This document shows positions 1 to 64,000 of a DNA stretch of 64,000 nucleotides, piece by piece (the stretch's first letter is position 1; each line of letters opens with the position of its first letter). The stretch covers positions 1,984,001-2,048,000 of the forward strand of contig OZ218778.1 of the NCBI GenBank assembly GCA_965112635.1, given 5' to 3'. Under the pieces are notes generated by a model. That model searched no databases and was not told the origin of the DNA. It saw nothing but the letters and a program-made list of their open reading frames with translations. The position numbers and the translations under genes were made by a program. Source of the stretch: an uncultured bacterium (GTDB lineage: Bacteria > Oederibacteriota > Oederibacteriia > Oederibacteriales > Oederibacteriaceae).

Positions 1-588
1 ATTGTGACCATTGAGGACTCTGCTGAATTGAGGTTGTCACAAGAGCATGTGGTGTCTTTGGAAACCAGGCCTCCCAATATCGAGGGGAAGGGAATGGTCA
101 CTATCAGAGATCTGGTCCGAAATTCTTTGCGTATGAGACCAGACAGGATAGTGGTGGGAGAATGCCGTGGAGGCGAAACCCTGGATATGCTTCAGGCCAT
201 GAACACTGGCCATGACGGATCTCTTACAACGGCTCATGCCAACTCGCCGCGGGATTGCTTGTCCAGGTTGGAGACTATGGTTTTGATGGCTGGCATGGAC
301 CTGCCAATCCGGGCCATCCGGGAACAGGTTGTAGGTGCAGTCCACTTCATTGTCCAGCAGTCCAGAATGGCAGATGGCAGCAGGAAGATCACTCACATCA
401 CCGAGATAAGCGGTTTGGAGGGTGACAAGATCACTCTGCAGGATATTTTTATTTTTAACCAGAAAGGTTTTGATAGCTCAGGAAAAGTAGTGGGAGTACT
501 CAAGCCCACCGGATTGATACCTAAATTTGTTGAGGAGCTTGGGAAAAAAGGTATTACTGTGGAAAGGAATATCTTTCAGGAAGGTTGA
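1..588 (+). CDS. cpaF: CpaF/TadA family pilus assembly ATPase (5'-truncated by window edge)
   Basis: [43 protein letters not shown] motifs typical of CpaF/TadA; TadB and TadC lie nearby. Confidence 0.93.
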
Positions 589-601
589 GAAGGGCAGCGG
601 A

Positions 602-895
602 ATGAAAAAATGTCATGCGTGCGGGGCGGCGTGGGAGGCTAAGGCGCTGCAACCAGGCAGGGAAGAGACCTGTCTCAAGTGCGGAGCCGATCTGCACTGC
701 TGTCTCAACTGCCGGTTCTACAGGCCCCGGATGCCCCAGCAGTGCGCCAGTCCGACCACGGACAATGTACAAGACAAGAATAAGAAAAATTTCTGTGATG
801 AATTCGAGTTTTCAGTAACAAAAGTTGAGAGAATGAAGCATCTCCCCGAACGTAAGGAATTCAAAAAGAAATGGGATGACTTGTTCAAAGCATGA
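602..895 (+). CDS. small Cys-rich putative zinc-binding protein
   Basis: CHAC, CLKC, HCCLNC and FCDEF motifs; ATG at 602. Confidence 0.7.
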   Translation: MKKCHACGAAWEAKALQPGREETCLKCGADLHCCLNCRFYRPRMPQQCASPTTDNVQDKNKKNFCDEFEFSVTKVERMKHLPERKEFKKKWDDLFKA

Positions 896-954
896 CCATT
901 TCTTAAATCCTGGGCATAAGTAATCCTTTGAAATAATAGGGGACCCAAATTATT

Positions 955-2193
955 TTAGGTTATTTGTTCAGCAACGGTCTCGTGTAGAACTTCTTCAATG
1001 GTAGTCAGGCCCTGTTTCCAGGCATTCAGGGCGGAGACCCTCAGAGATTGTATCCCCAGCGCCCTCGTTTTTGCTTTGATCTCGTTGAGATTAGCCTTGG
1101 CAAAAATAAGTTCCCGCAGTTCGTGGGTGATGGGCATAACTTCAAAAACTGCAAACCTTCCTTTATACCCTGTGCCAAAGCAAACAGGACATCCGGCTCC
1201 CTTGTATATAGTGTGACCTTCAATATCTTTGGGGGTTAAATTCAGTGAAACTAGCTCCTCAGGGCTTACATCAATAGGTTTTTTGCACTTTTCGCAGTTA
1301 CGCCTTAAAAGTCTCTGGGATATACACATGAGAACAGCCGAGCCCACATAAACATTGTCAATGCCCATATCCATGAGGCGTGCGATTGTGGAGGGCGCGT
1401 CGTTGGTATGCAAAGTGGAGAGGACCAAATGGCCTGTCAGCGCGGCTTTAACGGCAATATCAGCGGTCTCATTGTCGCGGATTTCTCCGACAAGCATGAC
1501 GTTCGGGTCCTGTCGGAGAAAGGCTCGCAGGACATTGGGAAAGGTCAGGTCAGCCTTAGGATTGACCTGGATTTGGATGATATCAGGTAGGCGGTATTCC
1601 ACGGGGTCTTCCACGGTCAGGATGTTTTTGGTCGGAGTTGTGATGGCGTTCAAGGCGGCGTAAAGGGTCGTGGTTTTGCCGCAGGCAGTAGGGCCGGTTA
1701 CCAGGACCATGCCGTAAGGTTTATGGATTTCCTTGTTCAAAGCCTCAAGCTGCTTTTCATCCAGGCCGATCTTATTGAGATCCAGGCTGATGCTCTCCTG
1801 GTCAATGATACGCATGACTAGGTTCTCGCCCCACAGGGAGGGTAGGGTGGAAACACGAAGGTCAATGATACGGCCATCCACCTCCAGTTTGAGGCGGCCG
1901 TCCTGGGGGTGGCGCCGTTCTAAAATATTCATGGTTGCCATGATCTTAAAGCGGGAGATTAGGGACTTTTTAAAACGCAGGGGTGGAGGGGGGAACTCGA
2001 TCATTTTCCCGTCAATACGGAACCGGAGAACCAGGTTTTTTTCAAAGCAGTTCAGGTGGATATCGCTGGCTCTTTTCCTCACAGCATCGCGGATCATATA
2101 GTTGGCCAAGCCGATGACCGGTGCCGAATCTATTTCTTCAACTTCGCCTTCTTCTGCTTCTTCGGGCTTAGCTTTCTCATCAATTATTTCCAT
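955..2193 (-). CDS. GspE/PilB family ATPase, short form lacking N-terminal domains
   Basis: ASDIH, PQDGR, Walker A GPTACGKTT, LRQDPNVMLVGEIRD, GHLVLSTLHTNDA, tetra-Cys motif. Confidence 0.92.
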   Translation of the reverse strand: MEIIDEKAKPEEAEEGEVEEIDSAPVIGLANYMIRDAVRKRASDIHLNCFEKNLVLRFRIDGKMIEFPPPPLRFKKSLISRFKIMATMNILERRHPQDGRLKLEVDGRIIDLRVSTLPSLWGENLVMRIIDQESISLDLNKIGLDEKQLEALNKEIHKPYGMVLVTGPTACGKTTTLYAALNAITTPTKNILTVEDPVEYRLPDIIQIQVNPKADLTFPNVLRAFLRQDPNVMLVGEIRDNETADIAVKAALTGHLVLSTLHTNDAPSTIARLMDMGIDNVYVGSAVLMCISQRLLRRNCEKCKKPIDVSPEELVSLNLTPKDIEGHTIYKGAGCPVCFGTGYKGRFAVFEVMPITHELRELIFAKANLNEIKAKTRALGIQSLRVSALNAWKQGLTTIEEVLHETVAEQIT

Positions 2194-4632
2194 TTAGTCT
2201 CCTTCTGTGGTTACCCGGATGATCTCTTCTATGGTGGTCATTCCGGCTTTCCATTTTTCAATGGCGAGCTGTCTTAATGTTTTTAGGCCCTGTTCAGCGG
2301 CTTTTTGCCGTATTTCCAACAAAGTAGCACGCTTAAAAATAAGATTGGAAATTTCAGGCGTGATACGCATGATTTCATAAAGTGCAACCCGGCCTTTATA
2401 TCCGGTATTGTTGCAAGCCGGGCATCCTTTTCCTTTTTGGAGGGTTAAGCCTTCGATTGACTGGGAGGTCAATTGGATTTTTCTTAGGTCCTCTTCCTGA
2501 ATGGTCACCGGTTCCTTGCACTTAAGGCAATTGCGTCTCACCAGGCGCTGGGCGACTACCAGGATCAGGGAGGCCCCCACATAAATGGGATCCACGCCCA
2601 TATCGATCAAGCGGGCGATAGTGGAAGGCGCGTCATTGGTATGGACCGTACTAAAAACCAAATGGCCGGTAAGGGCCGCTTTGAACGCTGTTTCAGCGGT
2701 TTCCAAATCACGCATCTCACCGACCATCATGATATTGGGGTCCTGGCGCATCATGGAACGCAGGGCATCGGCAAAATCAAAGTCTATCTCATGGTTGATC
2801 TGGACCTGGATAACGCCCTGGAGCTGATACTCCACGGGGTCTTCAATGGTCATGATGTTGACCGAAGGGTTGTTCAGGGTGTTGAGTGCAGAATATAACG
2901 TAGTGGTCTTGCCGCTGCCAGTTGGCCCGGTCATCAGGATAATGCCAAAGGGACTTTTGATGGCCTTGAGAAAAATATCAAGTTCATGCGGTTCAAAACC
3001 GGCTTTTCCCAGGTCTAGGTTGAGACTTTCCCGGTCCAGGATACGCATGACGATATTTTCTCCATAGATGGAGGGGAGGAGCGAAACGCGCAGGTCAATG
3101 ATTTTGTTCTGGACCTTGATCTTGATGCGGCCGTCCTGGGCTTTGCGGCGTTCCATAATGTCCATCTTGGACATGTTTTTAATACGGTTGATGATGGCGC
3201 GCCTGTATTTCCAGGGCAATGGGGGTTCGGTTTGTAAAATTCCGTCAATGCGGTACCTCAGAACTACCTTTTTCTCGTAATAATTGACGTGGATATCACT
3301 GGCCCGCTTGGCTACCGCATTGCTGATGATAGCGTTGCAAAGGTTGATGACCGGGGCGTCAATGATAACATCACCTTCCAGTTCCTCATTCGTTTCCTTG
3401 AGGATACGGAGGTTGTCTTCTTCGCTATCCGATATGATCTTTTGCAGTTTGTCTTCCAGGGAGGCCAGTGATTCTCTTTGATGGGAGACCGAAATTTCAG
3501 AAGGCGTGGTGTCGTCCAGATTTTCAACCGTATTTTCTTTGGACATCTGCAAAAGGATGTTCTCGGCGCTCTTAGCCAGTTCTTCGTCCGGTTCCTGTTG
3601 CTTGGCCTGTTCTTCAGTATGGCGTGCAGCTTTGGGTGCGGTAGCGGCACGCCCATAGTGTTTTTCCAGGGCCCCTTTCATAGCCGTGGGAGTTGTCATC
3701 ATAAAGGTCAATTTGCCGCGGCCATGAAGGATAGACCATTGCTGTTCAAAGTCGTGCAAGGCGGAATCCGACCAGTCCGCCAGGGAAAAAGTCCAGCCGT
3801 CCTCATTTTTCTCAATGGGAATGATCTGGTATTGCAGGGCCGTCTTCTTGGGTATTGCGTCCACACATTCCGAGGCGATCTCGATCTGGCTGATGTCCAC
3901 ATAGCCCGTTCCGTGTTGGATGGCCAGAAAATGTGATAAGGATTCTTCGGAAATGTAATTTAGTTCAATAAGGCAATTACCCAATCTTTCGCCAGTTTGG
4001 CGTTGTTTTTCGAGCGCTTTTTCAAGTTGTTCCTCGGTGATCACATTTTCTTCGAGCAAAATTTGACCCAGAGCGGAGATCTTAGCGCTGGGCGCTGAGA
4101 TATTCACGATAGAGGCGGCGTCAGGGGCACTATTCTTTTCCGCAGTTTCGGTTTTTTCTTCTTTTGTGGCAGGTTTTTCCTCTTCTTTTTGAGTTTTTAG
4201 TTTTTCTATCACCGTATTGATGGCGGTTGGAGTTGCCATTGCAAAGACTATATTATGGATACCCTGGTAGTTCAGGATCTTCTCCAAATCCAATAAGCGG
4301 GCATCGGTGGGATCGAACACAGCCAAGGTAAGATTTTCGTTGTCCCAGCTGACCGGTACAGCCTTGAAATTGACGGCGGTTTTTTTAGAGGTGATATTCA
4401 ATGCGTCAGGATTGACCGAAAGAGAATCAGGTTCAATGTATTCCTTGTTGTAGTGGAAAGCCAGGAGGCGGGATAGCGCTTCTTCTGAGGCGAGATTTAA
4501 TTTTACAAGGGTGGCATAGAGGGACTCTCCGCTTTTCTGAGAAGCCTCCTTGGCCTCGTTGAGCTGGAGATCATCCACGATTTGTTCTTCAACCAGCAAT
4601 TCACCCATTGTATTTGCATCCAGCATTAACAA
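2194..4632 (-). CDS. pilB: PilB/GspE ATPase with two N-terminal MshEN-like (c-di-GMP-binding) domains
   Basis: LGQILLEENVITEEQLEKALEKQRQTGERLGNCLIELNYI matches the MshEN motif, with a more degenerate copy at the N-terminus; GPTGSGKTT; RQDPNIMMVGEMRD. Confidence 0.9.
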   Translation of the reverse strand: MLMLDANTMGELLVEEQIVDDLQLNEAKEASQKSGESLYATLVKLNLASEEALSRLLAFHYNKEYIEPDSLSVNPDALNITSKKTAVNFKAVPVSWDNENLTLAVFDPTDARLLDLEKILNYQGIHNIVFAMATPTAINTVIEKLKTQKEEEKPATKEEKTETAEKNSAPDAASIVNISAPSAKISALGQILLEENVITEEQLEKALEKQRQTGERLGNCLIELNYISEESLSHFLAIQHGTGYVDISQIEIASECVDAIPKKTALQYQIIPIEKNEDGWTFSLADWSDSALHDFEQQWSILHGRGKLTFMMTTPTAMKGALEKHYGRAATAPKAARHTEEQAKQQEPDEELAKSAENILLQMSKENTVENLDDTTPSEISVSHQRESLASLEDKLQKIISDSEEDNLRILKETNEELEGDVIIDAPVINLCNAIISNAVAKRASDIHVNYYEKKVVLRYRIDGILQTEPPLPWKYRRAIINRIKNMSKMDIMERRKAQDGRIKIKVQNKIIDLRVSLLPSIYGENIVMRILDRESLNLDLGKAGFEPHELDIFLKAIKSPFGIILMTGPTGSGKTTTLYSALNTLNNPSVNIMTIEDPVEYQLQGVIQVQINHEIDFDFADALRSMMRQDPNIMMVGEMRDLETAETAFKAALTGHLVFSTVHTNDAPSTIARLIDMGVDPIYVGASLILVVAQRLVRRNCLKCKEPVTIQEEDLRKIQLTSQSIEGLTLQKGKGCPACNNTGYKGRVALYEIMRITPEISNLIFKRATLLEIRQKAAEQGLKTLRQLAIEKWKAGMTTIEEIIRVTTEGD

Positions 4633-4789
4633 CCCCGTTCTTTCGAGAAGTTTTTATTATTATAGCAGACCAAAGTATCCAACTGACAGTGATGGGAAGT
4701 TTGTGGGGGCCAGGGGCTTTTTATAGCAAGAAAGATGACCATGTGTTATATTTAACTTTGTAAATCGATGACATCCGGGAGGTTAAAAA

Positions 4790-5341
4790 ATGGGAAAAGT
4801 TAAGCAGTTTCTCCAACGATTTTCAAAAGAATGGACCAAAGTGATGTTTGCGCCTTTCCCCTTTTTTGAGGGCGTTGAGGCTGCTAGCTATCTCTATCCG
4901 CTCCTTTTTGCTACTACCTCTTTTGTTATCGCATGGTTTTTACATAGTTTGGTCTCCTTGAGCGGGGGTTTACTGACCGGCCATCTTGGTTTTTATGCTT
5001 TTAGTTCCGTAATCATTTATGGGGTATTTTGCGTTCTTGGAGCAGGTCTGACTTTTTTTGTTGCTTTTCTCCAGTGGGGCACAGCTAAGCTGCTGGATTG
5101 CCATATTGATACTGAACTGGCCTATGCCGTTGTGGCCTATAGCGTGGCTCCTGTAGCCCTGAGATTTGTTCCTGTCCTTGGTGTGTTCCTGCCTATCTAT
5201 GGGCTGGCTTTGAATTTTATAGGAATCAGGGCCGCCTATCAGCTTAGCATTCCTAAGTCCTTACTTATCCTGTTTTTACCCGTCATAATTGGATTAACCT
5301 TTGGCTGGTTGTTTTTAAGGTCGCCCCTGGGCGGTTTTTAG
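4790..5341 (+). CDS. Yip1-like multi-pass membrane protein
   Basis: About 5 hydrophobic segments; VVAYSVAP..L.FVP pattern typical of bacterial Yip1 domains. Confidence 0.6.
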   Translation: MGKVKQFLQRFSKEWTKVMFAPFPFFEGVEAASYLYPLLFATTSFVIAWFLHSLVSLSGGLLTGHLGFYAFSSVIIYGVFCVLGAGLTFFVAFLQWGTAKLLDCHIDTELAYAVVAYSVAPVALRFVPVLGVFLPIYGLALNFIGIRAAYQLSIPKSLLILFLPVIIGLTFGWLFLRSPLGGF

Positions 5342-6210
5342 TGTCTTGGGTTTTTAAGGTTTTTTTATCACTTTTTTCCCTGGCAACCATATATTTTCTT
5401 TCCATTGTATTTCTCGATAGTGGGCTCATCTGGTTTCAGAACATACTGAATAGTTTTCGTTCAAAATATGTTGCCAGAACCGAGCTGATCATGGATGAGC
5501 TTTTTATGACCTATGAAGCCCACCGTTTGATAGTCCTCAACGCCGCGTGTACCCTTGTTTTTTTCGTTTTACTTCTGGTTTTGGCGGGGAACGTTTTGGC
5601 GGGAGTGACTGGCGCTATTTTTGGTTTTGCCCTTCCCCAATTGGTATTGAAAAAAATAAAACGCGACAGGATGAAAAAATTTGACCAGCAACTGGTCCGG
5701 GCAGCCGAAAGCATGGCCGGCGCTCTCAAGGCAGGCCATTCCTTTTTGCAGGCCCTGACCCTAGTCGCTGAAGAAATGGCCCCGCCCATCAAGGACGAAT
5801 TCAAGTTGTTCTTAAAAGAGAACCGGCTTGGGCTGTCCCTTGACGACAGCCTGAGACGAATGGCCGGTAGAGTGAAAAGCCCCGACCTGGAAATCCTGGT
5901 GACGGCGATACTGGTCAGCCGCCAGACAGGAGCAAATTTGGCGGAGATCCTCGTGGAAATCGCTGCATCGCTTCGGGATAGGTATAAACTCCAGGGCCAA
6001 GTCAAGGCGCTCACGGCGCAAGCCAGGCTGTCAGGGTTGGTGGTCGGACTTTTACCGATTTTGATGGGGATTGTCATTTATTTGGTGGATCCTGATTTGA
6101 TACATCCCCTTTTTAGCACTGTCATAGGCAAGGCGGTTTTGGGGATCAGCGTGGTCATGGAATTTTTAGGTTGGCTCTGGATCATGAGGCTGCTTGCCGT
6201 TGATTTTTAG
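5341..6210 (+). CDS. tadB: TadB-like type II secretion system F family protein
   Basis: LKAGHSFLQAL, RQTGANLAEIL, QVKALTAQARLSG. Confidence 0.88.
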   Translation: MSWVFKVFLSLFSLATIYFLSIVFLDSGLIWFQNILNSFRSKYVARTELIMDELFMTYEAHRLIVLNAACTLVFFVLLLVLAGNVLAGVTGAIFGFALPQLVLKKIKRDRMKKFDQQLVRAAESMAGALKAGHSFLQALTLVAEEMAPPIKDEFKLFLKENRLGLSLDDSLRRMAGRVKSPDLEILVTAILVSRQTGANLAEILVEIAASLRDRYKLQGQVKALTAQARLSGLVVGLLPILMGIVIYLVDPDLIHPLFSTVIGKAVLGISVVMEFLGWLWIMRLLAVDF

Positions 6211-6212
6211 AC

Positions 6213-7118
6213 TTGAGGGTGGAGGCTGAGTTGAAAGTTGTTTTGGCTTTATGGATAGGGGCGGCGGTTTTTTCCGTTTTCCTGCTGTTCATAAAAGGAT
6301 TTGGAGATATTTTAGCCAATTTGGTGGAGCTTAGAAAAAAATTCCTGGCCAAGCCGGAGCGGCCGGACCCCGCAGCTTTAAAGGGGGACGTAAAGAAAGT
6401 CCTTCAATGGGGCGCGATTTTGCACTCCAGGATCCGGCTTACGCGATATCGCGATTTTACGGGCAGGAAAATCTTCCTGGCAGGGCTTGATCAGCTTATA
6501 GGTTTTGAAGAGTTCTTGTTCCTCAAAGAGATCGCGGTTTTGTTGGTCTTCGTCCTGTCATGGTTGATCGCAGGGGACATCGTCGGGATTTGGGTGTGCT
6601 TGCTGGCCGGATTTGGATCTTTTTGGCTGCCGGATCTATGGCTGAACGAAAAAGTCATGACAAGAAAACGGGCCTTATTGAAGGCGCTTCCAAATGGTTT
6701 GGACCTATTGACCGCTTGTGTGGAGGCGGGATTAGGGTTTGATGCGGCATTATCCATCGTGGCCGAGACCGATCCCAAGAGCCGTTTGGGAGAGGAGATT
6801 TTGCAGACCCTTCAGGAGATTAAGCTGGGCAAAACACGGAAAGACGCCTTGAAAGCCATGGCGGATCGCGTCGACCTACAGGAATTCACCTCTTTGGTCC
6901 AGTCCTTATTACAGGCAGACCGATTAGGAACAAGTATGGGCGGTATTTTGAGGATGCAGTCCGAAGAGTTACGATTAAAAAGGAGGCAAAGAGCAGAAAA
7001 GCTGGCCCTGGAAGCGCCGGTCAAGCTTTTGTTCCCTTTATTGCTGTGTATTTTCCCGGTGGTTTTCCTTATTATTTTCACGCCGGTCGTTCTACAGTTG
7101 ATGGAAAGTTTTAAGTAA
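6213..7118 (+). CDS. tadC: TadC-like type II secretion system F family protein
   Basis: LPNGLDLLTACVEAGLGFDAAL, QADRLGTS, RRQRAEKLA..APVKLLFPL. Confidence 0.9.
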   Translation: MRVEAELKVVLALWIGAAVFSVFLLFIKGFGDILANLVELRKKFLAKPERPDPAALKGDVKKVLQWGAILHSRIRLTRYRDFTGRKIFLAGLDQLIGFEEFLFLKEIAVLLVFVLSWLIAGDIVGIWVCLLAGFGSFWLPDLWLNEKVMTRKRALLKALPNGLDLLTACVEAGLGFDAALSIVAETDPKSRLGEEILQTLQEIKLGKTRKDALKAMADRVDLQEFTSLVQSLLQADRLGTSMGGILRMQSEELRLKRRQRAEKLALEAPVKLLFPLLLCIFPVVFLIIFTPVVLQLMESFK

Positions 7119-7190
7119 TGAAATATTAAAATATATTCAACTTGCAAAGGTTCAATGCTAAAATTGTTTTCCTAAAATTCAAATTAAGGT

Positions 7191-7265
7191 TCCCCGGTAG
7201 CTCAATGGCGGAGCATCCGGCTGTTAACCGGAGGGTTGCTGGTTCGAGCCCAGCCCGGGGAGCCA
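7191..7265 (+). tRNA. tRNA-Asn(GTT)
   Basis: TCCCCGG/CCGGGGA acceptor stem, TAGCTCAATGG D-arm, anticodon loop CTGTTAA, GGTTCGAG T-loop, encoded CCA. Confidence 0.97.
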
Positions 7266-7383
7266 GTTTTATCCTTCTGTGGTCTTCTCCATTATAAAAC
7301 CGCCTGTTTATTCCTTGTGCTTGCGAAACTGATTACCAGCGGTAGAATATTACTCAACGAATGCAAGAAAGCAGGTCGGGATA

Positions 7384-7842
7384 ATGAAAAAGATGATTTT
7401 GGAGCAGAGGGGTTTTACGCTTATCGAGCTTATGATCGTTGTTGCCATTATAGGTATTCTTGCGGCCATAGCGATCCCTAAATTTACTTCAATGTTGGAA
7501 AAATCTCGGGAGGGGGCCACCAAGGGGAACTTGGGAGCCATCCGGTCGGCGATAGCGATTTATTATGGGGACAGGGAGGGAGTCTGGCCAACTACTATTA
7601 ACCATATGACGTGGGGGAGTTATTTGATGTCGTCGTATTTAGATTCACTACCGCCTGTTGTGGCTACTTATTCCACAGACAATGTGCACGATCCGGCTGG
7701 AAATGACGTGACCTATCTTTGGACCCCTGGACTGGCTCCGCCTTCCACCGGCAGGGGTTGGGGATATGATAAATGGTTTGGTCTGATGTACGTGAACAGC
7801 ACTATGATCGATTCGAAGGGTGTTCCTTATAGCTCTTATTAA
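7384..7842 (+). CDS. type IV pilin / GspG-like prepilin
   Basis: RG|FTLIELMIVVAIIGILAAIAIP class III signal peptide. Confidence 0.92.
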   Translation: MKKMILEQRGFTLIELMIVVAIIGILAAIAIPKFTSMLEKSREGATKGNLGAIRSAIAIYYGDREGVWPTTINHMTWGSYLMSSYLDSLPPVVATYSTDNVHDPAGNDVTYLWTPGLAPPSTGRGWGYDKWFGLMYVNSTMIDSKGVPYSSY

Positions 7843-7909
7843 GAATAAATCAAACCTTTGGTTTGCCTCTAAACAGATTTCAAAATTAGGATCCAGAATT
7901 ACTCGCTAA

Positions 7910-9067
7910 TTATCGGAGAAAAAATTGTTCGATCTTAGACCAGTATTGTTTAAAGCTGTCAGCATGAGCTGCGAACTGAGCGATAAAAGTGGCAATGGGC
8001 ACCGAGATAGTGGTGATGAATCTAGATATGGAATGGACGTCAAGCGGCCAAACCGGCATCTGTTCAGCCAGCTGATATAGGAAGTTCAATGATTGTATTT
8101 TGAGAGCGTTGTCTTTGGAATACTTCCTCGTCCCTAAATCTGCAGCGAAAACCTCGTGGGTCCTCTGAAATTCCTGGTGAAGCCTGAGGAGAAGCTTTTC
8201 TTTTTCGGATGACATCTGTTTGTGGGTTTTTGAAAGACCAAAAGCCAAGATTAAAAAGCTCGCAAGGATAAATAAAATAAAAGTTCCAACAAATAATATG
8301 TTTTTCAGCGAGTCTGGCTCAAAGATGGCGACTAAAGAAAGAAATAAGAGCACGATTCCGAGGAAGTAATTGAGAGCAACCGAAAGGCTTCCCATGACTT
8401 TCAGGCCACCGCATTTATCCGGATGCATAGGTTGAAAGTTCAATTTTAGGGAGGATACCTTCCTTAAGAGCCAGAGTGTGACGCCGCATTTGAAGGGGAT
8501 TAATATGACCATGTAATAGTTACAGACGACAAATATCCTGAAATAGAAAGAAGTGACCCCTCCGTTGATACCAAACCATGCTGTCTTGTAGCTGACAAGA
8601 ATATAGGCGTTGATCAATAATGAGGTTAGAAATGCCAGGACGACCACCGTTTTGTTTTCATAAAGTCTCTGCGCCTTATGGGCGATCTCTTCGACGCGAT
8701 CAGGGGTTGTTTTGAGGGCATTGTCCAGCATTAAGGTAGAAATAAACCGGTCGATCTTTGAATAAAGATTTAATAGAGCTGCGGCTCCCAAGGGTGTGAT
8801 TAGACCGATATTAATTAGGGCTAGAAAATCGCGGGACATCGCAGGGGAGTAAGACTTATCAAAAAGAAGCCCGGTCATGCCTCCCAGGAGAATTGTTACA
8901 AGAAGAGAGCAAGTGAAATAGCCTCCCAGGATCAATGTTGGGTTTTTAGTAAAAAGATGCGTCAGGGTCCAAAAAATAATGTCATTCTTGCTGGAAATCA
9001 AACGGTACCGGTCTTGTTCGTGTCTACGTATCATAATGTTATTTACTTTCCTTTTATTTTCTTTCAA
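7910..9067 (-). CDS. multi-pass membrane hypothetical protein
   Basis: 385-aa ORF, about 7 hydrophobic segments, HPDKCGGL and PVWP motifs; start uncertain. Confidence 0.65.
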   Translation of the reverse strand: MKENKRKVNNIMIRRHEQDRYRLISSKNDIIFWTLTHLFTKNPTLILGGYFTCSLLVTILLGGMTGLLFDKSYSPAMSRDFLALINIGLITPLGAAALLNLYSKIDRFISTLMLDNALKTTPDRVEEIAHKAQRLYENKTVVVLAFLTSLLINAYILVSYKTAWFGINGGVTSFYFRIFVVCNYYMVILIPFKCGVTLWLLRKVSSLKLNFQPMHPDKCGGLKVMGSLSVALNYFLGIVLLFLSLVAIFEPDSLKNILFVGTFILFILASFLILAFGLSKTHKQMSSEKEKLLLRLHQEFQRTHEVFAADLGTRKYSKDNALKIQSLNFLYQLAEQMPVWPLDVHSISRFITTISVPIATFIAQFAAHADSFKQYWSKIEQFFLR

Positions 9068-9389
9068 TAATTGTCCTGAAGATACAAGATAAAAACTCTC
9101 TTTTTGATTGAAGTTTTATTTACTACTTATTGTAAGCGGTCAGTTTTCATCATCTTCTATATCTTACCAGCAAAAGGTATAATCTAAACATGCAGAACGA
9201 TTTGGTCAAGAGGGAATCCAGAACGTCTTCAAATATAATTTGTTAACGACCAACACCCGACTTCTTGCAGTGTCCTTTGTTGCCGCTTTAATTTTTGCTT
9301 ATGTTGCCAGAGGTTTGAGCAAGATATTTTACAAGAAGAAAACCGTTTGAACCGCTTGAGATGACACGTTATTTGTCAGGGGAGTTTGT

Positions 9390-10280
9390 GTGATTAAGGG
9401 ATTCTCATTTATTGCAATGGCAGCGGTCCTATGGGGGGGCATCGCAGTTATTTTCAACCTAGTAGCCAGGAAAAATATCAATATCTACGCATTTTATGGC
9501 TTCAGTTTATTTTTTGGGATATTATGTTCGTCGTTTTTTGTCCATTGGGGCATCCTCTTCAAGGGTCCTGTGGATAGATTAGTCCCTTTAGTGCTTTTAA
9601 ACTCCTTTAGTGGCGTTCTTACTATGGTTGCCACCCTATTATTAATCGTTGCCATGGGTCAGGGCCATAGCTCTCTTGTCTGGACCATCACCCAGTCGGC
9701 CATTGTGGTCCAATTTGTTTATTCGACTCTTTTCTGGAATGAAAGCCTCAGTTTGAATCAGCTGTTGGGGTTGGCAGCCATATTCCTCAATTTTGTGTTT
9801 ATTTCCGCTGGCCGAAGCGAGCGGGACGGCCAAAACGGCAGGGGATTCAGTGGAAATCAACTTATCCTTGTGTTATCTAGTTTTATTTTGAACGGCATAG
9901 CCCAGATCATGTTCATTGCCCCGTCACATTGGATAAATTGGCAGGACACCACGGGAGCGCGGGTCCTGTTATTTTACATGGTGCCTGGGATTCTAATGGT
10001 TTGGAGTGTGGTCCGCTCGGGGCGAAAGATTGATAAGGCCGGAGTTGGTCTTGGTTTTCTGATGGCAGTCCTCAGCGTCGCGGGAATGCTTTTATTGTCT
10101 GCTGCACTCAACATTTTTGCCCTGCTAAGGATTTCGAAGATCGTTTACCCTATTACGACCGCCGGGAGTATCGTGCTTTTCGCCTTTTATTCTTTCTTGT
10201 TCCTTGGAGAATCTTTTAATTTGAGAAAATGGTCAGGGATTATCTTGGGGATCCTAGGGATTATATTGATAAGTGTTTGA
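9390..10280 (+). CDS. DMT/EamA-superfamily transporter
   Basis: About 10 TM segments in two halves; C-terminal FLGESFNLRKWSGIILGILGIILI; paralog at 42411. Confidence 0.8.
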   Translation: MIKGFSFIAMAAVLWGGIAVIFNLVARKNINIYAFYGFSLFFGILCSSFFVHWGILFKGPVDRLVPLVLLNSFSGVLTMVATLLLIVAMGQGHSSLVWTITQSAIVVQFVYSTLFWNESLSLNQLLGLAAIFLNFVFISAGRSERDGQNGRGFSGNQLILVLSSFILNGIAQIMFIAPSHWINWQDTTGARVLLFYMVPGILMVWSVVRSGRKIDKAGVGLGFLMAVLSVAGMLLLSAALNIFALLRISKIVYPITTAGSIVLFAFYSFLFLGESFNLRKWSGIILGILGIILISV

Positions 10281-10295
10281 AGCCCGCCTTCTAAA

Positions 10296-10721
10296 TTAAA
10301 GGTATGAAATTTTTCTCTTCTTGTCTCTTTCCTGAGGTTTGTCCCGGCGGGCAGTTGGTTCCGAGGGTATCGTGAACTTTTGTTTTTGACTGCTCAGCTC
10401 TTTTAGTTTGTCAACAAGGTATTTATTGCCAGGCTTGGCTTTGAGGTTCCTCTTGTATTCCTGAATGGCTTTTTCCAATGAAGGCAGATCATCGTATGTT
10501 TCTTTCGCTGGCTGCGTTTCTTTTGGTTTAATTTGTTCCCCGGGCTTTTGTTGAGCCATAGCGTTATCTATGAGCACAATGATTTTTCTGAGGAAGGTGT
10601 TGCGGGGATCCAATTCCAAGGCGTGTCTGTAGCTATTTTTGTATTTTCGCAGTTCTTCAAGCGATAATTCGTTGGTCAGGATTTTTTTTACAAGGTTTTC
10701 GCTCAATGAACCAAATTCCAT
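10296..10721 (-). CDS. hypothetical charged helical protein (two TPR-like half repeats)
   Basis: YRHALELDPRN / YKRNLKAKPGN internal repeat; last gene of the minus-strand operon. Confidence 0.6.
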   Translation of the reverse strand: MEFGSLSENLVKKILTNELSLEELRKYKNSYRHALELDPRNTFLRKIIVLIDNAMAQQKPGEQIKPKETQPAKETYDDLPSLEKAIQEYKRNLKAKPGNKYLVDKLKELSSQKQKFTIPSEPTARRDKPQERDKKRKISYL

Positions 10722-10733
10722 CGATTATTTCCT

Positions 10734-11684
10734 TTAGGTAGGACCTATTTTTTTGAAATATTTTACCAAGGTCAGGCGGTTTTCCTTACCAGGGGCGGTA
10801 AAGTGCTCCACCTCGTCTACCAGTCTCTTGATCAAGGCCCGGCCACGGCCCCTGTCTTTGTAAGCTTGAGTAGAGTCGTCCTCTATCTGGGTATATTCAT
10901 ATGGTTTGCCGTGGTCGATTAAGGTCAAGGAAAACCTGTCAGCATCGATTGTGATCTCCATTTTAATGTTTTGGCTCTTCTCCCAATTCAGGGAATGTTC
11001 CATAACATTATTAACGGCCTCGTCTACAGCCAACTCAAAATCGTTGGTAAAGTCCTGAGAGAACCCTGCCTGCAAAGAAAGCAAGCCAATGAACTGCCGT
11101 ATCGTAGGGATGAGCCGTAACTCACAGGGGAATGTAAGGTCTAGTTTTTGTTTTTTGTCTTCCAGGTCCGACTTTTTGAAAGCGCTGATCTTGCCCTTAG
11201 GATCGATATAGGAAATGTTAAAGCAGTTACCGCAGGTATAAAGATCGCTGGAAGCGGCTACAATAACGGATCCACATGTGGGGCAGGCGATCTGCAGGGG
11301 AAAAGCAACTTGTTCCAGGTCTTGTTGTTTAGACTGGAGCAGGGAGTTTTTAGCGGCTGCGATGTCGGGCAAGATTTCGATGACTTTAGGAAGCCCCATC
11401 ATTTCAAGAACTTTCATGATCTTGGGAGGAACCGCGGCAAATTTAAGATCTCCGTCGATCTGAAGCAGGTCGTCAACTTTTTCCATAAATAAGCCGATCC
11501 CGGCGCTGCTGATATAGTCAAGCTTGGAAAAGTCTACGATGATTAGCTTGTTGTTCTTTTGGATAAGGGTTTGAAGGCTGGCCCTGAAATCCACCGAGGT
11601 ATTGCTGTCCAGAGATCCTGAAATCGCAACGACCGTGACGCCCTGAATATCTTTTTCTGTGACTGCAAATTTGAAGTCCGGCAT
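10734..11684 (-). CDS. STAS (anti-anti-sigma) + Zn ribbon + anti-sigma-type HATPase fusion
   Basis: GSLD..T, LDYISSAGIG (phospho-Ser), CPTC..CGNC, LAVDEAVNNVMEH, DHGKP, GRGRALIKRLVDEV. Confidence 0.88.
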   Translation of the reverse strand: MPDFKFAVTEKDIQGVTVVAISGSLDSNTSVDFRASLQTLIQKNNKLIIVDFSKLDYISSAGIGLFMEKVDDLLQIDGDLKFAAVPPKIMKVLEMMGLPKVIEILPDIAAAKNSLLQSKQQDLEQVAFPLQIACPTCGSVIVAASSDLYTCGNCFNISYIDPKGKISAFKKSDLEDKKQKLDLTFPCELRLIPTIRQFIGLLSLQAGFSQDFTNDFELAVDEAVNNVMEHSLNWEKSQNIKMEITIDADRFSLTLIDHGKPYEYTQIEDDSTQAYKDRGRGRALIKRLVDEVEHFTAPGKENRLTLVKYFKKIGPT

Positions 11685-11692
11685 TTTATTCC

Positions 11693-13195
11693 TTATTTGT
11701 CCTGTTTTTTCAGCGCCAGCAAGGTGATGTCGTCTGCAGGCTCCACGATTCCGCTGAATTCAGTGACCCGCTGGCATATCTTGTTTACCACATCCCCCGC
11801 GGGCAATTTCAGGGATTCCAAAAGACAGCTGTTAATTCTTTCGATGCCAAATTGTTCTCCCGAAGAGTTGGTCGCCTCATTGACACCGTCGGTGTAAATC
11901 ACCACGATGTCGCCGGTTTCGAGCATTACGGTTTGGTCCTTCAAATACTGTTCGAATTTGGACCCAGCTGCGATCCCCAAGGCTACACCGTTGGATGGGA
12001 TCACTTCTACCTGGCGTGTGGAAGAGCGTGCCACCAGCAGAGGTAAATGGCCGGCGTTTGCGCATCTCAACACCCTAGTTTCTAAATCTAAAATAGCATA
12101 AAACATCGTCACAAACATGCCTTTTTTCATATTCTCACGGAAAAGAACGTTGGTTTGGGAAAGGACTCTGGAGGGGGAAGGGTTGCCTTGAACCTGTGAA
12201 CGGAGAAGACTTCGGGTCATGACCATACCTAGGGAGCCGGGGATTCCTTTGCCGGACACATCGGCCACTACGATACCGAGCAACCTGTCATTGAGCTGGA
12301 AATAGTCGAAATAATCGCCACCGATCTCCTTGGCTGGTGAATAATAGGACCGCAGTTCAAAACCCGGCAGGTCAGGGATTGTTTTGGGGAGCAGAAAGTC
12401 CTGAATCTCATGGGCGATCTGCAGCTCTTTCTTGAACTTTTCTTTTTCGATCTGTTCGAGCTGGGCCTGCTTAAGACGGCCGGTCATGTCATTGAAAGCA
12501 TAAGCTAGTTCTCCCAGTTCATCCTTGCTGGAAATATCAATTTTATGTTCAAAATTTCCAGTGGCCAAGAATGAAACGCCGGCGCTCAGATTCTTGAGGG
12601 GGTTCAGTAACCACCTCACTAACAAAGAGGAGCTCAGGATGCCCAACACGAGGGCTATAAGGGTGATGTAGAGTATAAGCTGTGCCACATGGGCTACGGC
12701 CAATTTGATCTCGTGGTCTGAAAACCCGATCCTAACCAAACCTATTTTTTTAGTTTTAACGACCATGGGCATGGATATGTCATAGCCGCTTTCGCCGTCC
12801 AGGTTCTTGAAGGGTTGGACGAGCAACGAATCCGCTGACAAAGCCTGCAGGGTCAAAGGGTCTGTGAATTTTTTATTTTTGGCCACCGTGTGGTCGGAGT
12901 GCGAGATTACTTCTCCCTCGGAGTTAAGGACCATGGCATAAAGGATGGATTTCTCCTGCATGAGCCTGTCCAGGGAAACGCCGAGTAAAAGTTCGTCGCC
13001 AGTCAGAAGATTTTCCGTACTATTCGAAGCTAGGTTGGCGACAAGCGCCTGGCCTTTTTTAACCATTTCATTGACCAATGGTTTTTTGACCTGTTGGAGG
13101 GTAATCCAGGCAACCAAGCTCATTATGATGACGATCAAGGCGCCGACAAAAAGTCCGAATTTTACTTTAAGACTCAAGCCTCTTTTTGGGTTCAA
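11693..13195 (-). CDS. membrane HAMP + SpoIIE/RsbU-type PP2C phosphatase
   Basis: Two TMs around a periplasmic domain, HAMP (DELGELAYAFNDM), IGGDYFD, ADVSGKG, YTDGVNE, DDITL. Confidence 0.92.
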   Translation of the reverse strand: MNPKRGLSLKVKFGLFVGALIVIIMSLVAWITLQQVKKPLVNEMVKKGQALVANLASNSTENLLTGDELLLGVSLDRLMQEKSILYAMVLNSEGEVISHSDHTVAKNKKFTDPLTLQALSADSLLVQPFKNLDGESGYDISMPMVVKTKKIGLVRIGFSDHEIKLAVAHVAQLILYITLIALVLGILSSSLLVRWLLNPLKNLSAGVSFLATGNFEHKIDISSKDELGELAYAFNDMTGRLKQAQLEQIEKEKFKKELQIAHEIQDFLLPKTIPDLPGFELRSYYSPAKEIGGDYFDYFQLNDRLLGIVVADVSGKGIPGSLGMVMTRSLLRSQVQGNPSPSRVLSQTNVLFRENMKKGMFVTMFYAILDLETRVLRCANAGHLPLLVARSSTRQVEVIPSNGVALGIAAGSKFEQYLKDQTVMLETGDIVVIYTDGVNEATNSSGEQFGIERINSCLLESLKLPAGDVVNKICQRVTEFSGIVEPADDITLLALKKQDK

Positions 13196-13234
13196 AACCT
13201 TCTCCTTAACTCACCGCATTCTATATTTAATGGG

Positions 13235-15166
13235 CTATTGGGACTCAATAAGGATCTCAACCCGGCGGTTTTGAGCCCGGCCCTCCTCATTACTGTTGGA
13301 AGCCAAGGGCTTTTTCTCGCCAAACCCTTTGATGATCATGCGTTCCGGGGCGATCTTGCCCTTTTCGATCAGATAATAGTATACGCTTTTAGCCCTGGCC
13401 TCGGAAAGCTCAAGGTTGTTCTTATAGGCTGAGGTCGACGCTGGCGGGACATTGTCGGTATATCCTTCGATCCGGATTTTTACTTGGGGGTATTCAGAAA
13501 GCAATGAAGCGATCTTGTCAAGACTGCCGAAGGCGCCGCTTTTCAGGTCGGTTTTTCCGGAGTCAAAAAGCATTTTTTCAGAAAGGGTCAGCCGGCTTCC
13601 TTCCTTGTCCTGTTTGACCTGGATGTTGTTGAGAGCGCCGGATTGGATCGAAGCAAAGATCGTTTCTTCGACCTCCGCAATCCTGCCCGCCTCATCCGTA
13701 ATTTTGGCTTTTATATTATTAGGGCCTTCTTTCAGGTTCATAAAGGCGCTGAAAGTGCGGGTCTGGGGGTTTAGGGATGCTTTGATGGAGCCGGGGTCCA
13801 GGACGATGCTTTCTATATTGGATTTATTGTAGGTGCCCTGGATGGTCTGCATCCCAACCCCCGACTCTTCCGGAGCTTTTGTAAAGGCAAGGGCTGGCAC
13901 CAGGGTGTCCACTTTGATGGATGCTACCGTCTCGTTGGAGCGGCCTTGGCTATCTTCGGCCGTAAGGCGAATATGGTAGTAATCGTTCAAGTTGACCAAA
14001 CTTTTGGGGTCCCAAATCACCGAAAGCGAGCCGTCGGCGTTGCTGGTCATGGTAAGTCCCTTGGTCATCCATAGGTCAGGCAAGTTCAAAGAGCTGTAGG
14101 AGACTTCCACTTTACCCATGGCCACGCTGCTGGAAACGAACCCGGTGATCATTAACGGTTGGTCAACATTGGTCACAAAACGGGTGGGCAGGGTGAGCTC
14201 CACTTGGGGAATTTCCTTGTCCAGCCGAGCTAGCCCGTTGTCCGTGCCGAACCAGACGTAATTACCCTGAATGGCGATAGCCGTTACCGAACCATCCACC
14301 AGGCCGTCCTCCACCGAGTAAGATCTCCAGGAATGATCATGGGTGTCGTACCTGCTGACACCGTCAAAAGTACCTGCCCAGAGATAGCGCCCGTCATGGG
14401 CCAGTGCCTGTAAAAAGTCGTCCTTGAGGCCGTCCTTATTTTGGTACATGGTCCACATGGTTGTGGCACGGTCAAAGACCCGCAAGCCACCCCCATTGGT
14501 GCCGGACCAGATGCGGTCGCCTTCGATGCTGAGAACAATGTTGGTGTACATGAGGGATTCGGAGTTAAAGAGGGTCCAGCGGTCCCGCTGAGGCAAATAA
14601 CGATTGATGTTCGCCCCGACGGTCCCGACCAGTATTTCCTCTCCATCCGAAGCGATGGCTTTGATAAAGCTGTTGGAAAGCCCGTCCTGGTCAGTGAAGG
14701 TTCGCCATTTATTCTGAGAGTATTTAAACAGCGAGATGCCCTTGGGAGTGCCCACCCACAGGTCTCCCTTGGCCAGACATAAAGCCGTGACCACCGGATC
14801 GGCAAGTCCGTCTTGGGTCCCGTAGGAGCGGAACGAGCCATTTTGTTTGTCGTAAACCCAAAGGCCCTGTTCCGTGCCACACCAAATCTTATCCGGGCCG
14901 GTCAGCAGGCAGGTGATTGCCGCAGACCCGGGGCCCCCGTTTTTACCCATGGGGGTAAATTTTTGAGAATCTGGGTCAAAGACACAAAGGCCGGCACCAG
15001 TCCCGATCCACAATTTGGACCCGTCCACAGCCAGAGCCTTGACGCTGTTATTCACCAGGCCTTCTTTGGTCGTAAAAGTAGTGAAAGGGCCGGCGGCTAG
15101 ACTGGCAGGGACCAGTCCCAGCCATAAGAGGGAAAAGCATTTTGTGTACCATGTTAGTTTGGACAT
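13235..15166 (-). CDS. secreted beta-propeller (two-component regulator-type repeats) + Ig-like + OmpA/MotB peptidoglycan-binding domain
   Basis: Signal peptide; repeated DGL.....V.AL...G..LW.GT..G blades; C-terminal FDSGK, IEGYTD, NLELSEARA, GRAQNRRVEI; start chosen by RBS. Confidence 0.85.
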   Translation of the reverse strand: MSKLTWYTKCFSLLWLGLVPASLAAGPFTTFTTKEGLVNNSVKALAVDGSKLWIGTGAGLCVFDPDSQKFTPMGKNGGPGSAAITCLLTGPDKIWCGTEQGLWVYDKQNGSFRSYGTQDGLADPVVTALCLAKGDLWVGTPKGISLFKYSQNKWRTFTDQDGLSNSFIKAIASDGEEILVGTVGANINRYLPQRDRWTLFNSESLMYTNIVLSIEGDRIWSGTNGGGLRVFDRATTMWTMYQNKDGLKDDFLQALAHDGRYLWAGTFDGVSRYDTHDHSWRSYSVEDGLVDGSVTAIAIQGNYVWFGTDNGLARLDKEIPQVELTLPTRFVTNVDQPLMITGFVSSSVAMGKVEVSYSSLNLPDLWMTKGLTMTSNADGSLSVIWDPKSLVNLNDYYHIRLTAEDSQGRSNETVASIKVDTLVPALAFTKAPEESGVGMQTIQGTYNKSNIESIVLDPGSIKASLNPQTRTFSAFMNLKEGPNNIKAKITDEAGRIAEVEETIFASIQSGALNNIQVKQDKEGSRLTLSEKMLFDSGKTDLKSGAFGSLDKIASLLSEYPQVKIRIEGYTDNVPPASTSAYKNNLELSEARAKSVYYYLIEKGKIAPERMIIKGFGEKKPLASNSNEEGRAQNRRVEILIESQ

Positions 15167-15213
15167 AATAACTCCTTTCCTTACCCCTGTTGAAAACATT
15201 GTGGTCGCACCGT

Positions 15214-17148
15214 TCATCCTGGTGAAACGCCCATTACTTTCAGATTTTTAATCTTGTTCTGTACCCTTTTTAAGAAAAGAGCCGCCTTTTGATTGTCCGG
15301 GTCAAGGCTGCAGCTTTTACGCCAGCTGGCTTCGGCCTCTTCCAGTTTATTCTCCCTGTAATAGTAAATCCCCAGGCCGACGGTGGCTTTGACCAGGTAT
15401 TGCTTGATGAGATTGTTCATGGGGTCGTATTGGAGGGCTTCCTCCCATTCCTTGACCGCGTCCGCGTAATTACTTTCGTTGTAAAAGTTAATGCCTTTAA
15501 GATAATGGCTTTGCACTTTGTCATTGTAGTCAGTTTGGGTCTTGACCAAGGCGAGCCGGGCCTCTTCCATGGTGGGGTCCGCGTCCAAGGCGTGCTGAAA
15601 ATTGTCTATGGCATTTTGCATTTCTTTTTTGGCCAGGAATTCGTTGGCCTTGTCAAAGAACTGTTGAGCGATCTTCCGGACCAACTCTTTGGCCTCGGCG
15701 TTATTGGGGTCTATTTCCAAGGCCTGGTGAAGAGGATCCAGGCTCTCTGTCCACTTTCCTTGGTCGAACAAGTCCTTGCCTGTTTTAAAGACTTTGTCTC
15801 CATAGTCTTTCTTTTGCTGGGACTCTTTCATCTTGTCCCTGGCTTTGGCGATGCGTTCCGAGGTGTCCGAATATCCCGGATAATGGTCCAAAACTTTGCT
15901 CCAGAGGTCGCAGGCTTTGAGGTAATCTCCTTGCGCATTGGCGTCAAGGCCCTGTTTAAAAAGATCGTAAACTTTCTGGTTGGCTTCCGCCATCATTTTG
16001 CTGGCTTTATCTTCGTCCGGTTGGAGGTCCAGGATGGCCTGCCAGGCGTTGATGGCTTTTTTGTAGTTTTCGTCCCGGTAGCTGGTATCGGCCTCCTGGT
16101 AGTGTTTTTGGATCAGGTCAGAGCGTTCCTGGGAGGCTTTTTCAATGGATTTTTTAGCCACATTATCACTAGGGTCCAGATGGAGAACGTCGTTCCAGCG
16201 GTCAATGGCCTGACGGAATTTGCCTTCCTGATAAAATTTGGAGGCTTCAGCGTGGTATTGGGTAACGAGTTTTTGTAAAGCGGGGGAGAGCTCGGCTGGT
16301 CCGGCCCCGGCCTGTCCAAGGCCGAGACAAACCGTGAAAAGGTGCATTGAGTTTAAAATGCTGTGGTGGACATAGGCATAGGACCAATCGCCGTGATTGA
16401 AATTTTTCAAGGTGAGTCCCGCGGAAATGAACTGGTTATCGGGATAATTAGCTGCGCCGACCCCCAAGGCCAAACTGCCGAGATCGAACTCCAGGCCGCC
16501 TGTGGGGCAGAAGTTCGAATTCAACAGTAAGCCATCGAATGCCCCTGTCACTTTGCTGCTCAGCCAGGAAAAACTTAAACCAAGTCTTTCGTAGGCCGGA
16601 ACCGGTTGGGTGCCATTGAAAAAGGTGTAAGAAGTATTCAAATTATGAACTGTCAAGGACAACCTCTGGCAATTCAACAGGGCCGGGGTTGGGGGTATCA
16701 CCCATAAGACGCTGGCATTGATGGCGGTCCCGGACGGACCTGTCTGATCGCTAGAATTTTGAACGAGCTGGACCGTGCTGCCGATGGATAATGAAGGGAA
16801 AAGTTTGAGAGAAAGGGCGGCGGCGTAAATCTGGGTGTCGGCCAGGAAAGGGCCCGCGGCAAAGCCTATTTCATCGGTCAGCTTGGTGGCAAACTGGCCA
16901 AAATTATAGGAATTGGAATTCATTCCTAAATAGGAGTAGGATAATTCTCCTTCTTCCAAAAAGGAAAGGGCGGCTGGATCATAAAACAGCGCTGTGCCGC
17001 CTTCCGGGAGAGCGCCTCCTGCCCCGCCTAAAGCTATGGACCGGGCTCCCTCGCCGAGGGGGAAGTAGTAAGCTCTAGCGCCTCCAGGAAAAATGGTTAA
17101 GAAAATGATGAGTGCTATAAAGATCAGTTTTAATCGGTGTGTAGGCAA
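15214..17148 (-). CDS. PorV/FadL-like outer-membrane barrel fused to TPR repeats
   Basis: Signal peptide then GARSIALGGAG..ALFYDPAALS (PorV/PorQ-like N-terminus), DWSYAY barrel end, many TPRs (W..VL.LDP.N). Confidence 0.75.
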   Translation of the reverse strand: MPTHRLKLIFIALIIFLTIFPGGARAYYFPLGEGARSIALGGAGGALPEGGTALFYDPAALSFLEEGELSYSYLGMNSNSYNFGQFATKLTDEIGFAAGPFLADTQIYAAALSLKLFPSLSIGSTVQLVQNSSDQTGPSGTAINASVLWVIPPTPALLNCQRLSLTVHNLNTSYTFFNGTQPVPAYERLGLSFSWLSSKVTGAFDGLLLNSNFCPTGGLEFDLGSLALGVGAANYPDNQFISAGLTLKNFNHGDWSYAYVHHSILNSMHLFTVCLGLGQAGAGPAELSPALQKLVTQYHAEASKFYQEGKFRQAIDRWNDVLHLDPSDNVAKKSIEKASQERSDLIQKHYQEADTSYRDENYKKAINAWQAILDLQPDEDKASKMMAEANQKVYDLFKQGLDANAQGDYLKACDLWSKVLDHYPGYSDTSERIAKARDKMKESQQKKDYGDKVFKTGKDLFDQGKWTESLDPLHQALEIDPNNAEAKELVRKIAQQFFDKANEFLAKKEMQNAIDNFQHALDADPTMEEARLALVKTQTDYNDKVQSHYLKGINFYNESNYADAVKEWEEALQYDPMNNLIKQYLVKATVGLGIYYYRENKLEEAEASWRKSCSLDPDNQKAALFLKRVQNKIKNLKVMGVSPG

Positions 17149-17236
17149 GCTGGTTCTCCAACATCCTTCCCGGGTTAGTCTATAAAATTCATAATAATTT
17201 TACCCCAGTAGGGTTTGTTCTACAAACCATAACTGA

Positions 17237-17278
17237 AAAAAAAGGGGGAGGCGAAATATCGCCTCCCCCTTTTTTTTG
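17237..17278. terminator. intrinsic terminator (bidirectional geometry)
   Basis: A-run GGGGGAGGCGA aata TCGCCTCCCCC T-run. Confidence 0.9.
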
Positions 17279-17294
17279 TTTCAGAATCGGTCGG

Positions 17295-17624
17295 TTACTT
17301 AGCTGCGCCAGCTTTTCTCATCATCTTTTTAAGCGCTTTCTGGTCCGCCCTTAATTTCTTTTCGGCTGCTTTCTGGGCTGCTTTGTCTGCTTTCTGCTGG
17401 GTTTTATCCTGGGCAATGGCCGCTTTATCTTTGGCCTTCTTGTCCGCTTTGAGTTTGTCTCCGTCTGCTTTTACTGCAGCTTTAGCTTGATCCACAGCCT
17501 GCTTGTCTGCGTCAACGGTCGCCTGAGAGATCGGTGCAACCGCAGCTGTCTGAGCAACCAATAAAGAAGCCCCGCTCAAAACAAACACCATAACCACTAA
17601 AACCAAAATTTTAGTCATTTTCAT
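17295..17624 (-). CDS. small secreted Lys/Ala-rich coiled-coil protein
   Basis: Signal peptide then KAD/KAA heptads; paralog at 37554. Confidence 0.75.
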   Translation of the reverse strand: MKMTKILVLVVMVFVLSGASLLVAQTAAVAPISQATVDADKQAVDQAKAAVKADGDKLKADKKAKDKAAIAQDKTQQKADKAAQKAAEKKLRADQKALKKMMRKAGAAK

Positions 17625-17818
17625 TTTCTATTCACCTCTTTTCTTTAGTTAATTTTGAATATCAAGATGTAGACCCTAATAGGTTCAACATTCTACTATA
17701 AATAACAATCTAAGGGTGAGAAAAATTTCATTAGGAAAGGGAGTATTTATAGCGCATTTTTAAGGGAAAAGTGAGATAATTATTTTAATTAGAGTTTGTA
17801 ATTGTTTTGGGAGGGGCA

Positions 17819-18481
17819 TTGAAGCGATCAGGCGTATTCCTGCTGTTATTGGTATCAATATTTTTAATGGCTAGCTGCGCTCACCGGGTCTTGGTCAGTC
17901 CTGTAGTGGATTTCAGCCAATATCAACGCATGGCTGTGCTGCCTTTTGACAGCAATACGACCTTTTCCAATGCCGGGAGCGAATTGGCGGACGGAATCGT
18001 GGTCCAGCTCATTCAGAATGCTCCGGCCGTGACCGTCGTGGAAAGGGCCAAGATCGACCAGGTCTTGCAGGAACAAAATTTGGCCGCCAGCGGTATTTTG
18101 GACCCATCAACGACGGTCAAGTTGCACCAGCTTTTAGGTATCAACCTGCTTCTGACCGGTAACTTCAAGGTCGCCATCGGCGATACCGTAGCGCCTTTGA
18201 GCTATTCCAACGGCGCCAGCGGTTCGCTGACGCCCCAGGACATCTATACGACCCGGCTGGTCAAAGGCACGGCGGTGGCGAGACTGATCGACGTGACCAC
18301 GGGCAAAGTGATATGGGCTAAACAGTTCGAAGCCGACACGTCCACCTATGCCATTTCTTCGAGCGGGCAACTGGTTGCCAGCGGCACCCGGACGGACGGG
18401 GAACTGGTGGATGACGTGGCCAACACTATAGCGCTTCATATAGCACAATGCTTTTGGGAACACGAAGAATATCAGTGGTAA
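17819..18481 (+). CDS. CsgG/HfaB-like lipoprotein
   Basis: Lipobox MASC; RMAVLPF, VVERAKIDQVLQEQ, ARLIDVTTGKVIW. Confidence 0.8.
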   Translation: MKRSGVFLLLLVSIFLMASCAHRVLVSPVVDFSQYQRMAVLPFDSNTTFSNAGSELADGIVVQLIQNAPAVTVVERAKIDQVLQEQNLAASGILDPSTTVKLHQLLGINLLLTGNFKVAIGDTVAPLSYSNGASGSLTPQDIYTTRLVKGTAVARLIDVTTGKVIWAKQFEADTSTYAISSSGQLVASGTRTDGELVDDVANTIALHIAQCFWEHEEYQW

Positions 18482-18495
18482 AGGAGGTAAGGGAC

Positions 18496-18933
18496 ATGAA
18501 AAAGATATTATTCATCGCATTCCTGGTTGTTTTGGGAGCGACTTTTTACGCTGAAGCCCTTGAAATTTACCACTGGAACGAAGTCGACCAAGGTTTTGTA
18601 AGGGCTAAAGCGGAGAACAAAATGGTCGCTATCGACTTTTATTCCCCCAATGAAGGCTGGCAGAAGAAAATGGATGACCCTGCACGCAATGAGGTCAGGC
18701 AGCTTTTACAGGACCATTTTATTTTCATGAAAATCAATGTTTATGGTGAAAATATCGTGAGCTTCAAAGGACGCAAAGTCCTGGAAAGAGACCTGGCCCA
18801 GGAATTCATGGTGTCGGTCTATCCCACCCTTGTTTTTATGGACGCTGACGCCCATCCGCTTACCTATCTGCAGGGCTATGTCGCGCCTCCGGACATGCTG
18901 GCAGTGTTAAAGTACCTGCTTAAGATAAAATAA
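18496..18933 (+). CDS. thioredoxin-fold (SoxW-like) secreted protein lacking CxxC
   Basis: AKAENKMVAIDFY, KKMD, LAQEF.V..YPTLVFMD, QGYVAP. Confidence 0.7.
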   Translation: MKKILFIAFLVVLGATFYAEALEIYHWNEVDQGFVRAKAENKMVAIDFYSPNEGWQKKMDDPARNEVRQLLQDHFIFMKINVYGENIVSFKGRKVLERDLAQEFMVSVYPTLVFMDADAHPLTYLQGYVAPPDMLAVLKYLLKIK

Positions 18934-19097
18934 GTTTTCCCGCTAGAAAGCGCGCTATCCGTTCTGAAAAAGCAGATATTTGAGGAACTTTCTTTGCCTT
19001 TTATTGTCTAATATTAGGGTAATGGTATATAAAAACCTTAAAAACATGCTATTTGCTGGGTCCTTTTGGGGATTTTGCAGAAGTAATGGAATAAGAG

Positions 19098-21349
19098 TTG
19101 ATTCGTGGCTATACTAAAAAAATAGGCTTTAATTTTAAAGAAAGGTTGGTACTCAGAGTGGGGGTAAACCGTTTGAAATTCACGGTATCCTTCATATTTT
19201 TATTCCTATTGATCTTTTTCGCTGTTCCTCTGCTTCAGGCGGATACAGTCGTAGTCAACAACTTATTAGCTTTACAAGCCGCCGTTTCTGCTTGCAGCGT
19301 AATAAGGCCTCCTGGCGGCAGGGTGATCATCATTCAGCCAGGGACCTATTCCCAAACCGACGAGGTCAACGTTACCATGACGCCAGGCACAGCAGACACG
19401 ATCGACCGTCTTACGATCACCGGTTCCACTGGCAATTACAATGACACGGTCCTGCAGGGTATGGGGATCGATAACACAAATCAAAATTTCAACTTCTGGG
19501 TCCACGATGCCCCCAATGTGACGATCATGAACATGACCCTTAAGAACACCTACTATTCCGCGATCCAGATCGAATTGAACTCCCAAAATTTTGAGGCGCT
19601 CAATGTGAAAATGCTCGATAACGGCGAGTGCGGTTTCAAGATAGCCAGTTCAACAGGGATCCTTGACCCTGTCACTCAGCCCAACTATCCTGATTTTGGG
19701 CTGGTGGAGAACTGCTGGATCGGTTTTTCGTCGACCGGACATCGCACTGTTGTAGAAGGTTTTGACAATGTCGCGGCGCAGGGGTGGGTGGTGGCCCATA
19801 ACACTTTTGTCAATGTTCAAGGGCCCCCGGGCCAGGGTGTCGTGGGTTATGGCTGTTTTGACAAGGGAGGTTCTATCAATTGCACGATTGACAGCAACTT
19901 ATTTCTGGATTGTGACATTGGGGCTTCTTTCGGGGGGGCAGCACGGGTACGCAATTTTTCCGCAACGGGACCTATCCTGTGGAGAACATAGGCGGCATCA
20001 TCAAGAACAATATCATCTGGGACCCTAACGATACCAATGCTGACACGGGGATTTATATCAACTGCGCCCAGAATTCCAAGGTTGAAAATAATACCGTGTG
20101 GAACCAGGCCGCTTGTTACACTGCCTCTCTCACCCCTTACGCCAATTCCATCGAGTTTCGCTTTGTCACCTGCACCGGATGCGTGTGCTACAACAATATA
20201 TGCCAAGGGGCTATCGTGAAGCGGGATGGTGCTGTGTGGGCGGCCCAAACCAATAACCAGCAGCAGTACATGAATTTTCCTCCCTTTCCCTTTGTCAACG
20301 CTGGGGGAGGCGATTTCCGTCTTCTCGCAGGCTCCTCGCCAGTGGATGCCGGTTTGTCCCTGCCTGCGGATGTTCCTGTCGACATAACAGGTACCGCAAG
20401 GCCCCAGGGGTGCTGCTGGGATATCGGTGCCTGGGAATTGATCCAGGGCACTTCAACTTTCACGCGGACTTCCACGCCCACCTATACAGGGACCGCCACC
20501 GCTACGCCGACCCGGACCGCGACCATAAGCCAGACGGCCACCCAGACGTTGACCCCGGCGGCAAGCTTTACCTGGACCGCCACGGCGACCCTGACGCTGA
20601 CCTCGTCGCAGACCCTTACCCCCAGCCAGACTTTTACCATTACCACCACCTCCACCCAAACCGTGACGCCGTCGCAGACCCTGACGCCCAGCCAGACCTT
20701 GACGCCCAGTCAGACTTTGACCTCCAGCCAGACCTTCACCATTACCAGCACCTCCACCCAGACCGGCACCTCGACCCTGACCCTGACCTCCAGCCAGACT
20801 CCGACCTCGAGCCAGACACCCACTGTCACGACCACCGCGACCCAAACCCAAACCCCCAGCCAGACGGCAACAGCTTCTCAAACAGCCACCATTACGCAGA
20901 CATTCACGGTCACCACCACGTTTACCGCGACCCTCACGGGGAGCCAGACCTTTACCGGTACCCAAACCGCCACCGCAACGCAGACTGTTACCCCTTCAAT
21001 GACCTTTACGCCTTCCCTGACTTTTACCAACACGCCGACTTTTATTACCACCCCGCCTACCTTGGGCAACAGCTTTATATATCCTTCGCCAGTCAACGGA
21101 AACAATGCCACGATCGTGTATTTCATGTCAGGGCCCGGGACCGTCAAGATACGAGTGTATAACGAGGCGGCACAGCTGGTGGCGACCTTAGAGGAGAATA
21201 AGCAGGGGGGCCCACAAGCGAGCCTTTTGGATGTGAGTAATTATGTGTCCGGAGTCTATCTCTATTTGATCAACATGAGGTACAACTCATCGGTGACCTA
21301 TACGGGTAACAACAAGGTGGGGCCAAAAAAATTCATAGTGCTGAAATAG
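19098..21349 (+). pseudogene. secreted right-handed beta-helix protein with Thr-rich linker and T9SS-like C-terminal domain, frameshifted at a G7 tract
   Basis: ORFs 19098-19991 and 19979-21349 join if G7 (19932-19938) is G8 (SFGGGSTGTQFFRNGTYPVENIGG); DFRL..GS..VDAG, RPQG..WDIGAWE; CTD YPSP..VKIRVYNEAAQLV..SGVYLY. Confidence 0.75.
20450..21060 (+). repeat. coding Thr/Ser-rich low-complexity repeat (TPSQTL, 18-bp units)
   Basis: acgccgtcgcagaccctg / acgcccagccagaccttg / acgcccagtcagactttg units. Confidence 0.85.
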
Positions 21350-21543
21350 TTTCCAGTCTTCCCGCCTGACTTTCCCGCATTTCCCCCTTTTTGTTTTACT
21401 TAAATTTAACTTAACCAGCTCGCTACAGATGGAGGTGAGTGCTATATCCAAAAAAATGAGGATTTGTGAAGGAATAGGCATTATAATTCTGGAAGAGTAA
21501 AGTCCTGTTGTAGCAGGGCCTTGTTGAATAAAGGAGGATTTAA

Positions 21544-22536
21544 ATGAACAAAGCAAAAGTTTTGATGTGTCCAGAAAAGGGCAAGGTAGAACTGCAGGAT
21601 ATCGAGATCCCTCAGCCGGACAAGGAAGAGATACAGGTCAGGGTCCACGCTTCCCTGATCAGTCCGGGGACAGAAAGGGCGTTCGCGCTGGGTCTGGCCA
21701 ACGCGGTGACGGATTTTCCCTGGCCTCCGGGGTATTGCACGGCTGGAGTGGTGGAGGCCGTGGGAACGGACATCAAACGCTTTAAAGTCGGGGACAGAGT
21801 GGTCGCCGCTATGATCGGGCACCGTTCCCTGGGTAACGCCTGGGAACCCCAGGTGATCCCTGTCGCCGAGGGCGTTCCCTTTGACAAGGCGGTGTTCATG
21901 CCTTTGGGGGTCGTGGCCCTGCAGGGTGTCCGCAAGGCCAGGATAGAGGTCGGCGAGGGAGTTTTGGTGCAGGGCCTGGGCATCATCGGCCAGCTGGCTT
22001 TGCAATACAGCCAACTCAACGGCGGCTTGCCGGTCGTGGGCCTGGACAGAGTGGAGAACAGACTTCAGATCGCCTCAAAGTGCGGGGCGGACGCGGTCTT
22101 TAACGGCGCGGACAAAAAGTGGAAGGACAAGCTGATGGAAATGACCGGAGGAGAGGGGCCACAGGTGCTCATCGAATCCACGGGCGTGCCCGAGGCAGTG
22201 GCGGACGCTTTCCAGACCGTCCGCAAGTTCGGCCGGGTGGTGATGCTGGGAAGCACCAGGGGCGACAGCACCATCAACTTTTACCGGGACGTGCACAAAA
22301 AGGCCCTGACCATTTATGGGGCGCATATTTCCGCCAATGCTTCCAGCGAATCCAGGCCGGGATATTGGACCTGGCTGGACGATGCCGCCTGCTTCATGCG
22401 GACCTTAAAGGCGGGCAAGCTGAAAATCGACCCCCTGACCACGGAAAAGATCTCGTGGAAAAAAGCGGAGGAGACCTACCGTAGCATGCTCAAGGGCAAC
22501 ACCGACATGGTGGGCACGGTCATTAACTGGGAATGA
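21544..22536 (+). CDS. zinc-binding alcohol dehydrogenase family (MDR) oxidoreductase
   Basis: SLISPGTE, GYCTAGVV, GLGIIGQ Rossmann motif, IESTG. Confidence 0.88.
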   Translation: MNKAKVLMCPEKGKVELQDIEIPQPDKEEIQVRVHASLISPGTERAFALGLANAVTDFPWPPGYCTAGVVEAVGTDIKRFKVGDRVVAAMIGHRSLGNAWEPQVIPVAEGVPFDKAVFMPLGVVALQGVRKARIEVGEGVLVQGLGIIGQLALQYSQLNGGLPVVGLDRVENRLQIASKCGADAVFNGADKKWKDKLMEMTGGEGPQVLIESTGVPEAVADAFQTVRKFGRVVMLGSTRGDSTINFYRDVHKKALTIYGAHISANASSESRPGYWTWLDDAACFMRTLKAGKLKIDPLTTEKISWKKAEETYRSMLKGNTDMVGTVINWE

Positions 22537-24545
22537 AAAAGGAGAGAGAATTGAGCGTCATCTATCAGGAAGATTTCAGGGGTTGGGCTCCGGGCTTTTT
22601 GCCCCTCAACCCAAATTACAAAGCCCTGGGCGAATACCACTGCTTTGAATATCCAGACCTCAAAGGGTGGATGTGCCCGACCAACCACTGGAGCTGGGGC
22701 AACTGGGGAGCGCGTTTTTGGAAGGTCGTCAAGAACAAGAACAAAGCCTGCCTGACCCAGACCATCGACAGCCTGTACGACAACATGATCCTCATCAAAT
22801 ACGATGTGGATGCGCGGCATTGCGCCTATGAGGCCGTGGTCACTCCTGCCTCCCGGAAGATCGTGGAGATCGGCCTGGTGTTCAGGTACCGGGACAGTTT
22901 CACCTATTACGCGTTCATCCTTGATTACCATTTGGCCAAGCTGGTCAAAAGAGAAGAGAACCGCTGGGTGGTCCTGGGAGCAACGGCTTTTGAGGCGAAA
23001 AAGAATAAAAGTTACCGTTTGAAAATAGCGGACAGCGGGCCGGCCATCACCTGTTCCATCAATGGAAAACCGCTCATCTATGTCAAAGACCAGCCTGACC
23101 TTTTCAGCGGCAAGACCGGACTTATCGCTAATTTCCCGGCCAGTTTTACGGGCGTGAGCCTGGCCCAAGGGGCCAAGGCCGGCCAATCTGTTAAAAGCTG
23201 GGACATCATGCGGAACAAGTTCAAAAAAGAATATCCCCAACCGGTGCTGTGGCGGGAATTCAGCACCAAAGGGTATGGGACAGGCAAAAATTTCAGGTTC
23301 GGCGACCTGGACAACGACGGCCAGATGGAGATCGTCATCCCCCAGGTCCAATATATTTCCAACAGCAAAACAACCACCACGGCCGTGGGGTGCGTCACGG
23401 CCATTGATTTGAGAGGCAATGTCCTGTGGCAGCACGGCAAGCCTTCCAACTCCTCGGAGATCATTGCCAGCGACGTGCCCTGCCAGGTCTATGACATTGA
23501 CGGCGACGGCTGGCCTGAGGTTTTGTGCGCCATGGATTTTGAGCTGCTCATCATGGACGGCAGGACCGGCAGGATAAAACAGAGGATGCCCACCCCCAGG
23601 CCCATACCCCGCACCAAGACGGAAAAAGAACTGCTCTACGATTACGGAAGCCCCAGCGGGGAGGAGTTCCCCAGGATCGTGCCTCTGGGGCTGCTGGTCT
23701 GCAATGTTTCCGGCAAAAAGCGGGCCTCCGACATCCTGCTCAAGGACTACTACCACAACATCTGGATCTACGACAACAAGCTCAGGTTCCTCTGGCACCA
23801 CCTGTGCAACATCGGGCATACCCCGGCTTTTTACCCCTTGGGCAAGGACCGCAAGGACTGGGTGGTCGCCGGGTTTTCCATCCTGGACCCCACGGGCAAA
23901 TGCGTGCAGAGCTTTGACATGGCCGAGCATTGCGACGCGGTCACGGTGGGGAAGTTCAACGACTTTTCCGGCGAGCCCACCATCGCCATGGTCGCCGGAG
24001 GCGGCGGGTTTTCCCTGTTCGACCGCAAAGGCAATTTCAAGACCAACATGATGGGGCACGCCCAGCACCTCAACATCGCCAACTACAGGCCGGAACTGCC
24101 GGGCCTGGAGTACTGTGTCGTGACCTTCCATGACAACCCCGGGGTCATCTATATGTGGGACACCACGGGCAAACTTCTATGGAAAAAAGAGATGCTCATC
24201 GCCGGATGCACGGGCGAGCCGGTCAACTGGGACGGGTCGGGCGAGGAGCTTATTTTCTACTCCGGCCATCCGGAATACGGCGGCTTGCTCAACGGCTTTG
24301 GCGACAGGGTGGTGAGCTTCCCCAGGGACGGGCATCCTTACCTGTGCGGGGTCAACCTGGACCTGACCGCAGACAAGAGGGACGAGATCCTTTTGTGGGA
24401 CCTGGACAGGGTGAGCATCTACACCCAGGACAGGCCTTTTCAGGGGAAATCCATTTACGAGCCTGTCCGCAAGCCCGGCCTGCATAACTTTTCCAACTAC
24501 AACGCCATCGTGTCCATGCCGCGCTTCGTCAAGCCAAGAGCATAA
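22533..24545 (+). CDS. rhamnogalacturonan lyase (PL11, YesW-like) related beta-propeller protein
   Basis: GDLDNDGQMEIV, VYDIDGDGWPEV, GHAQHLNIANYRPELPGLE; no signal peptide. Confidence 0.6.
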   Translation: MKKERELSVIYQEDFRGWAPGFLPLNPNYKALGEYHCFEYPDLKGWMCPTNHWSWGNWGARFWKVVKNKNKACLTQTIDSLYDNMILIKYDVDARHCAYEAVVTPASRKIVEIGLVFRYRDSFTYYAFILDYHLAKLVKREENRWVVLGATAFEAKKNKSYRLKIADSGPAITCSINGKPLIYVKDQPDLFSGKTGLIANFPASFTGVSLAQGAKAGQSVKSWDIMRNKFKKEYPQPVLWREFSTKGYGTGKNFRFGDLDNDGQMEIVIPQVQYISNSKTTTTAVGCVTAIDLRGNVLWQHGKPSNSSEIIASDVPCQVYDIDGDGWPEVLCAMDFELLIMDGRTGRIKQRMPTPRPIPRTKTEKELLYDYGSPSGEEFPRIVPLGLLVCNVSGKKRASDILLKDYYHNIWIYDNKLRFLWHHLCNIGHTPAFYPLGKDRKDWVVAGFSILDPTGKCVQSFDMAEHCDAVTVGKFNDFSGEPTIAMVAGGGGFSLFDRKGNFKTNMMGHAQHLNIANYRPELPGLEYCVVTFHDNPGVIYMWDTTGKLLWKKEMLIAGCTGEPVNWDGSGEELIFYSGHPEYGGLLNGFGDRVVSFPRDGHPYLCGVNLDLTADKRDEILLWDLDRVSIYTQDRPFQGKSIYEPVRKPGLHNFSNYNAIVSMPRFVKPRA

Positions 24546-24623
24546 TTCCCGGAGCGATGACACAGCCCTAAACGGGTATTCCTGTGTCTAGCCTGGTGCT
24601 GTGCTCAGGGAACCCCCTTTTTT

Positions 24624-24704
24624 CCTTCTATATATATCAATCTGGATAATGGGTCGCAGGGCTCCATCAAGATCGGGCCCAAGAAGTTCATCGTGCTCCA
24701 TTAA
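24624..24704 (+). pseudogene. relic 3' end of a CTD-bearing secreted protein
   Basis: Translates as ..IYINLDNGSQGSIKIGPKKFIVLH*, versus ..NNKVGPKKFIVLK* at the end of the gene finishing at 21349. Confidence 0.55.
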
Positions 24705-24888
24705 CCCCGTCCTCAAAAGCTGGCGATTTCCAGATAAGACAATCCCCCCGGAATACCCCCACAATGCCCTCAATGCTGGGTTAAGTCCCTGCCGGACTGC
24801 TCTGGCTGGTCTGGTTGGTTTAACCGCAACAATCCCGCCTTCAGCGAGGCCTCTTTAAAATACCTCTGGATTCCGGCTAACCGCCAAC

Positions 24889-25213
24889 TGTCCGTAAAAC
24901 TGTCCGTAAAAAGTGTCCGCAAAGAATGTCCGCAAAGAACTGTCCGTAAAAACCTGCTATAAAACAATACTGTTATTAAATAACAATATTCAAGTGTCCG
25001 TAAAAACTGTCCATAAAACTGTCCGCAAAAGTGTCCGCAAAGAATGTCCGTAAAAAGTGTCCGCAAAGAATGTCCGCAAAGAACTGTCCGTAAAAACCTG
25101 CTATAAAACAATACTGTTATTAAATAACAATATTCAAGTGTCCGTAAAAACTGTCCATAAAACTGTCCGCAAAAGTGTCCGCAAAGAATGTCCGTAAAAA
25201 GTGTCCGCAAAAG
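24889..25213 (+). repeat. iteron-like array: 19 copies of TGTCC(G/A)YAAA (12-14 bp units) with a 144-bp higher-order duplication and two AT-rich palindromic spacers
   Basis: Units counted directly; equivalent positions 24901, 25045 and 25189; spacer contains TGTTATT-A-AATAACA. Confidence 0.95.
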
Positions 25214-25223
25214 GCCAGGGTGT

Positions 25224-25232
25224 TGGTATAAT
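25224..25232 (+). promoter_or_regulatory. extended -10 promoter (TGgTATAAT) for the wHTH-secretin operon
   Basis: Perfect TGnTATAAT 9 nt upstream of ATG 25242; the -35 position falls inside the last repeat. Confidence 0.65.
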
Positions 25233-25241
25233 GACCAACCT

Positions 25242-26219
25242 ATGCTGGACGCTTTAAAATCTCTCAGGACCCCAAAAAAGGACACTCAGGGTATCTTTGG
25301 CCTGCTGGCCTGGATATTCGGCGGGGTCTTCTTTTGCCATGTGATTTACCGCCTGTTTATCACCCCTGTGGACGGCTATCTGACCACCCACCAAAAATGG
25401 GTCCATGTCAGCCTGGGAAGCAACCCCTACTTCCTGACCGACCTGGGCCAATCCTGCGTTCCCTTTGTTATCTACATCATCTTCCTGTATCTCTACCTGT
25501 TCCTGCAGGAAGCCCGCTGCTGGGTGCTTTACCGGGCTCTCCAGGACGACCCGGCCCTGAGTATAGGTCAGATGACCTCTTTTCGCGGTCTAAAAGCCTG
25601 GTTCTACCTGTGGCTCGTCTGCCACTGGATGGCCATCCTAGGGGTCTACCGCATCTATACCACGGACGATAACCGGGTCTTTTTTCTCGATCTGACGGTG
25701 TGGTTCTGTTTGTGGGCATTCCTGGTCCAGTGGGCCAGCCAGAGCATCCTCAACCATCTGAGGGAAGTCAGGGACAGCGTGGCCCCCCAGTCTCTCCAAA
25801 AGGTCAGGGAGTCTTTTGGCAGCCTTTTCAAGGATGTCTGGTTCAGCGTGTGGGCTGACTCCATGCTCAAGCCGGAGCCGAAATTCAGGGAGCCTGATCC
25901 AGCGGTATCGCCGCTAGGCGGGCAGACCAGGGTCATCGATGTGGAGGCCGGGCCTGTCCAGGAAAAACCCCAGCCTGAGCCAGCGCCTGATAAGCCGGTG
26001 CAGGAAACCAGGACAGGGCCGGTCAAACAGCAGATATTGGACTGGGCCATCAAAAAGGTTGATTGGTTCAGCCCCAGGGAGCTGGAGGAGGATTTAAAGA
26101 TAAAATCCAAGACACGGCAACGCTATACCAACGAGCTCGTGGGCGAGAACCGTCTGGAAAAGGACGGCTCCGGCCCGCGCAACACAAAGTTCCGGGCGAA
26201 AAGAGGTTCTTTGAAATGA
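25242..26219 (+). CDS. membrane protein (about 4 TM) with Pro-rich linker and C-terminal winged-helix DNA-binding domain
   Basis: Hydrophobic segments in the N-half; C-terminal ILDWAIKKVDWFSPRELEEDLKIKSKTRQRYTNELVGENRLEKDGSGPRNTKFR has a wHTH pattern. Confidence 0.7.
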   Translation: MLDALKSLRTPKKDTQGIFGLLAWIFGGVFFCHVIYRLFITPVDGYLTTHQKWVHVSLGSNPYFLTDLGQSCVPFVIYIIFLYLYLFLQEARCWVLYRALQDDPALSIGQMTSFRGLKAWFYLWLVCHWMAILGVYRIYTTDDNRVFFLDLTVWFCLWAFLVQWASQSILNHLREVRDSVAPQSLQKVRESFGSLFKDVWFSVWADSMLKPEPKFREPDPAVSPLGGQTRVIDVEAGPVQEKPQPEPAPDKPVQETRTGPVKQQILDWAIKKVDWFSPRELEEDLKIKSKTRQRYTNELVGENRLEKDGSGPRNTKFRAKRGSLK

Positions 26220-27634
26220 AACGAGCAGGGCTCCTCTGTTTCTGCCTTGTCCTTGGTCTGGCTGTCCTGGCCAAGTCCCAGGACACCGACACCCTGACCC
26301 TGGGGAAGGGCGAAAGCAAAACTTACACGGTGGGCGACCCTTCCGGCTGTTTCGTCGACAACACCAGCATCCTGTCCCTGCAGACCATTGGAGACAACCA
26401 GATCAAGGTCACGGCCCTGCAACCAGGCCAATGCACCCTGACCCTGCCGGGCAAAGGAGGAAGGAACAGGTACATCGAGGTAGCGGTGTCAGAAACAGTT
26501 CCAAGTTCAAAGTTAAATGTTCCAAGTTCTGACTTGAAACTTGGAACTCGAAACTCGGAACTTGCTCCTAATCCTGACTTGAAACTAGGAACTTCAAATT
26601 CTAATAGGAATCGTGGTTCTAACAGGAGCAATAACGGCGTCAGGGCCAGGGTAAAAGTCGCCGGCGTCAGTCTGTCCACCAACCTGGGACTGGCCAACAG
26701 TGCCCCCACGCCTGAGCCCACGCCGGACCGGACCATGATCCAATACAATGTCAAACTGGTGCAGGTGAGCGAAAGCAACGCCCGCCAGCTGGGCATAGAC
26801 TGGGCCAACACCCTGCAGGGCCCCAATGCCGGCGGTGACACGCCTTTGCATGTGAGCGAACAGGCCAACCCTCCCTTGCTCAACTGGGGCTCGTTCCAGC
26901 GGGGCAGTACGGATGTGAAGCTGGACGCCCTGGTGACCCAGGGCTTTGCCAAGGTTTTGGCCGAACCCATGGTGCTGGTGGAAAACAACTCGACCTCGGA
27001 CAACGGCAACGGAGGACAGCTTCCCCTGGTCAGCGCGGCCCCCTTGTCCAGCAACTCCATCAACCTGAAACAGTACGGCACGACCCTGACCATCGGGAGC
27101 CAGCTTGTCGGGGACGGCAAAGTGGAGACCAAATACAATATCGAGCAGTCCCTGCCTGACAGCACCTACAGCGTGAGCCAGTCCAACGGGGCATCCGCTC
27201 CGGCCCTGCGCAACGGATACGCCCGGGGCCAGGTGTGCTCCAAGCTGGGCGATACCGTGTTCCTGGACAGCCTGGTGCAGGTCCAGCAGATGAAAACCAC
27301 CAGCAAAGTGCCGGTCCTGGGAGACCTGTGGCTCATCGGCGGGATATTCACCAATACCAGCACCCAGGATACCCGCGACTATATCCTCATCTTTATGACC
27401 CCGGACCTGTACGCTACCAGGGCCAAAGCCGGGCAGGAAAAATACTTCCCGGAGCAGGAGGGGAATAAAAGCCTTGACCCAGCCAGGAATGACTGGGACA
27501 GGGAACCCGGCCAGCCCGCGGTTCTGGGCGAAGGACAGCGCAGGATTTTTGGCGTCCTAAATTTGATGCTCGGCATCCCCGATTACTCGCTCCTTTTCCC
27601 CGATCCCGGCAACGCCAACAAAGATGAACAATAA
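26216..27634 (+). CDS. secretin (CpaC/RcpA-like, GspD superfamily)
   Basis: Signal peptide MKRAGLL..; pilus N-domain (LTLGKGES..VTALQPGQCTL); RQLGIDW, AKVLAEP, KQYGTTL, SKVPVLGDLWLIGGIF, ILIFMTP; ATGA overlap with upstream gene. Confidence 0.85.
   Translation: MKRAGLLCFCLVLGLAVLAKSQDTDTLTLGKGESKTYTVGDPSGCFVDNTSILSLQTIGDNQIKVTALQPGQCTLTLPGKGGRNRYIEVAVSETVPSSKLNVPSSDLKLGTRNSELAPNPDLKLGTSNSNRNRGSNRSNNGVRARVKVAGVSLSTNLGLANSAPTPEPTPDRTMIQYNVKLVQVSESNARQLGIDWANTLQGPNAGGDTPLHVSEQANPPLLNWGSFQRGSTDVKLDALVTQGFAKVLAEPMVLVENNSTSDNGNGGQLPLVSAAPLSSNSINLKQYGTTLTIGSQLVGDGKVETKYNIEQSLPDSTYSVSQSNGASAPALRNGYARGQVCSKLGDTVFLDSLVQVQQMKTTSKVPVLGDLWLIGGIFTNTSTQDTRDYILIFMTPDLYATRAKAGQEKYFPEQEGNKSLDPARNDWDREPGQPAVLGEGQRRIFGVLNLMLGIPDYSLLFPDPGNANKDEQ
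26497..26597 (+). repeat. inverted heptamer array inside the secretin ORF
   Basis: agttcca agttcaa agttaaa tgttcca agttctg followed by the complementary acttgaa acttgga actcgaa actcgga ... acttgaa actagga acttcaa. Confidence 0.8.
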
Positions 27635-27828
27635 TGCGTCAAACTCTCTTGTAATAATGCGTTTCCGCTCAAGAGAGTTTGTGCAGAACTAGCTGTTCTA
27701 CATCTCCACACTGGCGTTGGCGGATCGCAACAGCCTTGCGAGCCTGACAATCGTCCCGCTCTCCTTCGGTGTTTCGTCAATCGCCGTAACGCCGAAAGAG
27801 AAATAGATTGCCAAAAAGCGGGAAAGGT

Positions 27829-27857
27829 TTGACATAGGGGGACAGGGGGAGGAAAAT
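27829..27857 (+). promoter_or_regulatory. repeated promoter module, copy 1 (TTGACA-N17-GAAAAT)
   Basis: Same spacing and GGGGGAG-GAAAAT end as copies at 36530 and 42277. Confidence 0.65.
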
Positions 27858-27891
27858 CAGGATAATGATGGAATTAATTAAAAAAAAGAGG

Positions 27892-29261
27892 GGGTCATCT
27901 CCCAAGTGAGTGGGTAAATTCTGGTCATTTTAGTTAAACTCAGGGAGCATACAGGTCAGGACTTTTAACCTGAGATACTCTTCGTCCCTTAACCCATATG
28001 TCCTTCTCTGAATCACACGAATCTTGTTGTTCAACCCTTCCACAAAACCCAGTGAGACTTTGTTATCGGGATTGAAGTAGGCCACAATACCCTCCCAATG
28101 GCGCTCGACCAGTCGGGCAAAATCCTCGAATGGTTTGAGACGCTGCCACTTCAGCGAGGCCGTCCAGTTGTCGAAAAACTTTCTAGCTGAAGCTTCGTAG
28201 CTGTAGTCCCAAAGCTGTGTAAAGGACTCTTTGAGCATGTAGGCAGTATTGAGTCGCTTGTTGGCGGCCAGCAAGGCCTTGAGAGCCCTCTTTCCATCCA
28301 GCGAAAGGTTCTCGTGATTGGAAAGCAGGTTGTACTTCTGGCCTTTGATGAAACGCCGCCCTCTACCTGAGACTCTGGCATACTCGCTCTTGCGTATCTT
28401 GTCCAAGGCCTCATTGAGCTGGCGTTGGACATGAAAATGGTCGTAGAGAATGGCGGCGTTGGTGTGCGTCCATGTAGCACTCTCAAAGGCTGGCCACATG
28501 TCCATCACCGCAAGTCGGATTTTTGCGCACCTGCTTGGTCCAATCTCCTCAAAAAAGAGTTCCATACTCTCCTCGGAACGGTCTATCCCGCCAAACCAGA
28601 TAGGCCTCTTTTTCTCCAGGTCACTGACCACGATCCGATAGGTATGCCCCTTACGGATAGAGATTTCGTCAATACCGATGACCTCGGGCTTGGGCTTTCC
28701 GGCTCTGCGGAGTTTTTCCTGCATATACTGCTTCTCAAGCTCTTTGACGGTCTTCCAATCCAGCCTTAACTCTTTGGCTACGGCCTGGATCGTCGAAGTA
28801 CTGCAACGATTGCCCACATAGTAGCCAAAGCGCTTGGTGTAGAAGGGATTATCCGCTAGAAAGGCGAACTTCTCTTGCTTCACCATGCCACAACTCTTGC
28901 ACAAGACCCGCCGGACTTCCAACTCCAGGAAGACCCGATAATCACCGCAGGAGAGGTCTCGCACCCTCCTGATCCTTCGGTCATAAAAACTGCGGTGCTC
29001 CAGGCCGCAGGTCGGGCAGACTGTTTTTTTTGAAGTCTCTTCAGCCGGATGATACGGGCTTTGGGGTCTCCAAAAACTCCAAATACTTCTGTCTCCGGCG
29101 TGAAACCCTTAAACCGGTATGCGTCTGTAAGCCGTCTGTGTTTTTTCATCCACCTAGAAAACACCAAAAGCTACAGCCTTGCAAGTCCTAAAACCCTTGC
29201 TACACTTACCTTAATTCATCTTTCTGGCTAACTTTTTACCCACTCGGGAAGGAGAAGAGCC
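27892..29261 (-). mobile_element. ISL3-family insertion sequence (1370 bp)
   Basis: Imperfect 27-bp IRs (GGGTCATCTCC..GAGTGGGTAAA / GGCTCTTCTCC..GAGTGGGTAAA); 8-bp TSD AAAAGAGG at 27884-27891 and 29262-29269. Confidence 0.93.
27930..29167 (-). CDS. ISL3 transposase in two frames joined by a -1 shift at an A8 tract
   Basis: IGIDEIS, VMDMWPAF, YDHFHV, VEGLNNKIR; a -1 shift at 29024-29031 gives KKTVCPTCG..RRVRDL (ISL3 zinc finger). Confidence 0.88.
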
Positions 29262-29280
29262 AAAAGAGGTAGGGGGCACT

Positions 29281-30978
29281 ATGGAATGCAATAAGTGTGG
29301 TAAACAGATATCAGGAATTAGTTATTTCTTTAGTGCTCCTGGGGAATTATGGGAAAAATGTAGGAAGTGCGGCAAGGGCTTTTGTAAACATTGTATAAGC
29401 GTAGATAGTGAAGGTAAATATTTCTGTAATGAATGTAAAGGGATAGTCAAAATGAATGGAACTATTGAAAAAGCTAATAAGAAAATAAATCTAGCACCAC
29501 TAGGATTATTGATTCTGTTCCTAGTCATTCCGGTTGTTGCATTTATTGCCTCTTATGCAATTCAAGGGCAGCTAGATACAAATTTTCGGACCGCATTACT
29601 CAAGGATTATCCGGAGCGATCTACTGAAATATCTACATTAACGGCATCTTCTGCTTGTAGTAATCAGAAGTTTAGGGCTGCTGCGGGAGATTTTTGTGAA
29701 TTAAATGACATAATAAATTTGATGAGGCTATGCGCCATTTTTACTGCTGTTTTAGGTATCGGGCTTCTTATTATCATTAAAATTGCTGGGTTGATTACAC
29801 GTGGCAGCCGAAGATTTCTATTACTTATTTTTAAACCAGGATTACACATAACCATGTTAGCGCTGAGTTTGCTAATGATATTGAATGCTTCTTTAGGTAT
29901 TTTCGCAATATATTATGGTGAATCTGTTTTCTTAGGAAGGGTTCATGTATTTGTTATAGTTGGTTTAGGACTTGGGGCGCTGTTTGGTGTTATATCAATG
30001 TTTAAGGCGCAATTAAGTACAACCAAAAGAGCTTCGGTATTTGTTCTTGGAAAAAAACTAGAACCAGAACATCAACCGAAAATATGGGAATTTGTTAACG
30101 AACAATCAAGGCAAATGGGTGCAGAACGACCGCAGGCAATAGTTGCTGGATTAGAACCAAATTTTTATGTTACCGAAGCGGATGTTATCTGTTTGGATGG
30201 CACAATAAAAGGTAGAACAATGTATGTCTCTATGCCTCTTTGCCGTATTCTCAATGTCGAAGAAATAAAAGCAGTCCTTGATCATGAGTTAGCCCACTAC
30301 AAAGGACTTGATACTAAGTTTAGTAAAAAGTTTTATCCAATATATCGTGGGGCAACACAAGGACTTGTCAATATATCTTCAGGTTATTCAGACCATGGGG
30401 CAGCAGGTCAAATAGTATTAATGCCAGCAATGCTAACCCTGGCTTATTTTCTAAATTCTTTTTCTGTCGCAGAAAATAAAATTAGCAGAGAAAGAGAACT
30501 GGCCGCTGATAGTGAAGCGGCAAAGCATGAAGGATCTCAAAGAATAGCTACGGCTCTTGTTAAAATTCAGACATTTTCAACTATCTGGAATGTTGTGCAA
30601 CAATTAATGTGTAAATCAATTGGAGAAGGTAAAATGATAATAAATGCCAGTGAATTTTATTCAACAATAGTTCAGGACAGAGATAAAGAAAACCCTTCTA
30701 TCAATGTTTTAGAAGAAGGACCAGCCCACCCAACAGATAGTCACCCTCCACTTAATCAACGTTTTGAAAATTTAAATTTAACGTTAAATGATGTTATGAA
30801 AGATGTTGAAAATACAGCGCCGCGTAAACCCGCCATAGGTTTATTTGATAATGTTGAGACGCTAGAAAAAGAACTAACAGAAGCCGAACATATGTGGATG
30901 GTACGAACTGGTAGAGCGCAAGCCCCAGTAGAAAATCCAAATAAAGAGGAAACGGAAAATAAAATCCCCGCAAAATAA
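29281..30978 (+). CDS. M48 (HtpX-like) membrane zinc metalloprotease with N-terminal Cys-rich zinc finger
   Basis: CNKC..CRKC..FCKHC..CNEC; TM segments; AVLDHELAH; SRERELAAD; DSHPP. Confidence 0.85.
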   Translation: MECNKCGKQISGISYFFSAPGELWEKCRKCGKGFCKHCISVDSEGKYFCNECKGIVKMNGTIEKANKKINLAPLGLLILFLVIPVVAFIASYAIQGQLDTNFRTALLKDYPERSTEISTLTASSACSNQKFRAAAGDFCELNDIINLMRLCAIFTAVLGIGLLIIIKIAGLITRGSRRFLLLIFKPGLHITMLALSLLMILNASLGIFAIYYGESVFLGRVHVFVIVGLGLGALFGVISMFKAQLSTTKRASVFVLGKKLEPEHQPKIWEFVNEQSRQMGAERPQAIVAGLEPNFYVTEADVICLDGTIKGRTMYVSMPLCRILNVEEIKAVLDHELAHYKGLDTKFSKKFYPIYRGATQGLVNISSGYSDHGAAGQIVLMPAMLTLAYFLNSFSVAENKISRERELAADSEAAKHEGSQRIATALVKIQTFSTIWNVVQQLMCKSIGEGKMIINASEFYSTIVQDRDKENPSINVLEEGPAHPTDSHPPLNQRFENLNLTLNDVMKDVENTAPRKPAIGLFDNVETLEKELTEAEHMWMVRTGRAQAPVENPNKEETENKIPAK

Positions 30979-31025
30979 ATAAGTATTTTATTAATGGAAC
31001 AGAATAGTGAATGGGATAATCAAAT

Positions 31026-31934
31026 ATGATAAAAACAGATAAATACGCCCAATTGATTGAACAACTTGAGCGAGCTAGTGCATTATTAGCAGATGCTCAA
31101 AGACAACTATACGACTATAATGAAGTTATTAAAGAATACATAAATCAAAAATCTTATTCATGGAAAGATCAAATCCTTTTTGAGTATGTAGCAACAACCA
31201 TGCAGGGCAAAAAACCTGTTTGGGTGGAATTAACTGAAAAAGTCAAAACCCCAATAAATCTATTTTTGGAATTATATGAAATAATTATGAGGCATTATTA
31301 TTACAATGAACTTTTGCAGTTTTCCGAAAAAAAATCTAAATTGCTAATGCTATTTCAGAATCTTTCAAAGGCATATACTGAACTTAATTTAGATCATATA
31401 AAAGTACTAAACGACCAGTTAGGATTGTTTGGGGGTGAAATAAAAACCCGTTTAGATTGGCTAGAGGCGAATAATAGGACAGACCCTTCAAATATTTTAC
31501 CTACAGTTTTTATTTCTAAGGGGTTTTCCGAAGAGGAAAATAAATTAAATGAATTTTTTGAAGGTTATATTGAGGCTTTAAAAATAGTGTGCATTTCGGG
31601 AGAGCCCTATGATTCCTCATCAATACCTGAAAAAATCCGAAAGAGAATAGATTCTTCAGATGCTCTTATAGCAATTATACAAAAACGATATTCTTCTCAA
31701 TCTGGAACATCTGGAGCTGGTTCTGCTTGGGTAATAAGAGAAATAGAATACTCATTAGGGAAAATAAAACCAGTTATAATATTAGCTGAAAAAGGTGTTG
31801 AGACTGCCGGATTTGAGTTTGAAAAAGAAATAATATATTTTGATTTGAAGGATCAACCATTAACAACATCGTCTATAAAGAAATTGCTCCAAGCTTTAAC
31901 AAAATATGGGCTTACTGGAAAGACTACAGAGTAA
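31026..31934 (+). CDS. helical N-domain + TIR-like/nucleoside deoxyribosyltransferase-like domain protein
   Basis: VFISKGF, KIRKRIDSSDALIAII, SAWVIREIEYSLGKIKPVIILAE (conserved Glu). Confidence 0.65.
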   Translation: MIKTDKYAQLIEQLERASALLADAQRQLYDYNEVIKEYINQKSYSWKDQILFEYVATTMQGKKPVWVELTEKVKTPINLFLELYEIIMRHYYYNELLQFSEKKSKLLMLFQNLSKAYTELNLDHIKVLNDQLGLFGGEIKTRLDWLEANNRTDPSNILPTVFISKGFSEEENKLNEFFEGYIEALKIVCISGEPYDSSSIPEKIRKRIDSSDALIAIIQKRYSSQSGTSGAGSAWVIREIEYSLGKIKPVIILAEKGVETAGFEFEKEIIYFDLKDQPLTTSSIKKLLQALTKYGLTGKTTE

Positions 31935-32011
31935 ATTGGTTCAATCTAGCCCCCCATCCTCATTTCCACAATTTATCCGCCTGAAATCTTTCAAGAGATG
32001 GATAGATAGGT

Positions 32012-32770
32012 ATGCTAAAAAATAAAAAGAAATTTAATGAGAAAAAAATGATTTCATTAATAAAAGCCCTCTTGAAATCTGGCTCCAAAAAAGACCATGA
32101 GGCAGCCATGAGGAGTCTCCCAAAAAATATACAAATTGAGGTAGCAAAGAAAATAAAAATAAAGCGTCAGTTGGAAAGATTTGTATTCCTATCAGATTTG
32201 TTAAAAAAATGTGATGAATATCAACCAATAATAGCTATGGATAACAAACGTAGATCAATGGAAGATTTATATAAACTTATGCAGTATTCAAAAGAAGTTT
32301 GGACTGTTGCCTGCTCTATGTATCGAAATGGTCGGTTCGCAATAGCTAAATTTTTAGGAATTGTTTGTATGGAGGAAGTGGCCAAATATTGGATATGTGA
32401 ATTACAATTTCTATTTTCCTGGATATCTAATACAAATAACAGTACCAAATCCCAGAGGAAAACTAATACTGATAGAAACAGGAATCCTTTATTCTCACAT
32501 CGAGATAAACATCTTATTTCTGTTCTCTCCGGATTGCTTATGAATTCACGAGCCGATAGGCGTTTAGGAATAGATAATATTAATGAATTCATAAAAATTG
32601 TTGAGAATAAAAAGCTGGAATCTATTAGACAATCTTGTATCTATGCTGAATCATGTGATGGTAAGTTTTTGGTACCCCCTGAACGTCATGCTAAGCAAGA
32701 CGCAGGATTCTATATTGCATTAGCTGGTGAGATTTTATTAGCGAATTCGGGGTCGCGTCTTGACATGTGA
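32012..32770 (+). CDS. AbiV-family (HEPN-like) abortive infection protein, C-terminus apparently replaced by a repeat
   Basis: A..LGIVCMEEVAK, H.DKH, LESIRQSCIYAE pattern; last codons (SGSRLDM*) derive from the repeat at 32749. Confidence 0.65.
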   Translation: MLKNKKKFNEKKMISLIKALLKSGSKKDHEAAMRSLPKNIQIEVAKKIKIKRQLERFVFLSDLLKKCDEYQPIIAMDNKRRSMEDLYKLMQYSKEVWTVACSMYRNGRFAIAKFLGIVCMEEVAKYWICELQFLFSWISNTNNSTKSQRKTNTDRNRNPLFSHRDKHLISVLSGLLMNSRADRRLGIDNINEFIKIVENKKLESIRQSCIYAESCDGKFLVPPERHAKQDAGFYIALAGEILLANSGSRLDM

Positions 32771-32804
32771 CATTCAAAAATTGAAGGTTCAGTAATCCCC
32801 GCCT
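32749..32804 (+). repeat. 56-bp GGGGTC-REP-like element, copy 1
   Basis: Identical to 37094-37149; diverged copy split by IS110 at 37900/39263; cores at 35126, 35375, 35410 and inverted at 35466. Confidence 0.9.
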
Positions 32805-32901
32805 AATTTCGCAATTTTTCCGCCGGCGGGTTTTTAGCCCTGCCATACTTCCTAGCCAGACAATCATGGAGAGATTAAAAACAAGGAACTTCTTAAACCC
32901 C

Positions 32902-32923
32902 CGTGGTAAATTTATTTACCACG
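32902..32923. promoter_or_regulatory. 22-bp palindrome CGTGGTAAAT-TT-ATTTACCACG, copy 1
   Basis: Perfect 10-bp arms; recurs at 39398 and 39492. Confidence 0.75.
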
Positions 32924-32973
32924 ACCCCCAGCCCCCTGAAGGTCGCGCTACGCTTGCCTTCAAATGATCCCCG

Positions 32974-33035
32974 GGGTCCCTCTGTATACTTATTTATGGA
33001 AGGGACCCGTTGAAGGATCATTCAGATCCTTCAAC
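32974..33035 (+). repeat. 35-bp inverted-repeat unit + 27-bp GTTGA..TCAAC hairpin, copy 1
   Basis: GGGTCCC-N21-GGGACCC then GTTGAAGGATC-ATTCA-GATCCTTCAAC. Confidence 0.85.
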
Positions 33036-33225
33036 ACCTAGTGAAAAGGTGCCTGGTCTTCACATATAAGGTCGCCTCCCGCCTCCCCCCGACCCCTTTT
33101 CGCGATTTTTCCCCCGGCGGTTTTTTTAACCATTCGCCCCACCATCCTAAACATCAAATGCTTTAGATTCTAAATTTCCAGATTTGTCACTTTCACACTT
33201 GCGCAAACGTGGAAGTGACCTACCC

Positions 33226-33299
33226 GTTGTCCATAAGAATACTAATAGACAATAAAAATAATGACACCTATAGACAACAATATAATTGTATGCTAGATT
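33226..33299 (+). promoter_or_regulatory. putative operator and promoter of the XRE gene
   Basis: GTTGTCCATAA-N6-TAATAGACAAT inverted repeat, plus a half-site TATAGACAAC overlapping TAGACA-N17-TAGATT. Confidence 0.5.
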
Positions 33300-33330
33300 T
33301 CAGGGTATAAAGGCAGGGAGAGGATGGGGG

Positions 33331-33768
33331 ATGGTGATGGTAAAGATTATTCATGGGGCAATAAAGGATAGGGAGCTGACCAAAGAGGAACAGGAGTTGG
33401 AGTCGCAGTTGATGCGGGAAGAGGATATTTACAGACGCGTTGCGCTCAGGATAAAGATGGAGAGGAAAGAACATGGCCTGACCCTGACCCAGCTGGCAGG
33501 GAAGACAGGATTGAACCTGAGCTTCATCGGCAATATTGAGCGGTGCAACAGCAAGCCTACCCTTTATACCCTGGAAAAGATCGCGAAGGCCCTTGGGCTG
33601 GAAGTATCTGAATTATTCATGGTCACCCACAGCAATCCCACGCCAAAGAGAACCCTCCAAAAATACAGCGTAGAGGCCAGATTAAAAGAAAAGATAGGCC
33701 ATTTATTGAGCGGGAAACCGGAAAAAGAACTGAAAAAGATCCATAAAATACTCAAACTGATAGTTTGA
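33331..33768 (+). CDS. XRE-family helix-turn-helix regulator
   Basis: RIKMERKEHGLTLTQLAGKTGLNLSFIGNIERCNSKPTLYTLEKIAKALG. Confidence 0.9.
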   Translation: MVMVKIIHGAIKDRELTKEEQELESQLMREEDIYRRVALRIKMERKEHGLTLTQLAGKTGLNLSFIGNIERCNSKPTLYTLEKIAKALGLEVSELFMVTHSNPTPKRTLQKYSVEARLKEKIGHLLSGKPEKELKKIHKILKLIV

Positions 33769-33782
33769 GAGGGGGAGAGGCC

Positions 33783-35111
33783 GTGAGCGAATCAGACTTC
33801 CTTAAAAAAGAATATGGTGATTTCCTTGCCCAACATCCGCGCAAAGACGGATGGAAGGTTTACGAATGCCACGAAAGATTATCAAGAATGCTTAGTCTCT
33901 ATTATTTGCTGGATTTTATCAGAGACAAACATCCGGAAATTTTAAAAAAGCGTCATGCTCCTGCCGAGGTAAGGACAGAGGACATGATGGGAGAACCGGA
34001 TGATAGTCATCCAGTGGAAAAGGGCAATGAGTGGGATGAAACCAAGGAGCTGGATGCCAACGGCTGGATAGGGGACATTGAGGTCGAGTGGACGGGGCAA
34101 CCGATCCACTACCATGCTTTTTATGTCATCGGGAAAGATCAGATGCATGGCCGTATGGGAGAGATAATTTTGGTGGCCACAAAGTCCAATGCCGCTATGA
34201 GAGATATACACCGCTCCCTGGATGAATACAGTCTATCCCGTGAAAAGAAGGAAGAAAAGACCATCCGTGTCATCAATGGACTGGGTATACCCATCCTGCC
34301 TGTGTCCTGGAATGATATTTTTCTGGGTGAGTGGCTGAAAGAGGATATCCGCTCCAATGTGGATTCATTCTTTCAGAGCAAGGAAATATATCAGGAAGTG
34401 GGTATTTCCTACCGCCGGGGATTTTTGCTGACCGGCCCGCCGGGCAACGGTAAGACCCTGACCATCAAATGCCTAGCCTATAACATCAAGGCCTCTTTTG
34501 TTACCGTGATAACCAAGGCCGAGGTGGAGGAGGGTGAGATCGAGGCAGCCTTTTATCATGCCAGCAGAATGGCGCCCGCAGTGATCGTGTTCGAGGACTT
34601 GGACCGGCTGGTCGAATCAAAGGCTGTTTCCCTGTCCCATTTTTTGAATTTGCTGGACGGGTTTAAAGTCACCGAAGGGGTTTTGGTGATCGCGACCTCC
34701 AACCATCCGGAAAAGCTGGACCAGGCCCTGCTCCACCGGCCCAGCCGGTTCGACCGTATATTCAGGTTTCCTTTGCCGGGACTGATCCAAAGACAGGCTC
34801 TCCTGGAGAAAAAGGGGGCCAGGTATTTTTCGATCGAGACGATCAAGGCAGCGGCCAAAGGTTCCAGCGGGTTTTCCATGGCCTATGTGCAGGAGATCGT
34901 TATCAACGCCCTTTTGGACTGGCATTATAACGGTAGGGGGGATGATAAGGACCGATATTTGCTGAAAAGTCTGGAAACTCTGAAAGCGCAAAGGAAAGGC
35001 GCTTCTAAATTGGATGAGGAACTGGCTGACAGGGAAAATATTGGGTTCCTGACACCGGAGGGAAGATCTTTCGGGCCTGTACTCTCCCCAGAGCTGATGC
35101 CGGTATCTTGA
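33783..35111 (+). CDS. AAA+ ATPase
   Basis: YRRGFLLTGPPGNGKT, IVFEDLD, FLNLLDG, ATSNHPEKLDQALLHRPSRFDR. Confidence 0.9.
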   Translation: MSESDFLKKEYGDFLAQHPRKDGWKVYECHERLSRMLSLYYLLDFIRDKHPEILKKRHAPAEVRTEDMMGEPDDSHPVEKGNEWDETKELDANGWIGDIEVEWTGQPIHYHAFYVIGKDQMHGRMGEIILVATKSNAAMRDIHRSLDEYSLSREKKEEKTIRVINGLGIPILPVSWNDIFLGEWLKEDIRSNVDSFFQSKEIYQEVGISYRRGFLLTGPPGNGKTLTIKCLAYNIKASFVTVITKAEVEEGEIEAAFYHASRMAPAVIVFEDLDRLVESKAVSLSHFLNLLDGFKVTEGVLVIATSNHPEKLDQALLHRPSRFDRIFRFPLPGLIQRQALLEKKGARYFSIETIKAAAKGSSGFSMAYVQEIVINALLDWHYNGRGDDKDRYLLKSLETLKAQRKGASKLDEELADRENIGFLTPEGRSFGPVLSPELMPVS

Positions 35112-35137
35112 AAGAAACGAGAATTGGGGTCGCGTCT

Positions 35138-35389
35138 TGATGTTATGAAAGCGCGCACTTCCTGGCAAGGGGTTTGATACCCTGATGCCAGAAGCAAAAC
35201 CAATCGGCAGCAACAGCTGCCACAGGGAGGCGCGTTATGGAACAGTATATCGCTTTCGATTCACACAAACACTATACCTTTGCAAGGGTTGAAACAGATA
35301 AGGGGAAGTTGGTGCAGGAGCAACGCATCCCCCATGAGAGAGGCGCCCTGAAAGAATTTCTTCAGAATAAAAACGGGGTCAAGTCTTGA
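35138..35389 (+). mobile_element. IS110-family remnant (left end + 50-aa transposase N-terminus at 35237-35389)
   Basis: MEQYIAFDSHKHYTFARVE..G....RIPHER resembles the first RuvC/DEDD motif; end TGATGTTATGAAA resembles TGATGTGATGAAA of the intact IS110. Confidence 0.7.
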
Positions 35390-35483
35390 AACTTGAAAAT
35401 AACGTCATGGGGGCCAGGTCTTGATCGGCCAGTTTTTCTTTATAAATGTCAAAAACCGTCAAAGAAAGACCTGACCCTAAAAC

Positions 35484-35762
35484 CAGGATAAATATTTGCC
35501 CACGAGTTCAATAAGCAAGTGCAACACTTAGGAGCAGGAGGGGGGAAAAAGCCTTGATCCGGGCGTGGACTGGAAAGAAATCGAACCAAGCCAGCCCGCG
35601 GTGCTGGGCGAGGGACAGCGCAGGATGTTCGGTGTCCTAAATTTGATGCTCGGCATCCCCGATTACTCCCTCCTTTTCCCCGCTCCCGGCAACGCCAACA
35701 AAGATGAACAATAATGCGTTCCCTTGTTGGCGTTGGCTGATCGCAACAGCCTTGCGAGCCTG
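35484..35762 (+). repeat. second copy of the secretin 3' end and downstream DNA
   Basis: EQEGGKSLDP..QPAVLGEGQRRMFGVLNLMLGIPDYSLLFPAPGNANKDEQ*; homologous to 27434-27746. Confidence 0.92.
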
Positions 35763-35815
35763 GTCATCCTGCCTCGGAGGATGAGGAAATTAAGTAATGA
35801 GGCTGAGTGATCCTA

Positions 35816-35860
35816 TTGACAAAAGTTTGCTATTAAGTATAATTTGTACAGAATATACAA
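35816..35860 (+). promoter_or_regulatory. TA operon promoter and operator
   Basis: TTGACA-N16-TATAAT followed by the TTGTA..TACAA inverted repeat. Confidence 0.75.
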
Positions 35861-35888
35861 AAGAGAGGGAACCAAAGGAGGCTAGGAC

Positions 35889-36152
35889 ATGACCAGTTTA
35901 ACGGCAGCGGAGGCGAGGACCCATTTTTCCGAGATCATCAATAAAGTGGCCTACGGAAAGGACAGGGTGCTCTTGACCCGGCACGGCAAGGGCCTGGCCG
36001 CCGTCATATCCATGCAGGACCTGGATGTGCTTAAAAAGCTTGAAGACAGCAGCGACCTAAGGGAGGCAGGAAAAGAACTGTTAAAAGCCAAAAACGAAAA
36101 AACAGTACCTTGGGACAAGCTAAAACCTTCGGCGGGCAAAAAAGGAAAGTAA
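35889..36152 (+). CDS. Phd/YefM family antitoxin
   Basis: AAEARTHFSEIINKVAYGKDRVLLTRHGK. Confidence 0.92.
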   Translation: MTSLTAAEARTHFSEIINKVAYGKDRVLLTRHGKGLAAVISMQDLDVLKKLEDSSDLREAGKELLKAKNEKTVPWDKLKPSAGKKGK

Positions 36153-36409
36153 TGCCTTACGCGGTCGAGTTCACTAAAAACGCGGCAAAAGCTTTCAAAA
36201 AACTACCCCACCATGTTCAGTTGGACCTGGAAAAACCCATCACCAGGTTAACCGGCAATCCGAGAGGCTGCGGTTGCGAGAAGCTTTCGGGCGAGGAAAA
36301 TCTATACAGGATTAGACAAGGTGACTACAGGATCGTTTACCAGATCAGAGATGCTGTTCTTCTTGTTCTCATTGTAAAGCTGGGTCACCGCCGGGACATT
36401 TACCGATAA
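36152..36409 (+). CDS. RelE/ParE family toxin
   Basis: YAVEFTKNAAK, NPRG.GCEKLSG..YRIRQGDYRIVY, LGHRRDIYR. Confidence 0.93.
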   Translation: MPYAVEFTKNAAKAFKKLPHHVQLDLEKPITRLTGNPRGCGCEKLSGEENLYRIRQGDYRIVYQIRDAVLLVLIVKLGHRRDIYR

Positions 36410-36421
36410 ACATCCTCCATT

Positions 36422-36522
36422 GGATGTTCGGTGTCCTAAATTTGATGCTCGGCATCCCCGACTACTCACTGCTTTTCCCTGATCCTAATCACCCCATAAC
36501 AACCGATGAGGAAACAAAATAA
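36422..36522 (+). repeat. third (shorter) copy of the secretin 3' end
   Basis: MFGVLNLMLGIPDYSLLFPDPNHPITTDEETK*. Confidence 0.88.
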
Positions 36523-36529
36523 TGAAGGT

Positions 36530-36558
36530 TTGACATGAGGGGTGAGGGGGAGGAAAAT
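36530..36558 (+). promoter_or_regulatory. repeated promoter module, copy 2
   Basis: TTGACA-N17-GAAAAT. Confidence 0.65.
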
Positions 36559-36603
36559 TAGATCATTGCTTTATGATGAAATTAAATCTGGAGGATACAA
36601 AAT

Positions 36604-37140
36604 TTGGAACATGGTGTTGATATTCTGGTCACTCTCAGCAGAGACAAGAGATACTTTGCTGGATCAATTGAAAAAGAGCGTTCTAAATTAAAAGAATATG
36701 GTGGTAGTTCGTGGCCATTACAGGGGAAAAGGCTAGGCCGAATTTTAGGACAATGGATATACTTTGTTTGTGATGGCAAATTAGGTGGAAGGGCTGAGAT
36801 AACAGGTATAACAAGAAGTCCAAAGGTTCGAGAATCCGTGGGTGGAAAGAAGTTAAAAGCAGATCAGTGGCTTCAATATAAACCACCGCTATATCTTGCA
36901 AAAAAAGTTATAAATCAAAAAGGTTTTCGGGGTTATAGATTCCTCAGTTCAAGTGAATCAAAACTTTTTAATACAGCATTTTCTGCCATTGTAAAAGCGC
37001 CTAAAAATGCTGATATCCCATATTCAGAAGATGTGTATCTGGAGGGGAAAAGGTTTCTTACAACGCATAAGAGCGTTGAGCGAAACGTGAATTGGGGTCG
37101 CGTCTTGACATGTGACATTCAAAAATTGAAGGTTCAGTAA
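36604..37140 (+). pseudogene. probable HNH (McrA-like) nuclease truncated just before the HNH domain
   Basis: YLEGKRFLTTHKSVERN is the usual lead-in to McrA-type HNH domains; the frame then runs into the 56-bp repeat at 37094. Confidence 0.5.
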
Positions 37141-37149
37141 TCCCCGCCT
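37094..37149 (+). repeat. 56-bp GGGGTC-REP-like element, copy 2
   Basis: Identical to 32749-32804. Confidence 0.9.
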
Positions 37150-37553
37150 CCCCGACCTCTTTTAAAAAATATAGGCCCTGATCATTTTCATCCTGCTTAG
37201 AATATGCTACTCCATAGCCTTCAGATTGTTCATTTCCACGTTTTCGCAATTGCGAAAATGCGAAAGTGACAATTATTGGATTTGGTAGGGAACGATAGAG
37301 CAGGGAATAAGTTCATTAAAATCGAATGCTTCGCCTCCCCCCAAGCTTCCAAAATTTCCAGCCCTAAATCTTTGCTCCTAATTGTCCTGTAGCTAATGCC
37401 TTTTTTAAGCACTTCGGCCTTTTAGCAATCGCCGTAACGCCGAAATGGATAAAAGCGGATAAAGTTTGACACCGGTATAGCAGGGGATACAATTTAAGGA
37501 AAGCGCCAGAGTGGCGCATAAGAGCATTCGACATTTTGGGAGGAGGTGAAACA

Positions 37554-37886
37554 ATGAAATTTACCAAGATACTTTTTTTAGCCCTGATCCTGGACGCTTT
37601 TAGCGGAGCGTGTTTATTGACAGCTCAGACCGCGGCTGTCAGCCCGGCTGTGGATCAGGTGACCCTCAAGGCCGATTTAGCTGCTTTGGACAAAGATTTG
37701 GCAGCGGTCAAGGCTGATATGGCCAAATTAAATGCGGATCAGGCAGCCAAAAACACCACCGCTTTTTCGGCAGATCGTATCCAGCTTAAAAAAGACAGGG
37801 CCAAGATGTATGCTGATATGAAAAAGTACAGAGCTGACGGAGGAAAGGGGTACTGGGCGGGGAAAGGCAAAGTGAACGGAAGATAA
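37554..37886 (+). CDS. small secreted Lys/Ala-rich protein, paralog of 17295-17624
   Basis: MKFTKIL..AQTAAVSP..KAD repeats; RBS GGAGG. Confidence 0.75.
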   Translation: MKFTKILFLALILDAFSGACLLTAQTAAVSPAVDQVTLKADLAALDKDLAAVKADMAKLNADQAAKNTTAFSADRIQLKKDRAKMYADMKKYRADGGKGYWAGKGKVNGR

Positions 37887-37903
37887 AAGGGGGTAAATTG
37901 GGG

Positions 37904-39262
37904 TCACCTATGAAAAAAGAAGTCAAGCCAAAAGCACACCCCAAATCCGTTCAGAACCTACAAAGGGTCTCTAGTTCCATTTAAGGACTAGGAAGCCAGT
38001 CACCTATAGATGCTCAAAGGCATATGATGAAGTAGGAACCGGTGGCACAATCACATCTTTCGGATTTAGCTGAAATAATCCTCAGCTATTCCATGACCCC
38101 GGGGTGCTCGCCGGCCTTTTCCTGCCCTAAAGCAACAAGCCTAAAAGTTTCCTTGCGTTTGAGCATATACCAAATGACTTCTAGGAGTTTTCGAGCCACA
38201 GCAACTCTTCCTGTATTGGCGCCATGTTTACTTTTAACCCGTTCAAACAAATCCTTGAACCGCCGGTCTTTCTTGATTATATGATGACTGTTTTCCACTA
38301 GGATCCATCTGAGCCATTTAGAACCTTGCTTTGTTAACCCCCCGTGTCTTTCTTTATCTGCGGATTGATAGGTTGATGGTGCCAGTCCAGCGTACGAGCA
38401 TAACTTTTTTGGATTTGGAAACCTGTCTATCTCTCCAATCTCGCTCAAAATCAGCAGGGCAGAATAGATTCCAATTCCAGGAATGCTCTGCAACATTTGG
38501 CCTTCTTCGCTTAGCTGAATCTGTTTATTTAGTTTTTTTTTGTTCTCCAACAGTTCCTTGTTTACCGCGTCAATCAACCTCAAAAATCCATTTACTTCTT
38601 CACGATAGCTCTCTCTTAATTCAAGACCGGCTAGCCACTTACGGCCTTTCTTGCCGAAAACATCGCTCATTTCATCTTCGTGGCCATCCTTCATTAAAAC
38701 CGCGTGAATCTTGCACTTTAACATTGTCCTTTGTGAGACCAGGGAGGCGCGATATCGGAGCACCTCCCTCAGGTCCCTAATTTCTCTTTTGGGAATGTAA
38801 GCGCTAGGCACCAGGTCGGCTCTGGATAAGTGGGCCAGGGTCGTACTGTCTATGGTATCCGTTTTTATTCGTGCTGAGGCGATGGCTTTCACTTTCAAGG
38901 GATGCGCTAAGGTAACTAGGGGCAGATGCTTCTCTATCGTCTCGTAAAAGAACATCCAGTTTCCGGTTGCCTCTACAACAACCTTGGTATCCCTAGGATA
39001 TTTCCCGAAAAAACTCTCCATCTCCTCCCGGTTGTTATTTACTCTCCTTTTCTCTAATACCTTTCCTTTATCATCCATCGCTACGACTTGACTGAACTTC
39101 TTGTGAAGATCTACCCCCAGATGTATACTCATTTTTGCCGCACCTCCTTAAAAGATTTGTTCCAGCCTTACGGCTGAGAACCCAGGTTCCCCAAGAACTT
39201 TGGTCCTTGAGACCCAGTATATCTTTTAGGATGTGCGGTTTTCCTTTTTCATCACATCACCT
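37904..39262 (-). mobile_element. IS110-family (IS1111-like) element inserted in a REP-like repeat
   Basis: TCACCT at both junctions (37904-37909, 39257-39262); sub-terminal IR ATGAAAAA(A/G)G; the flanks rejoin to a copy of the 56-bp repeat. Confidence 0.85.
38086..39132 (-). CDS. IS110 transposase/recombinase
   Basis: GVDLHK, VVEATG, KTDTIDS (DEDD); SIPGIG; SYAGLAPSTYQS. Confidence 0.95.
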   Translation of the reverse strand: MSIHLGVDLHKKFSQVVAMDDKGKVLEKRRVNNNREEMESFFGKYPRDTKVVVEATGNWMFFYETIEKHLPLVTLAHPLKVKAIASARIKTDTIDSTTLAHLSRADLVPSAYIPKREIRDLREVLRYRASLVSQRTMLKCKIHAVLMKDGHEDEMSDVFGKKGRKWLAGLELRESYREEVNGFLRLIDAVNKELLENKKKLNKQIQLSEEGQMLQSIPGIGIYSALLILSEIGEIDRFPNPKKLCSYAGLAPSTYQSADKERHGGLTKQGSKWLRWILVENSHHIIKKDRRFKDLFERVKSKHGANTGRVAVARKLLEVIWYMLKRKETFRLVALGQEKAGEHPGVME

Positions 39263-39393
39263 CTTGAAAATTGACATGCAAAAATTGAAGGTTCATTGAT
39301 CCCCGCCTAATTTCGCAATTTTTCCGCCTTCCTTGAATTTTTAGCCCTCCATGCCCCCCATCATACATGGGTAGATACAAATAAGTTCTTGTA

Positions 39394-39512
39394 CCCTCGT
39401 GGTAAATTTATTTACCACGAGGGGTAGTGGTCTTTTAGGTCTTTGCAACAGGGAAGTGGTAACGGTAATCATTCCATGACTTCCAGAACTCCGTGGTAAA
39501 TTTATTTACCAC
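39394..39512. promoter_or_regulatory. two further copies of the 22-bp palindrome upstream of a wHTH gene
   Basis: CCCTCGTGGTAAAT-TT-ATTTACCACGAGGG (39394-39423) and GTGGTAAAT-TT-ATTTACCAC (39493-39512). Confidence 0.75.
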
Positions 39513-39528
39513 ATGGTATATAGGTAGT

Positions 39529-39813
39529 ATGAAAAAGATCAATGTGCCCAGGAACATGATGGAGAAGCTGTTTCCCAAAGATCCGGTGTGGCGGATCATA
39601 AGGGTTTTGGATCATTATCCCAACGGGACATCGGGAAGGGAACTGGCTAAAGACAGCGAGCTTTCCCATCCTACTGTCCATACAGAATTAAAGCGCCTGA
39701 TGGACACCGGTCTGATTCAACAAAAGAAAAAGGGGTCATCCTATATCTATTCGATCGATCGCGGGCATGACCTGTATAAAAAAGTTTTCGCGCCTATTCT
39801 AAATTGGAAATAA
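39529..39813 (+). CDS. small winged-helix (ArsR/MarR-like) DNA-binding protein
   Basis: RIIRVL..SGRELAKDSELSHPTVHTELKRLMDTGLI..KKGSSYIYSI. Confidence 0.8.
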   Translation: MKKINVPRNMMEKLFPKDPVWRIIRVLDHYPNGTSGRELAKDSELSHPTVHTELKRLMDTGLIQQKKKGSSYIYSIDRGHDLYKKVFAPILNWK

Positions 39814-39912
39814 ATTTATCCGTTTTTTGGGAATTGTTGAGGCCATTGGAGAATGTTATAATCCCAGCATTTGAAGGGTTCTAAAAATAATTACCAACAA
39901 AGGAGAATGCCG

Positions 39913-40659
39913 GTGAAAAGATCATTACTAGGTTTTGTTTCCCTGGTTTTAATGCTGGCCGTGTCAGGTTGCGACATGGGTCCTTCTTTGATAATGAAAC
40001 CCCTGTTGGATCCGATAGACAGGTCGGCGATATCACCCCGGCTCTCCTCCCTGAAATTCACCAAAATTATGGTCATTCCAGCCGCGGGAACGGACAAGGT
40101 CGGGTATGAAAAAGATATTTTCCTGTTGGAAAAGGAGTTCATCACCGGCGGTTTGACGCCTTATGCCGCTACCGCTATCGGAGGGGCGTCCCTGGCCGCG
40201 AACGGGCAATCCGGCGCTGAGGCTGTCCTGGAGGTACTCAGTGTGGGCTGGGATGTGGAGGTCCGGACAGACGACAAAGAGGCAAAGGCCGCTCCCCTGG
40301 ACTCCGCGCTTATCCCGGAAACCAGGTTCTTTGTTTTTGACCGCACCAAGGGCAAGGAGTGTTTCCGAGAGGTATCGGAAAAAGAATACCAGGATTGTCA
40401 TGATGTAAAACAGGCCTTTCGTTCACCCAGGTACAGTTTTAAGGCCAGGCTGATCAGGGTCAGCGACGGCCAGGTCATGGCTCTTCTGGATATCCAGAGC
40501 CCGGCTAACTCCAACCTGAACAGGGAATTTAATTTAAACGGCTTTAATGACGAAGGGAATTATGTGTATACCAAAGGGGATTGGCTGAAAGCGGCTCAGC
40601 AGAAAACCCTAGAGCGGGTATTCCAGCTGGTGGCCAAAAAGGTTTCTGGCCGCAAATAA
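39913..40659 (+). CDS. putative lipoprotein
   Basis: Lipobox VSGC; ARLIRVSDGQV (CsgG-like C-terminal motif). Confidence 0.7.
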   Translation: MKRSLLGFVSLVLMLAVSGCDMGPSLIMKPLLDPIDRSAISPRLSSLKFTKIMVIPAAGTDKVGYEKDIFLLEKEFITGGLTPYAATAIGGASLAANGQSGAEAVLEVLSVGWDVEVRTDDKEAKAAPLDSALIPETRFFVFDRTKGKECFREVSEKEYQDCHDVKQAFRSPRYSFKARLIRVSDGQVMALLDIQSPANSNLNREFNLNGFNDEGNYVYTKGDWLKAAQQKTLERVFQLVAKKVSGRK

Positions 40660-40774
40660 TCAGGAAAAATGTTCCCGGAAACGTGAATGAGGGTCTTCAC
40701 ATATAAGATTTTCCCGCCTCCCCTATAATAAAAATCCTCGCACTAAAGTGCGAGGTGAAAAAGGAATATTCCGG

Positions 40775-40814
40775 GGGCACTTTTACATAAGTAACTATGG
40801 ATTGTGCCCGTCGA
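40775..40814 (+). repeat. 35-bp inverted-repeat unit, copy 2
   Basis: GGGCAC-N23-GTGCCC then GTCGA. Confidence 0.7.
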
Positions 40815-40864
40815 GTAGAGTAGAAGGGGATTCGAACTATTTGAGGTGTTAAAAGGAACAGAAT

Positions 40865-41644
40865 ATGAAATTTAAATTTGCTCTGGTAAATGGAGACAGG
40901 GCAGAAGCTCGGCCAGGGCTGCGAGGTACTTGCGCATTTTGCCAAAGTGAAATGATTGCTAAGTGTGGCCAAGTAAGAATTCGGCATTGGGCTCACAAAA
41001 GCAAGGCAGCATGCGATCATTGGTGGGAAAATGAAACAGAGTGGCACAGAAAATGGAAAAACTGTTTTCCTGCTGAATGGCAGGAAATAGTCCATAAAGA
41101 CACAGCCGGAGAAAAACATATTGCAGACATAAAAACAGATAAAGAATTCGTAATAGAATTTCAGCATTCTGCAATCAAATCTAGTGAAATGCGAAACCGT
41201 GAAGCTTTCTATAAAAATATGGCGTGGATTGTTGATGGGACATGCCTTAAGGGCGGCTACCTACGTTTTTGTAATGGAAAGAGTAGTCTCAGAAATTTAA
41301 TTAATGGCTTTTATCGTTCAACTTCCCCTGAAGCGTGTTTCCCTGCAAACTGGCTTACAAGTTCAGTACCAGTTTATTTTGACTTTCAGGCAGATAGCAG
41401 GATCGATGAGCTTTGGTGCCTATTTCCGGGACAAGTGGAAGGATATACTATAATTGCCTGTGTTTGGCAAAAACAATTTATAGAAGTCTCTTCAACAAAT
41501 CCTTATTTACTTCGACGTCAAGAGGATCTTTCTTCTATAGCGCAGTTTATTCGAGAAGAACGTGCAGCTATGACCCCAAAAGTAGATATCCTAGATCCAT
41601 ATATGCAACATACAAGACTATCAAGACGGAGGAGGCGTTTATGA
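40865..41644 (+). CDS. CoiA-like nuclease family protein
   Basis: CAFC..MIAKCG..HWAH..CDHWWENETEWH, HIADI, VIEFQHS. Confidence 0.8.
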   Translation: MKFKFALVNGDRAEARPGLRGTCAFCQSEMIAKCGQVRIRHWAHKSKAACDHWWENETEWHRKWKNCFPAEWQEIVHKDTAGEKHIADIKTDKEFVIEFQHSAIKSSEMRNREAFYKNMAWIVDGTCLKGGYLRFCNGKSSLRNLINGFYRSTSPEACFPANWLTSSVPVYFDFQADSRIDELWCLFPGQVEGYTIIACVWQKQFIEVSSTNPYLLRRQEDLSSIAQFIREERAAMTPKVDILDPYMQHTRLSRRRRRL

Positions 41645-41889
41645 AGAATATTGTTACAGCCATTATTTTGGGCATAAGCCTTATAATATGCGCTGCTATC
41701 TTAGGAAATACAAAAGACCGATATAAAATTGTTATGAACGAGGGGCAGCCTGGCGGTTTAATAACTTTAAAATATGATGCCGTGTCAGGAGACGCTTGGC
41801 GATTAGTTTTACCAGGAAATTACTGGGTTAAAATTCCGGACTCTGGCCAGGAATATATCGTGCCTAAGCTTAATGAAAAAAATAAGTAG
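41641..41889 (+). CDS. small membrane-anchored hypothetical protein
   Basis: N-terminal hydrophobic helix; ATGA overlap with upstream gene. Confidence 0.6.
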   Translation: MKNIVTAIILGISLIICAAILGNTKDRYKIVMNEGQPGGLITLKYDAVSGDAWRLVLPGNYWVKIPDSGQEYIVPKLNEKNK

Positions 41890-41952
41890 AAAGCAAAAGG
41901 CCGTTTGGCATAGTGTTAAATAACGTAATCGGAGTAATGAGAATGATATCCG

Positions 41953-42248
41953 GGGTCCCTCAATATACTTAATTATGGAAGGGACCCGTTGAGCAGCTCA
42001 GGGTACTACTTTATCAGGAACTAATGAAACTACCCGTTGAGTGACCGTTCAGGTCACTCAACCTTTCAGCCTGCTCAACCCGCCTCCCCTCGAAGATATT
42101 TTCCGCAATTTTTCCGCCTTTCTTTTGGCCAAGAACTACTCAGATTTGCTACTCCATAATCTTGAACCCTCACTTGTACATTGGCTGGGCATCACTACAT
42201 AAAGAAATTTTGTAGATGCCCGTTGAATTACCGTTCAGGTAATTCAAC
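41953..42248 (+). repeat. cluster of three 35-bp unit + GTTGA..TCAAC hairpin repeats (one nested)
   Basis: Units at 41953-41987, 42001-42035 and 42187-42221; hairpins 42036-42062 and 42222-42248; outer arms 41988-41996 / 42071-42079. Confidence 0.85.
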
Positions 42249-42276
42249 CAAGCGAGAAAGTGGCAGTTTTTACGGT

Positions 42277-42305
42277 TTGACACAAAAGGGTAGGGGGAGG
42301 AAAAT
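42277..42305 (+). promoter_or_regulatory. repeated promoter module, copy 3
   Basis: TTGACA-N17-GAAAAT. Confidence 0.65.
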
Positions 42306-42410
42306 TAACATATTGTTTTAGTGAGCGGGCGGGGTGATAAATGCCGTATGTCCAATACGACCCCGGTCTCATGCGCCGTTATAGGGCTAGCACTAAGAAC
42401 AGGAGCATAG

Positions 42411-43301
42411 GTGATCAAAGGGCTTTCCTTGGTTCTGATGACAACGGTTTTGTGGGGAGCCATTGCCGTCATTTTTGACCGTGTCGCGAAAAAAAAAGTG
42501 AACATCCACGCTTTCTACGGCTGCAGTTTGCTCTTCGGGACCCTGTGCTCCCTGTTTTTTATCCACTGGGGCGTCCTTTTCCAGGGCCAGACGGACAGAC
42601 TGGCACAGCTGGTCCTCCTGATCTCCATCAGCGGCATACTCAATACCATAGCCATGCTCCTGATGATCATGGCCATGAGGAAAGGCCACAGCTCCCTGGT
42701 CTGGACAGTCACGCAATCAGCCATCGTGGTCCAGTTCATCTATTCAACAATAATTTGGAGTGAAAGCATCAGTCTCAGCCAGGTCCTGGGACTGTCAGCC
42801 ATTTTTTTAAACTTTATCCTGGTCTCCGCTGGAAACAACGGACCTAGCGCTAAGTCCAGCAAGGGATTAAGCGGGCAACAGCTTATTATCGTCCTCACCA
42901 GCTTTATCCTCATCGGCATCTCGCAGGTCATGTTCATTACCCCCTCCCACTGGAGCCAGTGGCAAGACGCCACGGGACTAAGGGTTCCTCTACTTTATAT
43001 TGTCCCTGGGATATTTATGGCGTGGATGACCTTCCGCTCAGGCCAAAATATCAGTAAAGCCGGCATGTGGCTCGGATTATTGCTGGCCTTGTTTGGAGTG
43101 GCCGGAATGCTTATGCTATCGGCGAGCCTGGATGCCTTGGCACCGCTTAAAATTTCCAAGATCGCCTATCCCATCGCCACAGCCGGCAGCATCGTGCTGT
43201 TCGCCTTGTATTCATTTACTTATCTCAAAGAGCCTTTTGGTTTAAAAAAATGGGCGGGTATTGTCCTGGGTATTGCGGGGATAGTATTGATCAGCATTTA
43301 G
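42411..43301 (+). CDS. DMT/EamA-superfamily transporter (paralog of 9390-10280)
   Basis: Same length (296 aa); shared GHSSLVWT.TQSAIVVQF and PSHW..WQD.TG.RV. Confidence 0.8.
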   Translation: MIKGLSLVLMTTVLWGAIAVIFDRVAKKKVNIHAFYGCSLLFGTLCSLFFIHWGVLFQGQTDRLAQLVLLISISGILNTIAMLLMIMAMRKGHSSLVWTVTQSAIVVQFIYSTIIWSESISLSQVLGLSAIFLNFILVSAGNNGPSAKSSKGLSGQQLIIVLTSFILIGISQVMFITPSHWSQWQDATGLRVPLLYIVPGIFMAWMTFRSGQNISKAGMWLGLLLALFGVAGMLMLSASLDALAPLKISKIAYPIATAGSIVLFALYSFTYLKEPFGLKKWAGIVLGIAGIVLISI

Positions 43302-43323
43302 GGCAGGCCGGAAAAGGGGTCAA

Positions 43324-45229
43324 ATGGTTGAGTTAAAGAACAAAGCGCTTTATTTGGGTATTTCTGAGGACGGGACCCGCGTCATCGTCAGGGATAATGA
43401 ACGCGGCATGGAGTGGGAGTTGGATCCCTCGACCATATCCTACCGGCGTTATGCCGGTAAGGTTGACACGCTCAATGACCTCCCTGATCTGAAACGAATA
43501 CCTTTGGGACAGGGTAAAGCAGTGCGCCAGGGACAGGCGATCCGGGTGGAGTATCTACTAGCGGGCGGACAAGCAAGCTTTGTCTGGGTGCTGGGCCAGG
43601 ACCATCTGGAGGTCTCCCTCCAGGTGACAGCCCAAGACGCTGTCCTGGTTTCTTTGCCGGGTGCTTTTTACCCCAGCCAGGGCAAAAACGAGCTGCTGCT
43701 TCCGGTATCCCAGGGCATTCTCTGGCGGGGGACCAAAGAAATGCCGGAAAAGACCTATGAACAGGGCGGCCACAAAAAATGGTCCATGGCCATGGGAGCG
43801 GTGGTCGGTGACAAAGGGGCTTTGCTGGTCACCCAGGAAAGTCCGGCGGACTGGGGTGGCACGCGGGGCCAATCGGGCCGGGGCCCTTATTTCTTCTTTG
43901 AACAGATGAGATGCGAGGTCCACGGTTGGTATGAGCGCAAAGTCAGGATCTATCCGGTCGATAACAGCATCACGGCGGTCTGCAAAAAATACCGCGCCAG
44001 GGTCATAGAGCGGGGCGAATTTTTTTCCTGGAAGGAAAAGATCAGCCAGCGGCCCATGGTGAAAAACCTTTTCGGCTCGCTCCTGGCTTTTATCGGTTAC
44101 AACAAAACGGATGAGATCGATTACGCGGCTTCAGCCCGGAAACTCAAGGCATACGGCTTTGATAAGGTCTTTTATTATCCCGTCCGTTTTTGCCAGTTCA
44201 ATAAAAAAGAGTTCAAAATGGGCGGGGATACCCCCATCCACCTGGACGACGAGGTGCTCCGCTGTATCAAGGAGGTCCCGGGTTCTTTTATCGCTCCGTG
44301 GGGTGTTGCCTGTATGGCGCTCGACGACGGCGACCCCGGCGTGCAACAGCTCCTGCGGCATGATCCGCAGGGCCGTTTTGTCAAAGATTGGAAAATGGAC
44401 GACCTGCAGTTTTACCAGACCTGCCATTCCGGCGTAACCCAAGCCATGAAAAAACGCTTACAGGGCGACTTGAAAGAAATGGATTGGGTCCATTATGACG
44501 TCGAAGCCACCCACCCCGGCAGGCCCTGTTACAGCCTCAAGCACGGAGCGCACCCTGATAAACCCATGGCTGAGGGGAGACGCTCTAAAAGCCGAGGCCG
44601 AATTGCTGGGGTTCGAGACCAACGGCAACCGGGTGGTCTCCACCGAGGGATTTGTGGACCGTAATACAGGGAGCTTTGACATCGGTTCGCACAGGATGTC
44701 CCCCCAATGGGGGGATTATCCCTTTATCCCGGTTCCCCTGGTCATGCTGGTCTATCATGACTCCTGCGTGCATACCTGGTGGGAAGTGTATACCTACAAT
44801 ACCCACAATAAATTTTTTGACCTGGAAAACGACAGCTACGAGTTAGGAACGTCCAGCGCGGGAAAGCCTTGGAAAAAGGCGGCTATGGACGCGCTCTACG
44901 GCAGTCCGCCCCTTGTTTTCCCGTTTGGCAGGCAATATTCCTGGGTCAATGAGATACCGGGCGGGAATACCTACTCTTATCTGGTACGGCTGGAGGACGC
45001 TGCGGTCCAGGAAGCTCTCCAGGCGGCCTTGCCGGTGACCAAACTCCACGCCCAGGTGGGTATGCAGGAACTGGTTTCGTTTGATTTTGTGACTGAGGAC
45101 TACGCGGTCCAGACCACGGTTTTTGCGGACGGCACCCGCATCGTGGGCAATATTTCCGACCAGGACAAAATGACCCAGGATTACGGCGAAATCAAAGCCA
45201 ATACCTGGAAACAAGTTAAGTTCAAGTAA
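43324..45229 (+). pseudogene. putative glycoside hydrolase (GH129/GH101-like), frameshifted
   Basis: ORFs 43324-44664 and 44495-45229 join if one base near 44568 is removed (KPMLRGDALK); STEG, IPVPL..LVYHD, VQTTVFADGTRIVGN. Confidence 0.55.
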
Positions 45230-45346
45230 CCTGGTATAAAGGTAAGCTGGATTTTGGACAGGGCAGCGGGTCTATCACGCCGAATTTGATAGCCAGCACA
45301 GGAAAAAAGTAGTCAACAAAGTCATAGGCGAAAAAAGGAAATCGTT

Positions 45347-46213
45347 TTGAAAAAGAAAAAGGTTTTACTCAACGAGAATTATATTTTGATTTTGATTGTG
45401 GCAATACTGGTCTGTTTCTTTATGTTCAAAACCTGCCGCAAACCAGCCATCAGCACCAAGCCCATTGTCACCCCATACTATCCTGACCTGGCGGTCATGA
45501 AAGGCACGGACGGGATCAGGATCATCCGACGGAATTTGGGATGGTATGTCAGTGATGAATACAGTGACCTCTTGAAAATCGATGCTGGATTAACCGATGA
45601 TGAGGTTGAGTTTATTAAGAGCATCAAAATTGATGAACAGCAAAAACAGCAATTAATAAGGTCAGAAGAAGAAATAAAGTCCCAGCTCAGGGTCAGATAT
45701 ATTTCCAAGCCCAAAGCCGAGGGTGAATTAAAGAGCGTTCAGGGCCAGTATCAAGACATTTCCAGCCACACCATAGAGGAGGTGGAGGCCAAGCTGGGCC
45801 GGGAAAAAACAGAACTTCTTGTTGAATGGCTGAGTGAATGGGAGTTGGTGGGAGTGGTCCAGCCGCTCAGTCAAAATAGCCAGGACGCCGCCTTGCCCAT
45901 CCTGGTCCAAGAAAAAACCAGAAGATTGGCGGGGAACAGTAATTTTATCGGTGAAGAAAAATTAAAGCTGATCAAAAAAATGGTCGGGGAGCGGCTGAAC
46001 CTGTCCCTGGCTCTGCGAAGGAGGATCCATTTCTATAACGCCAGGACAGAGGGCGGCCCGTATACCCAGGAAAAGGCGGAGATGCTCAAAAAATACCTGG
46101 CTGATATCAGGAGCGTTGGTGATGAATTGAATCGGGCCCTGTCGCAGGCGGATAAGGAACAGATAAGAAAAATAGAGCCCATAAGGGCAAAAGTATTGTA
46201 TGGGATCAACTAG
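45347..46213 (+). CDS. hypothetical membrane-anchored helical protein
   Basis: 288-aa ORF with an N-terminal hydrophobic segment. Confidence 0.6.
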   Translation: MKKKKVLLNENYILILIVAILVCFFMFKTCRKPAISTKPIVTPYYPDLAVMKGTDGIRIIRRNLGWYVSDEYSDLLKIDAGLTDDEVEFIKSIKIDEQQKQQLIRSEEEIKSQLRVRYISKPKAEGELKSVQGQYQDISSHTIEEVEAKLGREKTELLVEWLSEWELVGVVQPLSQNSQDAALPILVQEKTRRLAGNSNFIGEEKLKLIKKMVGERLNLSLALRRRIHFYNARTEGGPYTQEKAEMLKKYLADIRSVGDELNRALSQADKEQIRKIEPIRAKVLYGIN

Positions 46214-46308
46214 AAGGTGTTTTTGCTTCCCATTTTTTGCAGGCTAAATATATCCTTCAATAATTTTAGTCCAGTCGAAATAGGTATAAAATTTAAAGGG
46301 AGGGGATT

Positions 46309-49218
46309 TTGACGCCTGTTGTTCCTATTGATGAGGTTATCTTGCCGGTCATCGCGGATAATTCCATCTGCTGTTACCAGAACGACGCGAAAGGCGAGAA
46401 CGAGCGCCAGTTCAACCAGGGCCGGTCGCTACTGATAAAAATGAAAGGCGTGGAAAATCTGCTGGTCCTGGCTGTTGACCCGGCAGCCATCAAAAACAAG
46501 CTCATCACCAAGGCGGTCCTGCGCATCCGGGGCACAGAGTCCAACATGATGGTCAGGAGGGTCGGTTTTTCCACGATGGCCACGGTCTGGCCGGAAGGAA
46601 ATTCGGCCGTGGACGGGCCGGGCCAGCCGGGAGATTCTTGTTTTAGGACCCCTGAGCTGGGAAGCGGAAAAACCTGGGCCGGGCCCGGCTCGGATATTTT
46701 GGACACGGTGTGGGGCTACGGCGGCACCCTCTGGACGCAGAGCGGCGTGAGCCACGACAAAGACATGTGGTTCGACCTGGAGTTTGACCCCAGGATCCTG
46801 GAGGCCTGCGGCGCCGGCCTTTCCGCGGGCATCCTGGTCAGCGACGACAACGGCCAGACCGTGATGAACAGCAAAGAAGCCGACCCGGAGGGCAACTCAG
46901 GCAATAACTGGTTCTATTCCCGGCACAGCCCTTATCCTCCTTATTTTATAGTTACGGCCACTGACGGGCCGGATATGAAACCCCAGAACATGGAAGTCAG
47001 CGTCAAACCCTGGCCAGGAGGCGCTGAGTTTGACAGCGGCGGATTGGAAATATCCTGGCCAGGCCCCCAGACCGACGAGGAATACAGGGGTATTTTGGGT
47101 TACCGGATAAAGATGTCTTTTGATGGCGGAGAAATGAAAGACCTTAGCCGCTGGATGCATCTTGCTCCGGCGCTAGCGGGAACAAGGGCCAGGGCGCTAT
47201 TAAAGTTCCAGCCGGCTGGAGCAAAGGCAAAGGTTTTGGTCGAGGTCGTCACCCGGGCAGGCCGGATTTCCCAAAGCGGCACAGGGGAGGGAGCGGTATC
47301 GGCCAAACTGTCCCTGCCTCCAAAGTTTGTCCTAAAACATCACAGCCTAGGGGCCGGGTCTCCTCTATCCAATGGCCGTTCGCTTTTGTGGGCCGTGCCC
47401 GACTGCGTCAAGGTGAATCCCATCACCGGCAATGTTTTGGAAGAGGCTGGGACGGATTATAGCGGGGCGCCAACAGGCCGATACAGGCAGGCCAATCCAG
47501 TCTGGGATGGAGAAAGGCAGGCCGTAGTTTTAGCCGGCCTTAGGGGCGAGTGGGTCGGCTTCCAGCTTATTTGTGAAAATTTGGAACAGGGAAGTACGAC
47601 CTACAAAATAGCCGCGGCAGAGTTTAAGGGTCCTAGAGGTTTAACCATCCCAGCCGATGCCGTAGGTTTGTCCCGTTTGTGGTATCTCAAGGCGGACAGT
47701 TCTGAAAAAGGGTGGTATGCCGACCCCCTGCTGGACCTTGGGGCAGGCGAGGCTTTCTGCGTGCCTGACCAGAAAAACGCCGTGCCAGGACAAAAGAACC
47801 AGGCCGTTTACGCGGAAGTTTTCATTCCCCAGGACGCCGTCCCGGGCGATTACCAAGGCCGCTTCACGGTGTCCTTGCTAGGCGCGGAGGATATCTTCGT
47901 TCCCGTCAAACTGCGCATAGGCTCAGGCATCATCTCCAAAGAAGCGCATTTTGTCTGGTCCATGATGACCTATGACTCGCCGGGCATCATGTCCGGGCCG
48001 ATCTTCATGGACAGGACATATTTTCTTCCCTCGGAAAGCTCTTATTACAGGATGTGCCACCTCCACCGCGCCACTTTGTCCCCGGTTTACTACGGCCATG
48101 ATGGAACAGCTTCGGAAGACAGCGAGCCGCCCCTCACCGGCAAAGGCAAGAACATGCGGGTCAAGGACTGGACCCGGTGGGACAAGCGCTTTGGACGGTA
48201 TTTTGACGCCAGCGCGTTCAAAGGAACGCCCCGGGAGGGCGTCGGCCTGGACCATTTTATCCTGCCCTTGTGCGAACATTATCCGACCAGCATGAACGAA
48301 GGTTACCAGTGGAACAAGGTCAAATGGGAAGACCACTGGAAAACAGCCGGTCCCATCGAACAGGGGTTCAGCCAGATATATAAGGAACAGTGGGAGGCAA
48401 TAGCCAGGGACTTTATCAAGCATATTAAAGAAAAAGGGTGGAAGACCGGTTTTCAGGTCTACCCCAACGACAAATACGACTCCAAGCTCTTTGACTACAG
48501 GAAAAAGAACGGCAAGGAGGGTGTTTGTTTCTGGAGGTTGGACGAGCCCATGCATATGGACGATTTTTTGGCGGTCAAGTTTTTTGGTGAGCTTTTACGC
48601 CAAAGCCAGCAGGGTGAAGCCAAGACCATCCTGTACAGGGTAGATTTGTCTTATCCGCAGTGGGGCCGGGATACTTTGGATCCGGTCATGGATATTGATA
48701 ATAATGGAGGCGCTGCCAAATACCGGAGATTTATGGAGGATTGGCGGGAAAGAAATGGTCAGGTCATCTGGAACTACGGCGCTCCGCCGGAAATCAACCG
48801 AAGTGCTTTTGTCCTAGTAGGCCAGGCTTTGGACCAGTATTCCAGGGGATGCGACGGGTTTGTGGAATGGCTGGTTTTGGGAGGGCCAAAGGATTGGCAA
48901 AAACCAGCAGCCACCACTGTCCTATATCCAGGAGATGAGATGGGGCATAAAGGCGCTTGCGCCTCTTTGCGGCTAAAGGCGTTTCGCCGGGGTGAACAGG
49001 ATGTGGAGTATTTGTGGCTCCTGGCCAACAAGCTGGGGCTGTCCAAAGACGACCCCAACCGGCGCAGGCTCTACAAGCTTTTGGAAAACATTGTCCATCC
49101 CCCTAAAACCCAGCCTTATGACGAGACCGGCAGCTCCTATGACGAGCTTGGCCTGGTAAAGCTGGAAGATTTAGAAGGCCTGCGTTGGACTATTGCGGAT
49201 ATTTTAGAGGAGAAATAG
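46309..49218 (+). CDS. large putative glycoside hydrolase (GH123/DUF4091-like C-terminus)
   Basis: LAGLRGEWVGFQL, EVFIPQDAVPGDYQG, LDEP, LYPG..ASLRLKAFRRGEQDVEYL. Confidence 0.6.
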   Translation: MTPVVPIDEVILPVIADNSICCYQNDAKGENERQFNQGRSLLIKMKGVENLLVLAVDPAAIKNKLITKAVLRIRGTESNMMVRRVGFSTMATVWPEGNSAVDGPGQPGDSCFRTPELGSGKTWAGPGSDILDTVWGYGGTLWTQSGVSHDKDMWFDLEFDPRILEACGAGLSAGILVSDDNGQTVMNSKEADPEGNSGNNWFYSRHSPYPPYFIVTATDGPDMKPQNMEVSVKPWPGGAEFDSGGLEISWPGPQTDEEYRGILGYRIKMSFDGGEMKDLSRWMHLAPALAGTRARALLKFQPAGAKAKVLVEVVTRAGRISQSGTGEGAVSAKLSLPPKFVLKHHSLGAGSPLSNGRSLLWAVPDCVKVNPITGNVLEEAGTDYSGAPTGRYRQANPVWDGERQAVVLAGLRGEWVGFQLICENLEQGSTTYKIAAAEFKGPRGLTIPADAVGLSRLWYLKADSSEKGWYADPLLDLGAGEAFCVPDQKNAVPGQKNQAVYAEVFIPQDAVPGDYQGRFTVSLLGAEDIFVPVKLRIGSGIISKEAHFVWSMMTYDSPGIMSGPIFMDRTYFLPSESSYYRMCHLHRATLSPVYYGHDGTASEDSEPPLTGKGKNMRVKDWTRWDKRFGRYFDASAFKGTPREGVGLDHFILPLCEHYPTSMNEGYQWNKVKWEDHWKTAGPIEQGFSQIYKEQWEAIARDFIKHIKEKGWKTGFQVYPNDKYDSKLFDYRKKNGKEGVCFWRLDEPMHMDDFLAVKFFGELLRQSQQGEAKTILYRVDLSYPQWGRDTLDPVMDIDNNGGAAKYRRFMEDWRERNGQVIWNYGAPPEINRSAFVLVGQALDQYSRGCDGFVEWLVLGGPKDWQKPAATTVLYPGDEMGHKGACASLRLKAFRRGEQDVEYLWLLANKLGLSKDDPNRRRLYKLLENIVHPPKTQPYDETGSSYDELGLVKLEDLEGLRWTIADILEEK

Positions 49219-49314
49219 GCCTTATTCTTTAGTTAAACGAATATCTTGCTTTCAACTTGAATAAAAAGTCCTGCCTGTTAAACTTAAAATATTAAAATTC
49301 CCATAAGGAGCAAT

Positions 49315-50367
49315 GTGGGAAAAGTTTTGTGTTGGTGTTTGAAAAAACATAAAGACAAAGCTTTTTTCCGCTCCACCTGCCACGGCGCAGCGGATCTGAC
49401 CTTTATCCTAATTTTCTCTTTAGGTATTGCATTTATCCCCGCTGTCTTGCAGGCCGATTTGGTTTCTTTGGCCAATGGTACATCCGTCATTGGAACAGTG
49501 ACCCAAGAGACAACCTATGATATTACCGTCAAGCTTCCCAACGGAAGCGAGCAGGTCATTCCCCGTTCCCAAGTAGCTTGGATAAGCCGTGTCAGCACCA
49601 GCGAAGTGCTTACCTCGGACGGCCAAAAGATCATTGGGGTGATTACCCGGGAAACCTCGGACGGTGTGGTCATGCAAACCCAGGACGGAAGCACCCTTTC
49701 AATCCCCAGGAGCAGTATCACTAATTTGAATCGCGATGCTATAGCGGCGCCCCCTGAAACAAGCTACGAGAGTAACGCTTATAACGTTGAAAACAAGGAC
49801 GCCAACAATGCGGCGAACGGAGAATCTGAGCAGGGTTTAAATGGAGGAAAAATATTCCACATGGTCCTGACATTTAGTCCCGCTGAATTGGCAGTTGGAA
49901 TGTATGACATGGGGTTTGAATTAAGGAGCAACAAGACCTCTTCCCTTGCCTTACGGGTCTCTTACTGGAATTATAATATTACCCCGTCAGTGAATTTTAC
50001 GTCTTTTGGGGTAGACGCGGGGAGCCGACATTATTGGAAATCCAGCGCACCGGATAACCTTTATACCGGCATTTATGCGAGCCTGCTCGACGCGACCCTT
50101 AAGGATACCTACACTACTTATTCCTACTCTAATGGCCAGGAAACGACCAGCAAGTCCACCGACACCGCCACGGGTTGTTTGTTCGGGCCTGCTGCAGATA
50201 CTGGTTTCCAGTGGATCTGGCGGGAGACAGGGCTCACCTTTGATGTTGCGATAGAAGCCGGATACTATTTTGGAAATATCAGCGCTAACGCTGGTTCCTC
50301 TTCGGTGTCAATGCCTTTTGTGGGAATATTGACCAAGTTGCGGCTAGGTCTTGGGTTTGCCTGGTAA
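49315..50367 (+). CDS. outer-membrane beta-barrel protein with duplicated N-terminal beta domain
   Basis: Two repeats (L.NG/DG..I.G....ET...IPRS); alternating beta-strands ending LGLGFAW. Confidence 0.6.
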   Translation: MGKVLCWCLKKHKDKAFFRSTCHGAADLTFILIFSLGIAFIPAVLQADLVSLANGTSVIGTVTQETTYDITVKLPNGSEQVIPRSQVAWISRVSTSEVLTSDGQKIIGVITRETSDGVVMQTQDGSTLSIPRSSITNLNRDAIAAPPETSYESNAYNVENKDANNAANGESEQGLNGGKIFHMVLTFSPAELAVGMYDMGFELRSNKTSSLALRVSYWNYNITPSVNFTSFGVDAGSRHYWKSSAPDNLYTGIYASLLDATLKDTYTTYSYSNGQETTSKSTDTATGCLFGPAADTGFQWIWRETGLTFDVAIEAGYYFGNISANAGSSSVSMPFVGILTKLRLGLGFAW

Positions 50368-50515
50368 GTTATGTTTAATTTTCAACGGTCACGATCAGGG
50401 ATATAAATATGAAGTTACTTTAATTTTTTAAAATGCCCTCGCCAAAAGCGGTTTCTTTAGTTTAAAATACCTTATTCCATTCAGCGTGTATCTTAAATTA
50501 TGAGGGAGAGACGAG

Positions 50516-51547
50516 ATGCTGGCAGCGGTGTTAAAGGATTTCAATAAACTAGTGGTAGAAGAAGTTCCTATGCCGGAGCCCGGAATGGGTGAGGTGATAA
50601 TAAAGATCAAATCCTGCGGCATTTGCGCCACGGACTATAAAGCAGTAAAGGGCATCCGGAAAAACGTGACCTTCCCGTTCATTCCCGGGCATGAACCCTC
50701 AGGAGTAGTGTCCGCTATCGGTCCAGGGGTCAGCGGTTTCAAAACAGGGGACGCGGTGATCGTACAGCCTTCCGGTTACTGTGGACAATGCAAGAATTGC
50801 CGCGAGGGCAAACAGCACTACTGCGAAAACGCTTTTACCACAGGCGGGGACGGGCCCGCGGATGTGAGGCCGGGAGCTTTTGCCGAGTATATGAAAACCC
50901 AGGCCTCCAGCCTTTTTCCCAAGCCTGCCAGTATTTCTTTTGATGCCGCTTCTTTGACAGAACCTCTTTCCGGCTCCTGGAAGGGAGTCATTCAATACAG
51001 CGAGATGCAGGTGGGCGACAATGTGGTGGTCATCGGGGTCGGGAGTATTGGTCTTCTTTGCATGATGGTAGCCAGGGCGGCCGGAGCCGGCACCCTGATC
51101 GCGGTGGACACGAGCGATTACGCCCTGAACAACGCTATGAAATTAGGTGCGACCCATGTTGTTAATCCAAAGAAAGAAGACCCCAAAAAAAGAGTGTATC
51201 AGATCATACCGGAAGGCCCGGACCTGGTAGTGGAAGCCGCAGGGCCGATCCAGGCAGTAAAATTGATGGTGGACCTGAGGCGGCGCGGCACCAGATGGAA
51301 CGTTTTCGGCATCACCACTCCGGAAAAGTTCGAGCTGGAAGGCGGTTTGACGCATTTTCTGGAAGGACGCATGGACGCCAGCTTCGGCACCAACCCCCTG
51401 GCCATGTCCAAAGCCATCCGGTTGATGGAAAAGAACCTCGTGAACACCGAGCAGATCATCTCCCACCGCTTTCCTCTGTCCAAAATTAATGAAGCGATGG
51501 ATATCATGTCCACCCCAGACCACAACAAGATCATCATCAACCCATGA
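50516..51547 (+). CDS. zinc-dependent alcohol/sugar dehydrogenase
   Basis: CGICATD, PGHE, CGQCKNC..HYC, GVGSIG. Confidence 0.92.
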   Translation: MLAAVLKDFNKLVVEEVPMPEPGMGEVIIKIKSCGICATDYKAVKGIRKNVTFPFIPGHEPSGVVSAIGPGVSGFKTGDAVIVQPSGYCGQCKNCREGKQHYCENAFTTGGDGPADVRPGAFAEYMKTQASSLFPKPASISFDAASLTEPLSGSWKGVIQYSEMQVGDNVVVIGVGSIGLLCMMVARAAGAGTLIAVDTSDYALNNAMKLGATHVVNPKKEDPKKRVYQIIPEGPDLVVEAAGPIQAVKLMVDLRRRGTRWNVFGITTPEKFELEGGLTHFLEGRMDASFGTNPLAMSKAIRLMEKNLVNTEQIISHRFPLSKINEAMDIMSTPDHNKIIINP

Positions 51548-52516
51548 AAGCCTTTGTCAACACCGCTCCCCATAAATTGGAACTCCGGGAAATTCCTTTG
51601 CCCCAGCCGGGACCAGGCCAGGTGCGCATCCGTACCGGAGCCTGCGGTATCTGTGCCACAGACTTGCTGATGATCGCGGGCTGGGAGCGCACTGGGTTCC
51701 CCTGCATACCCGGACACGAATGGTCTGGGACCTGTGGACAGCCTGGGGCCGGGCGTGGACCCTAAATATCTGGGCCAGCGCTGCGTGGCCTACAATGTCC
51801 TGAAAGACGGCGGGGAAGTGGGCTTCGAGCACCCGGGAGGATACGCCGAGTTTTTCCTCACCGAGGCGGGAAACCTTCAGGTGCTAGCCGGGGACTTTCC
51901 CCTGAGCCGGGCGGCCCTGATCGAACCCCTGGCCGTGTGTGTGCGGGGGATGAAGCGCCTGGGAATGAGGGACAAAAGTTCCTGCCTCGTGTTCGGGGAC
52001 GGGCCCATAGGTTTTTTGATGCTCATGCTGCTGAAACGCCAGGGGCTGAAAAATGTCTGCCTGGTGGGCGGTCGCAGGGAAAGGCTGGAACTGGCCGGAG
52101 AACTCGGGGCCGGGCAAACCCTGAACTACCATGAGTTAAAAGGAGACCTGGCCAGGGAGATCAACAAGCGCTGCGGGGCGCGGTTTGCCAATGTCATAGA
52201 GTCTTCTGGTTCGGCGGCGGCCTTAAAAGCAAGCATAGAACTTGTCCAAACCGCAGGCAAGATACTGGTGATAGGCGATTACGGGACCAGTTGCGCCGAT
52301 TTTCCCTGGAACGACCTGCTGCACCAGGAAATGGAACTCATCGGCAGCAACGCCAGTGCCGGAGCGTGGCCAGAGGCGGTCTCCCTGGCCACGGCCAACA
52401 CACTCAGCTTGGACCGCTTGATCACCCACAAGCTACCCGCTTCCCAATGGCTGGAAGCAGTGGAACTAGTGCGCGGTAAAAGGGAAAACGTATTCAAAGT
52501 GGTCTTGGAGTGGTGA
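51544..52516 (+). pseudogene. zinc-dependent dehydrogenase, frameshifted
   Basis: CGICATD, PGHEWSGT then an extra T at 51733; removing it gives HEWSGTVDSLGPG; GDGPIG. Confidence 0.8.
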
Positions 52517-52570
52517 AGATCAATGAAACAGCGGGAAAAACCGGCCCGCGGGCCTGGATCTTTTGGTTAC

Positions 52571-52599
52571 TTGACAAAAATAAGGGCGTTTTGTAAAGT
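52571..52599 (+). promoter_or_regulatory. sigma70-type promoter of the yceD-rpmF-fab operon
   Basis: TTGACA-N17-TAAAGT. Confidence 0.6.
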
Positions 52600-52752
52600 A
52601 GCCCAACTACTGCCGTAGTTCTCAAAAAGCATTCAGCCAGCTATGCTGGCTGACCAAAGGAGTCCCCATACGGGGACTGAAAAGAGTAACCTCCTTTGGA
52701 ATCCTCTCGGAAAGGAAGCTGGTTATTGTAATAGCGCTTATGCGCTACCCCG

Positions 52753-53229
52753 ATGAGAATAAATATAGCGTTGCTCAGTGCTGAACCAAAGGAATTTAAT
52801 AACGTAGAAACAGCGGATACGCTGCACTGGTCCGATCCTGAGGCCAGTTTGGCCGGCCCCGTGGCCGTGAATCTGCAAGTTTGGAAAAAGGACCCCAAAA
52901 CCTATATCGTTTCAGGGGGAGCCAAGGGCAAGGTCGAGCTTGTGTGCAGCCGCTGCGCCGAGACTTATACCACCGAGGTCAAAAGCGACCTGGACCTGGA
53001 ATTCCGCCAGGGCACGGAAAAGAAATTGACCGGAGATGTCGAGGTCACCGAAGAGCTGGCCAAAAGATGCTTTTTCGAGGGGGCGTTTTTTGACCCGGCA
53101 GAAGATATCAGGCAAAGCCTGGTGTTGGGCCTGCCGATGAAGCCTTTGTGCAAGGTAGATTGCAAAGGATTGTGCCAGAAGTGCAGGAAAAATCTGAATA
53201 CCGGCCAATGCCGGTGCAGCAAGGCTTAA
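52753..53229 (+). CDS. yceD: YceD/DUF177 family protein
   Basis: CSRC..; LPMKPLCKVDCKGLCQKCRKNLN; upstream of rpmF. Confidence 0.9.
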   Translation: MRINIALLSAEPKEFNNVETADTLHWSDPEASLAGPVAVNLQVWKKDPKTYIVSGGAKGKVELVCSRCAETYTTEVKSDLDLEFRQGTEKKLTGDVEVTEELAKRCFFEGAFFDPAEDIRQSLVLGLPMKPLCKVDCKGLCQKCRKNLNTGQCRCSKA

Positions 53230-53252
53230 TTTAAAATAGAAGAGGAGCAGTC

Positions 53253-53423
53253 ATGGCAAACCCAAAGCGTCGTCATTCCAGGACCCGCAGAGATAAAAGA
53301 AGGGCGAATTGGAAGCTTGTCCCGCCGCAACTTTCGCTCTGTCCCCAGTGCCACGAGCCTAAGATGCCACACGTTATGTGCAAGAACTGTGGCTATTACA
53401 ACGGGAAACAGGTCATATCCTAA
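53253..53423 (+). CDS. rpmF: 50S ribosomal protein L32 (missing from the ORF track, 56 aa)
   Basis: MANPKRRHSRTRRDKRRANWKL..CPQC..KMPHVMCKNCGYYNGKQV. Confidence 0.97.
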   Translation: MANPKRRHSRTRRDKRRANWKLVPPQLSLCPQCHEPKMPHVMCKNCGYYNGKQVIS

Positions 53424-53446
53424 GCCAACCCAAGGAGGCTTTTATT

Positions 53447-54484
53447 CTGCCAGCCCAGTCTAAAGGCAGTCTAACCATTGCCTTGGATGCCATGGGAGGG
53501 GATAACTCGCCATCGGTCGAGGTCCAAGGAGCCGTGGAAGCGGTCAAGGAATTTCCCGGCCTTCACATCCTGCTGGTCGGCCAGGAAGAGGCGGTCAGAA
53601 AAGAGGTCCTCAGGCACCACGCCAGCCATCTTCCGCTTTCCATTGTTCCCGCGAGCGAAGTCATCTCCATGTCCGAATCGCCTATGGCCGCCATCAAAAC
53701 AAAAAAGAACTCGTCCCTGGTCGTCACCGCCAACCTGGCCAAGGCCCATAAAGCCGAAGCCATGGTCTCGGCGGGCAACACCGGAGCCACCATGGCGGCA
53801 GCCCTGATGTCCCTGGGCAGGATCAAGGGGGTCAGCAGGCCGGCCATTGCCACGCCCATGCCGTCTTTGGACGGCGGCAGCGTGTTCCTGGATGCCGGAG
53901 CCAACGTGGATTGCAAGCCGCCCTATCTGCTGGAATTCGCCGTGATGGGCAACATCTACGCCAGGGAGATCCTGAAAAAAGCCAATCCCCGGGTGGGGCT
54001 CCTCAATATCGGCGAAGAGCGGGGCAAGGGCAATCTCCTGGTGCAGGAGGCTTTACCTCTGTTCGAAAAGGCGTCGTTCAACTTCATCGGCAACGTGGAA
54101 GGCCGGGATATCATCAACGGGAAATGCGATGTCATCGTATGCGACGGTTTTATCGGCAATGTGGTCCTAAAATTCGGGGAGGGTCTGGCCAAGATCATCT
54201 TCGATGAGATCCGCAAAGGAATCATGTCCAATGTGTTCACCAAACTGGGCGGACTGCTGGTCAGGCCGGCTTTTAAAAACCTGAGGAAGAAAATGGACTA
54301 CAGCGAGTACGGCGGGGCGCCCCTCTTGGGCGTCAACGGCATCTGCATCATTTGCCACGGCAGTTCGTCTCCCAAGGCGATCAAGAACGCGTTGCGGGTC
54401 GCTTCGGAGTTCGTGCGCCACCACGTCAACGACCACATCAGAGAAGACATCAAGAGGTTAGAGGAAAGTCCTGCCCATGGCTGA
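53447..54484 (+). CDS. plsX: phosphate acyltransferase PlsX
   Basis: IALDAMGGD, SAGNTGA, DAGANVD, GNVEGRD, GGAPLLGVNG..HG; start inferred from the RBS. Confidence 0.95.
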   Translation: MPAQSKGSLTIALDAMGGDNSPSVEVQGAVEAVKEFPGLHILLVGQEEAVRKEVLRHHASHLPLSIVPASEVISMSESPMAAIKTKKNSSLVVTANLAKAHKAEAMVSAGNTGATMAAALMSLGRIKGVSRPAIATPMPSLDGGSVFLDAGANVDCKPPYLLEFAVMGNIYAREILKKANPRVGLLNIGEERGKGNLLVQEALPLFEKASFNFIGNVEGRDIINGKCDVIVCDGFIGNVVLKFGEGLAKIIFDEIRKGIMSNVFTKLGGLLVRPAFKNLRKKMDYSEYGGAPLLGVNGICIICHGSSSPKAIKNALRVASEFVRHHVNDHIREDIKRLEESPAHG

Positions 54485-55487
54485 GAAAATCATTGCCGGC
54501 ATTACAGGCATCGGGAGCTACGTCCCCAAAAAAGTTTTGACCAATGCTGACCTAGAAAAGATCGTAGATACCACCGATGAATGGATCAAAACCAGGACCG
54601 GTATTGAGGAGCGGCACATTGCCGACAAGGATGAGGCAACTTCTGATATGGCCGTCAAGGCGGCCCATCTGGCTTTAAAGGACGCAAAGGTCAGCGCCGC
54701 TGACCTGGACCTCATCATCGTGGCTACTGTCACTCCGGACAACCTGTTTCCTCCGACTGCCTGCTTAGTCCAGCACCAGATCAAAGCCACCAAGGCCGCT
54801 GCTTTTGACCTGGAGGCAGCTTGCCCTGGTTTTGTGTACGGTCTGACCATAGCAACCCAGTTTATTCAGGCGGGTTTTTATAAAACAATACTCATTATAG
54901 GGGCAGAGAAGCTTTCCGCTATCACCAACTGGAAAGACAGATCTACCTGCGTGCTGCTGGGGGATGGAGCCGGAGCAGTGGTGGTCCAAGCTGTTGCGGG
55001 AAACAACGGTATCCTGTCCTGCTATCTGGCGGCGGACGGGGCAGGGGGGGAGTTTTTGCAGATGCCTGGGGGGGGCTCCCGCCATCCCGCCACGGTGGAA
55101 ACTGTTGAGAAGGGTATGCATTTTCTGCAAATGAACGGCAGGGAAGTTTACAAAATGGCCGCCAAGGTGATGGTGGAGGGAATCCATTCAGTAGTGCAAA
55201 GAGGCGGATATGCCATCGGCGACCTGCAATGGATATTTCCCCACCAAGCCAATATACGTATCATAGAAGCCCTAGCCGAAAAAATAGATATTCCTAAAGA
55301 GCGCATTTATATCAATATCCAAAAATACGGCAATACTTCCGCGGCCTCGATCCCATTGGCCTTAGATGAAGCCTACCAACAAGGCAAACTTAAACCCGGC
55401 GATTTGATCACTCTGGTTTCCTTTGGCAGCGGTTTTGTCTGGGGAGCCGTATTGCTGCGCTGGTGCAAGCCAGTTCATCGGTCCTAA
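54477..55487 (+). CDS. fabH: beta-ketoacyl-ACP synthase III
   Basis: DTTDEWIKTRTGI, AACPGF, PHQAN, YGNTSAASIP. Confidence 0.96.
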   Translation: MAEKIIAGITGIGSYVPKKVLTNADLEKIVDTTDEWIKTRTGIEERHIADKDEATSDMAVKAAHLALKDAKVSAADLDLIIVATVTPDNLFPPTACLVQHQIKATKAAAFDLEAACPGFVYGLTIATQFIQAGFYKTILIIGAEKLSAITNWKDRSTCVLLGDGAGAVVVQAVAGNNGILSCYLAADGAGGEFLQMPGGGSRHPATVETVEKGMHFLQMNGREVYKMAAKVMVEGIHSVVQRGGYAIGDLQWIFPHQANIRIIEALAEKIDIPKERIYINIQKYGNTSAASIPLALDEAYQQGKLKPGDLITLVSFGSGFVWGAVLLRWCKPVHRS

Positions 55488-55500
55488 TCTGGAGGAGAAT

Positions 55501-56427
55501 CTGAAAACCGCCTTTATTTTTCCGGGACAGGGCTCCCAGTATGTGGGGATGGGCAAAACCTTTTATGACAACTCCAGCGAAGCCCGTTCCTGCTTCGAGC
55601 AGGCCGATAAGATCCTGGGTTTTTCTCTAAGCGCCTTGTGCTTCCAGGGGCCGGAAGAACAGCTGCGCCAGACCGAGAACGCCCAGCCGGCTTTATTCGT
55701 GGTGTCAGCCATTGCCACCTTACTCCTCAAGGCCAAAGGAATCAAACCCGACCTGGTGGCCGGACACAGTCTTGGGGAGTGTACGGCTTTGTGGGCAGCC
55801 GGGGCGTTTGATTTTGAGCAGGGTGTGCGGCTGGTCAGGAAAAGAGGCTCCATCATGGCTGAGGCAGGAAAGAAAAATCCCGGGTCCATGGCCGCTATTC
55901 TGGGATTAGACTCCCAAGCCGTCGCTGACCTTTGCCGGGAATGCTCGGATGCCGGGATCGTTGAGCCGGCCAATTATAACTGCCCGGGCCAAGTCGTTAT
56001 TTCCGGTCATAAACAGGCAGTGGCAAAGGCAATGGAAAAGGCCAAAGAAAAAGGCGCGGCCAAGGTCGTTGCTCTGGCGGTCAGCGGAGCTTTCCATTCA
56101 AAATTGCTGGAGGAAGCATCCGAAGAATTCGGCGAATTTCTTGGGACTTTTCCTTTTCAAGCTCCCAATGTTGGAGTTGTTTCCAATGCCAGGGCTGATT
56201 TTGTCAGGACCCCGGAGGCTATCCGGCAGGCCCTGAAAGAACAACTAAAATCGACGGTCCGCTGGGAAGAATGCGTCAAAAAGCTTAAAGAAAACGGGGT
56301 CGACCAGTTCTTCGAGGCTGGCGCGGGAAAGGTCCTGACAGGCTTACTAAAAAGGATAGATAAGGCCTCGAAATGCTATTATATTGGCGAATGGGAAGAC
56401 TTGGCTGATTTGGGAGCGAGACCTTAG
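55501..56427 (+). CDS. fabD: malonyl-CoA:ACP transacylase
   Basis: KTAFIFPGQGSQ, AGHSLGE, VSGAFHS; start inferred at CTG after GGAGG. Confidence 0.95.
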   Translation: MKTAFIFPGQGSQYVGMGKTFYDNSSEARSCFEQADKILGFSLSALCFQGPEEQLRQTENAQPALFVVSAIATLLLKAKGIKPDLVAGHSLGECTALWAAGAFDFEQGVRLVRKRGSIMAEAGKKNPGSMAAILGLDSQAVADLCRECSDAGIVEPANYNCPGQVVISGHKQAVAKAMEKAKEKGAAKVVALAVSGAFHSKLLEEASEEFGEFLGTFPFQAPNVGVVSNARADFVRTPEAIRQALKEQLKSTVRWEECVKKLKENGVDQFFEAGAGKVLTGLLKRIDKASKCYYIGEWEDLADLGARP

Positions 56428-56446
56428 CAGGAGAGAGGAGTTAGTG

Positions 56447-57181
56447 ATGAAATTGGAGAACAAAGTTGCTTTGGTGACTGGCGCGTCCAGGGGTATTGGC
56501 AAGGCTATCAGTCTGGCCTTGGCTAAAGAGGGCGCGGATTTGGCCCTTATCGATCTGGGCAATATGGACGAGGTCGCCCAGGAAGTCACGGCTTTGGGCC
56601 GACAGGTTTTTTGTTTCCAGGCCGACATAAGCCAGGAAGAACAAGTAAAATCAGCTGTAGATGCTATACTTGACAAATTAAAACGCGTGGATATACTCAT
56701 AAACAATGCGGGGGTCACCAGGGACAATTTGCTCCTGCGTATGAGCGTGGAAGAATGGGAAACTGTAATAAATATCAACCTTAAAGGGGCTTTTCTCTGC
56801 ACCAAGGCGGTTTCCCGGGTAATGCTCAAACAAAAAAGCGGTAGGATCGTCAATATTGCCTCGGTCATCGGTCTGATGGGCAATGCAGGCCAGGCTAATT
56901 ATGCCGCTTCCAAAGCCGGCTTGATAGGTTTTACCAAATCTTGCGCTAAAGAGCTGGCGTCCAGACAAATTACAGTAAACGCGATCGCTCCGGGTTTTAT
57001 TGAGACCCAGATGACCAAAGGTATGTCCGAAGACGTGAGAAAAGCCTTGTTGGAGCTTATTCCTCAAAAGCGCCTGGGGCAGCCGGAGGACGTGGCTAAA
57101 GCAGTTGTTTTTCTGGCTTCCGATGACGCGGCGTATATTACTGGTGAAGTGGTCAGGGTAGACGGCGGAATGGTGATGTAA
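56447..57181 (+). CDS. fabG: 3-oxoacyl-ACP reductase
   Basis: TGASRGIG, NNAG, YAASK, DGGMVM. Confidence 0.96.
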   Translation: MKLENKVALVTGASRGIGKAISLALAKEGADLALIDLGNMDEVAQEVTALGRQVFCFQADISQEEQVKSAVDAILDKLKRVDILINNAGVTRDNLLLRMSVEEWETVININLKGAFLCTKAVSRVMLKQKSGRIVNIASVIGLMGNAGQANYAASKAGLIGFTKSCAKELASRQITVNAIAPGFIETQMTKGMSEDVRKALLELIPQKRLGQPEDVAKAVVFLASDDAAYITGEVVRVDGGMVM

Positions 57182-57239
57182 GGGTTCGAGCTACAAAGAA
57201 CGGTGCCAAATTTGATGATGAAAGCGAGGGGCAATAAAG

Positions 57240-57479
57240 ATGGCCGTTGAAGATAAAGTAAAAGAAATCATAATCGATCAGCTGGGGGTTGCCGCCAACG
57301 AGGTCACTCCTGAGGCTTCTTTTGTTGACGATCTGGGGGCGGATTCCCTGGATACCGTGGAGCTGGTCATGGCTCTGGAAGAGGAGTTTGACCTGGAGAT
57401 CCCGGACGAAGAAGCTGAAAAAATCAAAACCGTCGGAGAGGCGATTGACTATATCAAAAAGCACTCCGCGGCTTCGTAA
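57240..57479 (+). CDS. acpP: acyl carrier protein
   Basis: [20 protein letters not shown]. Confidence 0.98.
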
Positions 57480-57500
57480 GAAGTTGTTTCGCTTAGGATG

Positions 57501-57540
57501 AAAAATCGGGGCTAAAGGTTTTAGCCCCGTTTTTTTATTT
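57501..57540 (+). terminator. intrinsic terminator after acpP
   Basis: CGGGGCTAAA ggt TTTAGCCCCG followed by a T-run. Confidence 0.85.
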
Positions 57541-57589
57541 ATGGACAAAATTGTTCAGAAGATCCCATGGAAAAAAGTGAGCTGAGGAA

Positions 57590-58837
57590 ATGAACCAAAA
57601 TATCAGAGTCGTGGTGACCGGCCTGGGGGCGATAACGCCCGTCGGCAATGATGTCCAGTCCTTCTGGGAGGGCATCTGCGAGGGAAAGAGCGGAGTGGGG
57701 AAGATCACCCTTTTTGATTCCACGAAGTTTGATTGCCACATCGCAGCAGAGGTCAAAGGGTTCAATCCCGAAAACTTCATGGAAAAGAAAGAGGCGCGCC
57801 GGTTCGACAGGTTCATCCAGTTCGCCCTGGCTGCTTCTCAGATGGCGGTAGATGACGCCAAGTTGAATATGACCCAGGAGGATGCGCACCGGGTCGGAGT
57901 GCTGCTTGGATCGGGTATCGGCGGCATCAAATACTTCGAAGACCAGTGCAAGGTCCTGTTTGAAAAAGGACCGAGCAGGATCAGCCCCTTCTTGATCCCC
58001 ATGCTGATCGTCAATATGGCCTCGGGTTTGGTCTCTATACGGGTAGGCGCAAAAGGAGCCAATCTGGCCGTGGCTACGGCCTGCGCTTCGGCATCCCATG
58101 CCATCGGGGTCTCCTATGATATTTTGAAAAAAGGAGATGTTCAGGTCATGATCACCGGAGGTTCGGAAGCGGCGATCTGCCAGGTCGGCATCGGCGGATT
58201 TTGCGCGATGGGTGCCTTGTCTCTTAGGAACGACGCTCCCGAGAAGGCCAGCCGGCCCTTTGAAAAGAACAGGGATGGTTTTGTGATGGGCGAAGGCGCC
58301 GGGATCGTAGTGCTGGAAACTTTAGACCACGCGGTCAAAAGAGGAGCCAAGATCTACGCGGAAGTGGTGGGATTTGGCATGAGCGGAGACGCCTATCATA
58401 TGACCGCCCCGAGCGAAGACGGAGAGGGCGCGATCCATTGCATGCAGATGGCGATGAAAGAAGCAAGAGTATCCCCGGCCCAAGTCCAGTATATCAATGC
58501 CCATGGGACTTCCACGCTCTTGAATGACAAGATCGAGACCCTGGCGATCAAAAAGATCTTTGCGGAACAGGCCGGGCAGGTAGCGGTCAGCTCGACGAAA
58601 TCCACTACCGGGCACCTGCTGGGTGCCTCTGGCGGTGTCGAATTTATCGCCTCGGTCCTTGCTATCACGCATGGCGTCCTTCCTCCGACTGTGAACTACG
58701 AGGAAAAGGACCCCGATTGCGACCTGGATTATGTTCCCAATAAGGCAAGAAAAAAGGACGTCGAGATGGCGCTATCCAACTCTTTTGGTTTTGGTGGTCA
58801 TAATGTTACCCTCGCTGTTAAAAAATATAGGGTTTAA
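57590..58837 (+). CDS. fabF: beta-ketoacyl-ACP synthase II
   Basis: RVVVTGLG, TACAS, INAHGTST, GHLLGA, NSFGFGGHN. Confidence 0.97.
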   Translation: MNQNIRVVVTGLGAITPVGNDVQSFWEGICEGKSGVGKITLFDSTKFDCHIAAEVKGFNPENFMEKKEARRFDRFIQFALAASQMAVDDAKLNMTQEDAHRVGVLLGSGIGGIKYFEDQCKVLFEKGPSRISPFLIPMLIVNMASGLVSIRVGAKGANLAVATACASASHAIGVSYDILKKGDVQVMITGGSEAAICQVGIGGFCAMGALSLRNDAPEKASRPFEKNRDGFVMGEGAGIVVLETLDHAVKRGAKIYAEVVGFGMSGDAYHMTAPSEDGEGAIHCMQMAMKEARVSPAQVQYINAHGTSTLLNDKIETLAIKKIFAEQAGQVAVSSTKSTTGHLLGASGGVEFIASVLAITHGVLPPTVNYEEKDPDCDLDYVPNKARKKDVEMALSNSFGFGGHNVTLAVKKYRV

Positions 58838-59612
58838 AAGAAGCCAGTCCTCGGTCAGCCCAGAGAGGAAGAAGGTCCTTCTGGAGCTCAAAAAAAAGCT
58901 GGGCCTGAATATCAAAGACCTGGACCTTCTGGAAAAATCTTTCAGGCATTCTTCTTATGTCCATGAGAAAAAGATGCCCGGGACCTCCAACGAGACCCTG
59001 GAGTTCTTTGGGGATTCTGTCCTAGGGCTGGTCGTCAGTGAATATCTGTATAAAAACTTTCCGACCCTGACCGAAGGTGACCTGTCCCAATTGAAATCTG
59101 TGGTCGTCAGCGCCGCAATCCTGGCCAAAAAAGCGAGGGAAATGGAGCTGGGAAAGTATTTGTTGCTGGGTAAAGGGGAGGAGCAAAGCGGGGCCAGGGA
59201 AAGGGGAACCTTGCTGGCGGACACCCTGGAAGCTTTGATTGGAGCGTTGTACCTGGACGGCGAATTGAAGGCGGTCCGGCCGTTCATACTGCAGCAATTC
59301 TCCAAGGAGATCGAAAAAGTTTACGGCGAGGGCCAATGGCAGGATTATAAAAGTTTGCTGCAGGAGATGAGTCAGCGTAAGTGGCGGGTCCCGCCCTACT
59401 ACCATGTCATTGCCGCTCACGGCCCTGACCACGACAAGACTTTCGTGGTGCGTGTTTCCATCCGGGATAAAGTGTTCGGGGTCGGCCGGGGTAAAAGCAA
59501 AAAAGAAGCGGAACAGATCGCGGCCCGGAAAGCTTTGGGCCATATAAAAATGGACAGCCATGAGCCGGCCAAAGGGACTGCACCCAGGCCCACAGGGAAT
59601 CACAATCCATGA
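58803..59612 (+). CDS. rnc: ribonuclease III
   Basis: HSSY, NETLEFFGDSVL, ADTLEALIGA, dsRBD DYKSLLQE..GKSKKEAEQ; start approximate. Confidence 0.95.
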   Translation: MLPSLLKNIGFKRSQSSVSPERKKVLLELKKKLGLNIKDLDLLEKSFRHSSYVHEKKMPGTSNETLEFFGDSVLGLVVSEYLYKNFPTLTEGDLSQLKSVVVSAAILAKKAREMELGKYLLLGKGEEQSGARERGTLLADTLEALIGALYLDGELKAVRPFILQQFSKEIEKVYGEGQWQDYKSLLQEMSQRKWRVPPYYHVIAAHGPDHDKTFVVRVSIRDKVFGVGRGKSKKEAEQIAARKALGHIKMDSHEPAKGTAPRPTGNHNP

Positions 59613-59630
59613 GGAAGGGAGCTAAGGCCA

Positions 59631-61640
59631 ATGAGTAGAGAAAAGCGGAGGCAATTAATAGCTTTTTTTATCGGGCTAGGCATCACCGTGTTGATCATTC
59701 TGGCAAGCTTCATGGATATCTTTGAAAGGCAAGAGCTCAAGCTGCTCGACCTGTGGTTCACCACGCGAGGTCCGCTTTCTGTCCAAGACAAACCGAGTTT
59801 GAGCCGGATTGTCATCGTATCCATTGACGACGCTTCCTTCAGGGAACTTAACCGGCGCTGGCCTTGGCCGAGGCAATGGCACGGCGAGCTTGCCAAAAAA
59901 CTCAAAGCAATGGGTGCCCAGATCACCGCCTTCGATGTCGCTTTTACAGAGTCGACCGAGCAGGAAGACTTCAACCAGAACTTGCTCGGTAACCTGAAAG
60001 ATTCCACGGATAGTTTGATCGCAAAACATTTGGCCAAGGTCAAAGGGTCCGTCCTCAAGCCGTTCAAGGAAGATCTGGACCAGCTTTTCATCAAACCAAA
60101 GACGGGGATGCAGGACCAGCTCTTTGCCCGCGATATCAAGGAGGCGGAAAATGTCATCCTGAGCGGGATGTATTCTGAAGACGACCAGCGGCTTGAATTG
60201 CCGGTTCCGGTCCTGGCCGAAAGCTGTCTGGGGGTTTCACTGGCGAATGTCAATGAGGATTTGGATAGCTTTAACAGGCGGATGGGGGCTTTGCGGAGCG
60301 TCGATAATAAATTGTACCTTCCAACCGCCTTAAAGGTCTATTTGGTCTCCGAAAATAAACAGCTGGAAAAAGCGGAACTTCAGCCAGGACAACTAGTCCT
60401 CAGCCTGGCCGAAGAAGAGGTGTCCGCCCAAAAAGAGAAGATCCTAATCCATCAAAAGTTGCGCATTCCCGTTGACGCCAAAGGACAGATGTTGATCAAT
60501 TTCGCGGGGGTGTCAGGTTCGATCTCCACGATCCCTTTTTACAAAATTTACAATAATGAGATCGGCGCGGAGCAGATCAAGGATAAGGTCGTATTCGTGG
60601 GTTCTACAACTCCGATCTTGCATGACGTTTTTTCAACGCCTTTCAAGCACATGCCAGGGGTGGAGCTCATCGCCAATGCCTATCGGACGCTGGTGGACGA
60701 AGATTTTATAAGGAAGATCAAGCCATCCACCCAATTCTGGGCGTTACTGTTTCTCGGCGCGCTGACCAGCATTTTATTGCTCAGCTTCAATCCTATTTTG
60801 GGTTTGGTCTTTACGGGTGTAATCATGCTCGGCGTTTTATTCACTGCCTGTTATCTGTTCCTTGCGCAGAATGTCTGGTGGCCTATTGCCGATGCCCTTT
60901 GGCTTATCTTTTTATGTTATGTCGGCATTATCCTTTTCAAGGTTTTGATCGAAGAAAGAGAGAAAAGGAAGATCAGGGGGGTGTTCAGCCGTTATGTCTC
61001 GAAGCAGGTCGTGGAGGAGCTGTTGAAAAATCCCGAGGAGTTAAAAATGGGCGGCAATAAACAGCACGTGACCATCCTGTTCTCGGACATCCGTTCTTTT
61101 ACCTCCATGTCGGAGAAGATGGCCCCTGAAGAAGTTGTCCACATCCTGAATGAGTATCTTGCGGCGATGGTGGATATTGTGTTCAAAAATGGCGGGACTT
61201 TGGATAAATTTGTTGGCGACGCGGTCATGGCAACGTTTGGAGTGCCCAAGCCTCATCCGGATGATGCTTTTAGGGCGGTCAAGACAGCTATGGATATGAT
61301 GGCGGAATTAGGGAAGCTTCAGGCCAAGTGGCGTTCTGAGGGGAAGAATCCCTTTGATATTGGTATCGGGATCAACTCGGGCGATGTTGTCGTGGGCAAT
61401 ATGGGCTCGCCCCAACGGATGGAATTTACCGTTATAGGTGATAATGTTAACCTGGCCTCTAGAATGGAGAGCTTGAATAAAGAGTTTCACGCTCATGTCC
61501 TTATCAGCGGACAGACCTATGAACTGGTCAAAGATAGGGTAGAGGTCCGTTACGCCGGCGAAACAAAGGTGAAGGGCAAAGAAGAGTCTGTGCACGTTTA
61601 TGAGCTATTAAAAATGCTAGAGGCCCCAGCAAAGGCGTAA
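59631..61640 (+). CDS. CHASE2-domain adenylate/guanylate cyclase
   Basis: IVIVSIDD..WPWPR..FDV (CHASE2), 3 TM, LFSDIRSFT, DKFVGDAVMA, GDNVNLASR. Confidence 0.93.
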   Translation: MSREKRRQLIAFFIGLGITVLIILASFMDIFERQELKLLDLWFTTRGPLSVQDKPSLSRIVIVSIDDASFRELNRRWPWPRQWHGELAKKLKAMGAQITAFDVAFTESTEQEDFNQNLLGNLKDSTDSLIAKHLAKVKGSVLKPFKEDLDQLFIKPKTGMQDQLFARDIKEAENVILSGMYSEDDQRLELPVPVLAESCLGVSLANVNEDLDSFNRRMGALRSVDNKLYLPTALKVYLVSENKQLEKAELQPGQLVLSLAEEEVSAQKEKILIHQKLRIPVDAKGQMLINFAGVSGSISTIPFYKIYNNEIGAEQIKDKVVFVGSTTPILHDVFSTPFKHMPGVELIANAYRTLVDEDFIRKIKPSTQFWALLFLGALTSILLLSFNPILGLVFTGVIMLGVLFTACYLFLAQNVWWPIADALWLIFLCYVGIILFKVLIEEREKRKIRGVFSRYVSKQVVEELLKNPEELKMGGNKQHVTILFSDIRSFTSMSEKMAPEEVVHILNEYLAAMVDIVFKNGGTLDKFVGDAVMATFGVPKPHPDDAFRAVKTAMDMMAELGKLQAKWRSEGKNPFDIGIGINSGDVVVGNMGSPQRMEFTVIGDNVNLASRMESLNKEFHAHVLISGQTYELVKDRVEVRYAGETKVKGKEESVHVYELLKMLEAPAKA

Positions 61641-61701
61641 GTTCAAGGCGTATGGTTTGGGGACCATCGAGACCGGATTTTCTTGTTCATGAGGAGCTAT
61701 T

Positions 61702-64000
61702 TTGTATTTTAAAAATTTGAGGATCAGTGGATTCAAATCTTTTGTAGATACCACCGAGATCAATTTTGAGCCGGGCATTACCGCGATCGTGGGGCCCAAC
61801 GGATGCGGGAAGAGTAATATTCTGGATTCCATACGGTGGGTCCTTGGCGAGCAGGGTTTAAAAGCCATCCGCTGCAACCAGATGGAAGATGTTATTTTTA
61901 ATGGTTCAGCACAACGCAAGCCCATCGGTATGGCCGAAGTTTCCCTGACCATCAACAATGAAGCAAAGGTCCTGCCAATTGATTTTTCCGAGGTCACCGT
62001 GACCCGTCGTTTGTTCAGAGGCGGGGAAAGCGAATATCTGATCAACAAAGCTCTCTGCCGCCTGAAAGATGTCCAGGAATTGTTCATGGATACCGGTCTG
62101 GGAACCGACGCTTATTCGATCTTTGAGCAGGGGAAGATGGATTTCATTCTCAATTCAAAACCCACGGAACGGCGCTCTATATTCGAAGAGGCGGCAGGTA
62201 TCAGCAAGTATAAGTTTAGACGTGAAGAGACCCTGCGGAAGCTGGAAGCCACGGAACAGAATTTATTGCGGATCAACGATATCGTTCTGGAGAACCGGAG
62301 GCAGATCAATTCGCTCGAAAGGCAGGCAAAAAAAGCAGAAAAGTTCCGACAACTCAAAAATGAGCTGGAACAACTTGACCTTAAACTGGGACAGTTCAAG
62401 GTCAGGGCCATGTCCAGCGAGTTGGCCGGGCTTCAAGAGGTCGCAAAAAATTTGCAGGGGGAATTGCACCGGATAGAACTGGCCAGTTATGAGAAAGAGA
62501 ACGAACAAAAAGCAGGCCAGGAAAAACTCAGGAAAGTACAAGATTATCTTTCGGAACTGCAGAAAGATATTTATCTGGCCAGTTCGCAGGAGCAGAGTTT
62601 ACAGACACAAAAAGAGGTCTCGCGGGAGAAGATCAATAACCTTGACAATAAGAGACAGGAAACTTTCCGGTTGATTGAGGTCACCAAGGTGCGGGCTCAG
62701 CAGTTAAAAGAATTGCTGGAAACCCTTAAAGAACAAGATCTTGTGCTGACCGCCCAGATCAAGCAGGATGAGGAAAGCTCCGACAAGTGCCAACAAGAGA
62801 TCAGTGCCTCCAAAGCGGAAATCGAGAGGTTGAATCAGGAGAAAAACAGGATTGCGGCGGAAGTGACCGAGTTAAGACAAAAGCAGTTTTCCGCCAAGAA
62901 CGAAATAGTTCGGACGGAACAGAGTATCCGGCACGAAGAGCTGGAGATCAACCGGTTCACCCTGGAAGTCAACAAGGTCAAAGAAAAAAGGGACCAGGGT
63001 GATGTTTTCATCAACAGGCTCTCCCTGGAAGATGAAGCCTGCCAACAGCAGCTGGATCAGATTGAAGCCAAATCCAAGGACCTGCAGGAGCAGTTGTCGC
63101 GCCTTGAGCAGGTTTTAACGACTTTGGAAACCATGCTGGAGCAGCTACGGAAAGAATATGTCACGACAAGTTCGAAGCTAGAGTTTCTTGAGCAGATGGA
63201 AAGTTCGCAGCAGGGAATTGAAGAGGGGGCCAGGAATTTATTAAGGACTCCCCCGGATCAACTGAAGGATGTTTTTAGGGTTCTGGCCGATGTCGTTTCC
63301 GTCGATGCCGACAAAGAGAAGGTGCTTGAGGTTTTCCTCGGCCCGAAATTGCAAGCGCTCCTTACCGATGATGCAGAGATGGTCTGGTCGGCCATGATGT
63401 ATCTAAAGGAGAAAAAACTAGGACGAGCATTTTTTGTGGACCCCGAGTTCCTCAAAACATTCTCCCCCAAAGAGAACCTCCCGGAAGTCATCCTGCAGTC
63501 ATCCGGTGTCCTTGGTTGTCTGAGGGATTTTGTCAAAGTAGAAGAGGATTACAAACCAATTGTCGAAGGCCTGCTGGGAGAAACCCTTTTGGTGGAAGAC
63601 CTAGAAAAAGCCAGAATTATCCTCCATGGAGCCACCGCACCGCTTTCAATCGTGACCCTTAATGGCGAGGTGTTGCGTCAAGATGGCATTGTTGAAGGGG
63701 GGCTATTTGCTCCTGTTCACGGCGGACTTTTATCTAGAGAGAGGGAAATCAGGAATTTAAAACAGGAATCAGAGAGGCTGCAGAGGGCAATCCTGGACTC
63801 CGAGGGCGAACAAGCCAAGACTTTGACCCAGGCAAAGGCGCTGGAAGAAGAACTCAATGCTTTAAAAGCGAACCAGCAAGAGACGCAGATACTAGTCGCC
63901 AAGCTGGAGAAAGAAAAGAGTTTAGGGCTAGAACAAAAACAAAAGGTCGGCGAGGAGGAGACAGTTCTTCTGGCCGGAATCAAGGAAGCAAAAGGCAGGT
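61702..64000 (+). CDS. smc: chromosome segregation protein SMC (runs off the window)
   Basis: TTG start; YFKNLRISGFKSF, IVGPNGCGKSNI, FEEAAGISKY, long coiled coil. Confidence 0.95.
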   Translation, partial: MYFKNLRISGFKSFVDTTEINFEPGITAIVGPNGCGKSNILDSIRWVLGEQGLKAIRCNQMEDVIFNGSAQRKPIGMAEVSLTINNEAKVLPIDFSEVTVTRRLFRGGESEYLINKALCRLKDVQELFMDTGLGTDAYSIFEQGKMDFILNSKPTERRSIFEEAAGISKYKFRREETLRKLEATEQNLLRINDIVLENRRQINSLERQAKKAEKFRQLKNELEQLDLKLGQFKVRAMSSELAGLQEVAKNLQGELHRIELASYEKENEQKAGQEKLRKVQDYLSELQKDIYLASSQEQSLQTQKEVSREKINNLDNKRQETFRLIEVTKVRAQQLKELLETLKEQDLVLTAQIKQDEESSDKCQQEISASKAEIERLNQEKNRIAAEVTELRQKQFSAKNEIVRTEQSIRHEELEINRFTLEVNKVKEKRDQGDVFINRLSLEDEACQQQLDQIEAKSKDLQEQLSRLEQVLTTLETMLEQLRKEYVTTSSKLEFLEQMESSQQGIEEGARNLLRTPPDQLKDVFRVLADVVSVDADKEKVLEVFLGPKLQALLTDDAEMVWSAMMYLKEKKLGRAFFVDPEFLKTFSPKENLPEVILQSSGVLGCLRDFVKVEEDYKPIVEGLLGETLLVEDLEKARIILHGATAPLSIVTLNGEVLRQDGIVEGGLFAPVHGGLLSREREIRNLKQESERLQRAILDSEGEQAKTLTQAKALEEELNALKANQQETQILVAKLEKEKSLGLEQKQKVGEEETVLLAGIKEAKGR

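Follow-up and report, generated by a model that had tools for sequence, protein, structure and literature searches.

What does an array of 19 direct repeats do in front of a gene for a membrane protein with a putative DNA-binding tail, and why is that gene joined to one for a secretin? The question arises from a 64-kb window, which is the whole stretch of DNA that we analyzed. A preliminary description of this DNA suggested a module that tethers or exports DNA. We instead lean, at slightly less than an even chance, toward a membrane-bound transcription regulator that would bind its own direct-repeat operator array and autoregulate an accessory CpaC-like secretin. The features on which the argument is built are the following:

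24889..24950, + strand: repeat cluster A, five copies of TGTCCGYAAA at 12-14 bp spacing
24951..24994, no strand: spacer 1, 44 nt, 77% A+T, with the dyad TGTTATT-A-AATAACA
24995..25094, + strand: repeat cluster B, eight copies, the second being the variant TGTCCATAAA
25095..25138, no strand: spacer 2, 44 nt, identical to spacer 1
25139..25211, + strand: repeat cluster C, six copies, the last (25202-25211) at the promoter -35 position
25224..25232, + strand: extended -10 element TGGTATAAT, 10 nt before the ATG at 25242, a candidate near-leaderless promoter
25242..26219, + strand: gene 1 (P0001, 325 aa), predicted TM helices at residues 17-35, 70-88, 117-135, and 146-164
26216..27634, + strand: gene 2 (P0002, 472 aa), signal peptide, pil_N domain (25-90), low-complexity linker, secretin domain (~175-398), C-terminal tail
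27640..27681, + strand: perfect 12-bp inverted repeat CAAACTCTCTTG / CAAGAGAGTTTG with an 18-nt loop, 6 nt past the secretin stop

The window contains 20 exact matches to TGTCCRYAAA where 0.46 would be expected by chance, and 0 of 100 shuffles reached that number. Nineteen of these lie on the + strand between 24889 and 25211, and the single stray copy is at 57538 on the - strand. Outside the array there are seven matches with one mismatch, compared to 7.7 expected for the whole 64-kb window; there is no excess of such sites, and the motif is therefore confined to the array. The start-to-start spacings (12, 13, 13, 14 / 54 / 13, 12, 12, 13, 13, 13, 14 / 54 / 13, 12, 12, 13, 13) divide the copies into clusters of 5, 8, and 6, and in each of the two spacers the dyad extends to 11 of 12 positions. 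The motif count and the spacings agree with the initial account of 19 direct copies arranged 5+8+6 around two identical AT-rich palindromic spacers. Eight of the ten core positions are invariant across all 19 copies, so that variation is limited to two core positions and to the linkers, which are 2-4 nt long and vary in both length and sequence. The 12-14 bp spacing corresponds to no helical phasing. The sole match in an Rfam search is at chance level (E = 0.41). We do not count a 171-aa minus-strand ORF (24770-25285) as a gene, since it belongs to no family, runs across the start of gene 1, and owes its sequence to the repeats.

The array also has a higher-order structure. Positions 24896-25039 and 25040-25183 are 99% identical, and TRF returns a period of 144 bp (2.2 copies, 98% matches), which corroborates the 144-bp duplication noted previously. 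The identity of the units points to a recent duplication, and because much of the regularity of the array stems from it, the 19 copies should not be counted as independent evidence of selection. A different factor may bind the array, or none at all. One alternative of this kind is a recently expanded minisatellite that lacks a dedicated binder or is occupied by a general nucleoid protein. Copy number would change by unequal recombination between the 12-14-bp and the 144-bp units and so modulate promoter strength, generating a contingency locus for a surface-exposed secretin, while the tail of the gene 1 protein would have another role. We consider both this state of the array and this mechanism unlikely. 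The near-identity of the 144-bp units and the rapid turnover of the locus family speak for them, as does a gene 1 wHTH that is unproven. A further point in their favor comes from genome contigs, where a pattern of three TGTCCNNAAA units retrieves 112 loci in unrelated genomes of many phyla, each with a short array of 3-11 copies, indicating that such arrays arise readily. The most copies are 11 (L011) and 10 (L079); at least one of the arrays is coding (L048), and many others read the same way by eye. None of the 112 loci encodes a relative of P0001, P0004, P0005, P0002, or P0007, and we rejected them as comparative evidence because they are unrelated to the present locus. Against the minisatellite, copies of the strict motif never exceed four per array at these loci, and copy variation in the present array is concentrated in the linkers and two core positions while the remaining eight do not vary.

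The position of the array relative to the promoter also bears on this alternative. The last repeat occupies the place expected for a -35 element upstream of TGGTATAAT, and the 30 nt before the gene 1 ATG contain no SD-like motif. This geometry agrees with the extended -10 promoter and nearly leaderless gene that had been proposed. That the array stops precisely at the -35 position of a promoter for a gene with a probable DNA-binding tail is a further argument against a minisatellite. A consensus promoter scan did not call the TGGTATAAT promoter because its -35 region fails the 4-of-6 rule applied to that element. We note that TGnTATAAT occurs three times over both strands of the window, which is about chance level. 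The stop codon of gene 1 overlaps the start of the secretin gene in an ATGA at 26216-26219, the link expected from the preliminary description. The inverted repeat downstream may mark the end of the operon; it is followed by no T-run, and a terminator scan made no call there.

Four 19-residue segments of the gene 1 protein are hydrophobic (Kyte-Doolittle means 1.44-2.07) and are conserved in its relatives P0004 and P0005. These are followed by an amphipathic segment, a Pro-rich linker (~209-256), and a C-terminal domain (~255-325) that is basic, with 18 K+R versus 11 D+E. The about four TM helices and the Pro-rich linker ascribed to the protein are thus present. The C-terminal wHTH ascribed to it is weakly supported: the sub-threshold profile matches are consistent with one another, but neither AlphaFold2 model reproduced the fold. 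Searches of Pfam, NCBIfam, PHROG, and PADLOC gave no family match for P0001, and in profile searches no DNA-binding family reached any curated threshold for P0001 or P0005. In a PDB profile search, nine matches have E < 1, and each of them is a winged-helix DNA-binding domain (GntR, Z-alpha, MntR, Lrp/AsnC). Below threshold, P0001 matches HVO_A0261_N (E = 0.014) and AbiEi_4 (E = 0.15), and P0005 matches FeoC, HVO_A0261_N, MarR_2, Penicillinase_R, and DnaD_N in Pfam, all within residues 257-320. An Atlas neighbor cluster carries HTH_24/IclR/DeoR with a score of 0.86, which we use as a lead only. The AlphaFold2 model of full-length P0001 has a pLDDT of 51 and no confident fold; that of the C-terminal domain, made from a two-row alignment, has a pLDDT of 64 and a pTM of 0.27 and contains two long helices with the wing absent. 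On the sub-threshold profile matches, the C-terminal domain is a probable wHTH. The K+R counts of P0001 are 4 in the N-terminal tail, then 2, 3, and 2, then 4 in the 30 residues past TM4, and P0004 has 8 K+R in 26 residues past TM4. This charge pattern weakly favors an N-in/C-in topology, in which the putative DNA-binding domain would be cytoplasmic. A weak fifth hydrophobic segment (~184-206, scores of 1.39-1.43) in P0004 and P0005 could place the tail in the periplasm.

The gene 1 family is tiny, with three matches among 1.84 billion representative proteins. P0005 is a divergent paralogue of 324 aa, apparently from the same genome, that is 28% identical to P0001, has the same architecture, and aligns with it over residues 16-310, the C-terminal domain included. 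The alignment of P0004 with P0005 reaches the last residues of P0004, located in the first helix of the C-terminal domain, and P0003 is a copy of gene 1 disrupted by IS110. Judged from these alignments, gene 1 is a real gene whose architecture is conserved in relatives. A word-index protein search with gene 1 returned the query itself as the only one of 897 candidates, and a profile built from the three family members matched only proteins that are apparently of one genome. A search for related loci in genome contigs gave 55 pattern matches with none confirmed, in a collection evidently without the host genome. We put just under an even chance on the locus being a self-contained, lineage-restricted operon whose first product would be a membrane-bound one-component regulator.

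The downstream gene is a secretin gene, as had been stated. P0002 scores 74.4 bits against PF00263 (cut-off 27.5), covering profile positions 1-167 of 169, and 25 bits against PF13629 (pil_N, cut-off 23). Its scores for the NCBIfam secretin subfamilies are all far under the cut-offs (best 68 vs 284). The combination of an N-terminal pil_N and a C-terminal secretin domain is that of CpaC/RcpA from Tad/Flp pili, and the relative P0010 is annotated by JGI as "pilus assembly protein CpaC". Unlike CpaC/RcpA, P0002 has a low-complexity linker in place of the BON-like N-domains seen in its relative P0008, its upstream partner is a membrane regulator rather than CpaB/RcpC, and no tad genes are beside it. 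T2SSE/T2SSF/pilin genes lie at 1-7842, 17 kb away, with TadB/C-like T2SSF genes at 5341-7118. The gene may encode a minimal CpaC-like secretin, probably an accessory or spare outer-membrane channel for the type IV or Tad-like pilus machinery encoded 18-25 kb upstream. A secretin paralogue (P0007) exists, and two secretin 3' fragments lie in the window 8-9 kb downstream of the locus. We rejected an inserted element as the source of the C-terminal tail of the secretin, as two further fragments have the same tail, conserved in protein sequence.

In the strong form of the suggestion of DNA export, the module would hold this DNA at the inner membrane beneath the secretin so that it can be exported; in a variant, a periplasmic tail would act as a receptor for DNA taken up through the channel. 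Secretins do pass DNA-containing structures, and P0002 matches the M13 pIV family (phrog_1012, 4.6e-15) and, far under their cut-offs, HofQ models. Because of the possible fifth hydrophobic segment, a tail in the periplasm is formally conceivable. However, the matches to phage and plasmid secretins reflect distant, generic homology, with ≤27% identity among the matches listed, and the pil_N domain is of the CpaC type that is typical of pilus systems. The predicted periplasmic loops of the gene 1 protein (~34 and 10 residues) are too short to reach an outer-membrane channel. Moreover, no gene for an ATPase, coupling protein, relaxase, Zot-like protein, coat protein, or ssDNA-binding protein is found at the locus. 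Both forms of this reading appear very improbable to us. The claim of DNA export, or of DNA tethering for its own sake, finds no support, as Pfam scans of 52 ORFs spread over the window reveal no DNA-transport gene at or beside the locus.

The arrangement of the array calls for a comparison with partition centromeres and plasmid iterons. For stbS/StbA and tubC/TubR, short direct-repeat arrays in two sets are described that lie inside the autoregulated promoter of the operon encoding their HTH binder (10.1101/2022.04.29.490116). The StbA operon of R388 is autorepressed and has no dedicated NTPase, and NTPase-free segregation is documented for both R388 and pSK1 (10.1101/2022.04.29.490116). StbA is soluble and plasmid-borne, with 10 repeats of 11-bp period, whereas the present locus is chromosomal and combines a membrane-anchored protein, 19 repeats of 12-14 bp period, AT-rich dyad spacers, and a secretin partner. 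No sequence relationship of gene 1 to StbA was detected in the plasmid search. For TubR/tubC, the type III partition system of pBtoxis, seven 12-bp direct repeats in two sets are reported, which a winged-helix protein coats to form a DNA-protein filament (10.1101/2022.04.29.490116). The 12-bp period of tubC is close to that seen here, but our window contains no TubZ-like GTPase, the locus sits outside any plasmid or phage, and the protein is embedded in the membrane. Of the features of a partition centromere, the locus has the repeat array but no partner NTPase at or beside it among the 52 ORFs scanned (the StbA type lacks one too) and no plasmid or prophage setting.

This strong formal likeness allows the array to be read as a centromere- or iteron-like site belonging to a mobile element that has decayed or integrated, with the membrane-anchored gene 1 protein positioning or segregating DNA without a dedicated NTPase, by the logic of StbA/stbS or TubR/tubC. 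The surroundings are mosaic, with an ISL3 element 270 bp downstream, a low-GC defense-like island, an IS110 element, and toxin-antitoxin-like ORFs, and the module is multicopy (P0003, P0005, P0007, and the two secretin 3' fragments); both points fit a mobile origin. Against it, fab genes, rnc, smc, and a tRNA mark the window as part of the chromosome. Both genes have a G+C of 0.56-0.60, like that of neighboring chromosomal genes, and the locus looks native or, on composition, not obviously foreign. In the same scans of 52 ORFs, neither the locus nor its immediate neighbors showed a Rep initiator, ParA/ParM/TubZ, relaxase, coupling protein, Zot-like ATPase, or integrase. The 44-nt spacers beside the repeats are AT-rich, a possible unwinding element if this were an iteron origin, but the adjacent Rep gene is absent, and the cores are 10 bp long while iterons are typically 17-22 bp. 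One-mismatch matches to the DnaA box number 16 in the window versus 12.9 expected, with no cluster, and the array itself contains none. Neither 72,556 plasmids (two records, E ≥ 0.7) nor 50,697 phages (no records) yielded a significant match to P0001; BLAST of the array DNA against plasmids gave no match either, a negative made weak by the low-complexity filter. A mobile-element centromere or iteron is therefore, in our estimate, quite unlikely, and with no replication or partition gene nearby, the iteron or centromere likeness put forward in the preliminary description is unsupported as a function. We consider still less probable that the 19-site array and the polytopic protein form an NTPase-free anchor of DNA to the membrane, in which winged-helix tails would coat the array and fix the locus, or a former mobile element, at the inner membrane for positioning, segregation, or coupling of DNA to the coexpressed secretin. 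Equally slim is the chance that such an anchor corresponds to the membrane-attachment centromere of the old replicon model.

Binding of the array by the adjacent gene product, with autoregulation, is the most economical reading, and stbS/StbA and tubC/TubR offer documented parallels to such an arrangement. Membrane-anchored HTH proteins alone are not new, because transcription regulators embedded in the membrane are widespread; one survey counts 50,302 in 9,673 genomes, and more than two TM regions are present in 27% (PMC10269533). Like the transmembrane transcription regulators (TTRs) ToxR, CadC, and BcrR, the gene 1 protein is membrane-embedded, has its own (here putative) DNA-binding domain, and would act on a promoter from the membrane. 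The ToxR/CadC type has an N-terminal OmpR-type wHTH, a single TM helix, and a periplasmic sensor, none of which describes gene 1. Its putative DNA-binding domain follows the four TM helices at the C-terminus and belongs to no above-threshold Pfam DNA-binding family, a periplasmic sensor domain is absent, and Trans_reg_C (OmpR-type) gives no match in P0001 even at E ≤ 10. The 19-site target array and the cotranscribed secretin also set this locus apart from the TTRs. Like the gene 1 promoter, ToxR-regulated ctxAB has tandem sites upstream, in its case TTTTGAT heptads. That no two-gene system of an array-preceded membrane regulator and a secretin has been described, as first asserted, is in line with our literature search, which returned nothing relevant.

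In the autoregulatory reading, the four helices would anchor the gene 1 protein in the inner membrane with both termini in the cytoplasm, and the Pro-rich linker of ~50 residues would let the small basic winged-helix domain reach DNA. Copies of this domain would bind the 10-bp TGTCCGYAAA cores head-to-tail, 12-14 bp apart, and coat the clusters of 5, 8, and 6. The promoter would be a consensus extended -10 without a -35 element. Since the promoter-proximal site sits exactly at the -35 place, binding there would most likely keep the bicistronic mRNA repressed (negative autoregulation), with activation as the alternative. The many sites would give a membrane-restricted factor high avidity for a single target, and the signal for the polytopic domain would be a cue from the envelope or membrane, possibly the secretin load.

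Unless the DNA-anchoring reading is true, the general importance of the locus is limited by the rarity of its family. If the regulatory reading is true, the locus would be a clean natural case of a membrane-confined transcription factor that finds and holds its promoter, with one target, 19 tandem sites, and its own gene adjoining. Gene 1 would then represent a new family of DNA-binding membrane proteins missed by current domain libraries, which suggests that surveys of membrane regulators undercount such proteins. That it is paired with a stripped-down secretin hints that control of an outer-membrane channel is linked to the envelope.

An array of direct repeats had been claimed ahead of gene 1 in the preliminary description, and we find it exactly there: 19 exact copies of TGTCC(G/A)YAAA occupy 24889–25211 on the + strand. 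The window holds 20 exact matches to TGTCCRYAAA, the other being a lone copy at 57538 (− strand); dinucleotide-preserving shuffles put the chance level at 0.46 per window, and 0 of 100 shuffles reached 20. The start-to-start steps (12, 13, 13, 14 / 54 / 13, 12, 12, 13, 13, 13, 14 / 54 / 13, 12, 12, 13, 13) divide the copies into clusters of 5, 8 and 6, separated by two identical 44-nt spacers (77% A+T), each of which contains the dyad TGTTATT-A-AATAACA. Tandem Repeats Finder returns a 13-bp period with 25.1 copies and a 144-bp period with 2.2 copies and 98% matches, with 99% identity between the two complete 144-bp units. The layout seems to have arisen by recent tandem duplication of an ancestral arrangement with about 5 repeats, a spacer and 6 repeats, so the 19 copies are not independent. 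Within the 10-bp core, 8 of 10 positions are invariant across copies, and the 2–4-nt linkers differ in both length and sequence. A contingency minisatellite with no binder, as a reading of these repeats, seems unlikely to us. One-mismatch matches outside the array number 7 in the rest of the window versus 7.7 expected, and with no excess elsewhere the motif belongs to the gene 1 promoter only. To the left of the array there is no convincing gene, and the 61-aa and 85-aa ORFs found there have no family match. As a side observation, two copies of the TGTCCATAAA variant read TGGACA on the opposite strand, each 17 nt from AATATT in a spacer, which gives two leftward promoter-like sites at 25157–25129 and 25013–24985 (− strand).

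The array runs directly into the start of a bicistronic operon, of which two features are needed here:

25224–25232, + strand: extended −10 element TGGTATAAT, upstream of the ATG at 25242
26216–26219: ATGA overlap of the gene 1 stop and the gene 2 start

The −35 position is taken up by the last repeat (25202–25211). No Shine–Dalgarno-like motif was found ahead of the gene 1 ATG; the secretin start, by contrast, has GAGG at −13. Because the homologues of the gene 1 product P0001 and an independent gene call (its relative P0003) share the same start methionine, the start at 25242 and a near-leaderless mRNA are a reasonable prediction. A consensus promoter scan of the window did not list the TGGTATAAT promoter, since its −35 region is poor. 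TGnTATAAT occurs three times on the two strands of the window, about the chance number, and all three occurrences lie directly upstream of ORF starts: the second, at 39854–39862, is 9 nt ahead of an ORF start at 39871 and marks another candidate near-leaderless gene, and the third, at 4667 (− strand), lies ∼27 nt ahead of the gene for an 812-aa ATPase. A perfect 12-bp inverted repeat follows 3′ of the secretin stop.

P0001 (325 aa) has no family match in Pfam, NCBIfam, PHROG or PADLOC. Hydropathy places four membrane-spanning segments at residues 17–35, 70–88, 117–135 and 146–164, after which come an amphipathic stretch, a Pro linker (12 prolines in ∼52 residues) and a basic tail (18 K+R versus 11 D+E). 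The K+R distribution weakly favors a cytoplasmic location for both termini, a topology on which the weak fifth hydrophobic segment of the P0001 relatives casts some doubt. The tail is a putative winged helix, as suggested by concordant signals that are each non-significant alone. Five distinct wHTH families hit a single stretch of the relative P0005 (residues 257–320) with E = 0.009 to 0.29; P0001 itself matches HVO_A0261_N (E = 0.014) and AbiEi_4 (E = 0.15). When the two C-terminal domains were combined into a profile and compared with PDB sequences, all nine matches with E < 1 were winged-helix DNA-binding domains, aligned over helices 2–3 and the wing. One Atlas neighbor cluster carries HTH_24/IclR/DeoR with a score of 0.86, which we take as a lead only. 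AlphaFold2 gave no confident model of full-length P0001 (pLDDT 51) or of the tail (pLDDT 64, pTM 0.27), the latter consisting of just two long helices. The putative recognition helix is SKTRQRYTNELV in P0001 and RQRTCQRLLKGLV in P0005.

We tentatively propose that gene 1 encodes a transmembrane transcription regulator that controls its own bicistronic operon via the array. The tail would bind the tandem cores head-to-tail, and occupancy of the array would control the operon. Repression is the probable sign: a promoter with a consensus extended −10 can do without an activator, and its −35 position lies under the proximal site. Regulators bound to the membrane are common and often polytopic (PMC10269533). 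For StbA/stbS and TubR/tubC, arrays of short direct repeats in two sets are documented within the promoter of the operon encoding the DNA-binding protein; stbS and tubC are centromeres of plasmids and serve as operators as well (10.1101/2022.04.29.490116). Because such centromeres have this double role, the centromere analogy drawn in the preliminary description is formally apt. There is no sign here of a replicon to segregate. The window is chromosomal (plsX-fabH-fabD-fabG-fabF-type genes, RNase III, SMC and a tRNA); domain and family scans of its ORFs found no replication, partition, conjugation or filamentous-phage assembly genes, and the window has no DnaA-box cluster. We regard an iteron or centromere as a distinctly unlikely reading of the array. 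A membrane-attachment centromere formed by the array and gene 1 would be of high interest if true; we hold it to be very unlikely.

Repeats of this general form occur elsewhere. We scanned the genomes of 185,579 species for TGTCCNNAAA units occurring three times in a row and obtained 112 loci, which are short arrays in unrelated phyla with differing variable positions; the strict motif reaches at most 4 copies at any of them, and any variant at most 11. Relatives of gene 1 or gene 2 are encoded at 0 of the 112, and these loci show only that such short arrays arise easily. By eye, many of the Bacteroidales look-alikes seem to encode (D-V-x-K)n linkers, which was confirmed for the locus L048 alone: its 9809–11236 (− strand) encodes a 475-aa protein in which a (D-V-H-K)n linker immediately precedes a wHTH-like segment at the C-terminus. 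Linkers of this tetrapeptide-repeat class have no relation to the locus in the window.

The secretin P0002, encoded by gene 2, begins with a signal peptide and a pil_N domain, continues through a low-complexity linker into a full secretin domain and ends in a conserved tail. It falls far under every cutoff of the NCBIfam secretin subfamilies and is at most 27% identical to phage and plasmid secretins among the matches listed. A type IV/Tad-like pilus set at 1–7842, accompanied by a Yip1 protein and tRNA-Asn, contains three T2SSE ATPases (one partial, one of 412 aa and one of 812 aa with MshEN+T2SSE), two T2SSF proteins and a pilin. The window shows no secretin belonging to this set, whose partner may be the secretin at 26216. 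Service of the module in DNA export or uptake is, in our judgment, extremely unlikely. Within the DNA for the low-complexity linker, we also noted an imperfect inverted repeat of ∼60 nt (26502–26565; −18.4 kcal/mol as DNA, z = −2.98, with 1 of 200 shuffles folding as well), which causes a chance-level Rfam miRNA match. The secretin paralogue P0007 lacks 10 residues in this region, and a small palindromic element may have inserted here in frame. Separately, coding tandem repeats with periods of 18, 66, 84 and 102 lie at 20567–20848 within an ORF (19979–21349) whose match to a T9SS C-terminal sorting domain is sub-threshold.

The region right of the operon contains mobile elements, defense-like genes and fragments of the module itself. 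The two insertion elements are as follows:

∼27905–29250, right of the operon: ISL3-family element, its 11-bp terminal inverted repeats GAGTGGGTAAA / TTTACCCACTC identified by eye
38086–39132, − strand, likewise right of the operon: IS110 transposase, of the same family as the element interrupting P0003

About 30 profile positions are missing from the start of the ISL3 transposase ORF, which points to a frameshift in its N-terminal part. A low-GC island (0.31–0.42) at 29281–35111 encodes an M48-peptidase-like protein, a sub-threshold TIR/DUF4062 protein, AbiV (PADLOC, 1.9e-22) and an HTH_3 protein whose gene overlaps that of an AAA ATPase with IetA-like matches. Orphan copies of the secretin C-terminal 66 codons (35484–35711, 70% identical at the protein level) and 31 codons (36418–36513, 69%) flank two overlapping small ORFs at 35889–36409, which on visual inspection alone resemble an antitoxin of the Phd/YefM type and a toxin of the RelE/ParE type. 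Non-coding sequence from downstream of the secretin recurs at 35728–35762, 36525–36561 and 37412–37445; together with the orphan ends, these copies are evidently remnants of further copies of the module.

A full-text search of the literature for secretins linked with membrane-bound or winged-helix regulators and repeats found nothing relevant. The components, a membrane regulator, an operator array of direct repeats and a secretin, all belong to known kinds. We have found no precedent for the protein family, which is uncatalogued, for an array of this size and layout, or for the association with a secretin. A HMMER search of 1.84 billion representative proteins returned three relatives of gene 1. 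P0005 (324 aa, 28% identity to P0001) shares the architecture of P0001, tail included, and a 63-member Atlas cluster lies near it. P0004 (285 aa, 31% identity), a metagenomic protein, aligns with P0005 until it stops within the tail's first helix, and is probably C-terminally incomplete. P0003 is identical to P0001 over residues 1–137, after which its tail is a 96% match to the end of the IS110 element (window 37898–37981); to judge from this match, it is a second, IS-disrupted copy of gene 1. We infer that P0001, P0003 and P0005 are paralogues in one genome. P0007 is 44% identical to P0002, with ∼90% identity over the first 91 residues and an eroded secretin domain. Given these disrupted, eroded and fragmentary copies and the few relatives, the module belongs to a small, lineage-specific family with fast turnover.

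Follow-up and report, generated by a model that had tools for sequence, protein, structure and literature searches.

A twin-hairpin repeat with compensated stems that behaves as a discrete insertion in two genomes of an uncultured bacterial phylum

Several described systems bear comparison with a short, hairpin-forming DNA repeat. The attC consensus reads 5'-RYYYAAC (R'')...GTTRRRY (R')-3', IS110/IS1111 elements insert in REP or attC sequences, and IS1397 inserts in the loops of E. coli palindromic units. In the sections of the literature drawn on here, a REP is defined as a single palindrome of 20-40 bp with an unpaired GT[AG]G (or CGTC) lying 0-2 nt 5' of the stem; REP stems show complementary changes, their loops vary in size and can hold self-complementary inserts, and the units have short C-rich tails and form mosaics with other repeat motifs (PMC3733652; PMC6006769). 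The same sections describe CGTC-type REPs without a dedicated transposase (PMC3733652; PMC6006769). Similarly, IS200/IS605 elements move, according to the parts of two accounts used here, by single-strand “peel and paste” transposition (PMC6006769; PMC5027513).

Here, we describe a repeat that can be set beside all of these. The window (the whole 64,000-nucleotide stretch of DNA that was analysed, from an uncultured bacterium) holds five units of 35 nt that run from GGG to CCC and are followed by GT(T/C)GA, at 32974, 40775, 41953, 42001, and 42187, where a first-pass annotation made from the letters alone had placed them; the mutually complementary unit arms and the three perfect 11-bp hairpins with an RTTCA loop (33009, 42036, and 42222) are likewise as it had described them. 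For the pattern GGG-N29-CCC-GTYGA, the five matches compare with 0.04 expected (0/100 shuffles reach five), and for the perfect hairpins the three compare with 0.02. The full unit (Table 1) is a twin hairpin of ~62 nt (about 62-66 nt), in which an imperfect first hairpin (hp1) directly abuts a perfect second one (hp2, consensus GTTGA-N5-C-RTTCA-G-N5-TCAAC). Its ends are exact: GGG ... TCAAC in this genome and GGG ... TTRAC in a distant relative, G087. The fixed 35-nt length that had also been claimed applies to the five window units, but hp1 measures 34-36 nt across the genome and 35-41 nt in the relative.

Table 1. Twin-hairpin features of the window, with coordinates, strand, and identifying details
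Feature	Position	Strand	Details
Complete twin-hairpin unit	32974..33035	+	Covariance-model score 84 bits
hp1 of unit 32974	32974-33008	+	GGGTCCC...GGGACCC
hp2 of unit 32974	33009-33035	+	GTTGAAGGATC-ATTCA-GATCCTTCAAC
Decayed unit	40775..40846	+	Covariance-model score 34.5 bits; hp1 40775-40809 intact
Unit A: hp1 (41953-41987) and 5' half of hp2, GTTGAGCAGCTCA (41988-42000)	41953..42000	+	Interrupted by unit B
Unit B: complete, nested in hp2 of unit A	42001..42062	+	Covariance-model score 79.3 bits
Orphan 3' half of unit A hp2, CTTTCAGCCTGCTCAAC (C-TTTCA-GCCTGCTCAAC)	42063..42079	+	Complement search
Complete unit, hp1 GGGCATC..TACA/TGTA..GATGCCC, hp2 GTTGAATTACC-GTTCA-GGTAATTCAAC	42187..42248	+	Covariance-model score 82.5 bits

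The repeat family is real. Counted by covariance model (own-genome threshold reached, E <= 1.3e-5), it has 18 copies in its own 2.88-Mb genome and 48 in the relative, these being the 2 carriers among the 99 genomes of the phylum searched, and the copies are intergenic. A weak match in another genome (G016, 33 bits) was set aside, as the two-genome model fails to recover it. Unit 32974 shares 94.6% identity over 74 nt with the copy at genome position 741184. In the degenerate hp2 of unit 40775, TCGAGTAG and CTATTTGA pair imperfectly, two of the pairs being G.T, around a loop of 18 nt. The ATG of a CoiA-like gene (CoiA domains by Pfam) follows 19 nt after this unit.

The stems differ in almost every copy of the genome while their pairing stays intact. 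Here, 96.2% of stem cells are paired compared with 77.6% in shuffles, and double changes fall in 12 of the 18 stem pairs, a result that 0/500 shuffles reach; for 36 copies across both genomes, pairing stands at 96.7% of cells against 80.1%. The close copies 1162636 and 1565175 show two compensated pair differences and zero uncompensated stem changes. The compensatory change first read from the window is thus statistically strong, with pairing far above that of shuffles.

Strong covariation is one of the points in favour of a cis-acting structured RNA module, a reading that we think possible but rather unlikely: it would sit in mRNA leaders, between genes, or in trailers, its stem-loops would be bound, processed, or used to block nucleases, and its spread would be secondary. 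Each genome keeps its own hp2 loop sequence (RTTCA here, CACAG in the relative), and of the 20 copies read in the relative, 12 have a Shine-Dalgarno sequence and start codon in the same sense no more than 115 nt downstream, as against 1/20 on the other strand. In addition, about 12/16 own-genome loci are co-oriented with a neighbouring gene, and REPs are thought to act partly as RNA, in the portion of the source used here (PMC3733652). However, just 2/16 own-genome copies precede a Shine-Dalgarno sequence and start codon, and copies 1162636, 2138858/2139500, and 2730110 are antisense to flanking genes. Neither a promoter nor a terminator belonging to the unit was found by comparing the sequence upstream of 19 copies or by pattern scans. 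The base after hp2 is C in 15/16 complete copies, with no U-run, and a terminator scan found none at the units, which removes an intrinsic terminator from consideration. Similarly, Rfam offers no match: a tRNA is the sole hit in the window, the best over 41930-42270 is mir-786 at E = 1.1, and eight loci of the relative give nothing at E <= 0.1. The unit folds equally well as a single strand on both strands (for unit 32974, z = -5.2 on + and -4.5 on -; unit 42187 has z = -7.0), and stem mismatches on the named strand comprise 11 A.C and 6 G.U (G.T). Strand-symmetric folding, together with A.C no rarer than G.T, fits DNA better than a one-strand RNA. A conserved mini-ORF (ATG GAA ... CGT TGA) was also rejected, as only 6-7/19 own-genome copies carry it; the twin hairpin is a non-coding DNA element.

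The element behaves as a discrete insertion, filled at some sites and missing from homologous ones. Copy 2730110 interrupts a ~190-nt multi-hairpin repeat, of which 5/5 other aligned copies are uninterrupted; the inserted stretch measures 62 nt, with a further 3 nt (CCT) ambiguous (such ambiguity is seen at 3/16 sites). In the relative, the unit occupies differing positions inside a repeated leader module, module L. Three aligned copies of the module have the unit splitting ...ATTTTGCT|TGC..TGTTGACG; three others have that same junction continuous and the unit ~70 nt upstream, and a third position is found in 3 of the 20 copies read. The unit junctions are exact there, without duplication. Module L is absent from the first genome, and the twin hairpin is the only part common to both. 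The S-R junction near the ArsR paralogs was rejected as a second empty site, its flanks being too different for a clean comparison.

Nesting is visible in the window itself. Truncation alone does not describe the unit at 41953: its own hp2 is divided by the inserted unit 42001-42062, which the inverted repeat GTTGAGCAG/CTGCTCAAC encloses (9 bp complementary, 3' arm 42071-42079). Orphan 3' halves of hp2 occur only twice genome-wide, here and at genome position 1449938. Similarly, a terminator-like hairpin, AACTGCGCTG...CAGCGCAGTTTTT, carries copy 234083 in its loop. An inverted repeat of at least 8 bp, that is, a pre-existing hairpin, encloses 4/16 copies compared with 2.9% of 5000 random positions, and the enclosing hairpins belong to a terminator, another repeat, or another twin-hairpin copy. 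The left flank has CC at -3/-2 (CC[G/T/A]) in 15-16/19 own-genome copies and is TTCA-like in the relative. Terminal inverted repeats are absent (the GGG... end is not an inverted copy of ...TCAAC), and target duplication is not consistent (longest flank direct repeats 0-8 nt, no common length); a classical MITE of the DDE-derivative kind was rejected on both grounds. The top strand is the leading-strand sequence at 13/16 own-genome loci and for 42/44 copies of the relative, against gene-direction baselines of 72% (p = 0.30) and 85% (p = 0.03), so that the orientation bias is largely accounted for by gene direction. The idea that the variable stems guide targeting was dropped, as they match their own flanks no better than those of other copies (mean 6.0 vs 5.84).

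We favour, at about even confidence, a non-autonomous mobile DNA element that depends on its own hairpins and is REP- or PATE-like in principle; gene searches around the copies and in both carrier genomes found no mobilising enzyme. The folded single strand of the unit would be moved by a trans-acting enzyme that reads the invariant bases of the hairpin feet and hp2 loop (GGG/CCC-G-TTGA, C-RTTCA-G, TCAAC-C) and elsewhere needs base pairing alone. With such a need, only copies with both stems paired would be propagated, which would produce the compensatory variation. Its preferred target would be unpaired DNA, for instance the hairpin loops that cruciforms or the lagging-strand template expose. 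After insertion, co-transcription of the unit with neighbouring sequences is probable, and its pair of stable stem-loops may then influence mRNA in the manner of REPs. Recently amplified selfish families are usually less diverse than the twin-hairpin copies of this genome, and high stem diversity with intact pairing could reflect selection on each copy in place, i.e. a host function.

Selection in place without mobility defines another reading, a host DNA-structure or protein-binding element (a cruciform, a nucleoid-protein site, or a candidate operator for adjoining ArsR-type regulators), which we consider improbable. It draws on the intact pairing of highly diverged copies and on one ArsR-like wHTH subfamily, 3/4 paralogs of which lie within 400 nt of a copy, with another wHTH gene (a fourth) preceding copy 40775. 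Most copies, however, have no ArsR-type neighbour, orientation and side relative to the ArsR gene vary among loci, a double-strand operator would require constant arm sequence rather than compensated variation, and the filled and empty sites show movement.

No consistent partner gene stands beside the copies, and many are single and adjoin housekeeping genes such as PFK and Nuo51. The first-pass suggestion of an HUH-nuclease site is not borne out: the five RAYT-like Y1 genes of the genome are flanked by a different repeat (GGGGTCNNNTCTTGA inverted repeats), the 1.5 kb to either side of its 6 Y1 genes contain no model match better than E = 0.4, and the hairpins of its IS200 (919.6 kb), CCGCCCAGC/GCTGGGCGG, are unlike the twin-hairpin stems. 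The relative, with its 48 copies in a 99% complete assembly, has no Y1 transposase. Retro-mobility was also rejected, no reverse transcriptase being present. CRISPR arrays are absent from the first genome, so that a relation to CRISPR was dropped, and a TnpB omega-RNA was rejected for the abutting repeat, as TnpB is absent. IS110 was rejected as user or target of the twin hairpin: its 4 copies here and the 3 examined in the relative are all in other repeats, inside a hairpin repeat in either genome.

The likeness to REPs that was proposed “in principle” has held up. Like REP, BIME, and REPIN sequences, the twin hairpin is a short, dispersed, intergenic, lineage-specific palindromic unit, multi-copy and species-specific, with complementary stem changes, variable loops that hold inserts, short C-rich tails, and membership of mosaics; it also has filled and empty sites and, like the CGTC-type REPs, lacks a dedicated transposase. 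Unlike a REP, it consists of two dissimilar hairpins in fixed order over 62 nt, and it has no unpaired GT[AG]G/CGTC tag, GTTGA being paired with TCAAC. That foot resembles a “double foot” with T at position 3, while GTGG occurs in 1/18 copies (234016) and CGTC by overlap alone in 3 copies. Moreover, no twin hairpin lies beside RAYT-like genes, although a REP family is expected to have at least one member 1 kb or less from a RAYT (tnpA-REP) gene, and the units are not arranged as inverted dimers.

Comparison with IS200/IS605 elements and PATEs is similarly mixed. Both have a hairpin at each end, and they seem to share the lack of terminal inverted repeats or clear target duplication, a short preferred left-flank sequence (a PATE would be expected to have a fixed target of 4-5 nt there), and a strong orientation bias with replication (here confounded by gene direction). 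In IS200/IS605 the hairpins are subterminal with linkers, whereas here they are terminal; they also differ from one another and from the hairpins of the resident, Y1-bearing IS200, which PATE end hairpins should match, and there is no TnpB, nor any Y1 in the relative. With hairpin-targeting insertion sequences the element shares insertion into other palindromic repeats and hairpin loops, but it carries no gene, its targets are diverse, and IS110 is neither inside nor flanked by it. Rfam, attC, tagged REPs, and terminators having been compared, no known family accounts for the twin hairpin, as first reported.

More tentatively, and still on the unlikely side, the element may represent a miniature transposon of a new class, single-stranded and hairpin-dependent, that integrates into unpaired hairpin loops and is served by no Y1/RAYT enzyme, one of the genomes where it thrives having none. 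If true, this would imply an enzyme or host pathway for mobilisation that has yet to be described and could explain the genome-wide nesting of hairpins in the loops of other repeats. In any case, the repeat family is structured and well supported, its insertion is clearly evidenced, and it comes from an uncultured phylum of which little is known; hairpin repeats with compensatory variation, it shows, need not depend on RAYT/IS200 enzymes. Given the loop preference and the 48 copies without Y1, phylogenetic profiling of the carrier pair could test what moves such elements.

The window copies deserve a warning for annotators. The five lie on one strand within 9.3 kb of a defence/TA island, between cassette-like genes, an arrangement that recalls attC, as do recognition by structure rather than sequence and a GTT/AAC motif at the hairpin foot. 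They could be read as site-specific recombination sites, hp2 forming two 10-11-bp arms around a 5-7-bp crossover and delimiting defence/TA cassettes, like attC or plasmid dif-like modules; we regard this as very improbable. Some copies do resemble hybrids with a breakpoint in the middle of hp2: 245584 joins the 5' arm of the 1028477 type to the 3' part of the 2138858 type, the sisters 1449873 and 1455493 are identical for 86 nt to CC-A and then diverge, and in 1449873 the arms are not complementary and the 3' half occurs a second time. However, arms vary among copies and are complementary within each, a pattern that central crossover would destroy, and many copies are solitary, as noted above. 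No recombinase is adjacent (the nearest of five tyrosine recombinases is 10 kb away, and the four serine recombinases are elsewhere), and the best integron integrase match in the genome (TIGR02249) scores 81.9 bits against a cut-off of 265. The attC likeness raised by the first-pass annotation also fails on polarity, 5'-GTTGA...TCAAC-3' being opposite to attC R''/R', and on the perfectly paired hp2 without extrahelical bases. The five copies are therefore not attC and no integron marker.

Further afield, an exact-pattern scan of metagenome contigs gave 0 loci, and a relaxed scan gave 7, none matching the model at E <= 0.01. The one exact-pattern locus among genome contigs, in a cyanobacterial MAG, was taken as chance (no hp1 pairing, 18.2 bits), and phage and plasmid collections held chance-level matches of 25-30 nt only. 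A metagenome joint from 32840 to 33181 (side 28, depth 2.5) was left unused, being too weak and in repeated sequence. No presence/absence polymorphism among strains was demonstrable from two peat-metagenome DNA runs, which gave short contigs only. Unit 42187 is covered by a near-identical metagenome contig of 215 nt.

The GGG-N29-CCC-GTYGA pattern occurs five times in the window, all on the + strand (see the table), against 0.04 expected, and five occurrences were reached in 0 of 100 shuffles. The three perfect GTTGA-N6-RTTCA-N6-TCAAC hairpins are likewise present (0.02 expected), and on both pattern counts the first-pass annotation had described the units accurately. Throughout the genome every full copy of the second hairpin is directly preceded, on its 5' side, by a GGG...CCC unit, so that the real unit is a pair of abutting hairpins of ~62 nt, here called the twin hairpin. 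Its first hairpin is 34–36 nt long, with invariant GGG/CCC feet, another 2–10 pairs whose register varies, and a loop that is AT-rich and often contains TATGGAA; the second pairs over 11 bp around a loop of 5 nt. On the left flank, positions -3 and -2 are C in 15 and 16, respectively, of the 19 copies, and the base after the second hairpin is C in 15 of 16 complete copies. Single-strand folding is equal on both strands (z -4.5 to -7.0).

The simple pattern marks 16 places in the 2.876-Mb genome, 14 of them family members; the other two (1144169 and 2566089) lack a hairpin and appear to be chance matches. A covariance model built from 10 copies recovered 18 copies at E <= 1.3e-5, plus two weak variants near 245.6 kb. 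Among the 18, standard pairs fill 96.2% of pair cells (77.6 +/- 1.3% when shuffled), both-sided changes affect 12 of 18 pairs, and 62 cells are doubly changed against 17.6 expected, values reached in 0 of 500 shuffles; the compensatory change that had been claimed from the window is thereby borne out. Sliding the partner by 1–3 columns brought pairing to at most 47%. Even the “constant” GTTGA/TCAAC is compensated (GTGGA/TCCAC at 234016, GTCAA/TTGAC at 1162628, GTCAT/ATGAC at 1565167), and the close pair 1162628/1565167 differs at two compensated pairs with zero uncompensated stem changes.

When the first model was run on the genomes of the phylum, all 30 matches fell in a single genome of another family, G087. 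A second model, built from 36 copies of both genomes, placed the family in 2 of 99 phylum genomes, this one with 18 copies and G087 with 48, counts from which stricter filters can lose weak matches; the search of this and related genomes that had been proposed as a check thus yielded further copies. Units in G087 read GGGTAG...CTACCC (35–41 nt) and then GTYAAATAGTC-CACAG-GACTATTTRAC; the two genomes have the architecture in common, and the stems and loop differ. Jointly, pairing is 96.7% versus 80.1% shuffled, with 114 doubly changed cells versus 31.8 (reached in 0 of 500 shuffles). Rfam had no match to the twin hairpin from the window or the G087 loci, nor had phage and plasmid collections, and scans for the exact pattern in 185,579 species genomes and in metagenome contigs returned chance-like matches only.

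Several observations mark the unit as a discrete insertion. Copy 2730110 sits inside one copy of a ~190-nt multi-hairpin repeat whose same point is uninterrupted in five other aligned copies, and what sets the filled site apart is the 62-nt unit, with an ambiguity of 3 nt (CCT). In the window, the unit at 42001–42062 is nested in the second hairpin of the unit at 41953, whose 3' half follows at 42063–42079. Elsewhere in the genome, a terminator-like hairpin, AACTGCGCTG...CAGCGCAGTTTTT, holds copy 234083 in its loop. Inverted repeats of at least 8 bp enclose 4 of 16 copies; among 5000 random positions of identical geometry the share is 2.9%. In G087, the unit varies in position within a ~150-nt repeated leader module, L, which ends 3' in a Shine-Dalgarno sequence and start codon (AAGGAGG plus ATG). 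In the loop of L's long hairpin it splits three aligned L copies, between ...ATTTTGCT and TGC..TGTTGACG; three other copies are unbroken there and carry the unit at the 5' edge of L. Of the 20 G087 copies read, 3 occupy a third site, near the Shine-Dalgarno sequence. The junctions of the aligned copies are exact and without duplication. The unit lacks terminal inverted repeats, and no direct repeat recurs consistently at its flanks. It is thus a discrete and mobile element that conserves its structure and prefers hairpin loops. Since a search of this genome found no L, the twin hairpin is the only part common to both.

L itself consists of a first hairpin, GTCCTCGGCC/GGCCTCGGAC, and then the long hairpin, in which the outer arms show covariation from copy to copy. 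It stands upstream of many unrelated genes, including ones for a secreted protein, an alcohol dehydrogenase-like protein and a Cas2-like protein (G087 loci L048 and L051–L070), and has no Rfam match; a regulatory RNA is one possible role, a mobile promoter/leader another. The ~190-nt repeat (tatcgg...accacgggc...gcccgtgg...CCTCTCCGAGAGG...GGGAGCCACGGGC...CCCAC) has at least 12 copies; it is not an omega-RNA, because the genome has no TnpB.

Does the structure act as DNA or as RNA? With origin and terminus placed by GC skew, 13 of the 16 loci here have their top strand as the leading strand; the leading strand carries 72% of long ORFs, so this bias has p = 0.30. In G087, 42 of 44 copies lie on the leading strand against a baseline of 85% (p = 0.03). 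Copies precede a Shine-Dalgarno sequence and start codon in the sense direction in 12 of 20 cases in G087 and 2 of 16 here, where three or four loci are antisense to their neighbours. RNA families usually have G.U as the dominant mismatch; the twin hairpin differs, with A.C (11) not rarer than G.T (6) among 637 pair cells. Orientation, gene relation, and mismatch types weakly favour a DNA-level structure, and a secondary effect on mRNA is possible. Upstream of the copies there is no promoter signal of a self-promoted RNA gene, and a terminator is ruled out by the C, rather than T, that follows the second hairpin.

The first-pass annotation could assign no known family, and this holds for Rfam, attC, and tagged REPs. 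Its suggestion of an attC-like site fails: polarity is reversed, the second hairpin is perfectly paired, and a search for integron integrases gave no score over the cut-off. The genome encodes five tyrosine and four serine recombinases, none adjoining copies. An unpaired GT[AG]G or CGTC tag belongs to the REP definition in passages of PMC6006769 and PMC3733652; the twin hairpin has two hairpins without either tag, and is REP/PATE-like in principle, yet tests for membership exclude it from every named family. The five RAYT-like genes (~280 aa; NF047646 80.5 bits, cut-off 80) were rejected as its servers, being flanked by another inverted repeat, GGGGTCNNNTCTTGA (22 strict copies genome-wide), with no twin hairpin within 1.5 kb; they resemble tyrosine transposase units of a TIR-flanked or REP-associated kind. 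At their 3' ends, several window ORFs run into GGGGTCNNNTCTTGA copies. The twin hairpin is also unrelated to the resident IS200, whose hairpins differ; it does not depend on a Y1 transposase, which G087 lacks altogether; and it is no product of reverse transcriptase or TnpB, neither of which is present in this genome. The statistics for the twin hairpin as a real structured repeat are solid, and its range is lineage-restricted.

In the proposed mechanism, a trans-acting enzyme would read the unit's invariant feet and loop and move the unit in folded, single-stranded form, and selection for pairing would act at the propagation step. The second hairpin in G087 has two abundant compensated variants, GTCAA/TTGAC and GTTAA/TTAAC, with a few C.A intermediates, as fits this mechanism. 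Two points stand against it: no mobilising enzyme was found, and high stem diversity with intact pairing in this genome could mean selection in place.

Window 28–42 kb is a defence/toxin-antitoxin island (ISL3, M48 peptidase with TIR and AbiV, XRE with AAA, Phd/ParE, IS110, CoiA-like nuclease), part of which, at GC 0.35, is likely a defence cluster with a paralogous ArsR and AAA pair at 2494–2496 kb of the genome; copies outside the island adjoin housekeeping genes too. Three of four members of an ArsR-like wHTH subfamily have a twin hairpin within 400 nt, on differing sides and in differing orientations.

Positions of the twin-hairpin units and of neighbouring or related features
Feature	Window	Genome	Remarks
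GGG-N29-CCC-GTYGA units	32974, 40775, 41953, 42001, 42187		
Perfect second hairpins	33009, 42036, 42222		
~190-nt repeat	about 52674-52715	1370674, 1769689, 704632, 603806, 1502954, 1241087, 1057534, 2726116, 1618457, 137997, 2730048	
Second repeat family	32749-32772, 35126-35150, 35375-35400, 37094-37117		GGGGTCNNNTCTTGA(C)A...
Likely defence cluster	29281-35111		zinc-ribbon + M48 peptidase protein, TIR-domain protein, AbiV/HEPN protein, then XRE-HTH + AAA ATPase
ArsR-like wHTH subfamily		741574-741900, 744126-744443, 2139552-2139845, 2495812-2496105	four members
IS110-family element	37900-39276		4 genome copies
Nested small hairpins		2138763-2138866, 245584-245697, 1028382-1028485, 1455485-1455600; also 616018, 1769689, 1057534, 2726116	
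Palindromic module	37412-37471	2495629-2495721, 2139801-2139972, 1451193-1451227, 2138749-2138783	

The IS110-family element is inserted mid-repeat, between GGGGTCACC and TCTTGA, and IS110 copies in G087 likewise lie in a hairpin repeat, CCTCTCCC-loop-GGGAGAGG; such targeting is typical of the family. A palindromic module, TTCGGCCATTCGGCGA followed by TCGCCGTAACGCCGAA, directly follows three twin-hairpin copies on their 3' side and also occurs without them. Small extra hairpins of 14–30 nt, with loops TTGA/TCAA/ATGA/TAAA and stems that vary with compensation (e.g., CATGC-TTGA-GCATG, TACCCC-CTTGA-GGGGTA), sit within other hairpins' loops, including those of the ~190-nt repeat, and in the second hairpin of the unit between A and TTCA; this hairpin-within-hairpin pattern is genome-wide.
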